A DNA stretch of 64,000 nucleotides from positions 40,852 to 104,851 of IMG/VR virus record IMGVR_UViG_3300042987_002978; one strand, written 5' to 3'. A model generated the notes under the pieces. That model saw only the letters and a list, made by a program, of their open reading frames with translations, had not been told where the DNA came from and did no database searches. This document shows positions 1-64,000 of this stretch, piece after piece. Position numbers and translations under genes: made by a program. The DNA comes from a virus. How positions within the stretch are numbered: the stretch's first letter is position 1; every line of letters starts with the position of its first letter.

Positions 1-3000
1 TGTTGCTCCAGGACCCTTGCCTCCACTGCTTGTGACCGTGGCATTGACGCTTACATTCAGACGCAACGGCGATTTATCAAGCGCATCTTGTGCGGCCGTT
101 TGAATAGCCTTGAAAATTGTCGGTCCTAGCGACTTTAGATTTTGATACATCTCGCTTTTTTCATCGAGAAGACCTTTTGACAAATCAGTGAAGTTTGCAC
201 CGATTGAGGCGGTCAAGGCGCTGACACTTCCACCTGTTTTGACGATGTTGGCAAATACTCCATCCGGACCATAAAGATTTTGGTCGAACAGTCCTTTTGT
301 CGTTGTTATGTTATTGCCGAGCGTCGAGACGTATCCACCGACTGTTGATGTGTACCCACCAAGGCCTTTAACACTTTCGCCAAGATTGAACAAATCACTG
401 TTGCCGACTTGAAGTTTTCCGCTCGCTATCCCGGTAGCAGCAGCAAGGTCGTTATAAACCTTTCCAAGTTCCGCGTGATTTATGTAAAGAAGAGCAGCGG
501 CTTCTTGCACGTCTTGATATGCGCTAAGAATGTTCACCGTTGCGCCGGCAAGATTCAACTGTTTGTTTTCTAGTTCTACAGTTGCGTCTATAAATCCGTT
601 TTGCGCACCGAGAACATCATCGCTCACTTCTGATGCTGCAGCCCTTGCTTCGTAAAGGGCGATTTCTGCATCGACAAGTTCCGTGTAGGACAGGCGGCCC
701 ATTGCATAATCACGCGACGCGCGCTCGAACTCAATTTGTAATTGGTCAATTCTGGATTGTTCATATCCAGTGACCTCTGCTCCGCCACCCATCCCGTAGC
801 GGGTCTCTGCATATTGCTGTTCGCGAGCGGCTTTCTTCCGTCGAGACTCAAGACCGCGTTGCATGTTTATCAATTTGGCAAGGTCTGTTTGTGCTTTGCG
901 AAAATCTAGTTGTGACCTGATGTAATCACCAAGCGAGCCAATGATGTCTTTCATCCGACCAATGGTTTCTTTAACAAAATCCGCTGCCGGAGTCTCCACA
1001 TCTCCCTTCTTCTCCAAGAAGTCTTTGTAGAACTTGTTTGCACCCTTTCGCCCACCTGATTTGTATGCCTTATTAACTGCTTCCGCAAGTGACTTTTCAA
1101 TCGCCCTGCCTGAACGACCGCCCATTTCGTCTTTGAAACCCTTTGCAAAACCTTGCGCAGTGGGAACACCGACTTCCTTTGCCATGACTGCCGACGGGCT
1201 CTTGATTCCAAGGCGAATCTTGAGGCGAGCAATGACATCGTTGCCCAAAGCGTCAATGGCCTTGCTTACTGCTGGTCGACCGTTTTCTATACCGCGTGAC
1301 ATTCCGTCGGTCAGCGCAGTTCCAATCAATTCTGCTTTTGTGCCAGCAACATCTTCCGTGTCTTGCGCTCCGAGAAGTGTGTCAAGCATTTGCGGACCAA
1401 AATTATGGAGTTCAAAGAATGCCATGATGTCTTCTTCTTTGAGGCCTGCGGCGATTCCGGTTCCCAATATTTGCGTCATTCCTTGACCAAGTGCAGCCGC
1501 AGCACCCTCTTCATCCATTTGGGCTGCATAAGTATTTACAACTTCAAGAACGGCGTCCATTGAGTCAAGGAGGGCGGCTTTTGCCTTGTCCGCCGCTTCC
1601 GTTCCGGCAAAAAGGTCTCCACCGGCACTCTTTGCATCATCTCCAAGGTCTCGTATTGAGGAACGGTAATCGATTTGCGCTTCGGTCATGTCCCTTGCAA
1701 GACCCATGAGCGCTTCTTGCCCGCGCTGGAATTCTTTTATTGCGTTTGTCGCGGCATCGTATTCAGTGACGAGGTCGCGAATACTCAGGGCATAACCTTG
1801 CGAGAACCTGTCTTCTAGCCCAGATATGACAGTGTCAAGAGTTTGATGCTGTGTGGTTACGCCTTTTGCGCTTGCCTTGAATTCATCATAAACTTTGCGG
1901 AAGCGAGTGAATGCCTCCGTGTTTCCACGGGCATTTGTCTCGACCCCCTTCATCGCGTCTTGTAACTTCTTATAAACCGCCTGTACCTCAGTGTTGTCTG
2001 TTACGCCAAACGTATTCTTGATGAAGTCTTCAGCCGCAGATTTGTTTTTATCCGAAAACTGCTCATTGAATATATTGGCGAGGTTTCCAGTTGAGTCTCC
2101 GACAAGGTCAAATTTGTCTTTAAGGCCAGTAAGTGCAGAACCGACGATGTCCGAAATGGCCATAGATTGGTCGTGTGCTTTCACTCCAGCCTTTGTCCAT
2201 GCGTCCTGGAATTTGCTGATTGTCTCTACCAGGGGGTTAAGTTGTCCTGTGTCTTGGATGCCTTGCGTAAATGCCTTTCCGTATTCAACTGCCGCATCGT
2301 AATATCCAGAGACGTCAGTCCCCTTGGCGAACGCCGCTGCCTGTTCTTCAAGTGAGCCAAAAGGATTGAAAATGTTTGCAAAGTCAGTGCCACGAGATGC
2401 ATCTTCTGCCGCGACGCTGGCAACTTGAATCAAGCCGTCTGTCAACGTGTCACCGGTACGATTCTTGACTGCTCCGGCAGTTACTTGTTGAGGTGTGAGT
2501 TTAAGTGTGTCGGTGAAAAAGTTGACAAAGTTGTCTTTCAGTTCTTGTGTGTTGCCGCCTAAACTCGTCGCTGCCAATCCGCGCACGTATGCCGCTGCGT
2601 ATTCTTTGCCTTGCGTGTCCGCAATTTTCTTAATTGTTGCGATTAGGCCAGGAGAGGATTCTTCAAGTTCTTTTTCTAACTGAGCGTTTATGTCTTCGCG
2701 TTTTGACGTTGTAAAGTCGACCTGAATATCGAATATGATTCCAGTACGTCCAAATTTTGCGGTTTCATTCAATAATTCTTTGACTTTTGTTACTCCATCA
2801 GACACGCTTTCAAGCGCATCGGAGCCATCGTTTTTGAACTTATTGAACACCCACTTGAAGGCCATGAAGCCAAGGTATAAAGCAGTTATTCCCATCATTA
2901 TCGGGCCCATAACAGACATCAGCGTGCCCATCGCTGTTGTCAAATAATAAACTGAGGTTCCGGCAATCCTTACGGTAGAGGCCAAAAATCCAGTAGCGGT

Positions 3001-4437
3001 TGTCCATGTTCCTGTCGCTGCCGCTGCCGTTCCGGTTGCGCCGGCAGCAGTTGAAGTTGCGGCTGTATATTTCAACACCTCACCAGTGGCTGCGTTGTAC
3101 TGGAATTGTTGACCGAACAACATCATGTTTGTCTGCGCGCCAAGACGAACGAATGCCGACATTGTTTTCATCACCATCGCAAGAGCAGATGTCATTATCA
3201 CCAAACCAGTGACGACGTATGTCAACACCTTGCCAACGCCACTGCCAAACACCTTTGAGAATCCCTTGGCTATCATTGTCCCTGCTTTGAGAAAAACCTG
3301 AACAACTGGCTTTAGCGCGTCGCCAAGTTGAATCAAAGCAGCCTGTTGTTCCGCAAGCGCTCTGTTGAAATCGGCATCTATCGTTTCTTGATATGTCTTA
3401 AAGGCGTAGTCAAGGTCGCCTGTCGATGCGGCCATTCGCTCAAAAATCTTTTCATTTTCTTCTGCTGCCGGACCGACAAGTGACAAAACTGCGGTGAGCG
3501 CTCGGACGTTACCGAAGACTTTCGTAAAGTCTCCTGCTTGTTCAATTCCTCCGATTGCGTCGCGTAATTCAATGAGTGCAGCAAACAGACCTTTTTCGCG
3601 GACATTTTGTCTGATTTCGTCAGCGCTTGTTCCGACGCCCTTTAAGACTTCTTGTGCCTGTTTTGACGGTTTTAGCAACTGCGACAAAGTTTGACGAACA
3701 TAAATTGCCGCAGTACCTGCCGACAAACCGCCTCTTGATAGGGCGGCAATGGCGGCTGATACGTCTTCAAATGATGCACCATATGCTGCCGCCACTGGCA
3801 ACACTTTGCCCAGAGCAGGAGCGAATGTATCGGCTTCCGCTTTACCTTCTCGCACCGTTGCCACAAGCACGTCTGTCGCTCTCGCAGCAGACATATTTGC
3901 GACTCCGTAGGCGTTCATGGTCGACGTGACTGCATCGGCAACCGTGTTGGTAGTACCGAGGCCTGCTGCGGCAGCCTTTGCCGAAGACTCAAGAACTTCT
4001 AGGGCGATGTTTGCATCTTTGATACCGGCTGATGTGATGTAGTAAAGAGCATCAGCAAGTTCAATCGGTGCCCTGGTAGTTTCTCCCGCCAAGGAAAGAA
4101 CCTTTTTCTTCATCAGGTCCAATGAGTCGCCAGTTACTACCACCAATCCCTTGATGCGATTGAACGAAAGTTCGAATTGGCGAGACATCTGAATCGCTTG
4201 CTTGCCAGCATTCACAAATACGCCGACGACCGTATATTTGATGAGTGATGCGGTCATTCGCATTGCGTCGCCGAGAGTTCGTGCGCTTATCGTGCCAACG
4301 CCCAACCCTTTTGCCATACCACCAGAAGCAGCAGTAACTGCGCCCATGCTGCGGGCTGCAGTCGTAGCACCAGTGGTTGTGATGCGAACTTGGATGTTTA
4401 GCGGCGGCATTCCGCCTGTTCCTGCTGCTGCTGGCAT
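1..4437 (-). CDS. Tail tape measure protein (TP901-type core), 3' end outside window
   Basis: Not in the ORF track, which implies no stop in the window. My translation of the 5' part from ATG 4437 gives MPAAAGTGGMPPLNIQVRI...ELADALYYITSAG...ATDVLVATVREGKAEADTFAPALGKVLPVAAAYGASFEDVSAAIAALSRGG, the typical TMP core. It lies directly downstream of the tail chaperone. Confidence 0.93.
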   Translation of the reverse strand, partial: MPAAAGTGGMPPLNIQVRITTTGATTAARSMGAVTAASGGMAKGLGVGTISARTLGDAMRMTASLIKYTVVGVFVNAGKQAIQMSRQFELSFNRIKGLVVVTGDSLDLMKKKVLSLAGETTRAPIELADALYYITSAGIKDANIALEVLESSAKAAAAGLGTTNTVADAVTSTMNAYGVANMSAARATDVLVATVREGKAEADTFAPALGKVLPVAAAYGASFEDVSAAIAALSRGGLSAGTAAIYVRQTLSQLLKPSKQAQEVLKGVGTSADEIRQNVREKGLFAALIELRDAIGGIEQAGDFTKVFGNVRALTAVLSLVGPAAEENEKIFERMAASTGDLDYAFKTYQETIDADFNRALAEQQAALIQLGDALKPVVQVFLKAGTMIAKGFSKVFGSGVGKVLTYVVTGLVIMTSALAMVMKTMSAFVRLGAQTNMMLFGQQFQYNAATGEVLKYTAATSTAAGATGTAAAATGTWTTATGFLASTVRIAGTSVYYLTTAMGTLMSVMGPIMMGITALYLGFMAFKWVFNKFKNDGSDALESVSDGVTKVKELLNETAKFGRTGIIFDIQVDFTTSKREDINAQLEKELEESSPGLIATIKKIADTQGKEYAAAYVRGLAATSLGGNTQELKDNFVNFFTDTLKLTPQQVTAGAVKNRTGDTLTDGLIQVASVAAEDASRGTDFANIFNPFGSLEEQAAAFAKGTDVSGYYDAAVEYGKAFTQGIQDTGQLNPLVETISKFQDAWTKAGVKAHDQSMAISDIVGSALTGLKDKFDLVGDSTGNLANIFNEQFSDKNKSAAEDFIKNTFGVTDNTEVQAVYKKLQDAMKGVETNARGNTEAFTRFRKVYDEFKASAKGVTTQHQTLDTVISGLEDRFSQGYALSIRDLVTEYDAATNAIKEFQRGQEALMGLARDMTEAQIDYRSSIRDLGDDAKSAGGDLFAGTEAADKAKAALLDSMDAVLEVVNTYAAQMDEEGAAAALGQGMTQILGTGIAAGLKEEDIMAFFELHNFGPQMLDTLLGAQDTEDVAGTKAELIGTALTDGMSRGIENGRPAVSKAIDALGNDVIARLKIRLGIKSPSAVMAKEVGVPTAQGFAKGFKDEMGGRSGRAIEKSLAEAVNKAYKSGGRKGANKFYKDFLEKKGDVETPAADFVKETIGRMKDIIGSLGDYIRSQLDFRKAQTDLAKLINMQRGLESRRKKAAREQQYAETRYGMGGGAEVTGYEQSRIDQLQIEFERASRDYAMGRLSYTELVDAEIALYEARAAASEVSDDVLGAQNGFIDATVELENKQLNLAGATVNILSAYQDVQEAAALLYINHAELGKVYNDLAAATGIASGKLQVGNSDLFNLGESVKGLGGYTSTVGGYVSTLGNNITTTKGLFDQNLYGPDGVFANIVKTGGSVSALTASIGANFTDLSKGLLDEKSEMYQNLKSLGPTIFKAIQTAAQDALDKSPLRLNVSVNATVTSSGGKGPGAT

Positions 4438-4488
4438 GCAAATATTTTCTCATAAGCATGTCAAATTCGCAAACGGCTAAAAGCCGGT

Positions 4489-4704
4489 CTATTTGTTTAC
4501 TGCCATTCCCATCTGGGCAGCAAAAGCCATCAATTGTTCTGCACCAGCCCGTTTCTTCATCCAGCCACGAGCCTCGAACATTATCGCTGTTTGTGCGGGG
4601 CTCAGTTCCCAGAATTCTTGGAGCGGGCGGCCCGTTTGACACCAGAGTCCGAGCCACTGGTGCCATTGTCCTGTGCTGGAGGCATTATCTGTTCCAGGTT
4701 TTCC
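4489..4704 (-). other. Putative -1 frameshift extension of tail assembly chaperone (G-T product)
   Basis: The overlapping -1 frame encodes WHQWLGLWCQTGRPLQEFWELSPAQTAIMFEA and has no good start of its own. Candidate slippery sites are GGAAAAC (4698-4704) and GAAAAAC (4709-4715). Confidence 0.7.
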
Positions 4705-5135
4705 AGGAGTTTTTCTTTGTTTTCTTCGGCGAGCGCGAGCGCCTGCTTTAGCATCCGGCTCGCCGCGATAGGGTCCACGCCGTTGGCAATCGACCATGCC
4801 GTCCCCACAACGTTCGAATAGGTGATGATTTCTCCGTCAAGCATTGCTTCGCCGACATCGTGAAGCGGCCTACGCAAAACGAACGCCAATGTCTGGCGCA
4901 TCGTGTTATAGGGCTTTTTCTCAAGTTGTTCTTGCCATGACTCAAGGCCACCAAAATATTCCTCAATGTCAGAAATCGAATTGTTATTGAAACGAATGAA
5001 AAGGGTCTCTGTAACGACCTCTTCTTTCTCGTCGAGCACTCGTGCCCAATCCGATTCACCCGCACCAGTTTTTTGCGTCTTGGCAAATTGGCACGGAATT
5101 CCCTTGTTCTTTAGCACTGTAGGTGTATAGTCCAT
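4602..5135 (-). CDS. Tail assembly chaperone
   Basis: Lies between major tail and tape measure genes. Start MDYTP is 6 nt after a TATGCT -10 box. Confidence 0.8.
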   Translation of the reverse strand: MDYTPTVLKNKGIPCQFAKTQKTGAGESDWARVLDEKEEVVTETLFIRFNNNSISDIEEYFGGLESWQEQLEKKPYNTMRQTLAFVLRRPLHDVGEAMLDGEIITYSNVVGTAWSIANGVDPIAASRMLKQALALAEENKEKLLENLEQIMPPAQDNGTSGSDSGVKRAARSKNSGN

Positions 5136-5171
5136 GCAGCCAGCATACACACGGACCTAGATACGCGCAAA

Positions 5172-5209
5172 CGCCAGCCTTGGGGCCACACACAACCCCA
5201 AGACTGGCG
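5172..5209 (-). terminator. Stem-loop downstream of major tail gene
   Basis: CGCCAGCCTTGGGG...CCCCAAGACTGGCG inverted repeat. Confidence 0.6.
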
Positions 5210-5233
5210 AGCGCCAGCAGAACTATTTAGTTA

Positions 5234-5791
5234 TTAGGCGGAAAGCCCAGTCGCCGCTTCGCGCAGCGTGATGGTGCCGAATCCGAGACCGCTCGCGATG
5301 GGGAGGATGGCCTCCGCGTCGAACGACGGTGTCGAGAAGTTGTCGGTCGAACCCGACATCAGCGTGCCACCAGTAATCTGGCACTTGTTGAGGACGAACA
5401 CCATTTCGGCGAGGTCGCTCTCCAAGTCGTTCACCAGCACTTCAATCTTGAAGTACGGGAGGCTGTCACCGTCGAACTCGTACGAGGCGGCCTCAGCCGA
5501 GCCAGAGCCCGACGTGCCGACCGAACCACCGAACAACGTCGCAAGGACGCCGAGGCTGAGTTCGCTGTAGGTGGCCGAGAAGTTCAGACGGTCGACTTTG
5601 CCTTTCTTGGCAAGAACCTTTCCGTCACCCTTCAACTCGACGCTGATGAAGTTCGGCTCAACCGAAACTTCCTGAATGCCGGGGACATCGACGGCCGCGC
5701 CGTAAGTGATGCCACCAGTTGCATCTGCAGTGACGGGGTAGACCTTGCAGTCATGAACGTCAAATGAGATTGTGGATGTTGATGCAGCCAT
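5234..5791 (-). CDS. Major tail tube protein
   Basis: 185 aa beta-rich protein (YGAAVDVPGIQEVSVEP..ELKGDG). AAGGAG RBS. Position upstream of chaperone and TMP. Confidence 0.85.
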   Translation of the reverse strand: MAASTSTISFDVHDCKVYPVTADATGGITYGAAVDVPGIQEVSVEPNFISVELKGDGKVLAKKGKVDRLNFSATYSELSLGVLATLFGGSVGTSGSGSAEAASYEFDGDSLPYFKIEVLVNDLESDLAEMVFVLNKCQITGGTLMSGSTDNFSTPSFDAEAILPIASGLGFGTITLREAATGLSA

Positions 5792-5880
5792 TGTTATGAC
5801 TCCTTTTTTTGCTCTGCTAGTCGTGTCGTTTCCGACACGGTTGAAGTCTCACACGTTTGTGTGTATAGACGAAGTATTCT

Positions 5881-6762
5881 CTACGGATTTATCTTCGCCC
5901 ACGTCTTGTGGTTGACGATTCCCGTTGCTTCGAGTCCAACTTTTGTTTGGAACTCTTTCACTGCCGCCTGTGTCTTCGGACCGAAATCTCCGTCAGTGGC
6001 GCACTTGACTCCTGCTTTATTGAGAAGTTCTTGCAATGTGCGAACTGCACCTCCCTTTGAGCCGAGTTGAAGAACCGGATTTGTGGCAGCATTCGCTTTG
6101 CCGCGCTTGACGGCGGCATCGGCATTTCCTGCCGGAGCAGCGGGAGCAGCCGGAGCAGCGGCTTTCGGCGCTTCTGGTGCTGGCGTTGGAGCGGGAGCGG
6201 GTGCGGCCGCTTGACCCGGAGCACATGCCTCTGTCGGATTGGCATCCATCCAAGCCTTCACGGCTTCCGGAACGTTGTCACCTTCCGTATAACGAATGTG
6301 CCATGGTTCCTCTGGGACCACTTCCCAACTCCACCCGAACTTTGCGCAGTTGGCAATCATCCACTGCAAACGCGCACCACTTGCGGTATGAACATCACAG
6401 GCCAAACCGCTGTTGTGCTGCGATGTGCCCGGTGCAGCCAAGGGAGCCATCCCTTTCTTGAGCCAGTATTTCTTGCCCTCAAAGGTACGAGTCGACTGAC
6501 CTGGGATTTCATGGTCAACATAGCGTTGATTGAAAGCCGTCAATTGGGCATCGTAGGAGCGGTACAGGTCACCTGCCGAAGTCGGCTTGAGTTCAACACC
6601 TTCAGCAGCCGCAGCGGCCTTCATGGCTTTCCAAGCATTTGCCGCGCGCCAGTGGAGTTTGCCGCCATCGACTTTGGCGAGGATGGCTTCCGGCAAACGA
6701 CCCGGCTTGTGGCCTGCGACGTCAGCGGGCGGGGTGACTTTCTTGATGTACAGTTCCGACAT
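5881..6762 (-). CDS. Endolysin: M15 (VanY-like) peptidase + Ala/Pro linker + peptidoglycan-binding domain
   Basis: YRS, AAPGTSQHNSGLACD and EPWH motifs. C-terminal LQLGSKGGAVRTLQELL..DGDFGPKTQAAVKEFQ..GL.ATGIV. Confidence 0.9.
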   Translation of the reverse strand: MSELYIKKVTPPADVAGHKPGRLPEAILAKVDGGKLHWRAANAWKAMKAAAAAEGVELKPTSAGDLYRSYDAQLTAFNQRYVDHEIPGQSTRTFEGKKYWLKKGMAPLAAPGTSQHNSGLACDVHTASGARLQWMIANCAKFGWSWEVVPEEPWHIRYTEGDNVPEAVKAWMDANPTEACAPGQAAAPAPAPTPAPEAPKAAAPAAPAAPAGNADAAVKRGKANAATNPVLQLGSKGGAVRTLQELLNKAGVKCATDGDFGPKTQAAVKEFQTKVGLEATGIVNHKTWAKINP

Positions 6763-6771
6763 TGCTATCTC

Positions 6772-7020
6772 CTAAGCGTGTGGGGGGTTGTCTTGTTCGA
6801 CTTTGCTGAATACCTGGTTCACTTCTTCTTCCGACAACTTTCCGTCAGTGAGGAATGCACGTGCCAATCCTTCAAGCACATTCGCCACGCCGCCGATTCC
6901 GGCCATAAACACGGCCTTTTCCATCGACACGCCAGCAATGGTGCCGGCGCCAATGACGCCAAGACCAGTCACGATGAAGGTCGCGAAGATTCTCAGGATT
7001 ACGTTTTTGATGAGTTCCAT
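6772..7020 (-). CDS. Holin-like membrane protein
   Basis: 82 aa with two hydrophobic segments, immediately upstream of the endolysin. Confidence 0.6.
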   Translation of the reverse strand: MELIKNVILRIFATFIVTGLGVIGAGTIAGVSMEKAVFMAGIGGVANVLEGLARAFLTDGKLSEEEVNQVFSKVEQDNPPHA

Positions 7021-7090
7021 GTTCTGTCAGCCAGATTGTGCGCCCGGCGGAGTGTTTACGCACCGGGCGCACACTCCGAGGTAGCGATAC

Positions 7091-7315
7091 CTACTTCTTG
7101 GCCTTCTCCTTTGTAGTTTCAGGTTTCTTCGCGAGGAACGATGCGACGGAAGGGTCGCCGACCTTCGTGCTTGCCAACGCAAGTGCGTAGGCAGCGAGCG
7201 GCATCAAGAGAGCAGTAAGTGTCGGGTCAACGTTGTACTTATCGCACAGATAGACGACGACGCCGAGCGCTCCGCCTTTGACGACCTGGTCAAAACTCTG
7301 GCTCTTCTTGTCCAT
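7091..7315 (-). CDS. Small 2-TM membrane protein (second holin-like)
   Basis: AAAGGAG RBS before MDKKS. Two hydrophobic helices and a basic C-terminus. Confidence 0.55.
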   Translation of the reverse strand: MDKKSQSFDQVVKGGALGVVVYLCDKYNVDPTLTALLMPLAAYALALASTKVGDPSVASFLAKKPETTKEKAKK

Positions 7316-7389
7316 GGATTGCTCCTTTGTTGAGGGCCACATCGGCCGCTTACAGTCTCAACGAAGGATGCGTATAGTCGGACTATGGT

Positions 7390-9579
7390 CTAGTCGCTTT
7401 TCTTCTCCATCAATCTCTTCATCAAATCCTTGACAAGTGACTGCTGCTCGATTTCGTCGCCTTCGGTCACTGCGTCGACGACGGAACGCTTCGCGTCGAC
7501 CAAATCGTAAATGTCTTCGTCAATTGTTCCGGAGGCAAGCAAGTACCAGGCCTGCACATTGTTCTTTTGTCCGATTCTGTGGCAACGGTCTTCTGCCTGG
7601 TCGTGCTCGCCGGGAGTCCAACCCATCTGGACGAAGACAACGTCGGAGCCTGCCGTCAATGTGATACCTACTCCACCAGCCTGAAGGTTGAGGACGATGA
7701 CTCTTGCGGAAGGGTCAGTCTGGAATGCATCGACCGCTGCCTGTCTTTCTTCGAGTGAGTCGCGCCCGCTGATTCTCAGATTGCCGTACTTCTCGGCAAG
7801 ATGGTCGACCACGTCGATGTTGTGGGCAAACACAACAAGTTTGCGGTCACACGATTCAAGGAACGAATCAATCCATTCCTCGACTGCGTCCATCTTCGCC
7901 CATGCGGCGAGGCGCTTAAGTACTTGGGTTCGCGCCAGATGCTCGCCTGAGTCTTTTGCCTTGTAGCCGTTCTCTCGCAAGAACAGAACGAGGTCATCTT
8001 CTGCCGATGAGTAATCTTTGTAACCTTTTCCGGCCACGTCGAGGTGAACGATGTTGCGGCTCTTTTCGGGAAGTTCCTTCAGGACTTCGTCTTTGGTCCT
8101 GCGGATGTAGCAGTTCTGCCTGAGTTTGGTATTGAGTTCAATCAGGTTGCTTGCTCCGCTTGTATCCCAGCCGAATCCGTTGTGGTAGGCGCCTGCATAA
8201 CGCTTGAGGAACGCCCATTTACCGCCGAAGCGGCCCAGCATCCCCATGATTTCCAATTGGCTCACAAGTTCAGACGGGCGATTGGTCACCGGCGTTCCGG
8301 ACAGCAGTAGAACGCTGCCCGAATTTGGGACCATCTCGGCTATGTCCTTTGCCGCCTTGGTGCGCTTGGACGAGGCGGTCTTGACATAGTGGGACTCGTC
8401 CAGCACCAGCCCGTTGATTCCTAAGTGTTCTATTGCCTCCACGAATTTGTACAAAATGTCGTAGTTCACTACGTTCACATCGCAAGCAACTATATCCGTC
8501 TTGCCGGACACGATATTGACCGTTCGGTGCGGCAGCCACTTGTTTATTTCTCGCCTCCAGTTCTCCTTGAGCGAGGCGGGACAGACTATGACCGCAGGAA
8601 ACGCATCGCGCATTTCCAGTGTTGCTATCGCTTCTACGGTCTTGCCAAGGCCCATTTGGTCAGCGACAAGACACCTTCCGACAGAAGACGCATAGGCGAC
8701 ACCAGCCTTCTGGTACGGCATCAGAGTTCCGGAAAGATTCGGGACATGGATGTCGGCGTCGGTTGAAGCCGACTTTTCAAGCAGTTCTGCCTCGCGTTTC
8801 GCCGAAGTCAACAGAGTCTTGCGCAGACTCTCCGACATTGAGAATCCGTACTTGTCCGCTATCTCCACGACCGACAAGACGGGTGGGGTGGACCAAACCT
8901 TTTTCTTTGCGTCCCACAGCCGACCTGGGATGTTCTTGATGTCGGCGACAATGTCCGGGTGGTAGGCGAACTCAAAGAGCAGGCGCCCGCTCTTGGACGT
9001 TGTTATCTTGCGGTCTTCTATTTGTGTTTGTTGCATTGTTGTGTTCATATGGTTGAGTTCTTCCGATGGGACGAATCCGTATTGAGAGACCAGTTTAGCG
9101 ACTTGTTCGGAACTGGACAAGGGTGCCACCCAAACGAGTGCTTTATTGTTCCACGAGACTCCGGGTATTTTCCTGATTTCCTCAATCAACTGCTCGTCAT
9201 ATTCGCAGCGCACGACGAACAGTTCCCCGTTGCTCGACACGGTATTCCGCGCTGCCGCATTTGTCGAAGACACCATTTCGTTGAATCCATGAGTGAAATC
9301 ATCCGGTCGCATCGGTGCAGGAATCTGGTCGTACTCGATTCCCAGCCCGGAAAGTTGGGTCTGATACTTGGCGAGCATTTTCCACGCTTCGTAGACGACC
9401 ACAGAATTCCACTTCGATACCGGGATGAGGGCCAGCATCGTGCCGTACCGTGCGTCGGCCTTGTTGAATCCGATTCCGTCCGTCGACTCTGCGCCGTCAC
9501 AAATTCCGGCAAGCGTGCGTATTGCTTTTGCAAGCAGTGACGCGTCGTAGCCGTCTATTTGTCGGTCAGGTTCGCCCAC
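7390..9579 (-). CDS. SNF2-family ATPase with two N-terminal HARP-like domains (SMARCAL1-like)
   Basis: ADQMGLGKT, LDESH, LSGTP and QAEDRCHRIGQ motifs. Two repeats Y....IE/A.I+.IPG..W....K.W..P. Start set at GTG 9579 (approximate). Confidence 0.88.
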   Translation of the reverse strand: MGEPDRQIDGYDASLLAKAIRTLAGICDGAESTDGIGFNKADARYGTMLALIPVSKWNSVVVYEAWKMLAKYQTQLSGLGIEYDQIPAPMRPDDFTHGFNEMVSSTNAAARNTVSSNGELFVVRCEYDEQLIEEIRKIPGVSWNNKALVWVAPLSSSEQVAKLVSQYGFVPSEELNHMNTTMQQTQIEDRKITTSKSGRLLFEFAYHPDIVADIKNIPGRLWDAKKKVWSTPPVLSVVEIADKYGFSMSESLRKTLLTSAKREAELLEKSASTDADIHVPNLSGTLMPYQKAGVAYASSVGRCLVADQMGLGKTVEAIATLEMRDAFPAVIVCPASLKENWRREINKWLPHRTVNIVSGKTDIVACDVNVVNYDILYKFVEAIEHLGINGLVLDESHYVKTASSKRTKAAKDIAEMVPNSGSVLLLSGTPVTNRPSELVSQLEIMGMLGRFGGKWAFLKRYAGAYHNGFGWDTSGASNLIELNTKLRQNCYIRRTKDEVLKELPEKSRNIVHLDVAGKGYKDYSSAEDDLVLFLRENGYKAKDSGEHLARTQVLKRLAAWAKMDAVEEWIDSFLESCDRKLVVFAHNIDVVDHLAEKYGNLRISGRDSLEERQAAVDAFQTDPSARVIVLNLQAGGVGITLTAGSDVVFVQMGWTPGEHDQAEDRCHRIGQKNNVQAWYLLASGTIDEDIYDLVDAKRSVVDAVTEGDEIEQQSLVKDLMKRLMEKKSD

Positions 9580-10019
9580 AGCCTTATGTCGTGCGGTTCG
9601 GCGGTGTAATCGCCTTCGAACGATGCCCTTTTGTGCTCGACTATTGCCTTTACCAAGCGGGCATTTTCCTCCACGACATTGAGCGAATCCATGTTGCTCA
9701 AAATCGTCTTGACTTCCGACAGTCGCTTGTTGATGCCGTTGCGATAGCGCTGAGCCTTGCGCAACCACTCGTCGAACTTGAGTTTCTCTTCCGCGAAATC
9801 TTCAGGATTGGTGAGGCCAAGTTCCACGTCTCTGGCGAGCATGTCAATGCGCGTCTTGTGAAAGACCATCTGTGAATCAGAGTCTGACAAGGCTGTAATT
9901 AGCGCATGACACCACGCGAGTCTGTTCTCCTCGTCATGAAGCCAAGCGATTTCTTCTGAAGTAGCGTCTCCCTTGCATTCGCGTTTTGCCATGTCAAGGA
10001 CGTCTTTGTTGGGCAGCAT
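9555..10019 (-). CDS. Hypothetical helical protein
   Basis: GAGGTG RBS and an upstream TAGACT. Overlaps the helicase start. Confidence 0.7.
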   Translation of the reverse strand: MLPNKDVLDMAKRECKGDATSEEIAWLHDEENRLAWCHALITALSDSDSQMVFHKTRIDMLARDVELGLTNPEDFAEEKLKFDEWLRKAQRYRNGINKRLSEVKTILSNMDSLNVVEENARLVKAIVEHKRASFEGDYTAEPHDIRLWANLTDK

Positions 10020-10074
10020 TTTCACCTCGTTGGGTAGTTGTGTTGTCCGTCTAGTCTACAGACGAACGGGGTGA

Positions 10075-13000
10075 TTACTCGGTATCCGGCTCTTTCATGT
10101 GCAGCCACATCGCCGCGGCAATGGCAAGAACCGTCGATATTCCGGCAATTTTCTGAATAGGCCCGGACAAAGTTAAATAAACGACAAGTGAGCCCGCAAT
10201 CGTGAAGCCCATGTTCATGAGCCCGTACGAGAACTTCTTGAAGAATGCTTTCCAGTCCATCACTTTCACCCCATTTACGTACTTAAAGATGCTGATGTTC
10301 TTTATCCAATCTAAACCATCGCCGGCAATCTCGCCTTGAGGCTCTTCCTCGTCATCCTCTCGTCTAGCCGCAGTGTCCTGTCGCGTGCTCGGCGCACTTG
10401 GGCCAGACGATGAAGGTGAGCCACCCGACATTCCGCCAGTCGCTGTCATTGAAACGGCAGCAGCAGACGTGAGCAGTCCCGCTGCGATGACCGTGCGGCG
10501 CTCTCCGACGCTGATGTTCTGGTTCAACATCTTGTATCCGTCAAATGCGCCTTGGAACAAGTCCACGACATCCTCAAAGACTTCACGGACATCAGAGGGT
10601 GCTTCCTGGACCGCGTCCACGATTTGCTCGGCAACTTCTTCTGTAAGTTGCTCTGCCTCGACGCTCTCAAATACCTGTGCGGCCTGTTCCGTACTGACCG
10701 ACTCAAGAACGGCAGGATTGGAGGCAAGAGTTGCTGCTACTTCTTGACTGACCCCAGCCTCGATTACAGCGGCCACCACGGCCACGATTTGTTCTTTCTG
10801 CTCTTCTGTCAAGGACTTGGGGTCTTCCACTTTGGTGATTGCCTCGATTACCTCGGCCACCACCTCAGCAACCCTGTCTTCGGGGACGGAATCAATCAGG
10901 TCAGCCACGACTTCTGCCGTCTCTTCGGGGGAGGCGTCCTCCAGTTCGGAAACTGCCTCTTCTACGGCTTCAGAAACCTCAGACTCTGGCTCTGGTACCG
11001 TTGTTTCTGGTGAGACAGGTTCTGGGTCTTCTTGCTCTTGGGGCAACACTGTTGTTTCAGTTGGCTGTTCTTCTTGCTCTGGCTCTACGGGGTCCTCTGG
11101 AAGAGTCGTATCTGGAGAAACATCAGCAGGGGTAGACGGTGTTGTTGTTTCGGGCTCTTCGACAGGCTCTGGTGTCGTGGTGGTCGTTGAATCGGTCTCT
11201 TCGGGAATGGTCGTCTCAACAGGCTCAGGCTGAGTGGTCGTCGTCGTCTCAGGCTCAGGCTCAGGCTCGGTCGTTGTTGTCGGAGGAACAGTCGTTATCG
11301 GGGGAGGCGCTTCCGTCGTCGTTGGAGCGGGGGCTTGGGTCGTAGTCGTCTGAGGAGCAGGGGCGACAGTCGTCGTAGTAGTGCTGGTCGTGGTAGTAGT
11401 CGTGGTACTGGTCGTCGTGGTCGTGGTGGTCGTCGAAGTAGTGGGGTCAACCACCGTCACGTCGACAGTCGAGTACGGCCCGTATGTGCATGAGCCTTGG
11501 CCTTCGCCAACACATGCAGCGCTTCCGGCGCGAACCTTGAATCTGACAGGTCCGTATCCGGTGGTTCCCGGAAATTGATACGAACCGACCACATAGGCGG
11601 TATTCGTGGCGTATGTCCACACACCCCAGCCGCCAGACTCGACATTATTGTTCAAGTCGAACCAACTGACGTCGTACATGTGCGGTGAAAGATTGCCTGA
11701 GGCTGGGGCATCCCAATCAAGAGAAACGCTTCCGTCTTGGTTGGCCGAACCTGTCAAGTTTTGAACTTGATTAAAATACGGGACAACCGTAGTCGTAGTT
11801 GTAGTCGTAGTGGTCGTAGTGGTTGTTGTGGTTGTTGTAAAAGTTGGATTCGGGTCGACAACGCTCGCCACCGCAGTTGAATTGCTGTAGCGGAGCATGT
11901 CAACAAAGTAAATGTCTCCTTCTGCCGGAAGGGAGAATGACGAAATAATCTTGCCGTTTCCGTTGAAGTAAATCTCTTTGTAATAGCCAGGTGCTTGGCA
12001 GGTCGAGCATCCTGCTGTCAATACCGAGTTTCCAATGGTAAATGTTGTGGTTGTTCCGTCTGAATATGTCACAGTTCCAGTTGCATCACCGTTCTTCGCC
12101 CCGACACGGAAGTAAAAACTTCTTGGAGTTGCCGATGATGGAAGTGTGAACAGCGCTGACTGCGACGGGTTGCCGGCATACACGGCAACACCGGTCGTGC
12201 CGTAACCGTTGTTCATGTTTGCGTAATACCAACCTGATTGATTGCTTGACGTGAGCGCACTTCCATTCACTGAAACCGTCACTCCAGTTGTCGGTCCTGG
12301 ACCCTCAAAATCCTCCGTTGTTTCCGTTCCGGTGCCAGGAGAGGGAACAGTCGTGCTCGTAGTGGTCGTTGTCGTTGGCGCAGGCGCAGTCACGGTGATG
12401 TTCATTGATTCGCTTACCACGATGCTTGACGGCATGTTGTATTCAGCGACATAACCTCCGACGCTTGACCAGGAATCGGGAAGGTCGTTCCAGCAGTTGC
12501 CGCCACTCCATTTGGTGACAGCGGCATCCTCGTTGCCTGAGTTGTTGGGCTCGCCACCGCACCACTTGGCGTAGTTCCCGCCTTGTGCAGACCCGTTGCT
12601 AACGCCGCGCCAGACAAGCGTTCCTTGTTCAGGAGAGCCGTCGTATGGGTCAAGAACCCAGTCACCTTCGACTGCCCTGTCGGAAAGGGCTATCCAGATG
12701 TTGTACGCACCTTGGATTTTGCTGAGGACGAACTCGTGTTCCGCGTCGGATGTGATGGTCACCAAATAGCCATTTACTCCGCTGATTGTTCTTGTCCGCG
12801 CCGCTGTCCTTGCATTCAAGTAACTGATGTTCCCTTGGACAAATTCATACAAATGGCCGTTAAAAAATGCAGTGTTGTTGACTTTCTCAGATACCTCAAT
12901 AGTCAATGTTGCGGAACCAGCCGTCGCGCCAGAATCCAGAGTCATCGCATCAAGCGCCGTATTGATGTTCGTTTGATTGCCAGTGAAATTGATTTGCGAA

Positions 13001-13308
13001 GTGTTGGTCCAAGACGTGTACCCAGACTCAAGCGTCAATCCAGTCGTCGTCGGCAAGTTGACCTTCGCAGCAGTTGAGCCAGAAACAGTGATGCTCACCA
13101 AAAGATTGGCGGATTCACTAAAGCCAGAAACTTGAAAATCATCACTGAGGGCAAGCCCGTTTTGGCCGCTGACAGTTGTTATGTCAGAAGGTGCCGCAAC
13201 GGACTCTCCCGCAGCGTTCGCTGTTTTCAGAGGTGTGCCAAAACTGAAAAGCATGCACATGAAACACGTCAACCAAATCAGTGCTTCGAACGGTCTGCGC
13301 CTCAACAT
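10075..13308 (-). CDS. Large surface protein: signal peptide, C-type lectin domain, FN3-like domain, poly-Thr mucin-like stalk, acidic helical region, C-terminal membrane anchor
   Basis: FNGHLY..GYLVTITSDAEHEFV..WIALSD..EGDW..W..GEPNN..ED..WNDL (CTLD). VSLDWDAP..Y.FKVRA (FN3). Long T tracts. Two C-terminal hydrophobic helices. Confidence 0.85.
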   Translation of the reverse strand: MLRRRPFEALIWLTCFMCMLFSFGTPLKTANAAGESVAAPSDITTVSGQNGLALSDDFQVSGFSESANLLVSITVSGSTAAKVNLPTTTGLTLESGYTSWTNTSQINFTGNQTNINTALDAMTLDSGATAGSATLTIEVSEKVNNTAFFNGHLYEFVQGNISYLNARTAARTRTISGVNGYLVTITSDAEHEFVLSKIQGAYNIWIALSDRAVEGDWVLDPYDGSPEQGTLVWRGVSNGSAQGGNYAKWCGGEPNNSGNEDAAVTKWSGGNCWNDLPDSWSSVGGYVAEYNMPSSIVVSESMNITVTAPAPTTTTTTSTTVPSPGTGTETTEDFEGPGPTTGVTVSVNGSALTSSNQSGWYYANMNNGYGTTGVAVYAGNPSQSALFTLPSSATPRSFYFRVGAKNGDATGTVTYSDGTTTTFTIGNSVLTAGCSTCQAPGYYKEIYFNGNGKIISSFSLPAEGDIYFVDMLRYSNSTAVASVVDPNPTFTTTTTTTTTTTTTTTTTVVPYFNQVQNLTGSANQDGSVSLDWDAPASGNLSPHMYDVSWFDLNNNVESGGWGVWTYATNTAYVVGSYQFPGTTGYGPVRFKVRAGSAACVGEGQGSCTYGPYSTVDVTVVDPTTSTTTTTTTTSTTTTTTTSTTTTTVAPAPQTTTTQAPAPTTTEAPPPITTVPPTTTTEPEPEPETTTTTQPEPVETTIPEETDSTTTTTPEPVEEPETTTPSTPADVSPDTTLPEDPVEPEQEEQPTETTVLPQEQEDPEPVSPETTVPEPESEVSEAVEEAVSELEDASPEETAEVVADLIDSVPEDRVAEVVAEVIEAITKVEDPKSLTEEQKEQIVAVVAAVIEAGVSQEVAATLASNPAVLESVSTEQAAQVFESVEAEQLTEEVAEQIVDAVQEAPSDVREVFEDVVDLFQGAFDGYKMLNQNISVGERRTVIAAGLLTSAAAVSMTATGGMSGGSPSSSGPSAPSTRQDTAARREDDEEEPQGEIAGDGLDWIKNISIFKYVNGVKVMDWKAFFKKFSYGLMNMGFTIAGSLVVYLTLSGPIQKIAGISTVLAIAAAMWLHMKEPDTE

Positions 13309-13356
13309 AGCAGGAAGAATAAATCTTCCGGCTAGATAGTGTTTATAATTGCGCGA

Positions 13357-14469
13357 TTATAGTTTCGCTATCTTGTTAAAGACTTCTATCCACTGCGACG
13401 CTGTTTGTTTGATGGAAAACTGTTTGGACACTATCGTTCTTGCTCTTCTTGACTCTTCTTCTCGTTTAGCAAGATTCAGGAACGAATCAAGGTGATTTTC
13501 CCATTCTTGTTGTGATGAGGCGACTCGGCCCACCCCAGCATTGGCAAGGTACTCGTACTCCGGAAGATTTGATGCGACAAAAGGAATTCCTGCCGCCGCA
13601 TACTCAAGACCTTTTATGAATGACTTGGCTCGATTGAACGGTATGTCGTTTAGCGGGACGATTCCGATATCAAAATTTGCGTAGACATTGGGCAAGTCGT
13701 AGAGCGGCACCATGGGACTGACGGAGCACAAATCGGGGTTTATCTTGAGCCTCAGATAGGCAGGACCAGCCCAAGGGATGTGTCCTGCATGGTGGAAACG
13801 GGCATCGCGACTGGTCAGATATTCGTTGAAGAACGGCGATATCTGCTCAAGGTCCATGGACCGCCACGGCGTGGCACCGAGCCACCCAATTATCGGCTTG
13901 CGCTTCACCGTCCTGAATCGAGTCCATCTTTCTATGTCAATGGCGTTGCGGACCATGAATATGGGCTTCTTGGGGTATTTCTTTTTGTAGTACTGCTCTA
14001 TGAATGGCGTAGAGCAGATTAGGGCGTCGGCGTTCTTGATTATCTCCGCGTAAATCTCCCTGTTGCTTTCTTTGGATTTTGCAGGGTCGGTCGACCTATA
14101 GGCGTGGTTTGTTTCGTGCAGTTCTTCGTGAAGGTCGTCGATATCTACCACGATTTTTTGACCGATGGCTTTTGCTTTCGGCATCGCCTCAAGGGTCTGT
14201 GCCGACATGATTACCTTGAGAACGATTATTCCGTGCCTGTGCGAAAACGTGTCGTTCAGCCGCTTGATGACGAACTTACCGTTTGGCTTTATGGACAAGA
14301 ACCCGAAACTTGCGTGGATTCCGGCAAGATTCAACTGCTGTGCCGGAAGTATGCACCTGTACCACGTGCAGCCGTTCGGTACGTATTGGTCTTCGTCTCT
14401 TCCCCAATCGAGCGAAGCAAACCCGACGCTGAACGTAAGTCCTTCGTCTTTGAAAACGTGGCGATTCAT
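13357..14469 (-). CDS. GT-B (GT4-like) glycosyltransferase, paralog 2
   Basis: DIDD, IGWLG, DIGIVPL..FNRAKSFIKGLEYAAAGIPFVAS. ATGA overlap with the upstream gene. Confidence 0.88.
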   Translation of the reverse strand: MNRHVFKDEGLTFSVGFASLDWGRDEDQYVPNGCTWYRCILPAQQLNLAGIHASFGFLSIKPNGKFVIKRLNDTFSHRHGIIVLKVIMSAQTLEAMPKAKAIGQKIVVDIDDLHEELHETNHAYRSTDPAKSKESNREIYAEIIKNADALICSTPFIEQYYKKKYPKKPIFMVRNAIDIERWTRFRTVKRKPIIGWLGATPWRSMDLEQISPFFNEYLTSRDARFHHAGHIPWAGPAYLRLKINPDLCSVSPMVPLYDLPNVYANFDIGIVPLNDIPFNRAKSFIKGLEYAAAGIPFVASNLPEYEYLANAGVGRVASSQQEWENHLDSFLNLAKREEESRRARTIVSKQFSIKQTASQWIEVFNKIAKL

Positions 14470-15572
14470 GTTATGTCCATGATGCTGGTGTACACGTGTT
14501 CCCATTGCGATGCGAAAGAATCGATTGAGAAGTGCTCGGTTATTATTTCTTTGTTCAACTCCGACTCGTCGACGCGCATGTTGTAATCCATCAGTTCGTT
14601 GAAATGCGCAATCCACTCTTCGTCCGTTTTCGCTATTCTTCCCACTCCGGCGTCCGCCAGGTATTGATATTCTGGAGTATGGGACGCGACGAACGGGATT
14701 CCTGCGGCGGCATATTCAAGGCCTTTCAAATATGACTTTGCGTGGTTGAATTCGACGTTGTTCAAAGGGACTATGCCGATATCGATGTTCTTGTAGAGTT
14801 CCGGAAGTTGCGTCATAGGAAGCATCGGCGTGGTGCTTACTTGCTTGTCGTCGATTCCAAGAAGCGAGGCGGCGCTGTCCGCCGCGGCTATGTGGCCGGA
14901 GTGGTGAAAAGTCGTGTTCTGCGATATCAGGTATTCCTTGAAGAAGGACGACAACTGCTCTAAGTCTCTTGAACGCCACGGAGTCGCGCCAACCCAACCG
15001 ATTACAGGTACGGAACGTCTGGTGTTGCGCTTGGGCCACCGACCGATGTCGATGGAGTTTCTCACCATGAACACAGGCTTTGTAGGGTGCTTTTTTGAAT
15101 AAAAGTCGTACAGGAACGGCGTCGAGCAAATCAGGGCATCGGCCATTTCAATGACTTGAAAATAGATATCGCGATTGTTGTCCTTGTGAAGTTCCGGGTC
15201 GGTCTGCTGACGAGCCCTGTTCGTCTCGGGAAGATTGTCGAACCAGTCGTCTATATCAACGACCACACGGACCTTGTTCGCTTTTGCTATTTGTACCGCT
15301 ATGAGGTTTGCGGCGTGCATCGGCAGTTTGAACACCAGCATTTTGTGACCCGAATAGATACCTTCCGTCTTGTACAGAGGTGCACGTACGCGAACGCCCA
15401 CCTTGCCGTCGGCGACCGATATGGTTCCGATTTGGCAGGCATGATTACGTCGAATCATTGCCATTGCCGGAAGAATGCAGCGATACCAAGTGCAGCCGTT
15501 GGGAAAAGACAGATTCTGGACTTGAGACCAGTCCTGAGAGATGAACCCGATGCTGAGCGGCGTGGTTGGCAC
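14466..15572 (-). CDS. GT-B (GT4-like) glycosyltransferase, paralog 1
   Basis: Same motifs (FNHAKSYLKGLEYAAAGIPFVAS). Shares PNGCTWYRCILPA with its neighbour. Leaderless GTG 6 nt after TAACGT. Confidence 0.88.
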   Translation of the reverse strand: MPTTPLSIGFISQDWSQVQNLSFPNGCTWYRCILPAMAMIRRNHACQIGTISVADGKVGVRVRAPLYKTEGIYSGHKMLVFKLPMHAANLIAVQIAKANKVRVVVDIDDWFDNLPETNRARQQTDPELHKDNNRDIYFQVIEMADALICSTPFLYDFYSKKHPTKPVFMVRNSIDIGRWPKRNTRRSVPVIGWVGATPWRSRDLEQLSSFFKEYLISQNTTFHHSGHIAAADSAASLLGIDDKQVSTTPMLPMTQLPELYKNIDIGIVPLNNVEFNHAKSYLKGLEYAAAGIPFVASHTPEYQYLADAGVGRIAKTDEEWIAHFNELMDYNMRVDESELNKEIITEHFSIDSFASQWEHVYTSIMDIT

Positions 15573-15621
15573 GCCTATACGTTAGCGAAAATACTTGCTC
15601 AGCACCCGCAGATTATGTGTT

Positions 15622-16209
15622 TTATAGGGGCACCCAGTGGTCAAGCGAATTCAAAGATTTTTGTATGCTGCCGTATGAATGTATGTCAAACGCAATCGTT
15701 ATTCGTGGTTCATCTTTTAGGGGCTTGGATGTTTTGTGGAAATTATCGTTTGACTTTGCAAACACCAGCAACCCGTCCTTTGAGTCAACTTTTATGCGTT
15801 GACCATCATCGAACTTGTACTGAGTATTTCCTGCACTTGACTTGACACAAAAAAATCCGTGGTACGAATGCTTGCTGCCATAGTGTCTGTGCCAATCAAG
15901 TTTTTGTTTGTCTCTGTAAACATTCACCCAGCCTTGAATGTAGTATTTTTTGGACACATCAATGTCTGCCGAATAAAAGGTATCTCTTATCGCACAGTAG
16001 AGAGAATTAAGTTCTACGGACGGATAGCAAAAAACGTTGTAAAAGTCTGCCACCCGCGTGCCGAACGGGGTGTCTTCATCAATTTTGTAGTTTTGTGGTT
16101 TGTCTGAAAGCGTGCTGGCAACCAACTCTTCTATCTCCAGACATTGTTCAGAAAGTTCTCGCAGGTCAATTTCTTCCAGCAGAACAGAAACTATTTTTCT
16201 TCTTGCCAT
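15622..16209 (-). CDS. 2OG-Fe(II) oxygenase-like protein
   Basis: GWVNVY..LDWHRH..YHGFFCV..FHKT..RITIAFDI (HxH...H...R). Confidence 0.75.
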   Translation of the reverse strand: MARRKIVSVLLEEIDLRELSEQCLEIEELVASTLSDKPQNYKIDEDTPFGTRVADFYNVFCYPSVELNSLYCAIRDTFYSADIDVSKKYYIQGWVNVYRDKQKLDWHRHYGSKHSYHGFFCVKSSAGNTQYKFDDGQRIKVDSKDGLLVFAKSNDNFHKTSKPLKDEPRITIAFDIHSYGSIQKSLNSLDHWVPL

Positions 16210-16219
16210 ATGCTCAGTC

Positions 16220-16741
16220 TCAGAAATAGTTAAAGTTGATAACAATTCTGTATTTCGTGTTCGTGTGCGTTGTCCCAGCGTGGCTCATTGTTGCCGGGAA
16301 TACAACGACTCTATTGGCAACACTTTCTACTTTTGTGCCATCCTCGAACAATGTATATCCGTCATTCGTGTTTAAGTAGTAAATGGCAGTCTTCATTGCT
16401 GACATGACCTCAGGTTTTCGCAGCATCGTAGGATAAGCAATGTCCGTGTGCATGTCTGATACTTCTATGGTCGGTGTTGATGGTCTGAAATTTGCTTTTG
16501 CCCTGACAAGTACGTCCGACTTCAAATTGCGCAGAAGTGGGGCCAGCACAGAGTAGTAGGGGCTCGTCTGACTGTTGTCCCTGTAGAAAATGTGGGTGAA
16601 TTGAAAATCGTTCAGCGAGCGACTGGGTTTGTCTTTGTAGACTACGCTGTTGTTGTAATGCCAATTAAATTTCACGTCGGTCAGCGTCGTAAATATAGCC
16701 GAGTGTTCTTCCTTTTTGAGGAATTCGTCAATGATTTCCAC
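16220..16741 (-). CDS. 2OG-Fe(II) oxygenase
   Basis: MHTD..TAIYYLNTNDGYT.F..KVESVANRVVVFP..HAGT..RIVINFNY. GTG start 7 nt after TATACT. Confidence 0.85.
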   Translation of the reverse strand: MEIIDEFLKKEEHSAIFTTLTDVKFNWHYNNSVVYKDKPSRSLNDFQFTHIFYRDNSQTSPYYSVLAPLLRNLKSDVLVRAKANFRPSTPTIEVSDMHTDIAYPTMLRKPEVMSAMKTAIYYLNTNDGYTLFEDGTKVESVANRVVVFPATMSHAGTTHTNTKYRIVINFNYF

Positions 16742-16776
16742 GCTGCCAAGTATAGTAGAATGATACGGAGAAAAAT
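16742..16776. promoter_or_regulatory. Back-to-back -10 boxes of a 35-bp divergent promoter
   Basis: TATACT on the minus strand (16749-16754) and TAGAAT on the plus strand (16756-16761), then GGAG. Confidence 0.6.
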
Positions 16777-17451
16777 ATGTTGATTCAGCCGTACGCAATC
16801 TACGACAATTTCTTGGATGACCCAAGCGCAGTAATCAGGTCTCTTCGCTCGCAAAGGTATTACGTGCAGGGACTACCGGATACGGGACAAGTGTCGAACA
16901 ATGACATACCTCTGGAAATCAACTACGGAGACGAAAGCGTCACCGGAGACCCGAGGTTTGGTTCGCCCTACTGGAAGGGCTACAGGACCAGGGACCTGCA
17001 AGAAATAGACATGGACAGTTACAACATAATCATGAGCAAGTTGCTTGAGCACATATTCGGCTCGTTCACATTGGCACAGATTGAGTTTGACGCCGAAACA
17101 CATTTCCACCTCATGACCAAAGACTTTGTTTTTACTGATACGTGGTTCCACTCCGACGCCAGCAAATTCATTGCCGGCGTTTTGTACCTGGCAGAAGACC
17201 CTGGTCCGAACAGTGGGACGGCGCTGATGATAAACGGTGAAAAAGTCTCAATAGAAAACAAGTTCAACAGGTTGATTGTCTATAACGCTGGCTTGACGCA
17301 CAGCGCAGAAGGCTGTTTCGGGGACTCGCTTGAGAACTGCAGGGCTACGTTTGTATTTTTTATCCGGAATATCTTGCTGTTCAACGACATATTGGAACAG
17401 CAGGAACCGACATCAATGGGCAATCAGCACAATTACATAGGCGGATACTGA
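16777..17451 (+). CDS. 2OG-Fe(II) oxygenase-like protein
   Basis: YDNFLDDP..WKGYRT..WFHSD..AGVLYL..FNRLIVYNA..HSA..RATFVFF. Confidence 0.8.
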   Translation: MLIQPYAIYDNFLDDPSAVIRSLRSQRYYVQGLPDTGQVSNNDIPLEINYGDESVTGDPRFGSPYWKGYRTRDLQEIDMDSYNIIMSKLLEHIFGSFTLAQIEFDAETHFHLMTKDFVFTDTWFHSDASKFIAGVLYLAEDPGPNSGTALMINGEKVSIENKFNRLIVYNAGLTHSAEGCFGDSLENCRATFVFFIRNILLFNDILEQQEPTSMGNQHNYIGGY

Positions 17452-17458
17452 CAGGCCA

Positions 17459-19165
17459 ATGAGAATCGTAGGAATAAGTACCGCGCACGATAGTTCTGTT
17501 GCCTCATATTGCGACGGCGAAATTGAGTTCTTCATGAAAGAAGAGCGGATTACCAAGCGCAAGAGGGACAAGAACCCATTCGCAGCCATGGTGGAAACGG
17601 CCAAATTCTTGGGCAACAAGAAAATCGACGCAGTCGCGGTATCTGCACCGCACAACACTGATGTCGACAGTTACTTGTTCGCGATAATCGATGCCGCGAC
17701 AAAGATTTTCAAGACAAACAACATATACAAACTCTTCAACAGCCATCACTTGTGCCATGCTTCGTTGGCTTTTTACAACAGTGGATTTGACAATGCTGTC
17801 GTGGTAATCGTGGACAGAAACGGCTCGAACAATCCGAATTCAAATATGCTGCTTTTCGAGTCCGAAACGGTTTTCACCGCGGAATACCCAAGTTCATTCA
17901 AGGAAATAAAGAAGAACTACTGGCTTGCGCAGCGCGGGCAAAGTTCTGATGCGTTCCTGTTGGAACTCGTTCCCAGAGAGAAAACAAAGAGACCAGGATG
18001 TGAAATATCGTACGAGAGTTTGTACGGCATCACCAAGGTCTACGAAACTGCGACCATTCTCATAGGCGAAGGAATTCTGGAAAACGGCAAGACGATGGGA
18101 CTTGCTGCATACGGGAACGAAAACCAAGATTTTCCCAATCTGTTTCTTGACAACGGCTGTCCCAACGACTCCCTGTTCTCCTATGCGATGAGCAGTCGTG
18201 ACAATACGCTTGCTGCGATATATAAAGAATACGCAGGCAAGATGACCAAAACGGTCGACAAAAACGACTATCAGTTTTATGCGGACTATGCGTATCAAGT
18301 TCAAAAGCAAACACAAGAACAGGTGGCAAAACTCATTGAGACGGCGGTACAGCGAACAGGCATAAAGAACGTTTGCGTCTCTGGTGGTTACGGTTTGAAC
18401 GTTGTTGCCAACGGCTACTACATATCGAAGTTCCCAGACGTCAATTTCTTCTTTGAGCCGCTCGCCGATGACACCGGGAACAGCATTGGCGCGGCAATGC
18501 TTGTTTATAGAGAATTGTCAAAAGACAAAACCATACGACCGTTGAAGTCGACTTTCTTCAACGGCCACGAGCCGCATATTTCAGCAGAAGAATTTGACAG
18601 GCACCCGATTTCATATGGCAAGGCAACCGTCAACGATGTTGCAAGATTGTTGGCGGACAACGCAAAACTTGCCATGTTTGCCGGCAAGGCGGAGGGCGGT
18701 CCGAGAGCGCTCGGGAACAGGTCGATTTTGTTTTACCCAAATCTTGCCGACTCAAAAGACATCGTAAATCGAATTAAGAAACGAGAGTGGTACAGGCCGT
18801 TTGCGGCATGTGTCTTGAAAGAAGATGCCTGGGAATACTTTGACATGATGTCGCTGACCGAAAGCCCGTACATGACCGTTTCTTTCGACTGCCGCGCCAT
18901 GACAAAAGAATTGTTTCCGGGGATTGTCCATGTTGACAATTCGTGCAGAGTGCAGACGGTAGGCGAGGAGAACAAGAACCTACATTCCTTGTTGACGGCA
19001 ATAAAAGAACTGACTGGTCACGGGTTGTTGTTGAATACAAGTTTCAATTTGGCCGGCAGCCCGCTGGTTGAAACTATTGACGATGCGATAAAGGTCATGA
19101 TGGAATCAGAACTTGAATACATCTGGATTCCAGAACACCAGACGCTGCTAGGCAAGCAGCGATAG
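17459..19165 (+). CDS. O-carbamoyltransferase (NodU/CmcH/TobZ family)
   Basis: HDSS, EERITKRK, HHLCHA, GKTMGLAAYG, SGGYGLNVVAN, GPRALGNRS, KREWYRPFA, HVDNSCRVQTV, NTSFNLAG.PLVE. Confidence 0.93.
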   Translation: MRIVGISTAHDSSVASYCDGEIEFFMKEERITKRKRDKNPFAAMVETAKFLGNKKIDAVAVSAPHNTDVDSYLFAIIDAATKIFKTNNIYKLFNSHHLCHASLAFYNSGFDNAVVVIVDRNGSNNPNSNMLLFESETVFTAEYPSSFKEIKKNYWLAQRGQSSDAFLLELVPREKTKRPGCEISYESLYGITKVYETATILIGEGILENGKTMGLAAYGNENQDFPNLFLDNGCPNDSLFSYAMSSRDNTLAAIYKEYAGKMTKTVDKNDYQFYADYAYQVQKQTQEQVAKLIETAVQRTGIKNVCVSGGYGLNVVANGYYISKFPDVNFFFEPLADDTGNSIGAAMLVYRELSKDKTIRPLKSTFFNGHEPHISAEEFDRHPISYGKATVNDVARLLADNAKLAMFAGKAEGGPRALGNRSILFYPNLADSKDIVNRIKKREWYRPFAACVLKEDAWEYFDMMSLTESPYMTVSFDCRAMTKELFPGIVHVDNSCRVQTVGEENKNLHSLLTAIKELTGHGLLLNTSFNLAGSPLVETIDDAIKVMMESELEYIWIPEHQTLLGKQR

Positions 19166-19174
19166 CCGCAAAGG

Positions 19175-19516
19175 CTATTGATTGTTGGCCGTAAAATCTC
19201 CGGTCGTTTCGTCGTAAGTCCAATTTGGCTGGACGACGTTTTTCTGGGTCGCCTGCATGTGAACGACCTTCGGGTTGGCAGCAAGGGCAGCGGCGAGTTC
19301 TGCCGCGAGTTCTTTGTGCGCAACATGGACAGCACCGACAACCCCGTCGACGACAAGGGCAAAAAATTCATAGTCTTCTGGGTGCTCGGCAGAAGTACGC
19401 ACGGCAGGAACCTCGGAATCCACGGCATCCTGGTGATAACGAATCAACTCTTCAAGAGTCAAATTCTCGATTATCGCTCGCAGTTCTTGTTCTGTGCTCG
19501 AATCTAATGCTGCCAT
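19175..19516 (-). CDS. Hypothetical protein (fibre-associated type, FALVVDG..AAL.ANPKVV..WTYD..GDF)
   Basis: AAGGGG RBS. Last gene of a three-gene unit after the Cys-rich tip protein. Confidence 0.7.
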   Translation of the reverse strand: MAALDSSTEQELRAIIENLTLEELIRYHQDAVDSEVPAVRTSAEHPEDYEFFALVVDGVVGAVHVAHKELAAELAAALAANPKVVHMQATQKNVVQPNWTYDETTGDFTANNQ

Positions 19517-19538
19517 GTTGACCCCTTAATAAGGTACA

Positions 19539-19703
19539 TCACCATTTGCCGATTGGACATGAGGCCAATTTCAGGCGCGTTTTTACGCGCATGAAACACT
19601 TGCACTCTTTGCATTGGCCGGTCGGCTTGAAAAAGCGAGGACAGGCCTTGCATATGTCAAGCCGCTCTTCATGAAAAGGTCGAGATTGCGTTGACCCTGT
19701 CAT
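19539..19703 (-). CDS. 54-aa Cys-rich metal-binding protein (not in ORF track)
   Basis: My translation is MTGSTQSRPFHEERLDICKACPRFFKPTGQCKECKCFMRVKTRLKLASCPIGKW. ATGA overlap with the upstream gene. Resembles DUF6171-type proteins. Confidence 0.8.
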   Translation of the reverse strand: MTGSTQSRPFHEERLDICKACPRFFKPTGQCKECKCFMRVKTRLKLASCPIGKW

Positions 19704-20014
19704 TGTCCCTCTTCGGTGCCTTCAAGTGCATCAAGATATGCAGGCCATCTGTGGTTTTCAAAAATCCAAAGGCTTTGAGTCGCATTGATGTATGAATAAA
19801 TTTTTGTCGGAGGGGGATTGATGCCAGAGTCAGCGGCATCTAAAAATGCCTCGACCGCAGACCTCAATTCGCTTTTTACGTGCTCTTCAAGTGCTTCAAT
19901 GAGGCTTTCATCCTTCTCGCACAATTCAACAAGTGCGTCATCGTCAGAAAGAACGATGAACTCGCCATCGTGAATGATTACCGGACCGTTTGTTGTCGAA
20001 CGAATTTCAAACAT
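19700..20014 (-). CDS. Hypothetical acidic protein
   Basis: 104 aa. Upstream TGGTATAAT -10 and AAAGGCAGG RBS. Confidence 0.7.
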   Translation of the reverse strand: MFEIRSTTNGPVIIHDGEFIVLSDDDALVELCEKDESLIEALEEHVKSELRSAVEAFLDAADSGINPPPTKIYSYINATQSLWIFENHRWPAYLDALEGTEEGQ

Positions 20015-20063
20015 TTTTCCTGCCTTTAATAAGTTATTGCATTATACCAAAATGGATGGGTTT

Positions 20064-20480
20064 TCAGCCGTTTTCTGTCGCGGCGTACGAGGGTGGATAG
20101 TTGCAAGAAGTGGATACCCTTGTGACAACGCTCGTGTTTGTTGGGCATGAATATGTCGTCGTATAGGTTGGGGAAGCCCCATAACCCCATTCTGGTCTGT
20201 GCAGGTTGGCGTTGTCACACGGTCCGCACCAGTTGGTGCAGTTACATCCACAACCTTGACCTGCTCCGATGCACCATCCACCGCAATTTGCGCCGCCAGA
20301 TGGGCAGTAACTGCCGCTTTGCCATGTCCACGCTGTTGCAGAATAATTCGCCGGGTAGTTGCAAGTCGTTCCGCTCAAAGAAACGATTGCCGTGTTGGTA
20401 TTGCAGGTATAGAACACGCTCCTGCGGGACAGGCCGAATCTCCTTGCCGAGCCGCCGCCCAACTTGTTTACGAATGGCAT
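20064..20480 (-). CDS. Cys-rich putative fibre tip/adhesin with class-B leader
   Basis: N-terminus MPFVNKLGGGSARRFGLSR resembles the Gly-rich paralogs' leaders. Central C/G/W-rich loop flanked by duplicated CxTNTxxV..S.T.CNYP..Y.AT. Confidence 0.7.
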   Translation of the reverse strand: MPFVNKLGGGSARRFGLSRRSVFYTCNTNTAIVSLSGTTCNYPANYSATAWTWQSGSYCPSGGANCGGWCIGAGQGCGCNCTNWCGPCDNANLHRPEWGYGASPTYTTTYSCPTNTSVVTRVSTSCNYPPSYAATENG

Positions 20481-20499
20481 AAGTCCCCTTGTTTAAATA

Positions 20500-21363
20500 T
20501 TAGGCGAATCGTGTCTGCGCGGCGAACACGGTGAATGTGGCAGCACCAGTCTTTACTGCGGTCATGGTGTACATATCCACCGAGTTGGCGTTTCCAGATG
20601 TCGGTGCGCCAGTAGAACCCTGCCATTCTGTCGTCACACCAGACGTCGTTCCGTTGATTTGAATCGATGTCGCGTAGTAGGGAGTCGCGCCGTTGGTGAC
20701 CATGAACGACGTGGTGGCCATTTCGCCAGTGGCGAGTTTGCTGTCCAACGTCGTGGAAGAATTCCAGCGCAGGTTGATGACAAAGTTGGCGGCCGCGTTC
20801 GACGTGTAGTAGGTGGTTCCGTTTGCGACATCAACCGCAATCGTTCCCGTTGCCGCAGTCGCAGAAATTGTGATTGGCTCGATGACCGATGTGGTCTTGA
20901 CGCTGGAGAAGGTAACTTCACTTGTCGTGCCTACGGCCTGACCAATGGCAATTGACGCAGAAGAGCCTTCGCCAGGAGTATGAGTGACAGTAACGCCCGT
21001 GCCGGCAACTACGTCAGCGACATAGTTTCCGGTTGTGTCGGTACCGAGAGCGACCGAATTGGCGGCAATCGAGGCGACACCGCCGCTTGTGATTGTCAGG
21101 TCTCCGCTTACCTTGCCAAACACGTACGTCGGGATTCTGCTTGCGTCCATTTTTCTATTGGCAGAAGCGCTAACGTCGTAAATTGGGATGTCGTCAGCGT
21201 CAACTATGTCGGCGTTGATGTCTACTGCGTTTGTAATGTCGATTCCGGCAAGGGCTGGGATGCCACTGAGCAGTCGCCAGGTGGTGCCGTCCCATTTCCA
21301 GGTTCGCTCATCGGCCACATACGTGTCATTTACCGATGGAGAGTTTGGGAAATCGATTGCCAT
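20500..21363 (-). CDS. Fibre branch protein (FPxSPS/WxWxG N-terminus, QTRFA C-terminal domain)
   Basis: Paralog of 23461..24426. Contains one copy of the repeat of the 1364-aa fibre. Confidence 0.75.
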   Translation of the reverse strand: MAIDFPNSPSVNDTYVADERTWKWDGTTWRLLSGIPALAGIDITNAVDINADIVDADDIPIYDVSASANRKMDASRIPTYVFGKVSGDLTITSGGVASIAANSVALGTDTTGNYVADVVAGTGVTVTHTPGEGSSASIAIGQAVGTTSEVTFSSVKTTSVIEPITISATAATGTIAVDVANGTTYYTSNAAANFVINLRWNSSTTLDSKLATGEMATTSFMVTNGATPYYATSIQINGTTSGVTTEWQGSTGAPTSGNANSVDMYTMTAVKTGAATFTVFAAQTRFA

Positions 21364-21455
21364 TGTTCGCCTCCAAGTGGTCCCTGTAATTATGACATAT
21401 CGACGGGGGGACTAGTTAGAAGGGAAAATCGCCCCTTGGTAATAAGGCGCAAAAA

Positions 21456-21806
21456 TCAGCCAGCGGAGACGGCGACCCATGAGGTCGTATCCTCATCCCA
21501 GCGGTATGTTTCCCCGTCGGTTGGATACGGCACCGGTGCCTGCCATCGACAGGTTGACTCGTCAAGAATCCATGAAGCAAAACGCTTAGGGATTATGAAT
21601 GCGTCTCTTTCCTGGTCATACACGCCACCGATAATTGCGTAGTTTTTCCTGAAAGAACCATTTTCGCAAGTTTCTTTCCAGGTTCCGGTCAGACCAAGAG
21701 AAGCGATAAACTGAAGGCCAATTTCTTCAGTTGGGGCATCTTCATCTGATACAAGAATGACATTGGTTACAAAATTATTTTCGTCAAGCGAAGCGTAGTA
21801 TTTCAT
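21456..21806 (-). CDS. Fibre-associated small protein (chaperone-like), paralog of 24430..24798
   Basis: TWKET..FRKNYAIIG..YD.ERDAFI.PK...SWIL.E.TC.W.APV. Confidence 0.75.
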   Translation of the reverse strand: MKYYASLDENNFVTNVILVSDEDAPTEEIGLQFIASLGLTGTWKETCENGSFRKNYAIIGGVYDQERDAFIIPKRFASWILDESTCRWQAPVPYPTDGETYRWDEDTTSWVAVSAG

Positions 21807-21815
21807 GTCGTAATC

Positions 21816-22589
21816 CTACGGACGGAACCTTACGTAGACGATTCCAGAGCCGCCACTTTCGCCTCCGCTGCGCACTGCGCCGCCACCTGCCGACCAACGA
21901 GTTCCACCACCACCGCCACCAGAGTAACTTCCATTGCCAGGACCAGCACCGTTAGAACCGCCCGCACCGTTTCCACCGTTTCTTCCAGAGGTGCCGTTAC
22001 CGCCACCCATGCCGCCTTGCCCCAGCATCGGACCACCACCACCGCCGCCAGCACCACGATAAGTATGACCAGCCGGCTGACCGATGAAAGCCGAAATGTC
22101 GGTTCCGTTACCGCCATTTTGTCCTTGACCTCCACCGTTCGGGGAGCCACCACCGTCGTTACCGCCGCCACCGCCGCCGCCAGTTGAGTTGGTTTGTGAA
22201 CCAAATGTCGTAGTGCCACCATTGCCGCCGTTGCTACTAAGTGCGCCGCCACCGCCACCACCACCAATTGTGATGCTTTGATTTGATGTAAGAGTCAGAA
22301 GCAAACTTTGACGAACCTGTCCGCCACCGCCACCGCCGCCGCCGGCATCGCTACCTTCGTTGCAGCCACCTCCTCCTCCACCGCCGCCACACCATAAGAC
22401 ATCAAACTGCCCCGAGCGAGTGACGGTCAGGGTACCAGAACTGGTGAATGTCAATAAAGTATATGTCTGTCCGTCGACAGTTATGGATGAGGAACTACCA
22501 CCAGTGGCAGCGCCGTAAGGGTTGGGCACTGAGCGAAGAGAGCCAAACCCTCTTCCCGAAGAAGAACCGAATGTTCCAATAATAGGCAT
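21816..22589 (-). CDS. Glycine-rich adhesin-like protein (class-B leader, permuted domain order)
   Basis: Poly-Gly tracts. YTLLTFTSSG is at the N-terminus and GGSGIVYVRF at the C-terminus. Confidence 0.8.
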   Translation of the reverse strand: MPIIGTFGSSSGRGFGSLRSVPNPYGAATGGSSSSITVDGQTYTLLTFTSSGTLTVTRSGQFDVLWCGGGGGGGGCNEGSDAGGGGGGGGQVRQSLLLTLTSNQSITIGGGGGGGALSSNGGNGGTTTFGSQTNSTGGGGGGGNDGGGSPNGGGQGQNGGNGTDISAFIGQPAGHTYRGAGGGGGGPMLGQGGMGGGNGTSGRNGGNGAGGSNGAGPGNGSYSGGGGGGTRWSAGGGAVRSGGESGGSGIVYVRFRP

Positions 22590-22591
22590 AG

Positions 22592-23452
22592 TTACACCAC
22601 CACCAAAGAGCCGCTGCCAGTAAACGTGTGAATTGTGTACGAGCCAGAAGTAGTTTTCGAGCCGCCAGTAATTGTGTAGGCACTTGCGCTTGAGGTCAAG
22701 TAGCGAACAATTACGATTCCGGAGCCGCCGCTTAAACCGCCGCCGCCGCCACCTCCACCGCCGCCAGTGTTTGCCGCTCCTACAGTTGCTCCGTTGCCAG
22801 CATCGTAATATCCACCGTTTCCACCACCACCCGCACCACCTGCTTGACTACTCGGGTCTTGACTGGCTCCACCACCACCACCGGCACGAGTTACAGAAGA
22901 GCCTGTTATGGAAGATGCCCTACCAGAGCCACCTCCACTTGTTCCTCCACCTGCAGCGGCACCACCTCCACCACCGGCTGCATCCGCACCGTTTCCGTTT
23001 CCACCACCATAACCTTGACTTGCAGTGCCGCCAAATCCGCCAGTTGCGCCTGAAGATGCACCGCCACCGCCGGAACCACCAGTACCACCGCCACCGCCGT
23101 TTCTACGACCGCCACCGCCACCCGTAGAAGTTATCGTATGAAAAACGGAGTTGGAACCGTTACCTCCTTCTGCACCACCTCCACCACCGACGGTGACCGT
23201 GTAAGTGCCGGCACCGAGAGAAAGAGCCGCTTCTGCGGCTGCGCCACCGCCCGAAGTTTCGCCGGAGACTGACGACCTATAACCACCTCCGCCACCTCCG
23301 CCGCCGTAAGCACCTATTCCTGTGTCGTTTCGGTTTCCACCGCCGCCACCGGCAACGACAAGATATTCAACGCTGAACAGCGGTCTTGCAAAGACTCGTA
23401 ATCCACCGAACCCTCTTGTTGAGGAAGAACAGAACGTTCCTGAAAGCGGCAT
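22592..23452 (-). CDS. Glycine-rich adhesin-like protein (class-B leader)
   Basis: VEYLVVAGGGGG..GGSGIVIVRY..YTIHTFTGSGS. Confidence 0.8.
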   Translation of the reverse strand: MPLSGTFCSSSTRGFGGLRVFARPLFSVEYLVVAGGGGGNRNDTGIGAYGGGGGGGGYRSSVSGETSGGGAAAEAALSLGAGTYTVTVGGGGGAEGGNGSNSVFHTITSTGGGGGRRNGGGGGTGGSGGGGASSGATGGFGGTASQGYGGGNGNGADAAGGGGGAAAGGGTSGGGSGRASSITGSSVTRAGGGGGASQDPSSQAGGAGGGGNGGYYDAGNGATVGAANTGGGGGGGGGGLSGGSGIVIVRYLTSSASAYTITGGSKTTSGSYTIHTFTGSGSLVVV

Positions 23453-23460
23453 AGTTATTC

Positions 23461-24426
23461 CTATGCGAACTTGGTCTGAGTCTCTAGCACCTGGTATGTC
23501 GGGGTTGCTGCGGTCTTGACAATCGTGAACGAGTAAACGTCAATCGACGAAGCGTTGCCTGCAGAAATTGCGGATGGAACCTTCGGAGTAACTGCCGACC
23601 CGTCAATCTGGATGACGTTCGGATAGTACGGAGTCGCTCCGTTCTGATTCATCCACACGACGGTTATCACGTCGCCTACCGCCAGTTTTGACGAAAGGGT
23701 CGTGCTTGAGTTGTAACGGAAGTTCAGCGTGTGGTTCGCCGTCGCGTTCGATGTGTAGAACCAAATCGACGATGTTGCAATGTCAATGTTGATGGTTCCA
23801 GTAGCGGCCGCGGCAACGACGTTTGCGCGCTCCTGAAGGCCCTGAACGATGAGTTCTTTCGTCAGGTTTGTGTGAGCACCGTTGATTGTCGGGCTCGTCA
23901 AGGTCTTGTTCGTCAGCGTGTCACTTGAGGATGTCGTAACGACGTTTACTCCCTCAATAGTGACGACTCCTGCCGCACTGCGGGCAAGCGTGGTGTCGTT
24001 GGCGTGGCCAAGTTCAATCGAGCCGACACCGAGAGGCGAGGTCGTTGAAGTGCCCAATTTTGAGATAGCGATGGCCGCTGCCGCATTGACATCAGCATCG
24101 ACAATCACGCCTGAAGCAATTGAAGTAACTCCGGAGGAATCAATGGTTACATCGCCAGATTCTGTAACAGAGGTGGGGACCCCAGAGGCGTTGTAAACGA
24201 TGATATTCCCAGCAGTGCTAGTAGCGAGTTTGGACAGTGCAATCGCTGCGGCTGCATTGATGTCCGCATTGACGATTGAGCCGTCGGCCAGTTCAGTCGA
24301 GCCGACCGAACCGGCACCGAGAGCACCGGTAACGATTTTCCACGAAGTGCCGTTCCACTGCCACGTGCGAGCGCCGTCAGTGTACGTCTGGTTGACAGAA
24401 GGACTTGATGGAAATGTTAACGGCAT
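23461..24426 (-). CDS. Fibre branch protein (FPxSPS/WxWxG N-terminus, QTKFA C-terminal domain)
   Basis: MPLTFPSSPSVNQTYTDGARTWQWNGTSW. TLTNKTLTSPTI shaft motif. C-terminal domain shared with 20500..21363. Confidence 0.75.
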   Translation of the reverse strand: MPLTFPSSPSVNQTYTDGARTWQWNGTSWKIVTGALGAGSVGSTELADGSIVNADINAAAAIALSKLATSTAGNIIVYNASGVPTSVTESGDVTIDSSGVTSIASGVIVDADVNAAAAIAISKLGTSTTSPLGVGSIELGHANDTTLARSAAGVVTIEGVNVVTTSSSDTLTNKTLTSPTINGAHTNLTKELIVQGLQERANVVAAAATGTINIDIATSSIWFYTSNATANHTLNFRYNSSTTLSSKLAVGDVITVVWMNQNGATPYYPNVIQIDGSAVTPKVPSAISAGNASSIDVYSFTIVKTAATPTYQVLETQTKFA

Positions 24427-24429
24427 AAA

Positions 24430-24798
24430 TTACTCTCCTTGGGGTACGACTTCATCCCATTGAAGTTCTTCTTCGTTCCAGACCCAGAATCCTGTCTCTG
24501 GACGCGCAACCGGGGCTTCCCAGTCGCATGTTGTCTCGTTGAGAACCCAAGACGGGTACGGCTTCGGTGCGATGAATGCATCGCGCTCGGCATCATACGC
24601 ATAGCCGATTCCGGCATAACGCTTGCGGAAGTTGTTGTTGTACGAGGTTTGCTTCCAAGTGCCGCCGAGAAGATTCGTGCAGAAAGCCACACCGATTTCC
24701 TCACTGGCCGGAAAGTCTCCACCACCGCAATCGTTGTTGGATACGACGATTACCTGCGTCACGATGTTGTCCGAGTCAATTTGGGCAAAATGTGCCAT
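24430..24798 (-). CDS. Fibre-associated small protein (chaperone-like)
   Basis: MAHFAQID..VTQVIVV..WKQTSYN..FRKRYAGIGY.YD..RDAFIAPKPYPSW.L.E.TC.WEAPV. Confidence 0.78.
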   Translation of the reverse strand: MAHFAQIDSDNIVTQVIVVSNNDCGGGDFPASEEIGVAFCTNLLGGTWKQTSYNNNFRKRYAGIGYAYDAERDAFIAPKPYPSWVLNETTCDWEAPVARPETGFWVWNEEELQWDEVVPQGE

Positions 24799-24845
24799 GT
24801 TCTTGCTCTCCTATAGTGGTTGGCTCACATTATAGGCCATGGGCA

Positions 24846-25838
24846 TCAAAGAGTGATTGAACCCGAAGCGGTAAAAGTGTAGATATGGTAGCCGCCTGCG
24901 CCGCCATTGTACGTTGGCGAACCAGTGGTTGATGTTGCCGCCCCGTATGCAGATGTAGGCCATCGAACAATGACAACACCAGAACCACCCTGCCCACCGC
25001 TGCGCCATACCGCATCGTTGTTGAATAGTCCGCCACCACCGCCACCACCCGTGTTGCCGGTTCCTGCAGAGCCGTTGGCAGTGTGCGCTGCGCCGTTTCC
25101 GCCTCCGCCGTTTCCGCCTGCTCCGCCAGAACTGGCGGGTTGTTTTCCGGCGCATCCTCCACCGCCTCCACCGCGCACAACTGCGGACCCAGTGATTGAG
25201 GACGAGACGCCTGCGCCACCGGCACCACCAACACCGTTGATTGTGTTCGCAGCGTTACCGCCGACTGCGCCAGCGCCTCCACCACCACCGGCGGGATAGT
25301 CCTGCAATGCCGATGAACTTCCACCTGCATATCCTTGCCCTGTTGTGCCAGTTCCTGCACTGCCGCCTTCACCACCGCGACCACCACCGGAGCCACCGTT
25401 GCCTGCACTCACCGCTCCAGAACCACCACCGCCGCCGCCAGTTGCGGTTATCGTGGACAATACAGAGTTATTACCGTCGGTTCCTTTTACGTTTGCGTTT
25501 CCTCCGTAGGCACCACCTCCGCCTACCGTAACGGTGTGAGAAGTTGCGACGGCAAGAGCAAGTGTCGATTCTGCAGATGCTCCGCCTCCAGAGTTTTCTC
25601 CAGAAACTGAAGAACGATATCCGCCGGCACCACCGCCGCCGCCTTGTTCAAGTGCGCCTCCTCCGCCTCCACCGCCAGCGATGACCAGGTATTCAACCAG
25701 AACTGGTGTCATCGGCCAGTTCGATGCACCTTTTTCTTGTTGATGGCTTGCCAAACTCCACATACCCGACGCGACAGATGTAGAGATTGTCTGCTTGGGA
25801 CCGAGCCGCCCACCTTTTCTTTGTTTTTTGTTTGGCAT
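24846..25838 (-). CDS. Glycine-rich adhesin-like protein (class-A leader)
   Basis: GGRLGP..SGMWSL..QQ..NWP leader, VEYLVIAGGG, GGSGVVIVRW, YHIYTFT.SGSIT. Confidence 0.8.
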   Translation of the reverse strand: MPNKKQRKGGRLGPKQTISTSVASGMWSLASHQQEKGASNWPMTPVLVEYLVIAGGGGGGGALEQGGGGGAGGYRSSVSGENSGGGASAESTLALAVATSHTVTVGGGGAYGGNANVKGTDGNNSVLSTITATGGGGGGSGAVSAGNGGSGGGRGGEGGSAGTGTTGQGYAGGSSSALQDYPAGGGGGAGAVGGNAANTINGVGGAGGAGVSSSITGSAVVRGGGGGGCAGKQPASSGGAGGNGGGGNGAAHTANGSAGTGNTGGGGGGGLFNNDAVWRSGGQGGSGVVIVRWPTSAYGAATSTTGSPTYNGGAGGYHIYTFTASGSITL

Positions 25839-25846
25839 AGTTACCC

Positions 25847-26833
25847 CTAGAAAGTTATGCTTCCAGAACCGGTGAACGTGTAAATGTGATATCCGCCCGT
25901 GCTCGAATATGACGGTGAGCCTGTCGTTGATGCTGCTTGTAGATACGCGGTTGACCAGCGAATAATCACAATTCCAGAACCACCCGCTCCACCGGGACCA
26001 TCGGCTCCTCCGTCAACCATTCCGCCACCGCCGCCACCAGAGCCAGTGCTGGCCGCGCCTGCAGTAGCAGAGTTTCCATTGTTTACTGACCCACCTCTGC
26101 CGCCAATTCCAGAACCCCCGCAACCACCACCTCCGGGATTTCCGCAAGGACTGGTCACATGGGACCCGTAGCCAGCACCACCACCACCGCCGCCTGCACG
26201 AGTTACAGATGAACCTGTAATACTGTTACTTAAACCAGCGCCGCCGGAACCACCGTTGTAGTAGTCATTTGATGGGCTAGTTTGACCAGCGCCTCCAGCA
26301 CCACCACCACCCCTACCCACGTTTTGGCTGTCTGCGCCTTCACCACCGTCATAACCCTGTGCATTGGTTCCGGTTCCTTTTGAAGCACTACTACTTGCGC
26401 CACCACCAGCGCCGCCGCTTGCTCCGTTGCCGTTATATGAGCCGCCAGCGCCTCCACCAGTAGAGGTGATGCTTCCAAAAACTGAGTTGTTGCCGTTCGT
26501 TTGCGAACCACCGCCGCCGCCGACCGTTACGGTGTAAGTAGTGCCGGCAGACACGGAAAGTGGTGATTCTGCCGCTGAACCTCGCCCAGATGTGGCACCG
26601 CTGACTGATGTGCGATAACCACCAGCGCCACCGCCACCACCGCCGCGGCCGCCGCGTCCTCCACCTGCACCTCCGGCAATTACCAAATATTCAACGGTGG
26701 GCGGAGGATACAGTGTTACCGGCCAGTTCGACGTTCCTTTTTCTTGTTGCTGACTCGTCAAATTCCATACGCCGCTTGCAGCGCTAGTACTTACCGATGA
26801 GCGCGGTCCGATTCTTCCGGCGTTTAAGGACAT
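25847..26833 (-). CDS. Glycine-rich adhesin-like protein (class-A leader)
   Basis: AGRIGP..SGVWNL..QQ..NWP leader with the same conserved blocks. Confidence 0.8.
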   Translation of the reverse strand: MSLNAGRIGPRSSVSTSAASGVWNLTSQQQEKGTSNWPVTLYPPPTVEYLVIAGGAGGGRGGRGGGGGGAGGYRTSVSGATSGRGSAAESPLSVSAGTTYTVTVGGGGGSQTNGNNSVFGSITSTGGGAGGSYNGNGASGGAGGGASSSASKGTGTNAQGYDGGEGADSQNVGRGGGGAGGAGQTSPSNDYYNGGSGGAGLSNSITGSSVTRAGGGGGGAGYGSHVTSPCGNPGGGGCGGSGIGGRGGSVNNGNSATAGAASTGSGGGGGGMVDGGADGPGGAGGSGIVIIRWSTAYLQAASTTGSPSYSSTGGYHIYTFTGSGSITF

Positions 26834-26836
26834 ATA

Positions 26837-27790
26837 TCAAAGAGTAATCGAGCCGGAGCCGTTGAATGTGTAAACGTGATATCCGCCGACGCCGCTGTTG
26901 TATGAGGGGGAACCTGTCGTAGATGTGGCAGCATTGCTGCTTGTTGACCATCTAAGAATCACCACACCAGAACCGCCAGCACCTGAAGTACCGGCACGTG
27001 TTCCACCACCACCGCCGCCAGTGTTTGCCGCTCCAGACTCGCCGTTTGCAGAAGAACCGTTTGCGCTAGCGCCACCACCGCCGGCACCGCCCGCACCAGA
27101 GGTCACATTTGCGTTACCACCACCGCCACCACCGGCGCGAGTCACAGAAGAACCAGTGATTGACGATGCCCTTCCATTCCCACCCCTACCGGCATTATTC
27201 ACCATCACTTGACCCGCTTCTCCGGCACCCCCACCGCCCGAACCGCCGTTACCTCCGCTTGCGCCACCATCAAAACCCTGACCTGCCGTACCTACGCCGT
27301 TGGTGCCAGATTCTCCACCTTTGCCGCCACCACATCCACCGTCTCCGCCATTGATTCCGTGTCCACCTCCGCCACCCCCACCGAGTGAAGTTACAGTAGT
27401 CATTCCCGTTGCGGAAATCGCGCTGTTATTTCCAGCGCCGCCTCTTTGCTGACCACTGACAACGGCGCTACCGCCGCTGCCAACAGTAACGGTCATCACC
27501 GTTCCCCTGGCAAGGGTTACGGTAGATTCGGCTGTTGAGTTTCTTCCGCTTAATTCGCCGATGACAGAACTCCTGTATCCGCCAGCGCCACCGCCACCGC
27601 CACCGGATGCGCCGTCAGCAGAACCACCACCTGCTCCGCCAGCAATTACCAAATATTCAATAGTTAATGATTGAACTGGCCAGTTATTTTGACCCTGATT
27701 TTGTTGCTGGGTATAAAGGTCCCAGAAGCCAGAAGCGCCAGACGTAGAGACCGTTTGTAACGGGCCGATGCGTCCACCGCGCCGGCGCAT
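26837..27790 (-). CDS. Glycine-rich adhesin-like protein (class-A leader)
   Basis: GGRIGP..SGFWDL..QQ..NWP leader with the same conserved blocks. Confidence 0.8.
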   Translation of the reverse strand: MRRRGGRIGPLQTVSTSGASGFWDLYTQQQNQGQNNWPVQSLTIEYLVIAGGAGGGSADGASGGGGGGAGGYRSSVIGELSGRNSTAESTVTLARGTVMTVTVGSGGSAVVSGQQRGGAGNNSAISATGMTTVTSLGGGGGGGHGINGGDGGCGGGKGGESGTNGVGTAGQGFDGGASGGNGGSGGGGAGEAGQVMVNNAGRGGNGRASSITGSSVTRAGGGGGGNANVTSGAGGAGGGGASANGSSANGESGAANTGGGGGGTRAGTSGAGGSGVVILRWSTSSNAATSTTGSPSYNSGVGGYHVYTFNGSGSITL

Positions 27791-28143
27791 TAACTAATCT
27801 CTTCGTAAGAGCAGACCGCCTCAAGGTCAGAGTTCGCGTTTGCAGTAAGACGCAGGGCATCACCTTCTTCTAGGTAAATTGCCTTGGAGATGATGTCGAG
27901 CGTCGCGTCGGCAGGAACCGAGACGGTGTTCGCGATTCGATAGGCAGTCGAGGAGCGGAACAAGTCGACGTTGATGTCCGCCGCGTTGGTGCCGTCCACG
28001 TTCGATACGTACAAGGCGTTGATTTTGAACACCTTGCCACTGGCGGCCGAGTTCGTGACGATTGCCGTCGCGCTCGTGGTGACGGCCATGACTGCCGTCT
28101 TGCCGGTGATTGTTGCTACGTTGACGATGTTCGGTGCTGCCAT
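27790..28143 (-). CDS. Small beta-rich virion adaptor protein
   Basis: MAAPNIVNV..KVFKIN.L.VSNVDG..VPADATL..IYLEEGD.L..SYEEIS. Lies between the long fibre and the Gly-rich genes. Confidence 0.7.
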   Translation of the reverse strand: MAAPNIVNVATITGKTAVMAVTTSATAIVTNSAASGKVFKINALYVSNVDGTNAADINVDLFRSSTAYRIANTVSVPADATLDIISKAIYLEEGDALRLTANANSDLEAVCSYEEIS

Positions 28144-28152
28144 AATCTCTCC

Positions 28153-31100
28153 TTACGAACCGAAGACAATGGCCATTGCGATGGCCTTGCCAGTCGATGC
28201 ATATGTTGGTGTTTGCCATTCTAGACCAGTTGCCGTCGCAGAGTTGGCAACCAGGAGTTGGCCGTTAGTGCCAACCCCGAGACGAGTGACCGTGTCTGCC
28301 GCAGTAGCGGCCAACAGGTCACCTTTGGTCGTGACAATGTCGGTTGTCGGGTCGATGCCCCACTTCAAGCCAGTGGCAGTCGAGGAATCCGCGATGAGAA
28401 CGTATCCGTTCGTACCGACCGTCAGGTTGTCGATGGTGTCGTTGGCAGTACCGACGAGCAAGTCGCCCTTGTTGTCAATGGCGCTCAGGAGCGTGTCGAC
28501 CGCCGATGCGCCGATTTCCACCCAGTTTGAGGCGTAGTACACGTAAGTAGCACCGTCATCAGAGTCAAACCATGTGTCGCCTTCCAGCGGTGACGCAGGC
28601 GGGTTGGAACTGATTGCCAAGCGCGACGCACCGGAGATTGCGCCGACTTCAACCCATGCCGAGTCGTAGTAGACGTAGGTACGGCCGGTGTCTGACTCGA
28701 ACCAGAATTGTCCGTTCAACGGGCTGGCTGGGGCAGTGTCGGAAATCGTCGCGCCGCCAGAACCGAAGTCTGTGTATGTCGTCCCGTCGTTCGTGAACTG
28801 CCACTTGTCGGTGGTCTCGTTCCAACGGATTGCAACCGTGCTGGACGAGCCACGAAGGACCTCGAAACCGGCGTCGTCGCTCGGAGCGCCAGTGGTGACA
28901 TCGCTGTTCAGGGTGACGATATTGTCCTGGATGTTCAGGGTTCCGACAACCGTTAGGTTGTCGTCGACCGTGACGGTTCCGCCAGCGGAGTCAATCGTCA
29001 GGTTGCCTGACGTTGTGTCGATTTCGCCTGATGCGCTGACGCCGATTCGAACCGCGTCAGCAGTGACTCCGGCGAATGACGGACTATCTGACGTCCCGAC
29101 GGCTTGACCAATCGAAACGGAAGCAGTCGAGCCTTCGCCTGCCGTGTGGCTGATAGTGACACCGGTACCAGCGACGACATCTGCCATGTAGTTGCCGACC
29201 GTGTCGGTCCCAAGGTTGATTGGGTCGTTGACCCAGGCGGAGCCATTCCACTTCAGGAAGTCACCAGCAGACGCAGAGGTGATGTTTACATCACCGATAT
29301 CGTCCAGCGCCGCGATACTTTGGGCATCGACGTAGGCAGTCGAGGCGATGTCGACGTAGTTAGTTCCGTTCTCCGTGTATTCCCACTTGTCCGAAGTTTC
29401 GTTCCATCGCAACGAGACGTTGGCCGACGAGCCACGCTCAATTTCGATTCCTGCGTTCTGGCTCGGAGAACCGGTCTCGTTGCTGTTCAGGACGATGAGG
29501 TTGTCGGCGAGATTGATTGTCTCAGTGTTGACTGTCGTCGTCGTCCCGTTGACGGTCAGGTCTCCACCTATTGTTACGTTTCCAGTCGTAGTTACCTGAG
29601 CAAACTGAACCGAAGCAGAAGTTGCCACGTCTTGACCGATTGAAATTGAAGCACTCGAACCTTCGCTAGGAGTATGGACAATTGTGACGCCAGTTCCCTG
29701 AGCAAGGTCTGCCATGTAGTTGCCGGTCGTATCGGTGCCAAGAGCGACTGAATTGGCCTGAACTTGAGCAGTGATTGTTACATCGGTGGAGCCATCAAAA
29801 GAAGCCGAGCCAGACAAATCTCCACCCAATGAAATCGTGCGTGCGGTGTGCAAAGTCGTCGCCGTGTCGGCATGGAGGTTTGCAACTTCTGTAGTTGATG
29901 CGACAACGAATGGCGCACTGCCAGTAGCAATCGTGCTCTCGAAAGTCTCTGCGACTACAGGAGCAGGTGAGTATGTGCCATGGTCTGTGTCAATGGGACT
30001 TGACGGCTCAGGTGTGTACGAATCAAAGAACTTGAACTTGCCGTCCGTCGAATCACGGAAGTAACCAGCGTGCTTGTGTGAACCGTCGTAATAACTAGAG
30101 ACGACACCAGTGTCAAGACCTGCCGCGCTGGCTGTCGTGTTTAGATAGATGAAAGGATTGTCAATTTCAAGGCTGACTTGGTTCTCCGTGACAACCGAGC
30201 CGCTGACGTAGAGGTTGCGCCCGACGATTACGTCATATTGAGTCTCCAACTGATGGAACTCGACCGATGCCGACGTTCCAACGTCCTGACCGATGGCGAT
30301 ACTCGCCGAAGAACCTTCACCAGGAGTGTGGCTGACGGTTACGCCAGTGCCAGCAACAACGTCATTGACATAGTTGCCGACTGTGTCTGTTCCAAGATTT
30401 ATTTGGTCATTGACCCAAACGGCAGAGGCGCTGTCGTACTTGAGGAAGTCGCCATTCGTGAGGCCAGAGACCTTGACGTCGTGGAGTTCTTCAAGTTCAT
30501 AGCCATTCTGCGTGGCAACGTAAATGATGCCGTTGTTGGTCGCGCGAACGACCACGCCGACGAAAACGAGGTGGTCGGGCGATGATGGCTTTGTCGTTGT
30601 GACTTGGCCGTTTGTGCCGAGCCACAAAATGTCTCCGGCGTTGTAGGCCGAAAGGTCCATGCCGTTTGCATAACCGCGCGTGATGACAGAGCCATTTTGT
30701 CCTGCGGCAATTGATGCCGTTACGACACCGACAGTCTTTGACGATGTGGTGTCAGAAGTGTTGTCAGCGCGCTTTACGGAAGCATGGTCTCCGGTGCCAC
30801 CAAACAGGTAGACGACAGTTCCTGCAGTAAGTGTTGTGGCTTCGGCGTTGCGGACGTACGAAACGACTGGCGCGTACGAGTTGACCCAGCCTGCGCCGTC
30901 GTAGCCGAGAGTCTGGAATCGCTCTGGGGTGCCGACGATGACAACATCGCCAAGTTCGTTCAACCCGGCATTGAGGGCGACAGATGCGCTCGAACCTTCG
31001 CCTGGCGTGTGGGTGATGCTGATACCGGTTCCGGCAACGACGTCCGACATGTAGTTTCCGGTCGTGTCCGTTCCGAGGGCGACCGAGTTCGGTTCGACTT

Positions 31101-32247
31101 GCGCGGTAATAGTGATGTTCTGCGAACCGTCGAACGATGCCGAACCTGACAGGTCACCTGCAAGGGAGATGGCTCGTGCTGTTTCCAGCGAAGAAGCCGT
31201 AGTGGCATTTCCGCTCAGTGGAGCCGTGACATGCGCGAAAGTTACGGACGACGAAGTCTCGACGTCCTGTCCGACAGCGATGTTCTTATACGTAGTTCCG
31301 TCTTCGGTTATTTCCCACGAGTCAGTCGTTTCGTTCCAAAGGAGCGAGACGTTAGTTGAACTTCCACGCTCAATCTCGATTCCGGCAGTACCAGAAGGCA
31401 CTCCGGTTACATTGGCATTGAGAACTATGGTGTTGTCTTCGACAAGCAGGTCTTGAGTGTTTAGGGTTGTTGTCGTTCCATTTACTGTCAAATCACCAGA
31501 AATCGTCACTTGCGCAAATGTGACAGAAGCAGAAGTTGCCACGTCTTGACCGATTGCGATTGAGGCCGACGAACCCTCGCCAGGAGTATGACTGACAGTT
31601 ACGCCAGTGCCTGCAACGACATCGTTGACATAGTTACCTGTCGTATCTGTGCCAAGCGCGACAGAGTTTGGTTCTACCGATGCGGTGATTGTGACGTTGC
31701 TTGACCCGTCAAACGATGCAGAACCGCTCAGGTCTCCACCAAGCGAAATCGTTCTTGCGGTCTCAAGCGTCGTGGCCGTATCTGCATTGCCAGTCAAGTC
31801 TCCGGTCACATTGGCAGAAACATGCGCAAAAGTTACAGATGCAGATGTAGCGACGGACTGTCCGATTGAGACAGTCGGAGTCGCTGCTTCACCAGAGTTT
31901 CCGGCGAGCGTGACGCCGGTTCCGGCGACAAGTGACTCGACGTAGTTGCCGACTGTGTCAGTAGAAAGATTTACGGCATCGTTAATCCAGGCAGATGCTG
32001 AACTGTCATAGCGCAAAAAGTCGCCACCTGCGACACTGCTTATTGTTACGTCAGCAAGGTCGTTTATAGAACTCAGCGAAAGCGGGACGTGTGTGTACGA
32101 AAGGGAGTTCCATGCAGTGGTCCCGTCGCCTACCTTGAATTTCCTGGTGTCGGTTTCATAGCCAATTTCTCCAGCAAAAAGAACCGGGTTATTGGACACC
32201 CATGATGCAGCAGTACCGCGCTTGACTTGAATCCTTGCTCCGGCCAT
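28153..32247 (-). CDS. Long repetitive fibre protein with Mtd N-terminal-like anchor domain
   Basis: RIQVKRGTAASW..NPVL.AGEIGYETDT..FKVGDG.TAWN.L.Y. Six DTxGNY..AGTGV..GEG repeats. Two WF(E/D)SD.G.TYVYY..WVE repeats. Ends GKAIAMAIVFGS. Confidence 0.85.
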   Translation of the reverse strand: MAGARIQVKRGTAASWVSNNPVLFAGEIGYETDTRKFKVGDGTTAWNSLSYTHVPLSLSSINDLADVTISSVAGGDFLRYDSSASAWINDAVNLSTDTVGNYVESLVAGTGVTLAGNSGEAATPTVSIGQSVATSASVTFAHVSANVTGDLTGNADTATTLETARTISLGGDLSGSASFDGSSNVTITASVEPNSVALGTDTTGNYVNDVVAGTGVTVSHTPGEGSSASIAIGQDVATSASVTFAQVTISGDLTVNGTTTTLNTQDLLVEDNTIVLNANVTGVPSGTAGIEIERGSSTNVSLLWNETTDSWEITEDGTTYKNIAVGQDVETSSSVTFAHVTAPLSGNATTASSLETARAISLAGDLSGSASFDGSQNITITAQVEPNSVALGTDTTGNYMSDVVAGTGISITHTPGEGSSASVALNAGLNELGDVVIVGTPERFQTLGYDGAGWVNSYAPVVSYVRNAEATTLTAGTVVYLFGGTGDHASVKRADNTSDTTSSKTVGVVTASIAAGQNGSVITRGYANGMDLSAYNAGDILWLGTNGQVTTTKPSSPDHLVFVGVVVRATNNGIIYVATQNGYELEELHDVKVSGLTNGDFLKYDSASAVWVNDQINLGTDTVGNYVNDVVAGTGVTVSHTPGEGSSASIAIGQDVGTSASVEFHQLETQYDVIVGRNLYVSGSVVTENQVSLEIDNPFIYLNTTASAAGLDTGVVSSYYDGSHKHAGYFRDSTDGKFKFFDSYTPEPSSPIDTDHGTYSPAPVVAETFESTIATGSAPFVVASTTEVANLHADTATTLHTARTISLGGDLSGSASFDGSTDVTITAQVQANSVALGTDTTGNYMADLAQGTGVTIVHTPSEGSSASISIGQDVATSASVQFAQVTTTGNVTIGGDLTVNGTTTTVNTETINLADNLIVLNSNETGSPSQNAGIEIERGSSANVSLRWNETSDKWEYTENGTNYVDIASTAYVDAQSIAALDDIGDVNITSASAGDFLKWNGSAWVNDPINLGTDTVGNYMADVVAGTGVTISHTAGEGSTASVSIGQAVGTSDSPSFAGVTADAVRIGVSASGEIDTTSGNLTIDSAGGTVTVDDNLTVVGTLNIQDNIVTLNSDVTTGAPSDDAGFEVLRGSSSTVAIRWNETTDKWQFTNDGTTYTDFGSGGATISDTAPASPLNGQFWFESDTGRTYVYYDSAWVEVGAISGASRLAISSNPPASPLEGDTWFDSDDGATYVYYASNWVEIGASAVDTLLSAIDNKGDLLVGTANDTIDNLTVGTNGYVLIADSSTATGLKWGIDPTTDIVTTKGDLLAATAADTVTRLGVGTNGQLLVANSATATGLEWQTPTYASTGKAIAMAIVFGS

Positions 32248-32699
32248 TACACTGCACCTCCATCAAAACCAATCACGACGTAGTTAGTCACTTCTGCTTC
32301 ATATATTTCCGGTGAAACAATACCACCATCGACATCTCCAGATAACAAACCCCCGCCGGATACTTCTGTCCACGAAGAACTTGAGCGGAAGTAAAATTTG
32401 TCGTTGGTCGTGTCGATTGCGAGAGCACCGTCCGGAAGCGCAGAGGTTGGAGCCCCGTTGGTCGTAAGAGTGACCAAGCCGAGTGCGGACTGGAACACGT
32501 CATCCGTATAGAGGGTGTTTGCAGAAATCCTGTAGAGGTTGGTATCGCCCGTTGCCGCACCGCTGGACCATGTGAGTCGTCCGCCGGCATCGATTCGAAT
32601 ACGTGGGTGGCTGTCCTCGTTTACCCGTGTGGAGATAGCCTCATCACTGGGGCTACTGAACTCAATCCCACGTAGGGGAGTGCCTACAAATCTCGTCAT
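32247..32699 (-). CDS. Virion fibre linker protein
   Basis: GDTNLYR, P..ALPDGALAIDTTN.KFYFR..W, C-terminal DGG motifs. Confidence 0.65.
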   Translation of the reverse strand: MTRFVGTPLRGIEFSSPSDEAISTRVNEDSHPRIRIDAGGRLTWSSGAATGDTNLYRISANTLYTDDVFQSALGLVTLTTNGAPTSALPDGALAIDTTNDKFYFRSSSSWTEVSGGGLLSGDVDGGIVSPEIYEAEVTNYVVIGFDGGAV

Positions 32700-32759
32700 G
32701 TGAATACAGCCTCGACTGTCTTCTGGTTGTTTGTGCCCCTCGGGGCACTATGGCTATTA

Positions 32760-34217
32760 CTAACCAGTTACCACAACCGTGTAGGCATTCGAAGCAGGGG
32801 CCACAGAGAACGAAACTACAACGCTGTCTATTGTGGTCCTTTCAACATCCGCGATAACGGTGTCGTAATTGGAAGAGTCGTACACCTGAACTACCACGGC
32901 ACGCGTGCCGAAATTGTGTGTCACTGTGTACGAAACATCTGTGCCGTTACCGACAGCCTTGTAGGCCACGCGGGCAAGTGTCGGGGTGCTGGTGTTGCTT
33001 CCAGCAGACGGGGTCTCGGCAAGAGCGCCGCGGGCTGCAGATGCACTGGTCTCGCCAGTACCACCTTGGTCAATCGGAAGAGTTCCGGTCGTGTCGTTGG
33101 AGCCCTGAGCAAGGTCAATTGCGTCGCGGCTCAGGACACCGTTCGTGAAAGTGAGGCCATCACCAGCAAGGTTTCCGCTAAGGGCAAGACCGGCACTGGA
33201 CGTTACAAGACCGCTGACCGAGCCGTTAATCTTGATTTGCAATTCATCATCGGAAATCTCAAGACCACCGTTAATGTGTGGCGCGACAGACAGAACACCG
33301 GCAGATGCGCTTAGGCCTGCTCCCGCAGCGCCAGAGGCTATGCGGAGTTCATCATTGTGAACCTCAATGCTCGTTCCATCAACAAGAACGTTGAGCGTTG
33401 AGCCGTCTTTTTCAAGCGCTTCACCGGCGACAATCGTTCCCGCACCGGAGAACTGGACGAATGTAAGGGGAGTTGTCCCAAGGGTGATTGGGTTGTTCGT
33501 TGCGAGAACCCAACCAGTGTCAGCGTACGTTGTACCGTTCGTGACGAAGGTGAACAAACCAGAAGTGACTTCTGCACTGCTGTCTGCGTCTGTCGAACGT
33601 GAAGCCGCGCCAGAGGCAACCGCAACGTAGATACCGTTTTCGCTGGCGGTTGTCTGGTCCTTGACGAGGACGCGGTCGCCGGCTTCAAGGGTGTGCCCGT
33701 CGATTACATCGCCGGCCTCAAGGTCTGTGGCGATGTTGATTGGACCAGTCGTTGCGACATGAACCGACTGCTTGACGTCAAGGCCGCTGCGAGCCGCATC
33801 GACGTATTGCTTGTTCGCTGCATCGAGCGGGTTGGACGGGTCGGCAACCTGGAATCGACCGTTGCCGTCACGAATGACGAGGGTCCCGGTACCATCCGAA
33901 GCGGAGGCGTTGTCCAACTTCGACTTGTCCGAAGCGGACATGACGCCGGCTTGCGAACTTGAAGCGAGGTTCGGCTCGACCGAAATCGCACCGTTCGTTT
34001 CGTTGATTGTTACTGCGGCAGAAGCAGTGCCGACTGAAGAAACAGAGATGATTGCTTTCTTCCACGAAGTGCCATCGAAATACTTGATGGTCTTCTCGGT
34101 GGAGTTGTAAATGAGGCGGCCCTCAAAGTTGCCCGTGTTCGGGTCAGACGCGACGACCTGGAACTTACCGTTCTGCAGTTCGTTTTGGTTAAGGTTAAGG
34201 TTTGTTACGAACTTCAT
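32760..34217 (-). CDS. Tail/neck fibre protein
   Basis: DAANKQYVD..GLDVKQSV..ATT..DRVLVKDQT.ASENGIY. C-terminal THNFGT domain. Confidence 0.78.
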   Translation of the reverse strand: MKFVTNLNLNQNELQNGKFQVVASDPNTGNFEGRLIYNSTEKTIKYFDGTSWKKAIISVSSVGTASAAVTINETNGAISVEPNLASSSQAGVMSASDKSKLDNASASDGTGTLVIRDGNGRFQVADPSNPLDAANKQYVDAARSGLDVKQSVHVATTGPINIATDLEAGDVIDGHTLEAGDRVLVKDQTTASENGIYVAVASGAASRSTDADSSAEVTSGLFTFVTNGTTYADTGWVLATNNPITLGTTPLTFVQFSGAGTIVAGEALEKDGSTLNVLVDGTSIEVHNDELRIASGAAGAGLSASAGVLSVAPHINGGLEISDDELQIKINGSVSGLVTSSAGLALSGNLAGDGLTFTNGVLSRDAIDLAQGSNDTTGTLPIDQGGTGETSASAARGALAETPSAGSNTSTPTLARVAYKAVGNGTDVSYTVTHNFGTRAVVVQVYDSSNYDTVIADVERTTIDSVVVSFSVAPASNAYTVVVTG

Positions 34218-34241
34218 CTCGGACTACCTCCAGAATCTCTC

Positions 34242-34916
34242 CTAAGAAAGATACGCCTTTCCAGCGAAAGAGTGTGAGAAGGTCACCGTCAGGGCATTTT
34301 CTGACAAATAGGTGACCTCACCAACGACCTTCGAAAGCGCCGTATCGACGATGCTCACGTTCGGATAGAACTTCATGTTGTGCGTGATGTTCCAGGTTGA
34401 GGCGGCAGTCGGCTGGTCGTGGACGTATCGAGAGCGAGTGCGGAGTTCTTCAATCGCATCCTGAACGTTCGTTGACGTGATTTCAGAAGTTGCATTGAAA
34501 GAAATGCCTCCAGCAGAGGCGCTTTCACCGAATGCGTCGTCAACGTACTCGACAGTCGCATAGTTGACCTGTACAACCGGGTCTATGTTCGGTACTAAAT
34601 CAGCAAGGTCAACTGTCCCGCCGATTGCGTCTTTGTCCAAAGAAATGAAGTATTTGTTTAGTGCAGCACCCTTGATTCTCTCAGTGACTTCGTAGGTAAC
34701 GCCTTTTGGCTCTGTGTCCGTGTCGTTGGTTGCATAAAGAGAAACCGAAAATGTCCCAGAAGCACTGAGGCTCGCGCTTACTTCCGTCGGGGCAATCGTC
34801 AAGTTCTGCGACGGCTGCCGCATCGGGGCGGTGGCAAGAAAGGTCACGCGCCCTTGGGCCGGGTTGCCAATGCCGTCGAGGAACTCGCCGGTGACGGTGA
34901 TTTGCGTGAATGCCAT
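34242..34916 (-). CDS. Fibre attachment/minor virion protein
   Basis: N-terminal Ig/prealbumin-like segment (TVTG.F.D..G.PAQGRVTF). C-terminal W.ITHN..YPNV..GKAYLS domain. Confidence 0.65.
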   Translation of the reverse strand: MAFTQITVTGEFLDGIGNPAQGRVTFLATAPMRQPSQNLTIAPTEVSASLSASGTFSVSLYATNDTDTEPKGVTYEVTERIKGAALNKYFISLDKDAIGGTVDLADLVPNIDPVVQVNYATVEYVDDAFGESASAGGISFNATSEITSTNVQDAIEELRTRSRYVHDQPTAASTWNITHNMKFYPNVSIVDTALSKVVGEVTYLSENALTVTFSHSFAGKAYLS

Positions 34917-35305
34917 TATTGCGCCTTCTGAATGACGTTGAGAGTGACCGAGTGCAAAATTGTATCATCAGTCGATGAGAGGACGCGCTGTATATCGAAT
35001 ACCCTGACCCTGAAAATGTCCTGATTTGCAGTTATCGGCTGGCTATCCAAGGCAGCAACCACGTCGTCAACCAATGTCGTATTTTCAGCAGTTCGAAGTT
35101 GCCATAGGTTCACCCGTACCTGCCTGTTTCGGGCAAGCACGGTTTTGTCCCCGTAAAGAATCGGCTGGTTTGTCACCTCATCGCTGATTGTGACGTACGG
35201 GTACTCCGTTTCCGGCGGAGCAATGTCCCTGTAAATCTTAGAGTTGACACCAGCAAGATTTGCATTGACGAGTGTCGTCCTGATTGCGCCGCCGACGGAT
35301 GCCAT
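34916..35305 (-). CDS. Tail terminator/completion protein
   Basis: IY.D.AP..YPYVTI..V.VNLW. Position after the gp10-like gene. Confidence 0.75.
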   Translation of the reverse strand: MASVGGAIRTTLVNANLAGVNSKIYRDIAPPETEYPYVTISDEVTNQPILYGDKTVLARNRQVRVNLWQLRTAENTTLVDDVVAALDSQPITANQDIFRVRVFDIQRVLSSTDDTILHSVTLNVIQKAQ

Positions 35306-35871
35306 TAGAAACCCAAATCAATCACGATGTTGTTACCTTTTTGGTTCTGTTTGCGGATGTTCCGCTCGTACGCACGCTCAAGACTCACCTTGACAACGTC
35401 TTCGGCGATTGATGCCACGAATTGCCTTGCTGGAAGCATGAATGGACGAGCGGGAATTCGAGGAGTTCCATACTCAAGTTCACGCGCAAATGGAGCAGTC
35501 ACACCAAATTCAGCGACAGCAGGATTGTCTTTACTCTTGCTATTCAGTTGAGCATAGATACTTGACTCAAGTGTCCCGCCCTGAGTCGCAGCAGGCGGTT
35601 GACCTGGTTGCGAGGAATAACGTATTTGCCCTTTGTGATAGTACGGTTTATAACTGCCCGGCTTGCTTATTTCTTGACGGATTTGATTGGCGCCCAAAAA
35701 TGCAAGTGCTTTTGCTGTGTCGTTCATCGCGTAAACGCCGGCCATAACCATGTTCTTCAAACGTGCATCAAGTTTTTTAAATGCATCCAAAATTGTTCCG
35801 GTTGGGGTTTGAGCAGTCCATACTTCGTCGGCCATTCCTGGAAAACTAAAACCGCCTCGTATTTGTGCCAT
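35305..35871 (-). CDS. HK97 gp10-like neck protein
   Basis: S.PGQPPA..G.L..SI and FARELEYGTPRIPARPFMLPA. Confidence 0.82.
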   Translation of the reverse strand: MAQIRGGFSFPGMADEVWTAQTPTGTILDAFKKLDARLKNMVMAGVYAMNDTAKALAFLGANQIRQEISKPGSYKPYYHKGQIRYSSQPGQPPAATQGGTLESSIYAQLNSKSKDNPAVAEFGVTAPFARELEYGTPRIPARPFMLPARQFVASIAEDVVKVSLERAYERNIRKQNQKGNNIVIDLGF

Positions 35872-35872
35872 A

Positions 35873-36214
35873 TCAGCGCAACGTCCTTCTGCACTCTGCA
35901 CGAACGTGAGTTTTTGTGTACATCAATGCATCTATTTCATACGTGCCATTCACGACCGGATTGATTCCGGAAAGAACTATCTGGTCTCCGTATGTAACAG
36001 GAGCATCAAGAGGAATGCGGCAAATGATGTTTCTCTCTTCGCTAAGTTGTCCAGTCGTTCCCTCATCAACGTCTTCTGATGAATTCTGATGGACAGAACC
36101 ATAAACCGTCGTGTCTGAACCTGCGTTGCTCCAGATGCCTTCGTCTTCCGCAGCCGAGTCTGCAAAATCTGGACTCATGTTGCGAATCACGATTGGCGTT
36201 CGCGCGCCTCGCAT
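35873..36214 (-). CDS. Head-tail stopper/closure protein
   Basis: 113 aa beta protein (GDQIV..TYEI) in the canonical position. Confidence 0.65.
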   Translation of the reverse strand: MRGARTPIVIRNMSPDFADSAAEDEGIWSNAGSDTTVYGSVHQNSSEDVDEGTTGQLSEERNIICRIPLDAPVTYGDQIVLSGINPVVNGTYEIDALMYTKTHVRAECRRTLR

Positions 36215-36216
36215 GG

Positions 36217-36777
36217 CTAGACAATCACCCTTCGTTTGAATCGTTTTACTGAATTCAATTCTGATTGGGTGAATCCACCTTCTCCGTTGTCAGGGAAGAC
36301 ATAGTCCGTCCCTTCGACTTTGAACCGCGCAAGACCCTGTGCATCAATCAGAAACTTTCCCATCTCCCTCGTTGCCGCAGAATAAATGACTCGCTCAAGC
36401 GCGACCGTGTCACTGCTCGTCATGCCGGCCGTGTAAGTGACCAGGGCCTGGTTGCCGGTTCCAGCAATTCTGATGTTGTCGATGCCCCACGGGAAAATGT
36501 CGAAGTCTGCGATGTTCTGCTGGACTTCTTCGCCGGGCATGCCGACATAAAAAGAAGTGATGCTCTGCACCGGGGCATGTCGGAGGAATATCTGTCTTTG
36601 ATTCGGCACGAGTTTGTGCTCTTCTTCCGTGTAGACACGTGCGCCCAGCGGGCGGTTCAGGTAATACTCAAGTTCTGCTTCCAGGCTTGAAATAATCGAC
36701 TGAGCGGCATCCTCTTGGGCGGTTGTGAATGTCTTGCCCATATATATCTCTAAGTCGTTCGGGGTGAGAATGGCCAT
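36217..36777 (-). CDS. Head-tail adaptor
   Basis: LT..DL..Y..LE.YLNRPL..L...PV.SI..VTYTAG. Leaderless start 7 nt after TATTAT. Confidence 0.78.
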   Translation of the reverse strand: MAILTPNDLEIYMGKTFTTAQEDAAQSIISSLEAELEYYLNRPLGARVYTEEEHKLVPNQRQIFLRHAPVQSITSFYVGMPGEEVQQNIADFDIFPWGIDNIRIAGTGNQALVTYTAGMTSSDTVALERVIYSAATREMGKFLIDAQGLARFKVEGTDYVFPDNGEGGFTQSELNSVKRFKRRVIV

Positions 36778-36819
36778 GCGGCCGATAATACACCAGACAA
36801 GAAAATTATTGAAATTGGC

Positions 36820-37215
36820 TTACTTTGCCTCGCAAACCCAGAATATGTCCTTATAGGCAAAAGCCGCATAATCATCGTCGCCCATGTCCAAAAGAAATCC
36901 GAGTTCGTCAGACTTTATCCTGATGTCGATTTTCTCGACGACGCCGAAGCATGAATGCATGATGATGTTCTCATCGTCAAGGAGTTCCCAGCCATAGCGG
37001 ACTTCGATGTTTTTGCCGAGTTCGTACGCGCTATGAATCATCCCTGTGGCAGTTAGGGTGGCGATGAGTTGTTCATAAGGGTTTTCGGGGCTGAAATCGT
37101 CTCTCGCCATAAAGAGTTTCATGATGCCGGTTTTGATTAGGGCAAAAGCGTGGGGATGACCCCAGGCGTTGGCAAAGTCGTATCCCGTTGAGCCGTCTTT
37201 CTCGGACTCGTCCAC
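36820..37215 (-). CDS. Hypothetical protein
   Basis: 131 aa ORF packed against its neighbours. Confidence 0.6.
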   Translation of the reverse strand: MDESEKDGSTGYDFANAWGHPHAFALIKTGIMKLFMARDDFSPENPYEQLIATLTATGMIHSAYELGKNIEVRYGWELLDDENIIMHSCFGVVEKIDIRIKSDELGFLLDMGDDDYAAFAYKDIFWVCEAK

Positions 37216-37218
37216 GGG

Positions 37219-37377
37219 CTATTTCGTTTCGATATTGGCGACAGACGAAACGGTGATTGGAAGGACCTTGTACTTCTTTGCCTCTTCGACCGTCATGCGG
37301 TCGCCTCGGCTCTTGACCTTGACGGCGACTCCGTTGCGGGTCTCGAAGATATCTCGTGGCGCAATTACGTGTGTCAT
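37219..37377 (-). CDS. Small post-capsid protein (52 aa)
   Basis: MTHVIAPRD start lies 6 nt after TATGAT, just past the capsid terminator. Confidence 0.65.
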   Translation of the reverse strand: MTHVIAPRDIFETRNGVAVKVKSRGDRMTVEEAKKYKVLPITVSSVANIETK

Positions 37378-37404
37378 GACTACATCATACCTGATTGTCA
37401 ATAT

Positions 37405-37435
37405 AAAAAGAAAGGCCCGGGGTTTCCCCCGGGCC
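37405..37435 (-). terminator. Intrinsic terminator after major capsid gene
   Basis: GGCCCGGGG-GAAA-CCCCGGGCC followed by TTTCTTTTT. Confidence 0.88.
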
Positions 37436-37455
37436 AATCTTTTGATTCGTCAGAA

Positions 37456-38724
37456 TCAGGGCGCGCTGTCGAATTCGACTTCGACGAACGACTCCGGACG
37501 CTTGACAGCAAGAGCAAGACGCTCTTCGGCCAGAATCGCAACTGCGTTCCGGATGAAGAAGTCGCTGTGCTGCTCGGCGACGCGGATGTTGCCTTCCATG
37601 CGGTCGTACAGCGTGGCGCCGATACCGAACGCACCCACGAGAGCGAAGCCCTCAGTGATGGCCGGAGTGGCAACCATCGGCAGACGCCACAGGCGAGCCT
37701 CGGCACCCATCGAGACGGACATGACCATCAGGTGACGGTCCTCTCCATCCTTCGTGAGTTCGAGGTCTTCCATGTCGTTCGGGTGAACGATGATGCCTGT
37801 CGGCTCGTAGTACGCGAGCAGCGACTTGGTGATACCGCGACGGATTGCGTCGATGCGGGTGTCACCAGTGACGCCATCGCTCCAGGCCTGAGTCTGGATG
37901 CCCGAGGTCTCACGGATGCCGGTCAGGTTCGAACCTGTGCCGTCGCCGTTGAGAATCTGGTCATCTTCGACAAGGCGGAGGCCGTACAGCAACTCGTTGT
38001 CGATGATGCCACGGAGTGTGGGCTCATCGTCAAGCACGTTGCGGTGGGCAACCTCGTAGTGGGCGATTGTGCGGACCGGAGCCTGCACACCCACGACTGT
38101 CATGGACGACTGCGGCTTGGCTGTGAACACGGCGGGCGAACCCGAGCGCTCAGCAACTGTCGACGCGTTGTTGGTAAATCCGCTGACGCGGAAGTACTCA
38201 ATCATGTTGGTGTTGGTCTGCTGCACCGGGAACAGGTCGCGGACTCGCATGACGCGCTTGGCGCGCTCAACGATGCCTTCACGGACCGGCGAACCGAAGT
38301 CGCCAGGCGTGCCTGTGGGCAGTGCAGTGAAGATGTCCTTCACCTGGTACGGAGCATGCATGGTGTAGCCATTGCGGCCATTGCTCATGCTCTTGAACTC
38401 ATCCGACTCGACGAAGCGCTGGCCGAGTGACTTCTTTTCGTCACCAGGCAAGTAGAGCGACTTCGGGGCAGCCGCGGCGGGAGCCGACGAACCGGCGGCC
38501 CAAGCCTTGACTTCCTGAAGACCCTCAAGGGCCTCAATCTCTGCACGGATTTCGCGCGCCTTGGCAAGTCCCGAACGGAACGCCTCGACGTGCTTTGCTT
38601 CAACTTGAACTTCAGGGCCGCCCTCTTCACGGTTGGCCTCGACATGGTCGACGATAGCGTCGTTCTGTGCGAGGACATCCTTGAGTGCACCCTTAAGTTC
38701 CTTCAAACGGCTATCCATAGCCAT
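37456..38724 (-). CDS. Major capsid protein, HK97 fold with N-terminal delta domain
   Basis: VRDLFP, EDDQILNGDGTG.NL.GI, HP.D..L.L.KD, F.RN.V.ILAEERLAL.V.RP.SF. Confidence 0.95.
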   Translation of the reverse strand: MAMDSRLKELKGALKDVLAQNDAIVDHVEANREEGGPEVQVEAKHVEAFRSGLAKAREIRAEIEALEGLQEVKAWAAGSSAPAAAAPKSLYLPGDEKKSLGQRFVESDEFKSMSNGRNGYTMHAPYQVKDIFTALPTGTPGDFGSPVREGIVERAKRVMRVRDLFPVQQTNTNMIEYFRVSGFTNNASTVAERSGSPAVFTAKPQSSMTVVGVQAPVRTIAHYEVAHRNVLDDEPTLRGIIDNELLYGLRLVEDDQILNGDGTGSNLTGIRETSGIQTQAWSDGVTGDTRIDAIRRGITKSLLAYYEPTGIIVHPNDMEDLELTKDGEDRHLMVMSVSMGAEARLWRLPMVATPAITEGFALVGAFGIGATLYDRMEGNIRVAEQHSDFFIRNAVAILAEERLALAVKRPESFVEVEFDSAP

Positions 38725-38791
38725 AGTAGGTACTCCTTTTTAGAGTGTTTGTAACTTATAGGACGACAAGGTAAGCACCTCGCCGTAACAG

Positions 38792-38820
38792 AGTATGCTA
38801 CAACATAAACACCTTGTCAA
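38792..38820 (-). promoter_or_regulatory. SigA-type promoter of capsid gene
   Basis: TTGACA-N17-CATACT, followed by a 10-bp leader hairpin (ACGGCGAGGT-GCTT-ACCTTGTCGT) and AAGGAG. Confidence 0.75.
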
Positions 38821-38827
38821 GCAGGTG

Positions 38828-39127
38828 CTATTCGTCTTCTTCGTCGTTTTTGTCTTCCTCTTCCAAGAAGGCGTCAAACAGGTTGTCAATCATCGTCACC
38901 GAATTGGCATTGAACGGTTCGACCAGTACGTTGCCCTTAAAGGTGATTTTTGGGGCCGGGGTGGCAGCCCTAAGGATTGAGGCAACCTTGTCAAGAACCG
39001 CAGAAGCAACGAATGGGGGTATCGAGCCGAGGTCTACGTGAATCGGCTCGTCCATATCGTCATGGGATACGGAAATCGTGATTACTGGGAACTGAATGTC
39101 ACCATCGTCCTGAAAATCAGGCCTCAT
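38828..39127 (-). CDS. Hypothetical acidic protein (99 aa)
   Basis: Start MRPDFQ overlaps the end of the phosphoesterase gene. Confidence 0.6.
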   Translation of the reverse strand: MRPDFQDDGDIQFPVITISVSHDDMDEPIHVDLGSIPPFVASAVLDKVASILRAATPAPKITFKGNVLVEPFNANSVTMIDNLFDAFLEEEDKNDEEDE

Positions 39128-40301
39128 ACTCGACACCCCTGAAGATGCCCCTCCCGTTGTAAATCCACATCTGCTCGTAGTTGAACCACTCTTCCTTGAC
39201 GCCCTTGGGCTGGTATTGGACCACGGCAAGGCCTTGCTGCCAGTTCTCTGCACCCTGCATCAATGGACGACCGAATTCGTCAGAGCCAGACTTGGTTGAA
39301 GGAACTGCTCCGTCAATCCTGCACAAGCAACCAGGGCTGGCGGCCATGATTGTGCGCGGACCCGCCTCAGAGACTCGCGTCCGATAAGCAACCTCGACTC
39401 GGTGAATGTGTCCGTAGATGACCGACTTGTGTGCGTCGTTCAAATACTTCGTCGTAGTTGAGCCATTCGAAGTGACCCTGTCTCCGTGCCTGATGATGAG
39501 ATTCTCGTTCAGGGCCAGGAAGGATTCCGGATACCCAGACAGATACTCAATTTGGAATTCGTCCATGCGACAAAGATTCGGGACTGACAAAACCGGCCAG
39601 TTGTCCCGCAGTTCGTCGTTCAGTTTCCCGCGCGTAAGACCGAATGCCGCCTCGGCGTTCATCTGCACGTATCGGGCAAGTCGCGCCTCGTGGTTGCCGG
39701 CAATCCATGTAATCTTCGCGCTTGGCGCAGCGGCACGGATTTGCGCGCACAACAAAGTTGCGCGGTCAATCGTGGCCTGTGTCAGTTGCTTGAATGTCGG
39801 GGCAGTCAAATACTTGCCGAACTCTGCGAAGTCAAGATTGTCGCCCAACAACACCACTTGGTCTGGGTTCATGTCTTGGACAAGTTTCAAAGCGATGGAG
39901 ATTGCCTTTTCGTCGTGAATCGGCTCCAGGTGCGCATTCTGCTCAAGGGACTTTTTGTAGTAGCCCATTTGCATGTCAGGCAAGATGACTGCTGTTTCCC
40001 ACTCTTTTGTCTTGCGTGATTTGGCCTTGATTTTTGGAATGTTGTACTTGGGACCAGGAACGATTACCGGCCATTCCGGACCCGAATCCCACTTGGGGCT
40101 GAGAACCAGGCTCGCGCCGCGAAGGTCATGAATTTGTGCTTCGCCAGCCTCGTCTTTTGTGACCGTCTGCCATTTGCCGACTTTCATCGATTTGATTGAA
40201 CCGACCTCTTCTGGCTTGATGTTGTGTTCCTTCAGCAGTTTCGCGACTGCCTCTATGTGTGATTTCTCGGACACTTTATTTATGTCGTCTGACAATGGCA
40301 T
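39117..40301 (-). CDS. Calcineurin-like metallophosphoesterase
   Basis: PDMQ, LLGD, GNHE, HG, GHIH motifs. GGAGG RBS before MPLSDD. Confidence 0.85.
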   Translation of the reverse strand: MPLSDDINKVSEKSHIEAVAKLLKEHNIKPEEVGSIKSMKVGKWQTVTKDEAGEAQIHDLRGASLVLSPKWDSGPEWPVIVPGPKYNIPKIKAKSRKTKEWETAVILPDMQMGYYKKSLEQNAHLEPIHDEKAISIALKLVQDMNPDQVVLLGDNLDFAEFGKYLTAPTFKQLTQATIDRATLLCAQIRAAAPSAKITWIAGNHEARLARYVQMNAEAAFGLTRGKLNDELRDNWPVLSVPNLCRMDEFQIEYLSGYPESFLALNENLIIRHGDRVTSNGSTTTKYLNDAHKSVIYGHIHRVEVAYRTRVSEAGPRTIMAASPGCLCRIDGAVPSTKSGSDEFGRPLMQGAENWQQGLAVVQYQPKGVKEEWFNYEQMWIYNGRGIFRGVEYEA

Positions 40302-40303
40302 GA

Positions 40304-40558
40304 TTATTTCCCTCCAAGAGTGTTTGTAGTGCGAAGTGTTATCCCATTTGCTCTGCGCCATTGGTTGATTGCCCAGCAGCCGCATTCAATTTTGTTTTTG
40401 CGCAGAACTCGCTCTATTGCGCGAGTTGGAACGTCAGGGTCTAACAAAGCCTTCTTCAGGCTCTCGGCATCTTTCTTGTTCAGAGATGCAAGAAGATTGT
40501 CGACCTTCAGCGATTGATGCTGCTTGGTCTCCGATTTACATTCCTCGTAAAAGTCCAT
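40304..40558 (-). CDS. Small basic protein coupled to phosphoesterase
   Basis: 84 aa, helical, GGAGG RBS. Confidence 0.65.
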   Translation of the reverse strand: MDFYEECKSETKQHQSLKVDNLLASLNKKDAESLKKALLDPDVPTRAIERVLRKNKIECGCWAINQWRRANGITLRTTNTLGGK

Positions 40559-40609
40559 GTGCCTCCATGGTTGGTAAATCCGCCCATGGAGAGATTAGCA
40601 CATGCGTGG

Positions 40610-42055
40610 TTACTGCTTGGTGATTTCCTTAAGCAGGTTGTGGAACTCTTTGAGTTCGTCGAACGAAATCGATGCTTTGGCTTCGACGACCGGCTGCTCT
40701 TCGGCTGGTGTCTCTTCCGCCTTCGCCTCTTCCGTCACGACTTCTTCCGCCTTGACCTCTTCAGTCAATGTCTCGGTTGCAGGTGTCTCTTCGACTGATG
40801 TTTCTTCAACTGCAGCAACGACATCTTCTGCCTTGACTTCCTCGACGACTGTTTCTTCTGCAACGGGAGTCTCTTCGACGACATCGGACTTCTCTTCGCT
40901 GTCCAACTCTGCGAGACGCTTCAGAACTTCAGCGTTCTGCTCGATAACACGCTTGACAAGCGCGCTGAACTCTGGGTCGATGCTCTTCATTGCTGTCTCC
41001 TCATCATCTTCTTCTTCACTATCGTAGTCATCTTCGCCGTCCCCAGTGGGCAAGGCTTCCTCTACCGTCAGGCCGTCGCCTCGGGCGACGACAGTGACGT
41101 TGGTTGAGTGCCATTCGCCCTCTGATTTGGCCGATTTTGAGGACTCTTCCATGTCCTCGTCGTCCTCGGGCTCCTCTTCCTCCTCGTACTCTTCTTTCAT
41201 CCAGACCCTGATAACAAAGGCCGGATTGTCTTCCGAACCCTCGATTTCAAGGCCTTGAGGCTCGCCGCGGGCCATGCCATCTGTAACGACCTCCACCACG
41301 TCCCCGTAGTACTTGCCCTTTGAGGTGTCCCAAGAGACGATTGCACCCTTTTCGGGCATGCCATCGGCCTTTTCCATGACGACGAACGTGCGGAGTTTTA
41401 TTTCTGCGTAATCCAGTTCGTAAAACTCGCCGGTCCTGGCATCCTTTTCGTCAATCTGCTCGACCAAAGCGACATCATCATCGGCCTCGACAACGATGCC
41501 CTTGAACTCTTGGTCCCCTTCCATCCAAGAGACATCGCTCTCGACGTCAATGATGTTGTCCAAATCCTCTAGGCCCTTAACGGTCAAATCCAAGGTCTCA
41601 GCAAGCGGGGCGTCGATGAGGCCCTTGAACATCATGATTGCGTCCACGTCCTCATCGGACTTGAGTTCTGGTGCCTCTCGGTCGGCGTCTTTGTAGTGGG
41701 CTGCAATGTGGCGATATACGCCCTGTCGTGCCGCACCGCGGAGAACAGTCCCTTGACGCCCACCATTCAGGACAGCAACCGAGTTTGCCAATGCGCGGCC
41801 TGATGCCTCTCCGGCAGCGCCGTCTGAGCCGACAAAATGATGGATGAAGGAATAATGAGTCTTTCGGGTTCCCTTTGTGTTGGGGAGTTGGAACGCAAAA
41901 ATATCGTTGTAGTAACTAGGGGTGGCCGGCGAGCGCATTTTCTTGAATTGCGCAGTGCGGTCCCAAGCAGAACTCAAATCGACTGAAGTGGAATGAACCG
42001 GAACAACACGACCGTTCGGCCCGGTTTCCTTCAGTTCAACTTCTTGTTCACTCAT
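40610..42055 (-). CDS. Multidomain head protein/scaffold-like, sharing two domains with the protease
   Basis: N-terminal domain duplicates the protease C-terminal domain. Tudor-like V.W..S.G..G domain. Acidic C-terminal tail. Confidence 0.7.
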   Translation of the reverse strand: MSEQEVELKETGPNGRVVPVHSTSVDLSSAWDRTAQFKKMRSPATPSYYNDIFAFQLPNTKGTRKTHYSFIHHFVGSDGAAGEASGRALANSVAVLNGGRQGTVLRGAARQGVYRHIAAHYKDADREAPELKSDEDVDAIMMFKGLIDAPLAETLDLTVKGLEDLDNIIDVESDVSWMEGDQEFKGIVVEADDDVALVEQIDEKDARTGEFYELDYAEIKLRTFVVMEKADGMPEKGAIVSWDTSKGKYYGDVVEVVTDGMARGEPQGLEIEGSEDNPAFVIRVWMKEEYEEEEEPEDDEDMEESSKSAKSEGEWHSTNVTVVARGDGLTVEEALPTGDGEDDYDSEEEDDEETAMKSIDPEFSALVKRVIEQNAEVLKRLAELDSEEKSDVVEETPVAEETVVEEVKAEDVVAAVEETSVEETPATETLTEEVKAEEVVTEEAKAEETPAEEQPVVEAKASISFDELKEFHNLLKEITKQ

Positions 42056-44342
42056 CTGTGTCTGCTTTCGTCAACGGTTCTTTGATGTAACCGGCCTTAA
42101 TCATCAGATTATCCAGTTCTTCGTCAGACTTCAGAGAAGGTGGGGTTGTCCCTCCGTCTCGGTAGTGACGAGCAAGATGATTGTATACCGCTTTGCGGTC
42201 TGCACCGCGCAACACAGTACCACCGCGAGCACCGTTCAGGACTGACATTTGAACGCGAAGTTCTGACATTGCTGCTGCGCCGGGTCGTCCGTCTTCTGAG
42301 ATGTGGTGATGAATGAAGGTGTAATGGGTCTTGCGTGTTCCGTCAGTCTTTGGCAACTGATAAGCGAAAATCTTTCTGTAGTAATCTGGAGTCTCCGGCG
42401 AGCGAACTGCCAAGATTGCGCTTCTATTTATCGGAGTATCATCACGAACTGCCGTTGAATGGCTGCGAATCGGCCCGCCATCTGCTTTCGCCTCGATGGC
42501 GTCCCAGTCGATTCCTTCGTCGCTTTGCTCCCACTCATCAATGGCGGCAGCATAAGACTTCATATCGTTCCACTGAACAACTCCGTCAGGGATAACAGCA
42601 AAACGGCACTTGCCGTTTTCGTTGACCCTTTGCTTGATGATTGCGCAAACCCCGTCGCCCTGGTACAAAGTGCAGTTTGCACACTTGACGCCGATGCTCT
42701 TTTCGTCATTTTCTGCCGGGCTTTCGTACCCTGCCCAGATTCCAGAACCATCTTCGTCGAATTTTCCGTGCTCGTCAGCGATTCGGACGAGAGCATCATG
42801 AAGTGCCTGCTCATCGGCAGTCAGGTTCGGATGCATCCTGCCATGGTCTTGCGCCTTTGACTCAATATCGGCATCTTCCGACTTCGGAGCCTCTGCTGCG
42901 TACAGGGCAGACATGTGCCGCCGCGCCTCGGCAAGTGTTTCGTGGCAGCCGCCTGGAACGGGACTGTTTTCCCCTTCTTTCACTACTGCGTATCCACTGC
43001 ATCCCTGCATGTTTCGCGAGATGCGATATGGCTTGCCTTCTTCGGTGCGGCGGCGGCGGCGGCGCGGTTGACGACCGACGACTCCGGGGCGCTGCGGAGT
43101 CCCAAATGAACCCGGCGCGCCTTCCGGCATGTCTGTGTAAAGGTCTTTTGTCGGGTCCTGGATTTTCGTCAGTGTGGAAAATTTGTGTCCGACCATGGTG
43201 TCCGTGGGAACCCACTGGTTTCCTTCTTCGCGATAAACACGAATCATTGCCGCCGGGTCTTCAGGGGTGGCGGTGACTGTGAAACTGCTGTCCGGGATGC
43301 GCATGCGCCCCCTGCGCATTATGCGAGTTATCTTTCCTCGCGCACGTCCGCCAGAAGAATTCCAAATCACGAAGTCTCCGACTTTAAGGTCACCTGGTTC
43401 TGCTTTGATTCCAAGGGCCTTCATTTCGTCGCGACGATTCATTGCCTCTACGAGTTTTGTGGACCATGTACGTCCAGCATCACCGCCCCACAATTTCCAG
43501 GCGATGAGTCCTGCGCCGGGATAACCATCTGCTCCTGGCCTGCTGTTTGCCGGAGTACGCAGGTCGACTTCATGCCGCGGGAAATATTTTGCGATGTGCC
43601 GCACCTTGCGGGGTGCTGCAGTGTTGTTGTTGATGAGATAGTTGGCGGTGTTCTTTCCAACCGACGTACCTCCGCGATTGTATTCACGCGACCATTTCAG
43701 CCCGATTTCGGCTTGCTTCTTCACGCCGGAGGGAATCGAAAAATTAAGGTCTGAGTAGTCTCCAGCCTTTTCTTCGTCAAAATCATCGAACTCGTCGTAA
43801 ATTTCTTCTTCGTTGGACTCAATTTCATTAATGTCGTCCTTGACGCTAAGTGTTCGCGTGTTCGGGGCGGCACCGAAAATGACCGGTGAATACTCGTAAA
43901 GTTCGAGAGCCTTGATAAACCGGACGCCAGTTTTTTCGTCTGTGGTGGACTTTCCTTCTGGAACCGAATAACCGATTGACCACTCCTGCTCTTCGGCAAA
44001 AAATTGGACGTCATGGAACGCATCTCGCCCACGACTTGTGTTCAGGTTGAATTGCATCTTGACGAGAAGAGCACCTGCGCCCTGCTGGCGCAAATCTTCC
44101 GGCAACCTTTCATCGCCAGGCATCAATTCCTCCACCTTCAATGTCTTAGCGACAGGAATGTTCGTGTCGTGCGACCACACGCCTTTCGGATTTCGCTTTC
44201 GCAGCGTATTCTTGTAAGCGCCCGGCTCGATGACATCGTTTACCGAGTCAACGACATTTGTGACGGAGACGATTGCCTCCACGATTCCATCTGCTTCGCT
44301 CAAGCCGCGAACCGATGAAACTGGAACGTTCTTGCGGTCCAT
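42048..44342 (-). CDS. HK97-type prohead protease fused to several accessory domains
   Basis: VDSVNDVIEPGA, WSHD, WSIGY, LYEYSPVIFGA in the first ~170 aa. About 590 further aa of modules. Confidence 0.9.
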   Translation of the reverse strand: MDRKNVPVSSVRGLSEADGIVEAIVSVTNVVDSVNDVIEPGAYKNTLRKRNPKGVWSHDTNIPVAKTLKVEELMPGDERLPEDLRQQGAGALLVKMQFNLNTSRGRDAFHDVQFFAEEQEWSIGYSVPEGKSTTDEKTGVRFIKALELYEYSPVIFGAAPNTRTLSVKDDINEIESNEEEIYDEFDDFDEEKAGDYSDLNFSIPSGVKKQAEIGLKWSREYNRGGTSVGKNTANYLINNNTAAPRKVRHIAKYFPRHEVDLRTPANSRPGADGYPGAGLIAWKLWGGDAGRTWSTKLVEAMNRRDEMKALGIKAEPGDLKVGDFVIWNSSGGRARGKITRIMRRGRMRIPDSSFTVTATPEDPAAMIRVYREEGNQWVPTDTMVGHKFSTLTKIQDPTKDLYTDMPEGAPGSFGTPQRPGVVGRQPRRRRRRTEEGKPYRISRNMQGCSGYAVVKEGENSPVPGGCHETLAEARRHMSALYAAEAPKSEDADIESKAQDHGRMHPNLTADEQALHDALVRIADEHGKFDEDGSGIWAGYESPAENDEKSIGVKCANCTLYQGDGVCAIIKQRVNENGKCRFAVIPDGVVQWNDMKSYAAAIDEWEQSDEGIDWDAIEAKADGGPIRSHSTAVRDDTPINRSAILAVRSPETPDYYRKIFAYQLPKTDGTRKTHYTFIHHHISEDGRPGAAAMSELRVQMSVLNGARGGTVLRGADRKAVYNHLARHYRDGGTTPPSLKSDEELDNLMIKAGYIKEPLTKADTDE

Positions 44343-44407
44343 CTAGCCTCCTGGCGAGCGATTATACATTGCGCGGACGTCCAGGTTAACTAAACCTGTC
44401 GTATAGG

Positions 44408-46570
44408 CTAAGCAAACGACAATGTGCAGCGGCAGTTGATTACCGAAGTTCCGTCTCCCACAAAATCGCCGGGAAAGCGAACTGACTTACCTTCAATGTC
44501 AAAATTGTCGTCAATCGCAATCGTCACATTGGAAACGTGATGGTGCTCCGCGCGGCCGTCTTCGTCGTTTGAATGCACCCATGTCTTCTTGGTGTAACCA
44601 AGTTGACGTGCAGCCCAGAGAAGTCCCGCGTTGAAGGCACCTGACACCTCGGTCCTCACGATTGTTTTAATTCTCTTCGAGAAAGAATCTGACATCCATT
44701 TTGTCAGTTCGGCGACGAATGAAGCGTGCGGGCGGCCGGCGAAGGCGTCGAGCATCTTCTGCATGTTTACCTTGGTCGTCTGGTTAACGAGCAGCAGATT
44801 GCTAAGCCTGTCGGCAATCAACTCCTGGACCGCCTTGCCCTGCATGTCCAACTTGTCAAAGCCTTCTCCGGCGATATCAATTGCGCCGTCAAGGAACACG
44901 GCGGAAATCCATGTCTTTCCGTCGGTCTCCAACTGTCCGTTCCAGACCTCGATATCGAAAAAGTCGTCAACTTCAATCTTCTCGCCGGAGTCCCAGCGCT
45001 CCTTCATTTTCTTTGAGCCGGCCTTCTCCATGACCACTCGTTGCTGGCGCTTGAAGTACGAGGCGATTTGCAAAGTCACGCTGGCTTCGAGCCTGTCCAA
45101 TTGACGAGTCCTGCGCTGGATGTTCGTCGTTTCTTTTGTCGACTCCGGCTCGGGAGCAGACAGTTCCGACATTGCCGGAGCAAAAATGGGCCGCGGGCTT
45201 GGGTCGTTGGTGTTATCGGTGTCGATTCGTGGCGAAGATGGAGCGTTGGCTGCTCCCATCGGAACCGCCTCATCCGGGGCGTCGTTCGGTCGGCGACCAG
45301 GATTCTGGTTCGGGTTCACTCTTTCGCCCGGCTGCGTCCCGCTGCCGTCAGTCGACATGACGACAGGCGACAAGTTCGTCGGGACGAGCAAGTCGTCCAT
45401 TCCGACGCCTTCGCGGCCGGTCAGTTCACGGTACTCATCGATGCTGATTGCGCCTTGCTTGAGTTCCTCAAGATGGAATTTTGCACGCTCGCGGTCGTCG
45501 CGGCTGAGGATTGCAACAGATGAAAGGTCGTAGGAGAAGTATGTGTTCGGCTTGTCGTCGAGGATGTCAAAAGCACGCTCAAGAAGAGTGAGGTGCGGAA
45601 GCATCGTTTCGCGCCAGAACACTTCGAGTTCGACGTCGGCGTTGGCGAACGTGCGACCAGAAGCGTTTCCGATTACGGACTCAGGAACACCAAAAGCAAG
45701 AAGAATTTCTTCTTTGTTCTGGGTTCGCGCCTCGGTGTATTGAGCATCTCGTTGGTTGACGGCAGTGTCGATGAAACTTGCGTCTTCTGCCGAGAGAACG
45801 GTGATTCTTCCCGCTCCGCCAATGTTTGAACCTGTGGTGCCGCGGAATCTGCGGGCGATTTCCTCGCTCTGCTCTTCTTCCATGTCGCCCTTGATGACCA
45901 ACATCCCGCCTGGACGTCCGTCGTTGATGACGAAGTTGCGGTTGTAGACGCGTGAGTAATAATCAAACTCAATGGCAAGACCGGCAGACTCAAGCGGTGT
46001 CTGGCCTTTGTACGGGTCAATCGGGTGCGGCACGCGAATCCACAGCATGTTCTCTGGTTCGACAATCTTGCGCGGAGTGTTGGGATATTCAACCGCATAG
46101 CCGGACACGTATTTGACCGGGTCCGGGATTGGGAAAACGTATTGCGGCTGGTGCAAGAAAAGCGAAGTCACATCGCCGAGCCTGTTGCGCGTAACTTCTA
46201 CGTACGCACCTTTCTTTGACAAAAGAACCTGAGAAGAAAGCATGAACCTGAAAGAGAAGGCATCTGTCGTGCTGTTGGGGCGGCGATTCAACAATTCCAG
46301 AACTGGCTCGTCCCAGGTCAGTTCGCCGATTCTCCAGTCATCCATGCGCATACCTATTGGCAAAGATGCGGCATTCGAGGCGATTGCGTAAACGGCTTTG
46401 TAGACCCACACCACGCGGTCAAGGGCTTGATTGATTCCGCGCTCTACGTCCCACCCGTCTTTGTACGGCTCACCCGGGCGGCTGTACCCGGTGGTTGCGT
46501 AACGCTTTTTCTCGCCCAGCCCGACGAAGCCGTCAGCGCCTGCTCTTGTAAAGGTCTTGAAGAATGCCAC
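44408..46570 (-). CDS. Portal protein fused to MuF-like minor head domain
   Basis: LLNRRPN, G.TPLE, PGG.L, EEI..AFGVP. C-terminal RTEV..AFN..KTW..R..H..FPGD..INCRC. Confidence 0.92.
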   Translation of the reverse strand: MAFFKTFTRAGADGFVGLGEKKRYATTGYSRPGEPYKDGWDVERGINQALDRVVWVYKAVYAIASNAASLPIGMRMDDWRIGELTWDEPVLELLNRRPNSTTDAFSFRFMLSSQVLLSKKGAYVEVTRNRLGDVTSLFLHQPQYVFPIPDPVKYVSGYAVEYPNTPRKIVEPENMLWIRVPHPIDPYKGQTPLESAGLAIEFDYYSRVYNRNFVINDGRPGGMLVIKGDMEEEQSEEIARRFRGTTGSNIGGAGRITVLSAEDASFIDTAVNQRDAQYTEARTQNKEEILLAFGVPESVIGNASGRTFANADVELEVFWRETMLPHLTLLERAFDILDDKPNTYFSYDLSSVAILSRDDRERAKFHLEELKQGAISIDEYRELTGREGVGMDDLLVPTNLSPVVMSTDGSGTQPGERVNPNQNPGRRPNDAPDEAVPMGAANAPSSPRIDTDNTNDPSPRPIFAPAMSELSAPEPESTKETTNIQRRTRQLDRLEASVTLQIASYFKRQQRVVMEKAGSKKMKERWDSGEKIEVDDFFDIEVWNGQLETDGKTWISAVFLDGAIDIAGEGFDKLDMQGKAVQELIADRLSNLLLVNQTTKVNMQKMLDAFAGRPHASFVAELTKWMSDSFSKRIKTIVRTEVSGAFNAGLLWAARQLGYTKKTWVHSNDEDGRAEHHHVSNVTIAIDDNFDIEGKSVRFPGDFVGDGTSVINCRCTLSFA

Positions 46571-46572
46571 CG

Positions 46573-46803
46573 TTATTCACCTTCATTTTCGTAGGCGAGC
46601 AGAAGGCTGAAGAAAATCAATAACGCACCGGTCACAATGAATCCGACTTCAGGACCGATGACGAACGCACCGGTCGAAATGCATGTGCCGCCGGCGAAAA
46701 GAGCCGACATAGAAACGCGTTCGCGGTCAGAAAAAACAACAAATTTACTGACGAAAAAGACCGCTATCGCGAGTGCCGCGGCGATGATTGCTCCTAGAAC
46801 CAT
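46573..46803 (-). CDS. Small membrane protein upstream of portal
   Basis: Three hydrophobic segments. Confidence 0.65.
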   Translation of the reverse strand: MVLGAIIAAALAIAVFFVSKFVVFSDRERVSMSALFAGGTCISTGAFVIGPEVGFIVTGALLIFFSLLLAYENEGE

Positions 46804-46851
46804 GACGTATCCCTTACCGTGCAAACCGATGAATCTGCCATATTTATGAAA

Positions 46852-46907
46852 CTACACCAATGGTAGTGCTGGCACCCGTCAAGGTGTTCGCACCACCATT
46901 GGTGTAG
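46852..46907 (-). terminator. 18-bp stem-loop downstream of ssb
   Basis: CTACACCAATGGTGGTGC...GCACTACCATTGGTGTAG on the minus strand. Confidence 0.7.
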
Positions 46908-46915
46908 GTCTTACT

Positions 46916-47335
46916 TCAGAACGACTCGTCGTCCCAGGAAGCGTTGCCCTTCGGGGCTGGCTTCTGCTGTTGCGCCTGCTGGCCGGTCTTGTTGATTCCG
47001 GTCACTTGGGCTTTGCGCAGGGAAACACCGATGTCATCGGCGACCAAGACGACCTTGGACTGCTTCTGACCTTCCTTGTTCTCCCAACTTTGCTGTTCCA
47101 GCCTGCCAGAAACGATTACTCGCGAGCCCTTGGAAAGGCTTTGAGCAACGTTGTCTGCCAGTTCGCCCCAAGCATTGACGTCGAAAAAGGAGACTTCCTC
47201 TTCCCATTCATCTTGCTTGTTCTTCCAGCGACGGTTGACTGCCACGCCAACCTTGAGGACACTGCTCCCCGTCTTGGTGGTCTTGATTTCGGGCTCTGCA
47301 GTGAGATTCCCGACCACCGTTACTTGTGCTGTCAT
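46916..47335 (-). CDS. ssb: Single-stranded DNA-binding protein
   Basis: VVGNLTAEPE..AENVA-like LADNVAQSLSKGSRVIVSGRLEQ..IGVSL. Acidic aromatic tail WDDESF. Confidence 0.95.
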   Translation of the reverse strand: MTAQVTVVGNLTAEPEIKTTKTGSSVLKVGVAVNRRWKNKQDEWEEEVSFFDVNAWGELADNVAQSLSKGSRVIVSGRLEQQSWENKEGQKQSKVVLVADDIGVSLRKAQVTGINKTGQQAQQQKPAPKGNASWDDESF

Positions 47336-47358
47336 ATTTTCTCCTATGTACCTGATGT

Positions 47359-47895
47359 TTATTGTTGGCCGGCTTCCAGTTCCAGCATGAACCAGTCGCT
47401 CATCCACATGACTGCAATCACGGAATAACCGCAAATGTCTAGCCATGTGTCGTGCAACGGTTCAAACAGGACCGGACCATCGTGCTTTTGGATGTTCTTG
47501 AGCCTCTCTAATTTGTCGTTAAGACGAATTACGAGCCCCGGAACCCCGAAGCGTGCAATGTTGCCGTGTCCGTACATCCGCTGCTTGCCAATCACGGTTT
47601 GCAGCAGTTGTATTCCCGCCTGGTCGACGGAAACCTTTGTTTCGTTGGAATAGCCGATGATTCCATTGGCCGCCAACGAACAGAACATATTTCTACGCAC
47701 GAAATCCGTGCCTGGGACCTCAGAATGAAAAACATCGTCGACCAATTGCTCAAAGACGCTCACGATGTTCGTTTGGCATGTTGCTGTTTCCAGCACGCCG
47801 TTGTGGTTCAAGCGCGAAGCATCGAGCATCGCGTCAACTATGACTCGCGACGCGGCTTGGTTCCACGTCGTTGGTTCTGTTTGGATACTGCTCAT
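47359..47895 (-). CDS. Nucleotide-modification-associated domain 1 (DUF1599-like) protein
   Basis: KQ..YG..NI..G..G..IRL.DKL.RL.N..E...DTW.D..GY..I. Confidence 0.72.
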   Translation of the reverse strand: MSSIQTEPTTWNQAASRVIVDAMLDASRLNHNGVLETATCQTNIVSVFEQLVDDVFHSEVPGTDFVRRNMFCSLAANGIIGYSNETKVSVDQAGIQLLQTVIGKQRMYGHGNIARFGVPGLVIRLNDKLERLKNIQKHDGPVLFEPLHDTWLDICGYSVIAVMWMSDWFMLELEAGQQ

Positions 47896-48665
47896 CGTTG
47901 CCTTTCGTGGGTTATTGGTGCGAGCATTGCCGTCTTGGATTGACGCGCTTCCCATTCAAAGGTTCTGCGCAGGGCGAGGAAAGTCTCAAATATGTCGTCC
48001 TCTATGCGCAGCGGGAACATGCCCCACTTGTCCGGCCTCAGCCATAGCGCGGCGGCTTGCTCAACCTGCGGCATGGGAATCTCGTCGTCGCCGTCGAACA
48101 TGACATCGGCACGAGAGTAGGCAGCCAACTGAAGCGCCACCTTCGCGCTGATTCCAGAACGCGTGGTCTTGAAGTCCAGTAAGGTCACCTTGTCCCTGAT
48201 GCGGGCAATGGCGTCGAACGAACCTGCGTAAAGATGCGTGACGGAGAAAACCGACTTTTCGACGTGCAACCACTCTGGTTCGTATTCAACACAGAATTGG
48301 TCGAAGTTTTGAATGAACGGCTCAAGGTCATGGTCGTAAGTCGCGGAAGGGTCGGCGATTCTGTTCTCAATCGCCTTGTGCACGCGGTCTCCGGTATCCG
48401 CAGCAACGGACAATTCTCGCTCCGGAGCAGCCTTGAGCCACAAGCGTGCTTTCTCTTGCTTGTTGGCCATAATGAGTTCGTTTACGTATTCGATGTTGTC
48501 CACCGCCGCATTCGCCGTCACCTTGCTGTTCCACTGCCGGAGAAATGGCGCGGGAAGCATGTCAATTATTGAAGTCACCGATGGTGCCGACAAATTCTTG
48601 ATGTTCGGGTGTTTGTAGTACCGATATCCGTTGACCGTTACGGTCTGAACTTTTGGATTCGTCAT
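47892..48665 (-). CDS. PD-(D/E)XK exonuclease (RecB/lambda-exo-like)
   Basis: PSVTSII, G..VH, YAGSFD, DFKT, QLAAY. Confidence 0.88.
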   Translation of the reverse strand: MTNPKVQTVTVNGYRYYKHPNIKNLSAPSVTSIIDMLPAPFLRQWNSKVTANAAVDNIEYVNELIMANKQEKARLWLKAAPERELSVAADTGDRVHKAIENRIADPSATYDHDLEPFIQNFDQFCVEYEPEWLHVEKSVFSVTHLYAGSFDAIARIRDKVTLLDFKTTRSGISAKVALQLAAYSRADVMFDGDDEIPMPQVEQAAALWLRPDKWGMFPLRIEDDIFETFLALRRTFEWEARQSKTAMLAPITHERQR

Positions 48666-48931
48666 TAGAAGTTTTGTGCCTGTTCCTTGAGCCACTCTTT
48701 GTAAGCGGCCCAATTGTCTGTGTACCTGTATGTTGCGTCCATCACTATATCAGGGTCTTGGCGTTCGTACAACTCCGTGCCCATGGAAAGAACGATGAAT
48801 CGTGGAGTCGGGAAAACCACTCCGAATTTTTGACCGTCGTATTTTCCGCCTACGAGGTCAATCTCGCACTTTGTCTCTGTCTTGTTTTTCGACGTGGCTT
48901 TCTGACGCGTCGTCTTGTTTTTTGACGTCAC
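48665..48931 (-). CDS. Hypothetical protein
   Basis: L.GG.YDG motif. Translationally coupled. Confidence 0.65.
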   Translation of the reverse strand: MTSKNKTTRQKATSKNKTETKCEIDLVGGKYDGQKFGVVFPTPRFIVLSMGTELYERQDPDIVMDATYRYTDNWAAYKEWLKEQAQNF

Positions 48932-49266
48932 TGCTGATTGGTGGCCTTCAAAACTTCCTCGAACAGTTCCTTGAGTTTTTTGACGCTTGTCTGGTAATCG
49001 TCAGCAAAGCCTTTGTCCAAAACGATTGAGTCGGTCTCATCGTCAATGGTCATCATTTCCTGCATGACCTCAAGTTTCTCGATGGTGGCGCGAATCTGCT
49101 TCATGTGCGAAGTGAGGTGCTTGGAAAGGGCGGCAATCTTGTCCCTGTTTATGTTTGCACTCGGCCTTGTCACTGTTATCGCTTGGTCCCGGCCACCGAG
49201 TTGGCTCCCGAATACCTGGAAGGGCTTGTTCGGGTCACCCAAGTCAATTCCTGAAATTTTGGACAT
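48928..49266 (-). CDS. Hypothetical coiled-coil protein
   Basis: GGAGG RBS. Translationally coupled. Confidence 0.65.
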   Translation of the reverse strand: MSKISGIDLGDPNKPFQVFGSQLGGRDQAITVTRPSANINRDKIAALSKHLTSHMKQIRATIEKLEVMQEMMTIDDETDSIVLDKGFADDYQTSVKKLKELFEEVLKATNQQ

Positions 49267-49736
49267 CAGTCCTCCAATTTGTCGTACTTATCACTATACA
49301 GCATTTCCATCACTTGATTCGGCTCAATCAGGAATCCCCTGGAGGGATTGTCGCTGCCGGCGGCGAACATTTTCTTGGTCTGCTCATTGAAGAGTTCGCG
49401 ATTCTTCCTTAGATATCGCTTCAAACGCTCGACGGAAACTACGACCATTGATTGATGGATTGAATAAACATAAATCCACCACGTTGCCTTGGTGACGTTT
49501 ATCCCGCTTGGCACCCATATTCTGTGGCCGAAAACATCGGTTGCGCCCTTTGGATTCTGATTGGTTTCTACGGCCATTCTGCCGTTGCGGTATCTGTCTG
49601 TTTTTACTTCTGCAGAACCCTGTATTACCGCGTTGTAAAAATCATGGACGAATTTCTCGCCTTGCTCGCCGAAGGCTAGGTCCTTTGCAAAATTGAACGA
49701 GTTGACCGGTATGTCAAATTCCTTGTTGTATGGCAT
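49266..49736 (-). CDS. Restriction-endonuclease-fold (PD-(D/E)XK-like) protein
   Basis: DL.FG..GE..EVKTD..G...VE..PSGI..T.A.WW. Confidence 0.6.
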   Translation of the reverse strand: MPYNKEFDIPVNSFNFAKDLAFGEQGEKFVHDFYNAVIQGSAEVKTDRYRNGRMAVETNQNPKGATDVFGHRIWVPSGINVTKATWWIYVYSIHQSMVVVSVERLKRYLRKNRELFNEQTKKMFAAGSDNPSRGFLIEPNQVMEMLYSDKYDKLED

Positions 49737-49998
49737 CGGTCTCCTGATTGTATGTCCATTGCGCGGCAAGAAATCTCTCGATGTCTACCGCTATTTTTGG
49801 CTTGATTTCACCTTGTGTGATGGTTATTGATTTTGCAAACTCATCTGCTATCAGTTTCCACGTTTCGATTTCGTCTATCGCATCGCGCAAAACAGTGGAA
49901 TGAATCTTGACAGTAAATTCAGAATTTGCCTCTTCTGACATTTCGATTGTTTCAGCGAGGACTTCTAGCGTCTCCTTGATTTTGTCGTGTTTGTTCAT
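49714..49998 (-). CDS. Hypothetical protein (94 aa)
   Basis: First gene after the promoter at 50011-50039. Confidence 0.6.
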   Translation of the reverse strand: MNKHDKIKETLEVLAETIEMSEEANSEFTVKIHSTVLRDAIDEIETWKLIADEFAKSITITQGEIKPKIAVDIERFLAAQWTYNQETDAIQQGI

Positions 49999-50002
49999 TT
50001 CT

Positions 50003-50039
50003 TTATCCACAGCATAACGTATCGTTGTCCACAGGTCAA
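50003..50039 (-). promoter_or_regulatory. Promoter TTGACC-N17-TATGCT overlapped by two DnaA boxes
   Basis: TTATCCACA at 50003-50011 and TTGTCCACA at 50025-50033. Confidence 0.7.
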
Positions 50040-50395
50040 CGTTTGTCGCCGCTCCCGCCAATCTTTCCACGCTCCAAGCGAGACTCAAGTTTCTTTAAAT
50101 TATCGATAGCGATGACGCTGAGGTTTGTATCAAGACATTTCGCCAGTTGTGCGCAATACCAAAGCACGTCTCCGATTTCAGCGGCCATATCCTGCTTTGC
50201 CTCATCCGTGATGATTCCCGCCTTATCGCGAATAATCTTCTTGTACTTTCCGGCCACTTCGCCGGCTTCCGAAGCAAGACCAAGAACTAAATACTCAATC
50301 GCCCTTTCGTCTGGGTATTTGGCCGTCAGGCCAGACCTGAATTGATAGTGGTTGAAATCCATAAAAGCCTGTTCGTCGAAAGAATTCACGTCCAT
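50036..50395 (-). CDS. mazG: MazG-like nucleoside triphosphate pyrophosphohydrolase
   Basis: LGLASEAGEVA..KK..RD..EIGDVLWY..N..KL..R. Leaderless (TATGAT-N6-ATG). Confidence 0.88.
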   Translation of the reverse strand: MDVNSFDEQAFMDFNHYQFRSGLTAKYPDERAIEYLVLGLASEAGEVAGKYKKIIRDKAGIITDEAKQDMAAEIGDVLWYCAQLAKCLDTNLSVIAIDNLKKLESRLERGKIGGSGDKR

Positions 50396-50489
50396 AAAGA
50401 AATCATAGCCGCATACACAAAGATTAGACGACCAAACTCATTAGCCTGCACTAACCTACTCGGCTCAAACTCATACGGAAGGTTACTTT

Positions 50490-52415
50490 ATGACATTGCT
50501 AGACCAATCCTTTGTGGACTCCTATTCCCAAAAACGCGCCCCATGGGGCTTCAACGGCATGGGTGAAATCGTTTTCTTGAGGACGTACAGTCGCAAGAAG
50601 GAGAACGGCGACAATGAGACTTGGACTGAGACTCTTCAGCGCGTGGTTAACGGTGCTCACGAAATTGGAGTCGAGTACACGAAAGAGGAAGCAGAGGCGC
50701 TCTTCGACCACATGTTCAATCTGCGCTGCTCATTCTCCGGCCGAGCACTTTGGCAACTTGGAACGCCGCTCGTTCAGAAATTCAATGGGTCGTCGCTGAA
50801 CAACTGCTACTTCACAAACATCGAAAAGATTGAGGATTTCGAACTGTTGTTTGAATACCTGATGCTGGGTGGCGGGGTCGGCTTCTCTGTTGAGCGAGCC
50901 AAGATTCACGACCTTCCCAAGGTCAAGTCTGGTGTAGCAATCACCCATGAGCGCAGCAACGACGCCGACATCATTGTCCCGGATTCGCGCCACGGTTGGA
51001 AGCGTCTGCTTCATGCTGTGCTGAAGTCATACTTTGAGACCGGCAAGTCTTTCTCTTACTCCACGATTCTCATCCGCGAGTATGGAGCGCCGCTCAAGAC
51101 GTTCGGCGGTACTGCTTCTGGTCCTGGTGCTCTCATTGACGGCATCGCCGACATCTGCAAAGTTCTTGACGGACGAGTGGGCAAGAAACTCCGCTCAATC
51201 GACGTGTTGGACATCTGCAACATCATCGGCCGTATCGTCGTCTCTGGCTCTTCGCGTCGCTCTGCGCAGATTGCGATGGGCGACCCCGACGACGTACTAT
51301 TCCTTCGTGCCAAGAATTGGGCTACCGGCTCGATTCCCGCATGGCGCGCGAACAGTAACAACAGCATCTACGCAGATTCGTACGACGAAATCATGCCAGA
51401 ACTCTGGAAGGGCTACGACGGCTCTGGTGAGCCGTACGGCCTGCTTAATCGAAAGTTGGCTCGCAGCGTCGGTCGCCTTGGCGAGAAGAACCCGGACCCT
51501 TCAATCGAGGGTTTCAACCCGTGCGCAGAAATTGCGTTGGCTGACGGAGAATCGTGCAACTTGGCGACCATCTATCTCCCGAACGTCGAGAGTCTTGAAC
51601 AACTGAAGGAAATTTCTATCCTTCTCTACAAGGTCCAAAAGCAAATCACGCGCTTGACCTACCCTTACGAGAAGACGACAAACATCGTCAAGAAGAACGC
51701 ACGATTGGGTCAAAATGTGACCGGAATCTTGCAGGTTTCCGCGGACAAGATTGAGTGGTTGGACGAGGCATACAAGAACCTTGCGGCCTTCGACAAGAAA
51801 TACTCGAAGGAAAAGGGTTGGCCGACATCGGTCCGTCTGACCACAGTTCAGCCGTCAGGAACCCTGTCATTGCTGCCCGGAGTCACCCCAGGAATCCACC
51901 CTGCTTTTGCGCAGTACTACGTGCGTCGCGTGCGCTTCGGCTCCGCTGACCCGCTCGTGGATGCTTGCCGCCGTCGCGGCTACAAGGTCCAGTGGGACAT
52001 CGGCCTGGACGGTCGCGAGGACCACACGCGTTATGTCGTGGACTTCCCGTGCATGTCGCCGGAAGGCTCGGTCCTTGCTACCTCAATGACTGCAGTGGAG
52101 CAGTTGGAGTGGGTCAAGACGATGCAGACCGTCTGGGCGGACAATGCCGTTTCGGTGACTGTGTATTACCGCAAAGAGGAACTGCCCTCAATCAAAGAGT
52201 GGCTGGAAAAGAATTATGACGACGGGGTCAAGTCCGTGTCGTTCTTGCTCCACAGCGACCACAACTTCCCGCTTCCTCCGTACGAAGCGTGCTCAAAAGA
52301 GGACTATGAAAAGATGCTCGCAAGCATTGACTTCACCGTTCCACTTCAGCAGAAGTCGTTCGACGGTGAACTGGACTTGGACGCCTGCGCAACGGGCGCT
52401 TGCCCAATCAAGTAG
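50490..52415 (+). CDS. nrdJ: Class II (AdoCbl-dependent) ribonucleotide reductase, monomeric RTPR type
   Basis: RTYSR, LNNC, RRSAQI, NPCAEI, ESCNL, TTVQPSGTLSLL, C-terminal CATGACP. Confidence 0.93.
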   Translation: MTLLDQSFVDSYSQKRAPWGFNGMGEIVFLRTYSRKKENGDNETWTETLQRVVNGAHEIGVEYTKEEAEALFDHMFNLRCSFSGRALWQLGTPLVQKFNGSSLNNCYFTNIEKIEDFELLFEYLMLGGGVGFSVERAKIHDLPKVKSGVAITHERSNDADIIVPDSRHGWKRLLHAVLKSYFETGKSFSYSTILIREYGAPLKTFGGTASGPGALIDGIADICKVLDGRVGKKLRSIDVLDICNIIGRIVVSGSSRRSAQIAMGDPDDVLFLRAKNWATGSIPAWRANSNNSIYADSYDEIMPELWKGYDGSGEPYGLLNRKLARSVGRLGEKNPDPSIEGFNPCAEIALADGESCNLATIYLPNVESLEQLKEISILLYKVQKQITRLTYPYEKTTNIVKKNARLGQNVTGILQVSADKIEWLDEAYKNLAAFDKKYSKEKGWPTSVRLTTVQPSGTLSLLPGVTPGIHPAFAQYYVRRVRFGSADPLVDACRRRGYKVQWDIGLDGREDHTRYVVDFPCMSPEGSVLATSMTAVEQLEWVKTMQTVWADNAVSVTVYYRKEELPSIKEWLEKNYDDGVKSVSFLLHSDHNFPLPPYEACSKEDYEKMLASIDFTVPLQQKSFDGELDLDACATGACPIK

Positions 52416-53570
52416 TTACGGACGACCTGGCGAATAGCGCTGGGGAATCCACATCAACTGGTTGCCGGTGTTGACGCAAACATACGGAACGCCGTAGAAA
52501 CGCGTGCGTTCGGCCGGGTTGGAGCACGACAATTCCAATGGCTGCGGTTGTGGTGTAGCGGTGGTGGTTGTGACCCTCTGAACGACTGTCGTCGTCGTGA
52601 CAACAGTGGTCGGTACTGGAGTCACGACGGTCGTTGTCGTGGTCGGCGCAACTGGCTGATTTGAAAAATACGAATAGGCGAGAAGGTTTGGGCTTCCTGC
52701 GCCAATATTGAACAATGCGCCGGCGGTGGCGTTTGCTTTAAGTCTTTCCTCGACCTGCGACTGAGTCAACGATGGATTTTCCTGCAGCATGAGCGCAGCG
52801 ATACCGCTAACGATTGGTGCTGCATTTGATGTGCCGCTGCTCGAACGGTAGACGTTCGTTCCGCCTGTCCACGCACCGACAAGGTCCCAGCCCGGAGCAA
52901 ACAAGTCGACACATGTGCCGAAATTCGATTGAGTGCCGCGCAGTTCTGTCTTGTCTGTTCCGCCGACAGAAATGATTGACGGCTCTGACGCGGGCGAGTA
53001 CAAACAGGCATCTTTTGCTTGGTTGCCTGCAGCACCTACGACGATGAGGCCATCAGCAATCAGTCTGCGTACTGCTTCGTTGAATGCTTCTGATTTCGGC
53101 ATTCCCACGCTCATATTCACAACTGCCGGAACTCCGGCTTGGTGATGCTCGATAATCCAGTCGAAAGCGGGATAAAGAGTCGCGCTGGAGGAGTTGCTGT
53201 TACTGCAATTCAGCACACGAACAGGAATGAGTCTCACGTTCTTCGCCACACCATACGTCTTGCCACCAACAAGACTTGCCGTGTGTGTCCCGTGACCGGC
53301 GCAGTCTTCCGAGCCAAGTCCGTCTGTTATGACACTGAAACCTGCGTCTACTCGACCTTCAAAGTCTTCGTGGATGGAGTTTATTCCAGAATCGAACACG
53401 TACACATTCACACCAGCGCCAGTGAGGTTGTAGGTGTACGTATCGTTTAGCGCAGCGTCTCTCTGGTCGATTCTGTCCAAACCCCATGTGGGTCGATAAC
53501 CGTTGTCATTTACAAGAGGCTGGGAGACCAGCGATGTGGCAGCGACGAATATTGACAGTATGTATTTCAT
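52416..53570 (-). CDS. Secreted S8 subtilase (proteinase K/aqualysin-like) with Thr-rich tail
   Basis: Signal peptide, WGLDRIDQR, triad DSG / HGTH / GTS. Confidence 0.92.
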   Translation of the reverse strand: MKYILSIFVAATSLVSQPLVNDNGYRPTWGLDRIDQRDAALNDTYTYNLTGAGVNVYVFDSGINSIHEDFEGRVDAGFSVITDGLGSEDCAGHGTHTASLVGGKTYGVAKNVRLIPVRVLNCSNSNSSSATLYPAFDWIIEHHQAGVPAVVNMSVGMPKSEAFNEAVRRLIADGLIVVGAAGNQAKDACLYSPASEPSIISVGGTDKTELRGTQSNFGTCVDLFAPGWDLVGAWTGGTNVYRSSSGTSNAAPIVSGIAALMLQENPSLTQSQVEERLKANATAGALFNIGAGSPNLLAYSYFSNQPVAPTTTTTVVTPVPTTVVTTTTVVQRVTTTTATPQPQPLELSCSNPAERTRFYGVPYVCVNTGNQLMWIPQRYSPGRP

Positions 53571-53608
53571 TTGGTTTAACCTTTCAATTGGTTAAACCAT
53601 TGTACCGC

Positions 53609-54184
53609 CTATTTGGCGTTGCGGCACAAAATTGCAAAATGCCATTTCCAGTGGCCCACAATCGGCCAAGGAATGCCGTCGTTCAGCCACCCCTTCATGT
53701 GGGGGCTCTGCGGAATGACGTTGAAAACATCGATTATTTCGCTGAAACCAGTACTGGAAAGTAATTTTGCGACTCTGTCGTTGTGGCAATTCCAATGGTG
53801 ATGCGCTCCGTCCCACCAGTCATATTCTCTTCCTGGCTGCAGATTTAAATCCTGATGTTCTAGCGCTGCCAACAAAATATGCCTTGGTTCTTGGCCCGTC
53901 GCATATCTATCGATTGTTCTGAAAATGTCAGGTCCGCAAACCAAGAATTGGGCGTTTGGTTTGGCAACCCGTTTCATATCGTAAAGAAATGCCGGCACTT
54001 CCTTCCACGGAATGTGCTCAAGAACATGTCCAAGAAATACGGCGTCAAAAGTGTCATCTTCGAATGGATACGGCTGACCAGGCTCAACCCTTATGTCCGG
54101 CTTTGTCTCGTCGTTTTCCCAGACGTCGGTGTTGACCCAACCCTGCGCGTAGTGCGTTCCACACCCTGCGTTAAGAAATTTCAT
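53609..54184 (-). CDS. Class I SAM-dependent methyltransferase
   Basis: LNAGCG, PFEDDTFD, HVLEHI, RV.KP. Confidence 0.85.
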   Translation of the reverse strand: MKFLNAGCGTHYAQGWVNTDVWENDETKPDIRVEPGQPYPFEDDTFDAVFLGHVLEHIPWKEVPAFLYDMKRVAKPNAQFLVCGPDIFRTIDRYATGQEPRHILLAALEHQDLNLQPGREYDWWDGAHHHWNCHNDRVAKLLSSTGFSEIIDVFNVIPQSPHMKGWLNDGIPWPIVGHWKWHFAILCRNAK

Positions 54185-54465
54185 TTCTTCTTTCTAGCAG
54201 CAACTTTCTTGGTTGTGCGGGACTGTTTCGGCGCGTGCCAAACGGTCTCGTGGTGGGAAATTGCCTCGCGGACCGCGTCAATCTTCTCGCCGAGTTCCCT
54301 GACCGACTGAAGCATTTCGCTTTTTGCGTCGTCAACCTTGTCCCCAAGGGCATTGTGGTCAGCAGTGTTCTTTTTATATGCCCAAACTGCCGCACCCCAA
54401 GTAACGGCAAACGCCAGGGTCACTCCAAAATTTGTGTTGAGAAAATCGTCGAGCGTCATACTCAC
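54181..54465 (-). CDS. Membrane-anchored coiled-coil protein
   Basis: One TM segment, a coiled coil and a basic tail. Confidence 0.65.
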   Translation of the reverse strand: MSMTLDDFLNTNFGVTLAFAVTWGAAVWAYKKNTADHNALGDKVDDAKSEMLQSVRELGEKIDAVREAISHHETVWHAPKQSRTTKKVAARKKK

Positions 54466-54572
54466 TCAACCTCGCATGTGCACGTGACACAATGGCATTT
54501 TTTGCTGCTCATCAATTTGCCGCATGTAAAGGCGACTGCTGCCAAAAGCACGCATCCGATGATACTAAGCAT
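54462..54572 (-). CDS. 36-aa hydrophobic peptide with CxCxxCxC tail (not in ORF track)
   Basis: MLSIIGCVLLAAVAFTCGKLMSSKKCHCVTCTCEVE. GAGGAG RBS. Overlaps both neighbours. Confidence 0.55.
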   Translation of the reverse strand: MLSIIGCVLLAAVAFTCGKLMSSKKCHCVTCTCEVE

Positions 54573-54840
54573 TTGTGCTCTCCTCTGTCGGTGATTGTTC
54601 TTTGTTGCGACCAGTTGAAATCATCAGGCCTGCGAGCGTACCCGTAATGAAGGTCGCCACCGACGACAACACCCCGAAAAACATCTTGTCATTTTCTGCC
54701 TGAACGCCGATGGGCTGAGCAACGAAGACCAAGGCGTAGAGAACGCCGATGGTAGTGATGGTGAGAACTCCGCCAAGAATGCAGCCAACAACGAACTTAA
54801 GTCTTGCATCTAGTTCCTCTGGTGTCATGCGGTTGCTCAC
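54565..54840 (-). CDS. 2-TM membrane protein
   Basis: TPEELDARLKF..LYALVFVAQP..ENDK.FF..ATFITGTLAG. GTGA overlap with the lipoprotein gene. Confidence 0.75.
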   Translation of the reverse strand: MSNRMTPEELDARLKFVVGCILGGVLTITTIGVLYALVFVAQPIGVQAENDKMFFGVLSSVATFITGTLAGLMISTGRNKEQSPTEESTNA

Positions 54841-55034
54841 GGTTGCTCCTCTTCGTAACCAACCAAGTCCTTCCAGCAGTCCCCGTTGACGTTGCACATC
54901 GGGGGATTGCATTCTGGATTTTCCCAATTCTCTGGGTCTTGGCACTCGTAACGATAACTTCCCTGATAACCGCACGCAGAGAGGGCGACAACACCGAGAG
55001 TGGCGAGAGTGAGTGCGATAACCCGTCTTTTCAT
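54837..55034 (-). CDS. Small Cys-rich lipoprotein
   Basis: Lipobox LSAC, then YRY.CQDP.NW..PEC.PP.C...G.C. Confidence 0.8.
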   Translation of the reverse strand: MKRRVIALTLATLGVVALSACGYQGSYRYECQDPENWENPECNPPMCNVNGDCWKDLVGYEEEQP

Positions 55035-55167
55035 GCGGGTCATTCTGACTTGACGAAATCGAATAGAAGTAGTTCTCATGACCACCCCATCTATCGCTAA
55101 CGAGCGGCGAAGAACCCGCGAGTTCTTGTCAATGGGGTGGAACGTTTGGGCAAATGATAGCGCAAAG

Positions 55168-55243
55168 TGCCCTCGGGTGGATTTGAACCACCGTGTCACC
55201 GCTACGGTTTCTACACCTTATAAGAGTGAGCCGATACGAGGGC
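55168..55243 (-). tRNA. Non-canonical tRNA-like gene, anticodon UAU (Ile), no normal D arm
   Basis: 7-bp acceptor GCCCTCG/CGAGGGC, T arm GGTGG-TTCAAAT-CCACC, anticodon loop CTTATAA, no encoded CCA. Confidence 0.75.
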
Positions 55244-55249
55244 TCGTTC

Positions 55250-55474
55250 TCAGAGTTTGGATATCGAGTCTTTTGTACCGGTGAACAACGACGCGATGTG
55301 CTTCGTGCGTTCGTCGCGCATCTCGTTGAGTTCGCTGACGACCTTCTTGATTTCGCGCTGGACCTTGCGGGGGCGAATCACTTTTTCATAAACCCATACA
55401 CCAGCAACCGCGATTGCCGAGTATGCAATGAGAAAGTAGATGTTCTTTGTGGCGAGTTTCCTTACTTGTTCCAT
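55250..55474 (-). CDS. Small single-TM protein
   Basis: 74 aa, hydrophobic helix followed by a coiled coil. Confidence 0.6.
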   Translation of the reverse strand: MEQVRKLATKNIYFLIAYSAIAVAGVWVYEKVIRPRKVQREIKKVVSELNEMRDERTKHIASLFTGTKDSISKL

Positions 55475-56208
55475 ACGTTCCAGTTTGCCAGACCGCTGGA
55501 TGAATTGTCCATGATGTACTTGGCAACTTTTAGATTGCAGTGGACATCAAACAGGCCTTCAAGCCCGGTGCCGCAGACGTTCTTGGTGACGGTCTTCCAG
55601 CACGAGTTGATTTGCAGAAGGCCACGGTCAATCGACCCGTCCTTGTTCAGGGTCCAAGTCACGTTGCCTTTTGAGTCCCACTTGGCATTTGCCGCGCCGG
55701 GGTTGCACCTTGACTCCCGATAAGCGATGTAGGAGAACACCTCGACCGGCTCCAGTCCGTACTGCTGGAACAATGGCTCAAACTGGGGGCAGCGGTGCGT
55801 GGGGTCATCGGAGATGGTGTAGCGCCGCTTGTGTCCGTCAGTGATTGGGGTGGGAAGGGCAGGGACGAATGCCGTCTCCATCCCGGCGGCTTCGAGGGCT
55901 GCCAGATGGGCCTTTCTCGTAACCTTTCCGTAATGTTGGTCGACGGTCAACCCCAGGAAACCCTGGAGTTTGGCGACTCGCTCGCTTCGCTCGTTGAAAA
56001 CAAAGACCTCTTGGAGAATGGCCTCAGGTCGCGGGGCCGCATTGATTTCATTGAGTTCTGCTTGCCGAATCGAGTGGCTGGCCGCCGAAACCGCTGCGTA
56101 GCGTGGCTCGGGGGCCTCTTGTCTGGTGATTCCGCCATTGGCGGTTCCTACCCCTATCGCTGCTGCCAGCCACAGGGTAAAACCGATTACCGCTTCTTTG
56201 CTAATCAA
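55462..56208 (-). CDS. Secreted lytic transglycosylase (SLT/lysozyme-like)
   Basis: Signal/anchor, AYRESRC, DRGLLQIN, N...A..I..G..NW. Confidence 0.8.
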   Translation of the reverse strand: MISKEAVIGFTLWLAAAIGVGTANGGITRQEAPEPRYAAVSAASHSIRQAELNEINAAPRPEAILQEVFVFNERSERVAKLQGFLGLTVDQHYGKVTRKAHLAALEAAGMETAFVPALPTPITDGHKRRYTISDDPTHRCPQFEPLFQQYGLEPVEVFSYIAYRESRCNPGAANAKWDSKGNVTWTLNKDGSIDRGLLQINSCWKTVTKNVCGTGLEGLFDVHCNLKVAKYIMDNSSSGLANWNVWNK

Positions 56209-56222
56209 AGTGTCTCCTAACG

Positions 56223-56693
56223 TCAGGCCAGAGGCGGGAGAGACTTCGTGAGTCCTAACCTTTCAGCCTCGGCTGGGTTGTCATGCTTCCACCGGTGGTG
56301 CGCTCGGCACAGCACCTGGCAGTTGTCCGGGTCTAAGTAGTTGCCTCCTCGACCCCTAGGGATTACTTCATCGATGTCCAGTGGTCCTGAACACGTAATC
56401 GACCCTACCAGGAATCTTGCCTGACACAACCCCATGTCGCGTTGAAGGACTATACGACGCACCTCTGTCCTCTTCGCGGCATTCTTTTTTGTTTTCTTGG
56501 AGGCAAGGTTGAGTCTTGTCGACTTAAGTTTACGTTCACGTATTTTAATTGGCTTATCCAAACAGTATTTTAATCTTGCCCTGGCATCTTTTTGTCCTTC
56601 TTCAAGATAAAGATTTCCGAACTTTCCACACTTAGGGTGTCCGCAATTTTCTTCTCGTCCTTGGCAATGTCCCTTGTGAGAAAATTTTTTCAT
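56223..56693 (-). CDS. HNH endonuclease adjacent to terminase
   Basis: RD.G.CQ..C..DIDEV.PRGRGG..N...LCRAHH..KH. ATGA overlap with terL. Confidence 0.78.
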   Translation of the reverse strand: MKKFSHKGHCQGREENCGHPKCGKFGNLYLEEGQKDARARLKYCLDKPIKIRERKLKSTRLNLASKKTKKNAAKRTEVRRIVLQRDMGLCQARFLVGSITCSGPLDIDEVIPRGRGGNYLDPDNCQVLCRAHHRWKHDNPAEAERLGLTKSLPPLA

Positions 56694-58024
56694 ACAATGA
56701 TTTTTACTTGCTTCAACTTCCGGTTGGTCAATGAAAGAATCGCGCCAGAGATTGCGTCGACTTGGTCGTCGTGCGCACCGTACGGGAAGACTTCGCACTC
56801 ATCGAAGAAAGGCGTATTCCATGGTCCGCGGGCGACCATGACATTGCCGGATTCTGCCGCAGCAGAAAAAACCCCGGCTCTGTCTTTCTTGGACGTGTTT
56901 GATTTCTGTCCCTTGAAGTTGAATCCTGGAACCACCAACCGCGCGTAGTGGTCGATGACGTTGACGCCAGAAGAACCAGGCTCCTGTTCCATCACGATTC
57001 GAGTCCCCACTCCGTCCTCTTCGGCAGTCGCGCGAATGAGTCTTTCGACTTCGTATGGTGTGCCTCTCATCCTGCGTATATCCAAGATGAAATATCTTCC
57101 GTCCTTCATTCCGACCAATGCGCCGACAGTCCAGTCGGGGTCTGTGCCGTGTCGCGGGGCAGTCGCAGCCAAGTCCCAATAACGAACCTTGTTCATTTCA
57201 TCCGGGAACACTCCCGTAATGTTGAACCATTCGCGCTTGAACATCCCGCCCTCTTCGCGGACTTCCCAGTTTCCGTCAAGAAGTCGGGCGCGCTCGATTG
57301 CGTCGAGTTCATCAAGTGACTTCACGTAGGTTTCGGCGTCCAACGACGGGTTGTCGGAAATCTTGGCGGGCATGAACTTGCGGTCGTCGCCTTTGTTCAG
57401 GATGAACCGTTCGTACACCCAGTTGTTGCCGGGACCTCCCGGGTTCGTGGCTGCACGAGTTCTCAGCGGAATGTCTGCTGCGCTCATCCCGCAGTTCGGG
57501 CAGCGAGGCAGGTTGGCCGCGTCGGAGGGTTTTCTCACTCGCGAGAATCCGACGTACCTGTACACGCGGTCCGTCTTCCACTGAGTCAACTCGTCCACTC
57601 CTACGAAGTGGTAGGCGAACGACTGAAACTTGTACCTGTCGTCGTCTCTTTCGCAGTGGTCGAACGAAAGAGTCGCGCCAGAAGGGAACGTCCATCGCTT
57701 GTTCGTGCCGACGTAGACCGCGTCAGTCCCTGCGAGCCATGCGTTGCATCGGTCGATGAATCCGTCAGGACCCGCGAGTTGGGGATACGTCTGACGCAAG
57801 AGCAGCGCAGAGTATCCAGGCACGCAGGTGTATTGGAGTGCGGACATGAGTAGGGCATCTGATTTACCTCCGCCTGCCGCTCCGCCGTACAGGGCTTCGC
57901 GAGTGGTCGACCATGTGAGAAACGCCGCCTGCTTTGGGTGCATGTGGTGGGGCAGATTCAAGCCGCACGGAATCTTGTAGCCGGTCAGTCCGGCAAGTTT
58001 TTTCCTGATGCTTTCCCTGTCCAT
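56690..58024 (-). CDS. terL: Terminase large subunit
   Basis: YGGAAGGGKS, VDE, ATNPGG, WDLAA, HDDQVDA. Carries a CPNC insertion. Confidence 0.95.
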   Translation of the reverse strand: MDRESIRKKLAGLTGYKIPCGLNLPHHMHPKQAAFLTWSTTREALYGGAAGGGKSDALLMSALQYTCVPGYSALLLRQTYPQLAGPDGFIDRCNAWLAGTDAVYVGTNKRWTFPSGATLSFDHCERDDDRYKFQSFAYHFVGVDELTQWKTDRVYRYVGFSRVRKPSDAANLPRCPNCGMSAADIPLRTRAATNPGGPGNNWVYERFILNKGDDRKFMPAKISDNPSLDAETYVKSLDELDAIERARLLDGNWEVREEGGMFKREWFNITGVFPDEMNKVRYWDLAATAPRHGTDPDWTVGALVGMKDGRYFILDIRRMRGTPYEVERLIRATAEEDGVGTRIVMEQEPGSSGVNVIDHYARLVVPGFNFKGQKSNTSKKDRAGVFSAAAESGNVMVARGPWNTPFFDECEVFPYGAHDDQVDAISGAILSLTNRKLKQVKIIV

Positions 58025-58114
58025 CAGTCGTCGTCGCTTTCGGCAGACTCGCAGAGCGGGTCAGCGTTCAGCGGCGAGCAGGGGCACTGCTTGCCGGCCG
58101 GATACAACCGTGTC

Positions 58115-58705
58115 TCACTCTTCGTCTTCAACTACGACTCCCTCGATTACGCCGTCGTTGTCCCACGCCGCGAGAACGTCCTTGGGCAAATCTCCGGCTT
58201 CCACGAGGGCAGCGAGAACGGCGCGTTGACGAGTGTCATCGTCTTCTTGAGCGACGGGTCGCGATGTATCCGATGAGATACTCATGGCGTTGACCTCAAG
58301 TTTGACCGTGTTGTTGTCCCCCCACTCTTGCGGGAATCTCTTGGCCAAGAATCTTTCTGCGGCCTTCCAATCGCCCTGACGTGCTTCCCTGAACCATGCA
58401 AGAACAAGACCAGCCTGCGCTTCTGACTCAGCCTTCAATGCACCAAGGGCAAAGTCCATGTAAATCTTCTCTTCCGGATTCGGTTCTCCGCCCTCTTCAA
58501 TCCTTCTTTGTTCCAGCAGCCCGCGCTTGAGCCAGTTGGTGACCGTGTTCTTGGATACCTCAGCGACCTCGGCTGCACGAGTCGGAGTCAGCCCGCCCTT
58601 CATCAACTCGATAATGGTCGAACCTTTCCGCGCAATGAGAGTCATGCGGACGTCTGCCGTCTCAATGCTCTTTTGGAAATCGGATACAGATGGTTCGTCG
58701 CTCAT
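58115..58705 (-). CDS. terS: Terminase small subunit (HTH)
   Basis: AAEVAEVSKNTVTNWL HTH and DWKAA..FL.+RFP.EWG. Lies upstream of terL. Confidence 0.75.
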   Translation of the reverse strand: MSDEPSVSDFQKSIETADVRMTLIARKGSTIIELMKGGLTPTRAAEVAEVSKNTVTNWLKRGLLEQRRIEEGGEPNPEEKIYMDFALGALKAESEAQAGLVLAWFREARQGDWKAAERFLAKRFPQEWGDNNTVKLEVNAMSISSDTSRPVAQEDDDTRQRAVLAALVEAGDLPKDVLAAWDNDGVIEGVVVEDEE

Positions 58706-58989
58706 CGGTTCTTGGTGTTCTTCTTGATGACCTGGATGTAAAGACAATCCTCGGTCGTGGGGATGTGGGTGCGGACCTTCAGCCCGCGTTTGCGAGCAGC
58801 CTGATAGACGGCGGATTGCATCGAGCCCGGCTCCACGAAGAAGTCCTCGAACATCTGCAACTTCCACACGTCACCGTCGAACCATTCGTCGTACGGGTAC
58901 ATCTCCACCATGGGAGAGCGTGGGTAGGTAAGCCTCTCCCGCAACGGACGCAAATCCGGCTCTTGCTTGTTCTCCTCAGAGTGTTGCAC
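58702..58989 (-). CDS. Hypothetical DNA-binding protein
   Basis: YPYDEWFDG..W.L..DF..AARKRG.KV motif. Confidence 0.7.
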   Translation of the reverse strand: MQHSEENKQEPDLRPLRERLTYPRSPMVEMYPYDEWFDGDVWKLQMFEDFFVEPGSMQSAVYQAARKRGLKVRTHIPTTEDCLYIQVIKKNTKNR

Positions 58990-59293
58990 CCGGATTCTCC
59001 TTCAGGTACTCGTCGATTGCCATCTGCAGGAACTTGTCGTTGTTCCTGATTCGGTTGATGAGTCGCCAAATCCAATCACGTCGGTAGTTCGTGGCTTCCG
59101 CAATCGCGTCCATCGTCCCTGACCCCGTGCGCCAGGTATTGAAGATGTCCCAGCGCAGACGGTTCTCGGCTGCCTTGGTCTGCTTCCTCAGGGCGTCAAG
59201 CGCTTCCCTTCGCCGGCGCAAGCGCGCAGCATCTGCCTCAGAAAGAAGCCTCGCCTTGTGGGCGACGGGCATGACTCGGACCTTCTCAGCCAT
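58976..59293 (-). CDS. HTH-containing protein
   Basis: TMDAIAEATNYRRDWIWRLI. Confidence 0.6.
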   Translation of the reverse strand: MAEKVRVMPVAHKARLLSEADAARLRRRREALDALRKQTKAAENRLRWDIFNTWRTGSGTMDAIAEATNYRRDWIWRLINRIRNNDKFLQMAIDEYLKENPGATL

Positions 59294-59747
59294 CGTCAAT
59301 CTCTCCGTCGAGGCGTTCAAACAACTCATCTTCTTTGTCCAGGTACTGGGCGAGCCCCGTCGGGTCACCTTGCTTAATCCTGACCATTGACAGGACCAGT
59401 TCCACGTATGCGTCGTCAAGGGTGACTTCATTACCCAGTTTGTTGACGAATGCACTCATGTTCCCGAATACCTTGTCATTCACCGACCCTCGTGGTGTCT
59501 CTTTCACATGAATCTTTCGACCACCGTATTTCTTCAAGTTCTCCATCCATAACAAATCTCCGACCTTGGTCAGATTCTCCACGATGACCTGATAGCGCTT
59601 TAGACGCTCCACCGCATCTTGCATGACATGAACGGGTACGTACGCCATTCCAGTCGGCACGCCGGTCTCGTCTTCTCCCAGCATCACATCGTCCCAAAAC
59701 AGGTCAAGTTGATACTCAAGGTCGTTCTCTGGCTTATCCCCGTGCAT
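59286..59747 (-). CDS. Hypothetical protein
   Basis: GAGGAGG RBS. Coupled to neighbours. Confidence 0.65.
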   Translation of the reverse strand: MHGDKPENDLEYQLDLFWDDVMLGEDETGVPTGMAYVPVHVMQDAVERLKRYQVIVENLTKVGDLLWMENLKKYGGRKIHVKETPRGSVNDKVFGNMSAFVNKLGNEVTLDDAYVELVLSMVRIKQGDPTGLAQYLDKEDELFERLDGEIDDG

Positions 59748-59934
59748 TTTCTGCCTCCTCGACGGCCTTGTGCACCAAGGTGACGATTTGCTTCAGCGCC
59801 GCCTGCTTTTCGTCGAGCGGCTTGGAGACAGTCGACCAACCCATGTTCAATTCGTCCTCCAGTTTTGCGAGCAAGGTCGCCCAATACTCGGGAACCGAAA
59901 CCGGATTTTTTCTCATAATCATCTCGTATATCAT
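59734..59934 (-). CDS. Hypothetical protein
   Basis: Short coupled ORF. Confidence 0.55.
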   Translation of the reverse strand: MIYEMIMRKNPVSVPEYWATLLAKLEDELNMGWSTVSKPLDEKQAALKQIVTLVHKAVEEAENARG

Positions 59935-60086
59935 GCCTATTCGCTCCATCCTTGATTTCTACTGCCCGCCGACTTTGTATCTGATTTTCGCTCCGTTGCA
60001 AAATTCATCGCCCACACAGTAACACACGGAAATAGCAAGAGTCCCCTGTCGCATTATCACACTCTGTTACAGTATCGCACACTCAT

Positions 60087-60392
60087 ATGCCGCACTGGAA
60101 CGACTTCGACTTGGACTTTCCTTCCATTGGCTTACAGATAAACCGTCCGAAGTGGATGAAGAAGAAAAACTGTTTTGATGAGCCTGTCGATACTTTCTAC
60201 CCCGCACCCGGAGACGTGGACAAACTCCGCCGCGCGAAGTCAATCTGCAAAGAGTGTGAAGTCAGGGCAGAGTGCCTGCAGTTCGCACTGGACACCAACG
60301 AGCGGTTCGGTATCTGGGGCGGAAAGAGCGCCCGTGAGCGCAGCCTTATTCTTCGAGCGCAGCGGCTTCTTGCTCGTCCGCGAGATGACTGA
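60087..60392 (+). CDS. whiB: WhiB-family Fe-S transcription factor
   Basis: C..FYP..AKSICKEC.VR.ECL..AL..E.FGIWGG...RER. Confidence 0.93.
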   Translation: MPHWNDFDLDFPSIGLQINRPKWMKKKNCFDEPVDTFYPAPGDVDKLRRAKSICKECEVRAECLQFALDTNERFGIWGGKSARERSLILRAQRLLARPRDD

Positions 60393-60684
60393 AGTCCTCG
60401 CAGGAATGCTGCATACACCACTTGCGGGCAATCTCCACGTTCGGTAAACGAACCTCACCAACACGACACAACCGGCAAGTCACTACCCAGTAGGGCTTGA
60501 CGGACTTGTGCCAGTTGGACCGCCACATCATCGTGTCGGTCGGGTAGTTCACGGCCGCCTCGTACCGTTCCATGGCATCAAGGACGATGTCAAAGTCGTT
60601 GATATCAATACCTCGGGAATGGCGCATCTGCATCAACGCTTCGTACAGGTCGCGGGAAATCTTCTCCCATTTGCTTTGTGCCAT
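60346..60684 (-). CDS. Hypothetical protein with CxxC and HxC
   Basis: 112 aa ORF, AGGT RBS. Confidence 0.55.
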   Translation of the reverse strand: MAQSKWEKISRDLYEALMQMRHSRGIDINDFDIVLDAMERYEAAVNYPTDTMMWRSNWHKSVKPYWVVTCRLCRVGEVRLPNVEIARKWCMQHSCEDFSHLADEQEAAALEE

Positions 60685-60692
60685 TGTGTTAC

Positions 60693-60890
60693 CTACGCAA
60701 TCTTCTCGTACGACTCTAATGCTTCGGCGACCATCTCTGCGTCCTGCCAGCGGATTCCCCGATGGTTCTTTTCAATCACCAAGGCTCGGTACAGTTTGCT
60801 CGCCACGTCCTGCCATTCACGGCAATCTTCTTCGACCGAGTCCACTCTCTGTAAGAGGCTCTTTACTTCCCTTTGTGTAAAGGATTCCAT
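60693..60890 (-). CDS. Hypothetical protein
   Basis: Shares W..(V/I)...LY.AL with the downstream gene. Confidence 0.55.
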   Translation of the reverse strand: MESFTQREVKSLLQRVDSVEEDCREWQDVASKLYRALVIEKNHRGIRWQDAEMVAEALESYEKIA

Positions 60891-61146
60891 GACCGGGAAC
60901 CTATTGGCCCGGACCGGATAGTCAAGTCATCACCCGTTTTCCTCGTCATCAAGCAGGTTTTTCACCATCATGCCGATACCCACACACACAATCACAAGAA
61001 AGACGCCAAAGACATCCCACATCGTGGTGTCGACGACGTTGTGATGGTCGGCTATCAAAAGTTGTTCCCGATGATTGAGGAGGAAGCGGCGCACAGCACG
61101 AGGAACGTCGCGAACGCTACGACGAAAAGGATTGGCTTGAGCACTT

Positions 61147-61308
61147 TCATTCTTGGTTCTCCTCTTGTTCCGGGTACGGATTGCGAATCGCCCGATACAC
61201 ATCGATGCCGTCCACGCGGTGGACGTAGGAGATGTCGCCTCGGCTCATCCGGTCGTCCAGCCATCTACGCAACGGTTCAATGGGTTCTTTCTTCTTCTTT
61301 TTGGCCAT
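61147..61308 (-). CDS. 53-aa basic protein (not in ORF track)
   Basis: MAKKKKKEPIEPLRRWLDDRMSRGDISYVHRVDGIDVYRAIRNPYPEQEENQE. TAAGGA RBS. Followed by two tiny TM ORFs. Confidence 0.6.
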   Translation of the reverse strand: MAKKKKKEPIEPLRRWLDDRMSRGDISYVHRVDGIDVYRAIRNPYPEQEENQE

Positions 61309-61474
61309 AGTTCCTTACCTTAACGATACCGGCATGTACCACTATCGCTAACACTTTTACGATGCAGATAGTTGCCGTCAGTGTCAACTATTTGTATCGC
61401 TGGGGTGAGAGGAATTCGTATCAGTTTCCTCTCATATCACGAATTTCGTGACGGTAGACGAATCCACCACACAG

Positions 61475-61546
61475 AGCCCAGTCTCAGGATTGAACTGAGG
61501 ACCTTCCGCTTACAAGGCGGATGCACTACCACTGTGCTAACTGGGC
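61475..61546 (-). tRNA. tRNA-Thr(UGU)
   Basis: Canonical cloverleaf GCCCAGT..TAGCACAGTGGTAGTGC..CCGC-CTTGTAA-GCGG..TTCAATC..ACTGGGC. Confidence 0.93.
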
Positions 61547-61642
61547 TTATTCGTTACCTAGCAACCACAATACGGCGAACCAGAAGGCGGCAATCGCAAT
61601 AAACGAAAGCGGTACGTGGAGGTTCATGTGTGCGTCTTTCTT

Positions 61643-61803
61643 TGAGTGACAGACGGAATGTCGGGCACCGGTCTGTCAGCGGCGAGAAAGGCTGGTAGTG
61701 ACTCCAGCCGACACTCCGTGAATCATGTTAGCGACCACACGCACGATGACAGTGGATTTGTGAGCGGCAGACTTGAGTATCAGACGCCGGTCTGCCAGCG
61801 GCG
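61643..61803. repeat. Two ~43-bp copies of a covarying hairpin
   Basis: Copies at 61643-61684 and 61761-61803, with stems TGACAGAC/GTCTGTCA and TGGCAGAC/GTCTGCCG. Confidence 0.65.
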
Positions 61804-61962
61804 TTAAGGAGATTGAACTGGTGCGGAGGCACCGAGGCCAACCCCGATACTTGCAGGCCATCATATCAGGTCACAGGGTAGAATACCTATACACCCCAAG
61901 TAAGTTCCACACTGGCGGGCTGCTTGCCCTGGCGCGGGGGCGAACGCGCAGCGTGGTCGAGA

Positions 61963-62060
61963 GGGGGGGGTATTTCTCCTATTTCTCCTATTTCGTCGGA
62001 TTTCCACAAGGGTTGTGGATAACTGTCCCCGTTTGTGCGCTTGTGCGCGCTTGTGCGCGG
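61963..62060. other. Compositional boundary with G-run, short tandem repeats and a DnaA box (possible terminus/origin region)
   Basis: G-run followed by TA, (TATTTCTCC)2, TGTGGATAA at 62014-62022, TTGTGCGC x3. Confidence 0.45.
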
Positions 62061-62324
62061 GTTCACAACACGCGCTAGAATGCGATTAGGCGCGACGGAT
62101 TACGGGGGGTGCGTCTAGGTAGGGGTTCGCCGTTTGCGCGCGTCTCAACGCATCTGGGCGCGTCTGGCGCGGTGGCAGTCTCGCGCCGTGTGTGTCTCAG
62201 TCTGGCGCGGTGGCATGGCGTGGCGCGGTGGCGCGGTGCTCGCGCCGTGTGTCGGCAGATACGACAACGGCGCGCCGTCTCGCATTGAGACGGCGCGCCG
62301 TGTCGCGCGTGTGCGTGTGTGGTG

Positions 62325-63032
62325 CTAAGCGTCGTACCGCGCAAGGTACGCGTTCTCATCGGCGCGCAGAATGAGCACCGACAGTTCGGCAAGCACGGCG
62401 TGTTGGTCGTCGTGCTCGTCGTTGTCGCGCGACAACCACGCGTCAAGTACGCGCTCGCGCATCGTCGCGCGCGTACTTTCTACCGCGCTAACCAATTGAG
62501 ACACGACATAGGCGAGCGCGTCGCGCTCATCGCGTGCCGTGGCGAGCATGAACCGCGCGTCGGTGAGCGCGCGCCGTGCGGTCTCATGGTCGGCGCGTAG
62601 CGCGTCACGCTCGCGCGTTAGGCGCGCGATGTCGGCGCGTAGACAGTCTTCGACGTTTTGCGCCGACTGACTTTCTAGGTCACGCTCAATGCTCACGCGC
62701 GCAAGTGTGCGAGCGTGTGCGCGCGACAGTTGGCGCGCGGTGATGTCGTGCGTCAGTAGGTGAACGAACGCGCCTACCACGAACGCGAACGCGACGAACG
62801 CGAACGCGATACCGACGAACGCGAGCACGGGGTGCGCGCTAATCCATTCGGCACTAGGTGCGTCAAGTGTGAGCCCGTAAGTGAACGCGACTGAGAACGC
62901 GACGGCGAACGCGATGAGCGAGCACCACGCGAGCGCGTCGGCGTGTCGGTTGTGCCACGCGCTAACGCGCGCGCGTAAGACACGCGAGCGCGACGGGCGC
63001 GCCGTGTGTCGTTGGGTTGGGTTGGTAGTCAT
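62325..63032 (-). CDS. Early-region membrane protein (2 TM + coiled coil)
   Basis: GAAAG RBS, two hydrophobic helices, heptad-rich C-terminus. Confidence 0.7.
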   Translation of the reverse strand: MTTNPTQRHTARPSRSRVLRARVSAWHNRHADALAWCSLIAFAVAFSVAFTYGLTLDAPSAEWISAHPVLAFVGIAFAFVAFAFVVGAFVHLLTHDITARQLSRAHARTLARVSIERDLESQSAQNVEDCLRADIARLTRERDALRADHETARRALTDARFMLATARDERDALAYVVSQLVSAVESTRATMRERVLDAWLSRDNDEHDDQHAVLAELSVLILRADENAYLARYDA

Positions 63033-63074
63033 GTCTGGTATCTCACTTTCTGATTTGGGTTGCGAATGGCGGTT

Positions 63075-63119
63075 GCCATTCTCGCAACGCTCACGCGGGT
63101 TGAGCGTTGCGAGAATGGC
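63075..63119. repeat. Perfect 19-bp inverted repeat between early genes
   Basis: GCCATTCTCGCAACGCTCA-N7-TGAGCGTTGCGAGAATGGC. Confidence 0.85.
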
Positions 63120-63157
63120 GCGCGCCGCGGGGGGGTGCGGCGCGCGCCCGTTCTCAC

Positions 63158-63442
63158 CTAGTCAAGTTGTGGCATCTCAACCGACGCGCGAAACTTGCGC
63201 GCGAGCGTCGTTGCGGTTGGCGCAAACAACGGCGCGGTGACGCGCCCGTCTGCGTCGGTCATCTTGACTGCGTGTCCCGTCTCAACGATGCTCACGCCGT
63301 TACGGGTGACGAGCGTCGCGCCGTATCGCGCATTGTCGCGCAGGTACGCCGTGACGTTCGTCGGTTGCGGAAAGACCGACGCGGGCGCGTGGTCTACGGG
63401 TTGGTCTTTTTCAGACCTACCGCGGTTCGTGTTGGTGCTCAT
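63158..63442 (-). CDS. Early-region hypothetical protein
   Basis: GAAAGG RBS before MSTNTN. An alternative leaderless start at 63505 lies 7 nt after TAAACT. Confidence 0.65.
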   Translation of the reverse strand: MSTNTNRGRSEKDQPVDHAPASVFPQPTNVTAYLRDNARYGATLVTRNGVSIVETGHAVKMTDADGRVTAPLFAPTATTLARKFRASVEMPQLD

Positions 63443-63745
63443 TGTGTTGCCTTTCGTGGCGCGGTGAGTGAGCGCGTCGCGCCCGTTGGTGCTCACCGTT
63501 GCCATGCCAGACAGTTTAGGCACGTTGTTAGACATAACGCAACTACCGTTCGGGGGTTCTTTTTGACGGGGTGACGGGGTGCGGTTCGCGCATAAGTAGT
63601 ACCGCGCGACGGTGGCGCGACGGGGTGACGGGGTGACGATGGCGCGCCACTAGCACCGATAGTCCTAAGTAGTTTCGTCGGATTTGTGAGACACGCGCCG
63701 AGCCTGTGGATAACCGCGCAGAGTGGTCGCGACCCCGTGGATAGG

Positions 63746-63759
63746 CGAACATACGTTCG
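63746..63759. promoter_or_regulatory. Gram-positive/actinobacterial LexA (SOS) box
   Basis: CGAAC-ATAC-GTTCG perfect match, next to the DnaA box at 63705-63713. Confidence 0.55.
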
Positions 63760-64000
63760 CCCCCGTTGCTCCCGGCTCCTGGCCCAAAAAATGGTGTTCC
63801 AGAATATTCGGATTTATTTAGCGAACGGCCGTTCCCTTGGACCCGCCCGCGGGCCCCGGGGCACGCCGTCCCCCTACGGCAAAACGCGCGGCCGCTCTCC
63901 TAGGGCGCCTTTCTCCGCGGCCTCGCCCTCCGCTTTTCGGGTTTTTTGAAAAAAAACGCAGAAAAAATTTCTCATCCCGCCCGCGGCCCGCCTCGCCCGC

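Follow-up and report, generated by a model that had tools for sequence, protein, structure and literature searches.

Matched end motifs in a fifteen-gene fibre cluster of an uncultured tailed phage suggest a segmented, probably branched receptor-binding appendage

The 104,851-bp genome of an uncultured tailed phage encodes a fibre kit of 15 genes, located in the window (the whole 64-kb stretch of DNA that was analysed) as fifteen co-oriented open reading frames on the minus strand, from position 34916 down to 20064, with intergenic gaps of −1 to 92 nt. The cluster comes after the head-tail connector genes, and the genes for the major tail and tape-measure proteins are 15 to 30 kb distant. The genes and their features are, in the direction of transcription:

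34242..34916, minus strand: 224-aa protein, first of the cluster; N terminus like that of a tail fibre, C terminus a small beta domain
32760..34217, minus strand: 485-aa fibre- or decoration-like protein; phrog_2647 "head decoration" (E 7.6e-46) and several tail-fibre phrogs
32247..32699, minus strand: 150-aa protein; its stop overlaps the start codon of the trunk
28153..32247, minus strand: trunk fibre, 1364 aa; Mtd_N domain, tail-fibre phrogs
28651..28731, minus strand: WF unit 1 of the trunk, PASPLNGQFWFESDTGRTYVYYDSAWV
28519..28599, minus strand: WF unit 2 of the trunk, PASPLEGDTWFDSDDGATYVYYASNWV
28156..28191, minus strand: C-terminal tail of the trunk, GKAIAMAIVFGS, putative trunk side of the class-A junction; a GKAIAM(A/S)IVFGG-type end
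27790..28143, minus strand: 117-aa jelly-roll protein, putative middle piece of the class-A junction, as judged from an AF2 model, conservation and fusions
26837..27790, minus strand: class-A tip 1, 317 aa, Gly-rich (Gly_rich_2, 64.4 bits); leader (leader-A HMM) in the first ~45 codons, 27656-27790
25847..26833, minus strand: class-A tip 2, 328 aa, Gly-rich (Gly_rich_2, 43.6 bits); 54% identical to tip 1
24846..25838, minus strand: class-A tip 3, 330 aa, Gly-rich (Gly_rich_2, 51.9 bits); 54% identical to class-A tips 1 and 2
24430..24798, minus strand: small 122-aa protein; phrog_7759 (E 5.3e-46)
23461..24426, minus strand: branch adaptor 1, 321 aa; FPxSP unit (24340-24414), shaft and QTKFA knob (23464-23856); phrog_5906
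22592..23452, minus strand: class-B tip 1, 286 aa, Gly-rich; leader 23402-23452 (leader-B HMM)
21816..22589, minus strand: class-B tip 2, 257 aa, Gly-rich (Gly_rich_2, 39.8 bits); leader 22539-22589 (leader-B HMM, 25.6 bits)
21456..21806, minus strand: 116-aa paralogue of the 122-aa protein, 48% identical to it
20500..21363, minus strand: branch adaptor 2, 287 aa; FPxSP unit (21277-21351), a shaft repeat also present in the trunk, and QTRFA knob (about 20503-20904)
20064..20480, minus strand: class-B tip 3, 138 aa, Cys-rich; leader MPFVNKLGGGSARRFG at 20430-20480

The start of the 224-aa protein coincides with the stop of a tail-completion gp17-like gene (34916-35305). Its residues 6-123 matched phrog_14726 (tail fiber; E 1.8e-13) and its C terminus phrog_30556 (E 1.3e-17), while residues 168-262 of the 485-aa protein matched the "capsid decoration protein" of PDB entry 9nx3 (E 9.3e-7). 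In a relative (L082), the 897-aa trunk opens with the MTRFVGTPLRGIEF sequence of the 150-aa protein and ends with TTGKAIAMSIVFGG. Residues 6-44 of the 1364-aa trunk belong to Pfam Mtd_N (PF18454; 51.6 bits, cut-off 26.3), and the N terminus of the phage hyaluronidase HylP and Dec-like repeats were matched in the PDB.

Regular expressions and HMM scans were applied to the whole 104,851-bp genome. Exactly two WF units were found, both within the trunk (59.5 and 52.9 bits with WF-unit HMM A5; next best, 7), and no third unit in the genome with this model. The FPxSP N terminus also occurred exactly twice (24414 and 21351; 46.5 and 45.3 bits; next best, 6), as did the QT(R/K)FA C terminus, and there were exactly three class-B leaders (23452, 22589 and 20480), one GKAIAMAIVFGS C terminus and three class-A leaders. 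The counts given for these motifs in the original prediction thus hold at the scale of the genome. The two proteins combining FPxSP and QTxFA ends are paralogues with 37% mutual identity; adaptor 2 is in addition 35 to 45% identical to trunk repeats. Hundreds to thousands of phages from the environment possess these three sets of matching end motifs. Cultured carriers exist as well, for instance, Pelagibacter phage HTVC033P and Synechococcus phage Bellamy.

The pairing of leaders with the modules in front of them was evaluated by HMM scans of 160 viral loci plus the window, which yielded 190 leaders (110 class A and 80 class B) from loci retrieved with the socket modules as queries, a sample in which leaders without any socket are under-represented. 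All 80 class-B leaders were located behind a QTKFA-type knob or another class-B tip. The 110 class-A leaders were behind a homologue of the 117-aa protein or another class-A tip, except for two (L008/L009) that followed an intervening 74-aa ORF inside the same tip array. Cross-pairings between the classes were not present among the 190 leaders in the loci scanned, so that the cognate pairs were never found independently, as had been expected, and joint B was obeyed in 53 to 54 of 55 unique pairs of a knob and the next ORF. Many N-terminal anchors without mutual relationship share these joints, as do at least five unrelated tip bodies. This strict pairing may indicate a physical docking of the paired modules; alternatively, it could result from the linkage of co-inherited adjacent genes and shared assembly needs.

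On the class-B side, the AF2 model of adaptor 1 consisted of an N-terminal three-strand unit (pLDDT 83-89), a poorly modelled shaft and a C-terminal beta-sandwich (75-92), and phrog_5906 covered residues 154-286 of adaptor 2 (E 9.2e-21). The QTKFA knob is 65 to 83% identical across 254 viral contigs and was confined to the C terminus in each of 120 longer proteins. The best structural match of its model was the knob of the Pa223 capsid spike gp52 (9ny6_C; a middling Z of 7.1, rmsd 3.2 over 97 residues), which its authors termed a canonical TNF fold (10.1101/2025.06.11.659172); the Foldseek probability for T4 gp9 was only 0.23, and no sequence match was found between the knob and the T4 gp10-like branching domain of anchor-branch receptor-binding proteins (RBPs), as known from Klebsiella KP32-type phages, CBA120 and G7C. 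The class-B leader, M(S)P(I/L)..(T/S)(L/F)A(N/G).S..G(Y/F)(G/R), comprises about 17 residues. Class-B tip 1 reached 21.8 bits for Gly_rich_2 (PF21722), below the gathering cut-off of 24.3 bits, and is nevertheless 50 to 52% identical to the class-A bodies, while the unrelated, Cys-rich tip 3 is not a Gly_rich_2 member and was without a family match in Pfam and phrog searches. The leader class is therefore independent of the body, as was noted originally, and this single leader type is borne by at least five unrelated body types.

On the class-A side, about 75 of 81 ORFs preceding a homologue of the 117-aa protein on viral contigs ended with GKAIAM(A/S)IVFGG, irrespective of N terminus or length (67-1356 aa). 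The AF2 model of the 117-aa protein (pLDDT 88.8) is all-beta and a single jelly-roll, with Z scores of 9.6 to 8.8 to the nucleoplasmin core, a phage cement protein, a viral turret and Ena. This fold is generic, and fold matches across the cluster are middling (Z 6-9.6). The family comprises at least 8000 protein clusters, none of them named. The core of the class-A leader, (S/T).ASG(I/V)W.L..(10)..NWP, is found on several body types. Arrays with one, two or three tips at joint A numbered 37, 8 and 7, respectively, and never contained more than three tips, which fits a three-fold socket.

Taken together, the cluster is more probably than otherwise the blueprint of a segmented and probably branched receptor-binding appendage, made from separately produced parts that would be held together by three orthogonal joints. 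At joint A, the 117-aa jelly-roll connector would come after the hydrophobic strand at the C terminus of the trunk (GKAIAMAIVFGS) and hold up to three class-A tips. At joint B, a TNF-like C-terminal knob ending in QT(K/R)FA would hold tips that start with the class-B leader. At the third joint, one WF repeat of the trunk would correspond to one adaptor beginning with the homologous FPxSP unit. With two adaptors, each terminating in a joint-B knob, the trunk would bear three class-A tips plus two side branches with two and one class-B tips, respectively, so that a single trunk probably presents six different tips for binding to the host, i.e., five Gly-rich heads that weakly match the head of the Pam3 gp24 tail fibre and one Cys-rich tip. 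The stoichiometry, the tree topology and the binding of the tips to host receptors are all part of what is proposed here.

The evaluation of the third joint needs to consider the relationship of its two partners. The WF repeats, about 42 to 44 aa long and near the C terminus of the trunk, and the FPxSP termini are homologous variants of a single ~27-aa unit (hhalign 87.5%, E 3.6e-6). They had been regarded as an unlike plug and socket, and this part of the original prediction needs correction since both are the same kind of unit, for which a simple plug-versus-socket picture is not suited. Given their homology, the FPxSP unit may be merely the first shaft or trimerisation unit of each adaptor. 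The 32-residue unit superposed on small trimerising beta units, those of collagen XV/XVIII NC1 (Z 2.8-2.9), as well as on part of CBA120 TSP3. In this case, several independent fibres instead of a tree would exist, with the FPxSP adaptors, and possibly also the trunk, individually attached to the baseplate, neck or capsid by their N-terminal units, A and B as real end-to-end joints, and the WF repeats as ordinary shaft repeats from the same ancestral unit. Exceptions to the count rule would also agree with this explanation, which is nevertheless judged unlikely due to the numbers of the two units. WF units and genes starting with FPxSP numbered 2/2 in this genome, 2/2, 2/2, 3/3 and 3/3 in four other near-complete contigs, and 4/4, 2/2, 2/2 and 4/3-4 in fragments. 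Among 32 dereplicated genomes or loci, both numbers were equal in 22, compared to 8.9 equal cases expected under shuffling, and off by one in 9 (Spearman 0.77). The rule misses by one in about 30% of the loci, which truncation of the flanks explains for some but not clearly all of them. Equal numbers at values from 1 to 4 are difficult to account for unless the relation is one to one. The copy-number comparison called for in the original prediction is in its favour, the WF repeats of a trunk tracking the FPxSP genes in number. The original prediction is partly supported, by the pairing, the count relation, the modular bodies and the fusions described below, but not in its plug-and-socket form at the WF/FPxSP joint, and the branches may or may not hang on the trunk.

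Alternatively, the conserved pieces may serve assembly: the 117-aa protein would be a chaperone outside the virion that acts on the trunk C terminus and the tips, and the leaders would be recognition or assembly tags, maybe buried or removed. Small size and extreme conservation of the 117-aa protein would agree with this, and genes for fibre chaperones are typically located directly behind fibre genes, for instance, Pam3 gp25 behind gp24 (PMC9608196). This possibility appears quite improbable. The jelly-roll behaves as a structural module, being the N-terminal domain in natural fusions with a Gly_rich_2 tip (P0203), with Laminin_G_3 lectin-like domains (P0198 and others) and with a stalk bearing a Peptidase_S74 chaperone domain (P0134), and once the C-terminal domain of an Mtd_N trunk (P0219); these fusions to tips and to a trunk point to a structural adaptor. 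Moreover, the position of a chaperone behind the Gly-rich tips is already taken by the other small family, phrog_7759. Homologues of the 122-aa protein, for which no relation was found in Pfam, PDB or Atlas, were encoded directly behind an ORF with at least 25% Gly in 80 of 98 unique cases in the loci, a gene position directly behind the client like that of the Pam3 gp25 and Mu Tfa chaperones. The 122- and 116-aa proteins are more likely folding chaperones for the Gly-rich tips than parts of the fibre, which differs from the original reading.

The idea that the junction sequences are recombination linkers, which would act as blocks of DNA homology for cassette exchange with no role as protein interfaces, is very improbable: conserved blocks between variable anchors and bodies are the pattern that mosaic exchange yields, but synonymous sites are saturated in the 117-aa gene (pS 0.87, dN/dS ~0.05) and the knob (pS 0.81), and both are 82% identical as protein compared to about 68% as DNA, so that conservation, in form of purifying selection, acts on the protein and not on the DNA.

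A segmented appendage of this kind can be compared to known systems. In the long tail fibre of T4, the segments gp34, gp35, gp36 and gp37 are joined end to end, with the small connector gp35 at one joint, yielding a linear fibre with one tip. The position of the 117-aa protein between trunk and tips resembles that of gp35, homology to T4 not being detected. The principle of anchor and branch is known from podophages of Klebsiella, namely KP32, K11 and KP34, in which the primary fibre possesses a branching domain and secondary RBPs dock by a short conserved N-terminal peptide (PMC6872550), a docking that was tested experimentally (PMC13352976). Exchangeable bodies and a short conserved N-terminal peptide independent of the body are shared features. 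In contrast, the joints proposed here show no relationship in sequence, one of them would need a separate jelly-roll protein, three orthogonal joint types are present in one phage, the heads are Gly-rich instead of depolymerases, and the repeat number appears to set the number of branches. In the TSP1-4 complex of CBA120, tailspikes are mounted on one another via N-terminal docking domains (TSP4-N structures 7rej, 7rfv). The QTKFA knob model superposed on residues 79-180 of TSP4-N (a middling Z of 6.2, rmsd 3.3 over 92 residues), but the knob is strictly C-terminal.

In T2/S16-type phages, the gp37 fibre is capped by the separately encoded Gly-rich adhesin gp38 (PDB 6F45; PMC9608196). A separately encoded Gly-rich adhesin with its N terminus on the C-terminal end of a trimeric fibre is also proposed here, although a socket would have as many as three alternative tips, the sockets fall into two classes, and bodies other than Gly-rich ones occur on the same leaders; a sequence relation to gp37/gp38 was not found. 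The Pam3 fibre gp24 combines a TNF-like and a Gly-rich receptor-binding head, with the small chaperone gene gp25 directly behind (7YPX, 7YFW; PMC9608196, PMC9942802). Tip profile A4 had 7yfw and 7ypx as top PDB matches, weakly (E 0.0023-0.0031) and over profile positions 31-158. Pam3 gp24, however, docks straight on the baseplate via an N-terminal helix bundle, whereas the heads here have short leaders behind dedicated socket modules.

A description of these three joints was not found in the literature. It may be, as a tentative view, that uncultured aquatic phages use a countable assembly code, in which the number of WF repeats fixes that of the side branches, the three orthogonal joints (WF/FPxSP, A and B) let anchors, shafts and heads combine freely, and the jelly-roll connector represents a major undescribed family of virion proteins. 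What is chiefly missing for uncultured phages is knowledge of their host range. If the joints are docking interfaces, the number of branches and the placement of tips could be read from the sequence, and the variable heads could be singled out as the receptor-binding parts. Such a reading would be possible for a very large number of phages from the environment, as judged from the clusters of the connector alone, and three natural orthogonal connector systems would be added to the one kind studied in Klebsiella phages, a gp10-like domain plus a conserved peptide.

The motif counts in the original prediction for the 15-gene fibre cluster were borne out when the whole genome was searched. There were two WF units, which are the repeats within the 1364-aa trunk fibre (28153 to 32247), two FPxSP units at the N-termini of the branch adaptors 1 (23461 to 24426) and 2 (20500 to 21363), two QT(R/K)FA C-termini (the "knobs" of these adaptors), three class-B leaders on the tips following the knobs, one GKAIAMAIVFGS C-terminus at the end of the trunk, and three class-A leaders. 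Each of these sets was separated by a large score gap from the next best matches in the genome, and the paralogy among the cluster proteins was also as stated there. Family searches assigned the N-terminus of the trunk to Mtd_N, both knobs to phrog_5906, the small 122-aa protein (24430 to 24798) to phrog_7759, and four tips to Gly_rich_2, with the fifth Gly-rich tip, 22592, just under the cut-off; the Cys-rich tip had no family match in the same searches.

"Joint A" comprises the trunk C-terminus, the 117-aa protein (27790 to 28143) and the class-A leader. The 117-aa protein had more than 599 matches in IMG/VR with 78 to 91% identity and at least 8000 protein clusters in a large protein collection, none of them with a Pfam domain, and the family bore no name beyond "hypothetical protein" in any source searched. 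In 81 loci, the ORF upstream of the 117-aa gene was 67 to 1356 aa long with many different N-termini, ended in GKAIAM(A/S)IVFGG in about 75 of them, and the ORF downstream carried the class-A core. Two cultured phages also contained the triad, Pelagibacter phage HTVC033P with gp66/gp65/gp64/gp62 and Synechococcus phage Bellamy with gp39/gp40/gp41; there, its annotation is hypothetical. Arrays of one, two or three class-A tips occurred 37, 8 and 7 times, respectively, and more than three tips were never seen. The predicted structure of the 117-aa protein was one jelly-roll domain (pLDDT 88.8); this fold is generic, matching 408 chains at Z >= 5, and gives no functional reading. A common 225-aa variant of this connector contained an insertion of about 108 residues with a cupredoxin-like H..C..H..M pattern, and 384-aa variants contained a larger domain in the same loop (entry P0121 and P0185).

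"Joint B" comprises the knob and the class-B leader. The 254 relatives of adaptor 1 found in the IMG/VR scan were conserved only in the last 130 residues or so (65 to 83% identity), and the N-terminal parts preceding the knob were of five or more unrelated types. Among 55 unique knob/next-ORF pairs, the second ORF started 0 to 14 nt downstream of the knob and was opened by the class-B peptide in 53 to 54 of them, three of these ORFs having GTG or TTG starts. The leader itself was some 17 residues long; behind it came a variable linker and then one of at least five unrelated bodies, a diversity that upholds the claim that the leader class does not depend on the tip body. The knob was strictly C-terminal in all 120 longer knob-bearing proteins, none of which was a knob-tip fusion. 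B arrays contained one tip each and two tips in this window only. The structure prediction for the knob was a confident beta-sandwich with middling similarity to the Pa223 capsid spike knob of the TNF fold as the nearest match (Z 7.1; 10.1101/2025.06.11.659172) and to the CBA120 TSP4-N docking region (Z 6.2).

The specificity of leaders for sockets was evaluated with HMMs of both leaders in 160 loci plus the window; these loci had been collected with the sockets as queries, which places socketless leaders outside the reach of the test. All 80 class-B leaders followed a knob or another B tip, and the 110 class-A leaders came after another A tip or a homologue of the 117-aa protein, with the exception of two (in L008 and L009) that were located behind a 74-aa ORF inside the same tip array. 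The number of A/B cross-pairings in this set was zero. What looked like exceptions were either variant spellings of these ends or resulted from a wrong choice among overlapping ORFs. That joints A and B are functional couplings is well supported. A third joint type, not present in the window's genome, was found in L008 (340-5010) and also in L007 and L009. It comprises a fibre end ..AALIIMDIGA, a 112-aa protein with no more than distant similarity to the 117-aa jelly-roll family (21 to 24% identity), and tips with the leader ..C.ST.RP..P..GQ.I.ETDT, which contains a WF-like unit (18 to 28 bits with the A5 HMM).

Conserved blocks at gene junctions might serve purely as linkers for recombination. 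With the window's copies as reference, the 117-aa gene had a median identity of 82% for the protein and 68% for the DNA, saturated synonymous sites (pS 0.87) and a dN/dS of about 0.05, and the knob, over its final 90 codons, gave 82%, 68% and a pS of 0.81. The conservation of the socket modules is on the protein, which argues against pure recombination linkers. A role of the 117-aa protein solely as a chaperone is unlikely because the jelly-roll was fused to partners on both sides: N-terminally to a Gly_rich_2 tip in P0203, to Laminin_G_3 lectin-like domains in P0198 and seven others, to a stalk whose last domain is a Peptidase_S74 intramolecular chaperone in P0134, and C-terminally to an Mtd_N trunk in P0219. 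Fusions on both sides are a classical sign of parts that form one physical chain, here trunk, connector and tip, and this reading of joint A is reasonably supported. P0203 also contained the first half of a long class-A leader (NGGIIGP) before the Gly-rich body and a GVWSLQEQ...NNQW motif at its extreme C-terminus, at the point where the ORF runs into the end of the contig; P0203 may represent several tips in series in a single reading frame.

Relatives of the 122-aa protein and its 116-aa paralogue (21456 to 21806) were located directly behind a Gly-rich ORF in 80 of 98 unique cases, the position of the fibre chaperone gene gp25 behind gp24 in Pam3 (PMC9608196). Pam3 gp24 also provided the sole hits of note when a tip profile was compared with PDB (E 2-3e-3). 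Searches of PDB by phmmer with a tip, the 122-aa protein, the knob protein or the 117-aa protein gave nothing useful, and an Atlas search with the 122-aa protein retrieved unnamed viral clusters only.

The WF and FPxSP units were homologous by profile comparison (87.5%, E 3.6e-6). Counted with HMM searches of whole contigs, their numbers (WF/FPxSP) were 2/2 in the window's genome, 2/2, 2/2, 3/3 and 3/3 in four other near-complete contigs (91 to 100%), 4-5/4 in a 79%-complete contig, and 4/4, 2/2, 2/2 and 4/3-4 in fragments. After addition of 80 further loci found with the WF profile and dereplication to 32 cases, some with truncated flanks, 22 counts were equal, nine differed by one and one by two. 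Shuffling yielded 8.9 equal counts instead of the observed 22 (Spearman 0.77; n = 32, kinship not controlled). The predicted rule that "two equals two" agreed with this genome and with 22 of the 32 cases but was not exact, since 10 differed; the relation between the counts is nevertheless strong. Earlier counts of one WF unit against two to three FPxSP units, obtained with regular expressions on truncated loci, were superseded because degenerate WF units had been missed, and the seemingly N-terminal WF unit in L155 was due to a wrong ORF call, the open frame there being 421 aa long with four units.

The window represents bases 40852-104851 of one 104,851-bp viral contig. A megablast search with 24 kb gave no match to a cultured phage and no close relative among them; the HK97-fold capsid protein (37456-38724) was at most 52% identical to its counterparts from Brevibacterium and Gordonia phages. 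On the minus strand, the packaging and capsid genes are followed by an HK97 gp10-like gene, a tail-completion gp17-like gene and the fibre cluster.

34916-35305, minus strand: tail-completion gp17-like gene
34916 to 20064, minus strand: 15-gene fibre cluster
17459-19165, plus strand: carbamoyltransferase, past the fibre cluster
15622-16825: two 2OG-Fe(II) oxygenase-like genes, past the fibre cluster
13357-15572: two glycosyltransferases, past the fibre cluster
5234-5791: major tail protein, after the helicase and endolysin

Farther past the cluster and the enzyme genes are a 1077-aa protein without assigned function, a helicase and an endolysin, and a long ORF running off the window past the major tail protein is presumably the tape measure. 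By this gene order, the cluster adjoins the neck genes and is distant from the tail genes. The head and neck genes (34916-38724) and the major tail and presumed tape-measure genes (1-5791) lie about 29 kb apart, with fibre, enzyme, helicase and endolysin genes between them, an unusual spacing for a siphovirus-type structural module. Within the cluster, a 485-aa protein (32760-34217) matched tail-fibre families as well as phrog_2647 "head decoration" (E 7.6e-46) and, among solved structures, the "capsid decoration protein" 9nx3 (E 9.3e-7); its central domain is evidently common to head and tail appendages. The stop codon of a 150-aa gene (32247-32699) overlaps the trunk start codon, and in the 117-kb relative L082 the counterpart of this gene is the N-terminus of the trunk itself (897-aa ORF), a gene split or fusion at the proximal end of the trunk. 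In HTVC033P and Bellamy, 2OG-Fe(II) oxygenase genes directly follow the homologous fibre/jelly-roll/Gly-rich module (L242, 9533-10351; L243, 10101-10378). The location of oxygenase genes behind the fibre module in all three phages suggests that parts of the fibre are modified post-translationally.

Anchor-branch receptor-binding systems (PMC6872550, PMC13352976) and the gp37-gp38 adhesin cap have a design like that proposed here, but the joint modules have no detectable relation to either. A description of these joints was not found in the literature, which is weak evidence of novelty since the coverage was incomplete. The best-supported reading of the sequences is a segmented appendage with parts that would be held by three orthogonal joints, A, B and WF/FPxSP, and with branches that would be set by the WF repeats, the count rule being the only basis for the tree topology.

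Follow-up and report, generated by a model that had tools for sequence, protein, structure and literature searches.

The described systems that come closest to the locus considered here are of three kinds, namely the polyvalent proteins, the fusions of a protease to a scaffold, and the processing of head proteins in T4 and phiKZ. Polyvalent proteins are found in phages and conjugative elements, where an embedded peptidase has been proposed to free the individual domains and where an assemblin-like peptidase is rare and always C-terminal (Iyer, Burroughs, Anand, de Souza and Aravind 2017; PMC5512222). In T4 (internal proteins with a capsid-targeting sequence, and gp21 as protease) and in phiKZ/SPN3US, proteins that lie inside the head or are ejected from it enter the prohead and are processed there at a short motif by the prohead protease (PMC9024508, PMC10052503, PMC7411985). 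The proteases of these phages, T4 and phiKZ/SPN3US, belong with T4 gp21 and cleave on the C-terminal side of Glu, and their cargo is encoded by separate genes with their own propeptides rather than as beads on the protease chain. Lambda C/Nu3, P2 gpO and herpesvirus UL26/UL26.5 begin with an assemblin-type protease, behind which come a scaffold and a C-terminal capsid-binding end, and the chain cuts itself. For HK97, Duda, Oh and Hendrix (2013, as cited in PMC12749128) are said to have described the maturation of gp5 at its delta domain by the gp4 protease. The C-terminus of this protease reportedly targets it into capsids. To our knowledge, the cleavage specificity of the S78 family of proteases is poorly defined.

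The locus belongs to an uncultured phage of 105 kb, of which 64,000 nucleotides (the window, that is the whole stretch of DNA analysed) were available; a near-identity DNA search of a phage collection with this sequence gave no match. The gene order in the window is portal, protease, next gene, phosphoesterase and capsid, and the same order is seen in some 50 related loci drawn from IMG/VR, all with the S78 gene placed after that of the portal and before that of the major capsid protein. In this regard, the locus resembles that of HK97 (gp4 protease and gp5; structures 3qpr and 1ohg) in its protease family, in the order portal, protease, capsid and in the N-terminal delta domain of its capsid protein. 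The HK97 gp4 protease, however, is small and its tail is short, whereas here about 600 residues of modules and a second gene are attached. The protease gene, P0001, encodes an HK97-type protease of about 168 residues (Pfam S78) and then six modules, and the chain is carried on in P0002; the two open reading frames are as originally predicted and overlap by 8 nt. The features are as follows, a slash marking the bond after the Lys in question.

42048-44342, minus strand: P0001, protease gene, 764 aa
43839..44342, minus strand: HK97-type (S78) prohead protease domain, P0001 1-168, ending at the invariant LSVK168/DD
43767..43838, minus strand: acidic linker of variable length, P0001 169-192, ending EEK192/AG; pLDDT <50
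43404..43766, minus strand: helical module A, P0001 193-313, 13 kDa, pI 10, ending EMK308/A and GIK313/AE; pLDDT ~90; phrog_2859
43146..43403, minus strand: Tudor/SH3-like barrel (Hva1_TUDOR), P0001 314-399, 9.6 kDa, pI 10, ending PTK399/DL
43032..43145, minus strand: copy of the start of the capsid N-arm with a run of six Arg, P0001 400-437, 4.3 kDa, pI 11.2, ending EGK437/PY; pLDDT <50
42855..43031, minus strand: small alpha/beta module D, P0001 438-496, 6.4 kDa, ending ESK496/AQ; pLDDT ~85 for 438-484
42486..42854, minus strand: acidic four-Cys module (CxxC...C...C), P0001 497-619, ending EAK619/AD
42129..42485, minus strand: His-rich 'HST' domain, P0001 620-738, 13 kDa, pI 10.1, ending SLK738/SD, of which LK738/SD is invariant
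42051..42128, minus strand: acidic amphipathic tail, P0001 739-764, predicted helix 740-750, conserved SD..D..M..G.I..PL
40610-42055, minus strand: P0002, the gene after P0001, 481 aa
41660..42055, minus strand: short leader, ending ELK9/ET, and second HST domain, ending ELK132/SD, P0002 1-132
41369..41659, minus strand: tail helix and small beta module, P0002 133-229, ending MEK229/AD; strands 174-215 pLDDT ~80, linker 221-231 <50
40985..41368, minus strand: second Tudor-like barrel, with an acidic loop, P0002 230-357, ending AMK357/SI (AlphaFold model)
40676..40984, minus strand: long helix and acidic low-complexity stretch, P0002 358-460, with five E-x-K/[AS] sites (K389, K408, K435, K445, K460)
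40613..40675, minus strand: conserved C-terminal helix (ISFDELKEFHNLLK type), P0002 461-481, candidate capsid-binding peptide; pLDDT 82-86
38338..38724, minus strand: capsid delta (scaffold) domain, residues 1-129, with EVK73/A, EKK/S, EFK111/S and the terminal QVK129/DI
37459..38337, minus strand: predicted mature HK97-fold capsid protein, residues 130-422, with no E.K[ADS] motif

In having many unrelated, shuffled domains on one phage polypeptide among head genes, the locus resembles the polyvalent proteins, for which 2 to 15 shuffled domains in a virion-gene context are the mark; seven segments are found in P0001 and five in P0002. It differs from them in that the peptidase is N-terminal and that the modules are small and, in profile searches, devoid of any recognised effector or enzyme domain. 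Pfam searches at E <=1 detected none of the hallmark polyvalent domains (MPTase, ArdC-N, helicases, ARTs and others) in either P0001 or P0002. Neither the Glu-x-Lys/Ala linker code nor the copied capsid cut site set out below is described by Iyer et al. 2017 (PMC5512222). As compared with the protease-scaffold fusions, several folded, swappable and mostly basic modules lie here between protease and scaffold, and the chain is divided over two genes.

Residues 19-174 of P0001 match Peptidase_S78 (PF04586) with 50.1 bits against a cut-off of 21 (Pfam, E 4.6e-13), and the domain also matches phrog_80 (E 2e-31). Its fold is that of the assemblin and herpesvirus proteases, aligning with T4 gp21 (5jbl) at Z 10.9 and rmsd 2.8 over 126 residues and with the VZV protease at Z 8.2. 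H58 (WSHD) and S122 (WSIGY), both invariant in 42 homologues, are candidate catalytic residues. An arrangement of the T4 type, in which cargo bearing a capsid-targeting sequence loses an N-terminal propeptide through cutting at [L/I]-x-E by a gp21-type protease, was considered and set aside, the profile being that of S78 and the junctions being E-x-K/A.

Beyond the protease, a wide structural search (VIA) resolved the Tudor barrel and gave nothing for module A, module D, the four-Cys module or the HST domain, while Foldseek of the whole P0001 model against the PDB returned no match at E <=0.001. These four modules were searched within the whole model and not singly, and the missing fold matches are therefore no sign of new folds. 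Residues 314-399 belong to Hva1_TUDOR (PF11160; 30.4 bits, cut-off 24.1) and structurally match Tudor-type folds, including 4p5n, at Z ~6; the copy in P0002 scores 22.9 bits, slightly under the same Pfam cut-off of 24.1. The four Cys of the acidic module are conserved in the homologue alignment and the AlphaFold confidence for the module is low; its assignment as a HiPIP was rejected (PF01355, 15.1 bits where at least 22 are required, with E 0.029). The HST domain of P0001 is 49% identical to P0002 14-153 and has the conserved residues H, SP, Y, K, HH, LNG.R.GT, R and H...HY. It has no match in Pfam, PHROG or the PDB (the last with a 29-sequence profile, E up to 10), and its only matches in the Atlas are unnamed viral clusters; AlphaFold confidence is low for both copies.

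All twelve of the Lys motifs that the original prediction had picked out across P0001 and P0002 are indeed present, as is capsid QVK/DI, and they lie in predicted inter-domain linkers; each Lys site of the chain is within or borders a low-confidence linker between confident domains in the AlphaFold models. The accompanying claim that the second gene continues the pattern is borne out, the motifs at K9, K132, K229 and K357 all being in place; two of these are weak sites, K357 being replaced by N, Q or D in some homologues and K229 lying inside a conserved RTFVVMEK stretch. Across 42 diverse homologues no change is seen at K168 or K738, and conservation is at least 90% at K399 and at K619, while the surrounding linkers vary. 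Among homologues, which share ancestry, the Lys stands no more than seven residues upstream of the first conserved residue of the module in 89-100% of the distinct junctions of seven module types, with P3 being Glu in 61% and P1' being Ala in 52% or Asp in 25%. Seven unrelated module types each follow Glu-x-Lys and then Ala, Asp or Ser, and those behind E-x-K/A include independently inserted modules and a Dps/ferritin module. The motif E.K[ADS], which was defined after the data had been seen, occurs 5, 6 and 3 times in three shuffle tests where 0.74, 1.26 and 0.29 occurrences are expected, and 14 times in the 1667 aa of P0001, P0002 and the capsid protein as against 5 times in the 14903 aa of the other long open reading frames of the window (25x denser; Fisher p 7e-11). 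The junction of portal and MuF was also considered as a cut site and rejected, the motif being absent there.

The capsid protein provides the point of reference for this code. Pfam Phage_capsid spans its residues 147-417, and in a HMMER alignment to HK97 gp5 the K129/D130 bond falls on the HK97 maturation cut K103/S104, which supports the proposal that QVK/DI closes the delta domain. Conservation of the sequence K-D-[IV]-[YF]-T extends over 37 capsids, and the E.K[ADS] motifs of the capsid protein are confined to its delta domain. From these alignments, the S78 protease would be expected to cut the delta domain away after K129. Moreover, P0001 itself holds a copy of this cut site and of the N-arm behind it, residues 398-432 being 49% identical to capsid residues 128-162 (BLASTP, E 8e-8). 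Paired copies are found in 20 distinct locus pairs and, in the sole locus where the capsid has a P1' residue other than Asp, that of the copy is likewise not Asp. Roughly one in two of the related loci does without the copy, which is thus not essential.

It had been set beforehand as a test that homologues should gain or lose modules at the Lys sites, and this is what is found: among more than 100 homologues, the Lys linkers are the places where modules have been gained or lost, exchanged or put into another order. Relative to P0001, homologues lack 307-398, 402-489 or 497-616 and have insertions at 177, 189 and 614. The linker 169-192 takes insertions of 65 and 124 aa, each bounded by E-x-K-A; the Tudor barrel is lost or replaced by another module; the four-Cys module is deleted exactly (497-616) in two relatives (P0105 and P0108); and the second HST copy is placed within the protease open reading frame in others, bounded by EVK/DA and EVK/AA. 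Relatives also carry the modules in other orders, without the protease or with a C-terminal protease, joined by K/A or R/A.

The comparisons above show the architecture, the linker code, how well that code is conserved, its agreement with the capsid site and the shuffling of modules. On that footing we infer, with a probability of roughly 0.55, that the two genes form one head-assembly polyprotein, the Lys linkers of which are cut by the protease in the procapsid to free the modules as internal head proteins. The chain, which would run from an active HK97-type serine protease through module A, the Tudor barrel, the N-arm copy with its poly-Arg run, module D, the four-Cys module and two HST domains to a scaffold-like helix, an acidic stretch and the conserved C-terminal helix, would co-assemble into the procapsid, probably by way of pairing between HST domains, of that C-terminal helix or of the two together. 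Having become concentrated there, the protease would cut after Lys in linkers of the form Glu-x-Lys followed by Ala, Asp or Ser, the same kind of bond as that at the capsid K129/D130. The delta domain and the acidic tail, with sites every 10-30 residues, would fall to small peptides able to leave, and the folded modules of 6-14 kDa, which have no internal sites, would be released as separate internal head proteins. The chain is thereby probably cut, within the young capsid, into separate small head proteins. The route of loading bears on a further element of the original prediction, the use of the protease as a loading vehicle, which calls for revision. Minimal relatives of about 515 aa have the protease, the scaffold-like part and the C-terminal peptide in a single open reading frame, a layout that looks like that of lambda C/Nu3, P2 gpO and UL26/UL26.5. 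The most conserved candidate targeting element here, the ISFDELKEFHNLLK-type peptide (L468, K469, F471, L474 and K476 invariant in 32 homologues), is on P0002 along with the scaffold-like helix and the acidic run, and the protease protein is without it.

The alternative that survives best, though we consider it unlikely, is that the linkers are cut as proposed and that all the pieces, folded modules included, serve in assembly only (nucleation, size control, shell filling) and are then degraded further or driven out, ahead of DNA packaging or in its course, in the manner of the HK97 protease and delta domain, with nothing carried or ejected. In favour of this, the capsid protein has a delta domain of its own. 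The end of the chain also looks like scaffold, with its long helix, acidic run, C-terminal helix and dense sites (10-32 residues apart in P0002 358-460), and together with the capsid delta domain the acidic tail looks like scaffold cut into small peptides rather than cargo. Cultured relatives among the Gordonia and Brevibacterium phages, Cantare and ScarletRaider, have just the protease and an acidic scaffold-like tail with E-x-K/S sites, and the modules of the window lack a known effector function. Yet the folded modules are free of the motif of which the scaffold-like parts are full; the exit of folded domains of 10-14 kDa through the pores of the shell appears improbable. Four of the predicted products are also strongly basic (pI >=10), as would fit a life beside DNA. 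Moreover, the Dps/ferritin, ArdC and helicase modules of relatives have no obvious role in assembly. In the giant relatives (P0139 and P0153), ArdC-N, MPTase-PolyVal, helicase and KTSC modules, hallmarks of polyvalent proteins, follow the same protease, which by analogy gives indirect support to a capsid-cargo role.

It is less probable again that the modules simply remain on the protease, E-x-K-A being a favoured composition for flexible linkers or a scar of module shuffling and the capsid delta domain alone being cut. The giant relatives would accord with this, having no enrichment of E.K[ADS] or K-A, as would the large virion proteins that are packaged uncut, such as the N4 virion RNA polymerase (PMC5512222). 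A linker composition does not readily account, however, for a Lys that keeps the same short spacing from the start of every module in linkers that otherwise differ in both length and sequence, nor for one linker being a copy of the capsid cut site. Synonymous codons differ between the junctions, such that the conservation acts at the protein level and DNA microhomology was rejected as the source of the motif. The module order is free, and the border between P0001 and P0002 moves by one module between relatives. In Roseobacter phage CRP-811 (gp45) and Synechococcus phage S-CBS3 (gp04), capsid-fusion open reading frames with module A at the N-terminus (and a Tudor domain in CRP-811) hold the S78 protease in the same chain with basic-residue/Ala junctions. 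These 30-kb phages differ from the present one in that the junction residue is mostly Arg and the last bead is the capsid protein itself, and the capsid profile placed no capsid cut site in either; with modules, protease and capsid protein in one open reading frame, cutting would be needed to free the capsid protein.

Least probable of all is that the capsid-site copy at 398-432, and perhaps other linkers, fills the active site in cis as a pseudo-substrate that keeps the protease quiet until assembly, the cut there being activation and not cargo release, for although the copy lies within the protease's own chain and its P1' changes with that of the capsid in the single informative locus, many relatives with the same protease lack it and the reading does not explain why all the other modules also follow such a junction.

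A broader form of the polyprotein reading, which we put forward tentatively and consider rather less likely than not, is that HK97-type proteases stand at the front of a general plug-in mechanism for bringing proteins into capsids. Modules flanked by Glu-x-Lys/Ala, behind the protease or in the adjoining gene, would enter the procapsid and be freed by the same cleavage that brings about shell maturation, with the copied capsid site and N-arm as one of the signals; the freed basic modules would remain on the DNA and accompany it into the host, and the same chassis would bear anti-restriction and helicase modules in the giant relatives. Were the polyprotein reading itself right, the HK97-type proteases, the commonest capsid-maturation enzymes, would gain a readable cleavage code, Glu-x-Lys followed by Ala, Asp or Ser, and the mature head proteins of thousands of uncultured phages could be predicted from sequence. 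Attachment to a protease or scaffold chain would then be a way for phages that lack T4-type targeting sequences to load internal proteins, small head polyproteins would be tied to the giant polyvalent proteins that bear anti-defence enzymes, and a simple design rule would be suggested for packaging foreign proteins into HK97-like shells.

Two modules add detail to this picture. The four-Cys module is also found behind the protease in the giant relatives. At K437 the next residue is Pro, and many serine proteases fail to cut in front of Pro; stand-alone homologues of module D, for their part, start exactly at M-P-[YW], the predicted neo-N-terminus.

The window belongs to a 104,851-bp IMG/VR virus record, the nearest cultured relatives of which are actinobacteriophages, namely Brevibacterium phage Cantare and Gordonia phages, with a capsid protein identity of ~50%. 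The head genes follow an order that is the same in about 50 related IMG/VR loci:

44408-46570, minus strand: portal with a MuF-like fusion partner (Pfam matches: Phage_portal at 56-384, Phage_Mu_F at 621-717)
42048-44342, minus strand: P0001, the protease-headed chain, 764 aa
40610-42055, minus strand: P0002, the neighbouring gene, 481 aa, with an 8-nt overlap with P0001
39117-40385, minus strand: metallophosphoesterase (phrog_20266, E 1e-69)
37456-38724, minus strand: HK97-fold capsid protein with an N-terminal delta domain

The fusion partner of the portal is a MuF/SPP1-gp7-like head-morphogenesis domain, and in some relatives (L043, L053, L060 and L073) the portal and MuF parts are two separate ORFs. 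The metallophosphoesterase separates the capsid gene from the polyprotein genes, a position kept in the ~50 related loci, the minimal ones included.

P0001 clearly belongs to Peptidase S78, in that residues 19-174 match Peptidase_S78 and the predicted fold of the protease resembles T4 gp21 (Z 10.9) and the herpesvirus proteases. Behind the protease come module A, a Tudor module, a copy of the capsid N-arm with poly-Arg, module D, a four-Cys module, a His-rich domain (HST) and an acidic tail. The original prediction held that the protease cuts its own chain and its neighbour after Lys, into pieces that are packaged in the head and possibly ejected, and the Lys motifs on which it drew are all present, at K168, K192, K313, K399, K437, K496, K619 and K738 of P0001, at K9, K132, K229 and K357 of P0002, and at K129 of the capsid protein. 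In AlphaFold models, the confident domains of P0001 span 16-164, 194-310, 322-395 and 438-484, with a weaker one at 640-759, and its low-confidence linkers span 165-193, 403-436, 485-508 and 521-638; for P0002 the model is confident over 168-220, 232-338, 358-388 and 461-481, with 221-231, 339-357 and 388-460 as linkers. Confidence is high for the individual domains but low for the models as a whole (pTM 0.29 and 0.25), and in both each proposed cut-site Lys falls inside a predicted linker or at a linker edge. The weak points are K437, which has Pro as its next residue, and, in P0002, K357, which varies among homologues, and K229, which lies within a conserved stretch.

The motif E.K[ADS] occurs five times in P0001, six times in P0002 and three times in the capsid protein, for which shuffled sequences give 0.74, 1.26 and 0.29, respectively, and all three of the capsid motifs lie within the delta domain, the N-terminal scaffold part that ends at QVK129/DI. 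Across the 41 long ORFs of the window, these three proteins together hold 14 motifs in 1667 aa vs 5 in the other 14,903 aa, a 25-fold higher density (Fisher p 7e-11), although the motif was defined after inspection of the data, such that p-values are indicative only. Three of the five motifs outside sit in a 1479-aa ORF (1-4437, minus strand) that is open at the window edge. The metallophosphoesterase at 39117-40385 contains none.

The end of the delta domain can be placed on a known cut site, since HMMER aligns K129/D130 of the capsid protein with K103/S104 of HK97 gp5, where a full-length chain of 385 aa and a mature chain of 282 aa put the mature start at residue 104. The sequence K-D-[IV]-[YF]-T is kept in 37 related capsid proteins, directly after a variable insert. 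Moreover, residues 398-432 of P0001 are a copy of capsid residues 128-162 (49% identity, E 8e-8). The copied stretch takes in the cut site, the start of the N-arm and the basic run. This pairing of capsid site and copy is found in 20 distinct locus pairs, and in the single locus with K/A in the capsid protein, the copy has K/S. The copy is itself a dispensable module, since it is missing from about half of the loci. In open-access literature text, no description was found of a capsid cut-site copy within a prohead protease chain or of a Glu-x-Lys/Ala linker code.

The expectation that modules are gained and lost at the Lys sites is borne out in an alignment of 120 P0001 homologues (442-1019 aa), which has large indels at 173-192, 307-398, 402-489, 497-616 and 610-614. 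The insertions at 173-192 are of 65 and 124 aa, that at 610-614 is of 123 aa and is an additional HST domain, and in the homologue alignments E-x-K-A stands immediately upstream of each module inserted or kept. When the junctions of seven unrelated module types are surveyed from the first conserved residues of each module, a Lys is present no more than 7 residues upstream of these in 89-100% of distinct cases; the 264 distinct junctions together have Glu at P3 in 61%, whilst at P1' Ala accounts for 52%, Asp for 25% and Pro for 9%. In 42 diverse homologues K168 and K738 are invariant and K399 and K619 show a conservation of at least 90%, and the constraint acts on the protein, since the junction codons differ. 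P0002 homologues likewise lose or relocate HST or Tudor modules, with a conserved helix always forming the chain end. In two of them, P0346 and P0350, a Dps/ferritin-like module (PF00210) is inserted between EEK/A and EVK/S, which recalls the ferritin-like cargo of encapsulins.

The architecture, linker code, capsid match and module shuffling are matters of observation; cleavage at most junctions is likely, with a probability of about 0.7. The P0001/P0002 chain would go into the procapsid and the protease would cleave the linkers after Lys, as at the end of the delta domain. The site-dense regions, i.e. the delta domain and the acidic tail of P0002, would give peptides of 1-4 kDa, and the folded modules, which have no internal sites, would give free proteins of 6-14 kDa. 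The pI is at least 10 for A, Tudor, the N-arm/poly-Arg piece and HST. Given cutting, the modules are probably kept as internal head proteins, and the cargo part of the original prediction is plausible; their predicted ejection into the host is doubtful. The best-conserved candidate for the loading signal, itself an uncertain assignment, is the C-terminal helix of P0002; it has no counterpart in P0001, which might enter through HST-HST pairing or through its N-arm copy.

With regard to known systems, the chain would work like a protease-scaffold fusion combined with the habit of polyvalent proteins. It resembles T4 and phiKZ in the processing of head proteins and differs from them in its protease family and in having a Lys code rather than a Glu code. 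P0001 is not a typical polyvalent protein, since it lacks the hallmark conflict domains and has its peptidase at the N-terminus.

An exhaustive search gave 7625 proteins at E <=0.001. In the minimal relatives, of ~515 aa, one ORF encodes the protease, a single HST and the tail, together with a coiled region, an acidic run and the conserved C-terminal helix, from which it follows that P0001 and P0002 are one such chain in expanded and split form. The gene border shifts by one module, in that some relatives encode two HST domains in gene 1, leaving gene 2 without any. Elsewhere, the A, Tudor, D and four-Cys modules are ordered differently, have no protease beside them or have one at the C-terminus, and show K/A or R/A joins; D modules that stand alone start M-P-[YW], the exact start of the product predicted from a K437/P438 cut. 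In Roseobacter phage CRP-811 and Synechococcus phage S-CBS3, module A, accompanied in CRP-811 by Tudor, is N-terminal to the capsid protein in the same ORF, and the junctions are R/A. We infer that the stretch before the capsid protein is a protease plus scaffold, the protease from its position and a phrog_617 match; the module search detected no protease in these ORFs.

Giant homologues of 2-4 thousand aa (P0139, P0153 and P0137) start with the same protease subfamily, followed by the four-Cys module, and are without E.K[ADS] enrichment. P0139 and P0153 carry ArdC-N and MPTase-PolyVal, with a UvrD-type helicase also in P0153, and KTSC and a sigma-70 region 4 domain in P0139; these two fit what Iyer et al. 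2017 (PMC5512222) define as polyvalent proteins. Their assemblin-like peptidase is N-terminal, whereas that study reports such peptidases of polyvalent proteins as only C-terminal.

Database searches gave no assignable function for A, D, four-Cys or HST. The four-Cys motif (CxxC, then C, then C) lies at 42589-42709 on the minus strand, and a match of the module to HiPIP was sub-threshold (E 0.029) and was rejected. Since it directly follows the protease in the giants, this module may be linked to the protease instead of forming free cargo. HST, the sole globular domain apart from the protease in the minimal relatives, has no relative in Pfam, PHROG or PDB and may form a metal site or act as an enzyme. 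It occurs twice in the window, at 42129-42485 and 41660-42028 (minus strand), and its invariant polar residues are H, SP, Y, K, HH, LNG.R.GT, R and H...HY.

Follow-up and report, generated by a model that had tools for sequence, protein, structure and literature searches.

The 76-nt element on the minus strand at 55168-55243 most probably encodes a functional phage elongator tRNA-Ile(UAU) for AUA codons, in which the D-domain is not lost, as in a D-armless tRNA, but threaded in a different order; we put the probability of this reading at about 0.85. The window, the 64,000-nt stretch of DNA that was analysed, comes from an IMG/VR phage contig of 104.8 kb whose completeness is estimated at 75%. 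The secondary structure of the element is conserved, it belongs to a large family, and the bases at positions that determine aminoacylation identity follow the anticodon from member to member. A tRNA with a non-cloverleaf chain order would run counter to a textbook rule: to our knowledge, all tRNAs known to act in translation outside mitochondria have the cloverleaf order of arms.

The gene and its detection

The element had been predicted from the sequence as a tRNA-like gene of 76 nt with perfect acceptor and T arms, and it is exactly that. The acceptor stem GCCCUCG/CGAGGGC has seven perfect base pairs and is followed by a discriminator A, the T arm (stem GGUGG/CCACC, loop UUCAAAU) is canonical, and the anticodon loop CUUAUAA, with the anticodon UAU, sits on a 4-bp stem. 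Acceptor and anticodon stems lie 7 nt apart, leaving no D hairpin ahead of the anticodon arm, as had also been claimed, and about 20 nt separate the anticodon arm from the T arm. CGG stands at positions 11-13 and CCG at 37-39, and after CCG comes UAGCGGUGACA. The gene's 3' end has no CCA; CUU is found there instead. An exact scan for the acceptor/T combination found near-identical copies in three other viral contigs. These homologs resemble the element from base 1 up to one base past base 76, and since the similarity is confined to this interval the gene boundaries are real. A32U is a variant that occurs in relatives and in contigs of sequencing run X1. A scan for promoters and terminators around the gene gave nothing exceeding shuffles. 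The parts of the gene are listed in Table 1.

Table 1. Features of the rewired tRNA gene, with positions in the window; numbers in the first column count from the 5' end of the RNA, and canonical equivalents follow an equals sign.
Feature	Position	Strand	Remarks
Whole gene, rewired tRNA-Ile(UAU), no CCA	55168..55243	-	R1 87.2 bits; RF00005 33.2 bits
Acceptor 5' strand GCCCUCG (1-7)	55237..55243	-	Pairs with 55169-55175; 7/7 pairs change on both sides
U8 A9	55235..55236	-	Invariant, like canonical tRNAs
U10 and CGG (11-13)	55231..55234	-	Topology of canonical D-stem 3' strand (22-25)
U10 opposite U40	within 55231..55234 and 55194..55204	-	Conserved mismatch
C14, junction base, equivalent of position 26	55230	-	Invariant; C14-G33 pair possible, no variation to judge by
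Anticodon arm, stem 15-19/27-31 (4 bp and closing U.U mismatch), loop CUUAUAA	55213..55229	-	16-30, 17-29, 18-28 and 19-27 covary
Anticodon UAU	55220-55222	-	
N32 (A here, variable) and GAAA linker (33-36), from anticodon stem back to D-stem	55208..55212	-	
CCG (37-39)	55205..55207	-	Topology of canonical D-stem 5' strand (10-12); covaries with 11-13
Relocated D-loop, U40 A41(=A14) G42(=R15) C G44 G45(=G18 G19) U46(=U20) G A C A50(=A21)	55194..55204	-	
C51, Y48 equivalent, partner of G42 (Levitt-type 15-48)	55193	-	R..Y covariation
T arm, canonical	55176..55192	-	Covariation of stem
Acceptor 3' strand CGAGGGC and discriminator A73 (55168)	55168..55175	-	A73 in 200/200 Ile members

Cloverleaf-based tools miss the element, as the original prediction had anticipated. 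In the window, ARAGORN makes a single call, a normal tRNA-Thr(UGU) at 61474-61546, and Rfam at gathering thresholds with default filters likewise leaves the element unreported and gives tRNA-Thr(UGU) as the sole gene. With permissive filters, and also in a search of the whole contig, the Rfam tRNA model RF00005 matches these exact coordinates with 33.2 bits (E 4e-5), above its curated gathering cut-off of 29 bits. The element has the 7-bp acceptor stem with discriminator, the 5-bp T stem with a UUCRANY loop, and the anticodon arm with a 7-nt loop, U33 and a purine at 37 that belong to this model, and it differs in having no D hairpin between positions 9 and 26, the D-stem strands flanking the anticodon arm instead. 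Rfam 15 holds no family for the rewired tRNA. The covariance model R1, built from homologs in the way that the original prediction had proposed, gives the element 87.2 bits (E 3e-21) at the same coordinates as the sole match in the 104.8-kb contig, a match expected by construction since the element is itself in the seed alignment. More generally, R1 scores rewired members at 70-95 bits and canonical tRNAs at 26 bits or less, and the separation holds for Arg members outside the seed (70-77 bits).

Covariation supports the nested helix

The acceptor, T and anticodon stems all show compensatory substitutions among the homologs, which were collected with patterns that preset only loops, or only one half. 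The decisive helix is 11-13:37-39, which encloses the anticodon arm. It occurs as 13 helix types in the Ile members, where it is 99.8-100% paired, and its combinations (CGG/CCG, CCC/GGG, CUC/GAG, ACC/GGU, AGG/CCU, CCG/CGG, UCC/GGA and others) are complementary every time. Among 99 distinct UAU members, 99.2% of all cells are paired compared to 68% in shuffles, and this helix is 100% paired with both-side changes at all three pairs; among 150 members with four anticodons the figures are 97.9% compared to 61% in shuffles and 34-46% for slid partners, with the helix 99.8% paired. RNAalifold, unprompted, returns a consensus with the same fold, including helix 11-13:37-39. The extended anticodon stem of the original prediction thus stands for CGG/CCG, which covaries fully, and is not supported for CT/AG: position 15 (U or C) and position 32 (A, U, C or G) vary independently, and C14 and G33 are invariant. 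A lack of homologs with covarying extended stems, named at the time as the sign of a decayed pseudogene, is excluded by the covariation of this helix.

Most of the invariant positions (UAU at 8-10, C14, GAAA and GGU) were preset in some of the search patterns, and that they do not vary is known from the scans in which those positions were free. The GAAA linker is present in 200/200 Ile and 111/118 Arg members, a count that is partly imposed, as several scans preset GAA or GAAA.

A relocated D-loop with identity elements

The segment that follows the helix has the consensus U-A-R-(1-3 nt)-G-G-N-(1-2 nt)-C-A-Y. Its GG, UA and CA are invariant, of which GG and UA were preset in most scan patterns and CA was not. 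The R..Y combination at 42/51 is G..C in 89 and A..U in 85 of the 200 Ile members, and A..U in 104 and G..C in 12 of the 118 Arg members. Among the Ile members the base following GG is U in 199/200, and among the Arg members it is A in every one of the 118; the discriminator, never imposed by the search pattern in the Ile members, is A in all 200 of these, while 107 of the 118 Arg members have G or A there. The bases that would make the contacts of the L shape (U8-A14, R15-Y48, G18/G19 with the T loop) are all present and conserved.

These patterns can be compared with the known identity elements. The bacterial Ile set comprises A73, U20, A35, U36, A37, A38 and C4-G69, together with U12-A23, C29-G41, G16, and G34 or modified C34 (PMC9976931). 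The bacterial Arg set comprises A20, C35, U/G36 and A/G73, with A20 as the main D-loop identity element of bacterial ArgRS (PMC9976931). The segment thus behaves as a relocated D-loop, as had been suspected from its GG pair, and the base in its position 20 matches the identity elements of IleRS and ArgRS: the GG is invariant, the R..Y is Levitt-like, and the base after GG tracks the amino acid.

The copy studied here has A73, A35, U36, A37, A38, U20 and C4-G69 of the Ile set. It lacks U12-A23, C29-G41 and G16, with G-C (39-11), A-U (17-29) and C at 16 as the equivalents, and has U at position 34, where the set lists G34 or modified C34. In E. coli all of these are minor or context-dependent determinants, and tRNA-Ile with the anticodon UAU does occur in some bacteria.

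A widespread family with Ile, Arg and rare Val members

Successive pattern scans gave 19 loci, then 108 and then at least 120, and the family now stands at no fewer than 430 copies and at least 320 distinct sequences (Ile 200, Arg 118, Val 2) from viral, metagenome and MAG contigs. Its anticodons are UAU, GAU and CAU for Ile, all six for Arg and, rarely, one for Val. In scans for the architecture that left the anticodon free, viral contigs contained at least 96 copies with GAU (Ile), at least 28 with CAU (Ile2 or Met) and two with UAC (Val), and metagenome contigs contained Arg copies with UCU (at least 37), ACG (at least 35), CCU (at least 27), UCG (at least 13), GCG (at least 4) and CCG (at least 2). 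At first the fold seemed confined to Ile, because nothing turned up when GGU was kept constant and A was disallowed in the middle of the anticodon; this was an artefact of fixing U20, as Arg members have GGA. The fold is not specific to AUA or TilS because GAU, CAU, the six Arg anticodons and UAC share it, and the proposal that the fold serves as a device for UAU tRNAs to bypass TilS or host anticodon nucleases is not supported. The UAU anticodon alone removes the need for lysidine, which is a property of the anticodon and not of the fold.

Rewired tRNAs are found in unrelated groups: Streptomyces phages, crAss-like phages, and uncultured phages of IMG/VR and metagenomes. With the present copy as query, blastn against 50,697 GenBank phages gave no match, and relatives in GenBank phages surfaced only with GAU members as queries. 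A rewired Ile(GAU) then appeared in about 80 cultured phages, namely Jay2Jay-related Streptomyces phages (Samistivirus) and the crAss-like Kehishuvirus 'tikkala', which infects Bacteroides cellulosilyticus. The gene lies at 75237-75313 in Jay2Jay (NC_029098.1) and at 95577-95653 in 'tikkala' (OQ198717.1). It is without annotation in these records with one exception, Streptomyces phage EGole (MK494112.1 / NC_055791.1, 75265-75341), where it is labelled tRNA-Leu. Among 185,579 species genomes there are 15 true copies, all in MAGs. A 76-77-nt element with one difference is also present in contigs from a marine metatranscriptome and from two runs on wastewater (probably DNA); their flanks are unrelated, which makes them relatives, and as RNA ends are not visible in contigs and DNA carry-over is possible, they speak neither for nor against transcription.

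The oddities that members share (U10.U40, C14, GAAA and the CA before Y48) suggest that the family may have had one origin, followed by identity switches. Directly behind the discriminator, 67 of 121 Arg copies and 42 of 306 Ile copies encode CCA, compared to 1/64 expected by chance. In two Actinomycetota MAG arrays (L185 and L177) the rewired gene abuts neighbouring tRNAs with 0-nt spacers. The first of these (L185:3245-3320; contig CAVZHA010000005.1, 712 kb) has a rewired Ile(UAU) in an array of 23 tRNA genes flanked by pirin-like and ferredoxin-like proteins, not phage proteins, and from this context the family may also be resident in cellular tRNA arrays. A Planctomycetota contig (L190, BJHQ01000010.1) has at ~4892-4931 a truncated copy that starts with the anticodon stem, stops at the T loop, lacks the acceptor strands and may be a recombination or integration remnant. 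As a separate observation, ARAGORN reports tRNAs of 86-94 nt in two phage contigs (L193:1590-1676, 2235-2328, 8525-8611 and 9120-9205; L404:7352-7440 and 10784-10873), assigned to Met(CAU), Val(UAC), Cys(GCA), Ile(GAU) and Ile(UAU), with apparent long extra arms or inserts that are atypical for those identities.

Decoding or another role

A tRNA-shaped RNA that is processed and perhaps charged could have been selected for something other than decoding, as a decoy or sponge for host nucleases or modification enzymes, a regulator or a primer, and the rewired core would then be what sets the RNA apart from host tRNA. We consider this unlikely. In its favour, the fold is limited to few identities, and Jay2Jay has canonical Ile(gat) and Ile(tat) besides the rewired Ile(GAU), together with the repair genes for RNA ligase and polynucleotide kinase, showing that the rewired copy is not always the sole decoder. 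However, the anticodon loops, A73 and position 20 obey the rules of aminoacylation identity, none of which a decoy would need across nine anticodons, and members occupy the slot of a missing isoacceptor in arrays. In the 'tikkala' array the space between tRNA-Trp and tRNA-Met, blank in the annotation, is taken up by the rewired Ile(GAU), and over the 8 kb of the array that were examined ARAGORN detects Ile(UAU) in canonical form and no canonical Ile(GAU); in L066 a rewired Arg(CCU) has canonical Arg(ACG) on one side and canonical Arg(CCG)/Arg(UCU) on the other, and a tRNA-Val is followed by a rewired Ile(UAU).

Nor is there a conserved partner gene that would point to another role: within 3 kb of the rewired gene at 406 loci, no dedicated synthetase, modifier or nuclease recurs except homing endonucleases. 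These are free-standing and recur across anticodon classes (HNH at 69, DUF559/Vsr-like at 36 and GIY-YIG/NUMOD3 at 17 of the 406 loci; examples are L300:2302-2748, L294:403-1071 and L397:1411-2091), with median distances to the tRNA of 197, 83 and 1437 nt by cluster in a count that covers rewired genes. Homing endonucleases may mobilise the rewired genes between unrelated phages.

Competing folds

Far less probable, and refuted by covariation, is a mitochondrial-type D-armless tRNA with a long variable arm like that of class II tRNAs, formed by a hairpin ACCG-UAG-CGGU. In this single sequence 36-39 can indeed pair with 43-46, and the RF00005 alignment drops the D arm, with Infernal deleting 15 model positions and inserting 17 nt in the variable region. 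Among the homologs, however, 36-39 and 43-46 show no covariation: positions 37-39 become GGG, GAG, GGU, CCU, CGG or GGA, and position 43 is C, A, G or U without compensation at 39. The fold of the original prediction was chosen because 37-39 always complement 11-13 while the GG at 44-45 never changes. The T loop and the GG are moreover canonical, unlike in true D-armless tRNAs.

Two further candidates were rejected. The minimum-free-energy fold of the single sequence, a long hairpin that pairs 15-19 with 44-48, is contradicted by U40C and by the covariation of 17 with 29, and an attP site or 3'-tRNA fragment is contradicted by the covariation of both acceptor strands and the lack of an adjacent integrase. 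A decaying tRNA pseudogene, recombination scar or attachment-site remnant without function has next to no probability, for despite rejection by the standard finders and the truncated Planctomycetota copy, the family has 320 distinct sequences in unrelated phage groups, each of its helices shows compensatory substitutions, its tertiary positions do not vary and its boundaries are sharp, and the present copy has perfect stems and the full set of conserved positions.

Proposed architecture

The best reading of the element is an alternative threading of the same tertiary layers, because the GG is invariant, the R..Y positions covary and the base after GG tracks the amino acid. This is the alternative topology that the original prediction had put forward, and the L shape itself we infer from conservation. 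After U8-A9 the chain would enter the strand that is normally the 3' side of the D-stem (U-CGG), pass C14 into the anticodon arm, come back through the invariant GAAA linker, and only then enter what is normally the 5' side of the D-stem (CCG-U). The D-loop (A14, R15, G18 G19, U20, A21) would form last and be joined directly to Y48 and the T arm. In canonical numbering the proposed order is U8 A9 / 22-25 / 26 / 27-43 / 44 / GAAA / 10-13 / A14 R15 G18 G19 N20 A21 / Y48 and T arm, so that compared to the cloverleaf the neighbouring segments 10-21 and 22-45 would be exchanged. There would be no D hairpin and no variable loop, and a normal L shape would arise from the 3-bp D-stem, the 13.22 mismatch, U8-A14, R15-Y48 and the contacts of G18/G19 with the T loop.

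In the L shape of tRNA, residue 44 lies near 10 in the coaxial stack, 21 lies near 48 at the 8-14 and 15-48 layers, and 8 and 9 are close to 22, at the upper end of the D-stem. By this textbook geometry every new junction would connect residues that are already adjacent, and the usual stacking layers could form from the re-threaded order of the D-domain, as its conservation suggests. RNase P, the CCA-adding enzyme, IleRS, EF-Tu and the ribosome would be expected to accept the element because its minihelix, elbow, anticodon loop, A73 and U20 are canonical. Processing, charging with isoleucine and decoding of AUA are thus predicted from the sequence, and an unmodified U34 could read AUG too.

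Genomic setting and codon demand

The gene is a lone Ile(UAU) member that belongs to no tRNA array and lies ~1 kb downstream of terminase and HNH genes. Its same-strand neighbours encode the small and large terminases, an HNH endonuclease and a lysozyme-like protein of the SLT type; the nearest of them, an ORF of 74 aa, ends 6 nt upstream of the rewired gene. Identity of the large terminase to cultured phages (Methanobacterium psiM2 and Gordonia phages) reaches 44% at most, too low for a host assignment. The predicted genes of the phage contain 276 ATA codons, which is 18% of Ile codons or 9.1 per 1000, and the only other tRNA found in the contig, which at ~75% completeness may lack more, is Thr(UGU), which reads ACA, also an A-ending codon. 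Counts made gene by gene bear out the uneven use of ATA that had been noticed: it accounts for 12/33 Ile codons in the carbamoyltransferase gene (17459-19165), for 15/33 in the neighbouring glycosyltransferase-like gene, and for 0/36 in the nrdJ-like RNR gene (50490-52415). This pattern fits a supply for an A-ending codon that is rare in a higher-GC host.

Some features of the surroundings are worth recording in their own right. The glycosyltransferase-like and carbamoyltransferase genes lie in a block of low GC (13357-19165; 46-49%, compared to ~53% for the contig) that looks like a laterally acquired sugar-modification cassette. The SLT-type protein (248 aa, 55462-56208) lies ~220 nt upstream of the tRNA and carries an SLT/lysozyme-like domain at its C terminus (Pfam SLT_3, 31.7 bits); its relatives occur near the rewired tRNA in 26 loci. 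The HNH ORF (56223-56798) and the large terminase ORF (56690-58024), as listed, overlap by ~109 nt, and the true HNH start is probably further downstream. A similar pairing of terminase and HNH occurs in Streptomyces phage Jay2Jay, with tRNA genes ~0.7 kb downstream of HNH.

Relation to known tRNAs

The closest comparison is with canonical class I tRNA-Ile, such as Jay2Jay Ile(tat) at 77444-77518 and Ile(gat) at 92308-92383. The rewired tRNAs share with it the 7/5 minihelix, the UUCRANY T loop, the 7-nt anticodon loop with U33, A37 and A38, the bases A73, U8, A14, R15-Y48, G18 G19 and U20, a length of ~76 nt and the placement in phage tRNA clusters. They differ in the strand order of the D-domain, with the anticodon arm nested in a 3-bp D-stem, the D-loop between the anticodon arm and the T arm, and neither D hairpin nor variable loop. 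RF00005 reflects this difference, with 31-33 bits for rewired and 45-71 bits for canonical tRNAs.

Other non-canonical tRNAs depart from the cloverleaf in different ways. D-armless mitochondrial tRNAs, such as mammalian mt-tRNA-Ser(AGY) and nematode mt-tRNAs (PMC7609411, PMC4013460), also lack the D hairpin and link the acceptor stem to the anticodon stem on the 5' side by a short connector alone. They have lost the D-loop and the D/T-loop contacts and need co-evolved mitochondrial factors, whereas the rewired tRNAs are encoded by bacteriophages and keep G18 G19, A14, R15-Y48 and a canonical T loop. Allo-tRNAs and tRNA-Sec have 8/4 or 9/3 acceptor/T branches (PMC5389517, PMC7609411) and are likewise natural non-canonical tRNAs from metagenome mining, some of them in phages; these alter helix lengths and keep the order of the arms, whereas the rewired tRNAs keep the lengths of the minihelix and alter the order. 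In circularly permuted tRNA genes, known from Cyanidioschyzon merolae (PMC3728597), the order of segments in the gene also departs from the cloverleaf, with the 3' half ahead of the 5' half. Such genes, like split ones with halves at separate loci, mature to normal cloverleaf connectivity. Split tRNAs are found in Nanoarchaeum. The rewired genes, in contrast, have both acceptor strands at the gene ends, no bulge-helix-bulge or intron signal, and 0-nt spacers in arrays, and the mature RNA itself must have the new connectivity because the covarying helices require it. A limited term search of the full-text literature, including a 2020 review of non-canonical tRNAs, turned up no account of such a connectivity, which is not proof of its absence.

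Implications

The exchange of 10-21 and 22-45 is the expected product of a tandem duplication followed by loss, which makes the family a case study in the evolution of tRNA architecture. With much reservation, and as a rather doubtful proposal, we speculate that a single horizontally mobile lineage with Ile, Arg and rare Val members, at work in ordinary bacterial translation, may have been selected for a re-threaded core that hides it from host enzymes reading the D-arm and variable loop (defence nucleases and modification enzymes), keeping Ile and Arg decoding going under tRNA attack. The existence of cultured hosts, Streptomyces griseus and S. lividans for the Streptomyces phages and Bacteroides for the crAss-like phage, makes the proposed decoding directly testable. 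The rewired scaffold also lends itself naturally to the design of engineered or orthogonal tRNAs.

Current phage tRNA repertoires and analyses of codon supply are incomplete for Ile and Arg because tRNA finders and GenBank records miss the rewired genes, and it is tRNAs for these two amino acids that are the classic decoders of rare codons. If the rewired family does work in translation, the cloverleaf order would be dispensable for bacterial RNase P, the CCA-adding enzyme, IleRS, ArgRS, EF-Tu or the ribosome.
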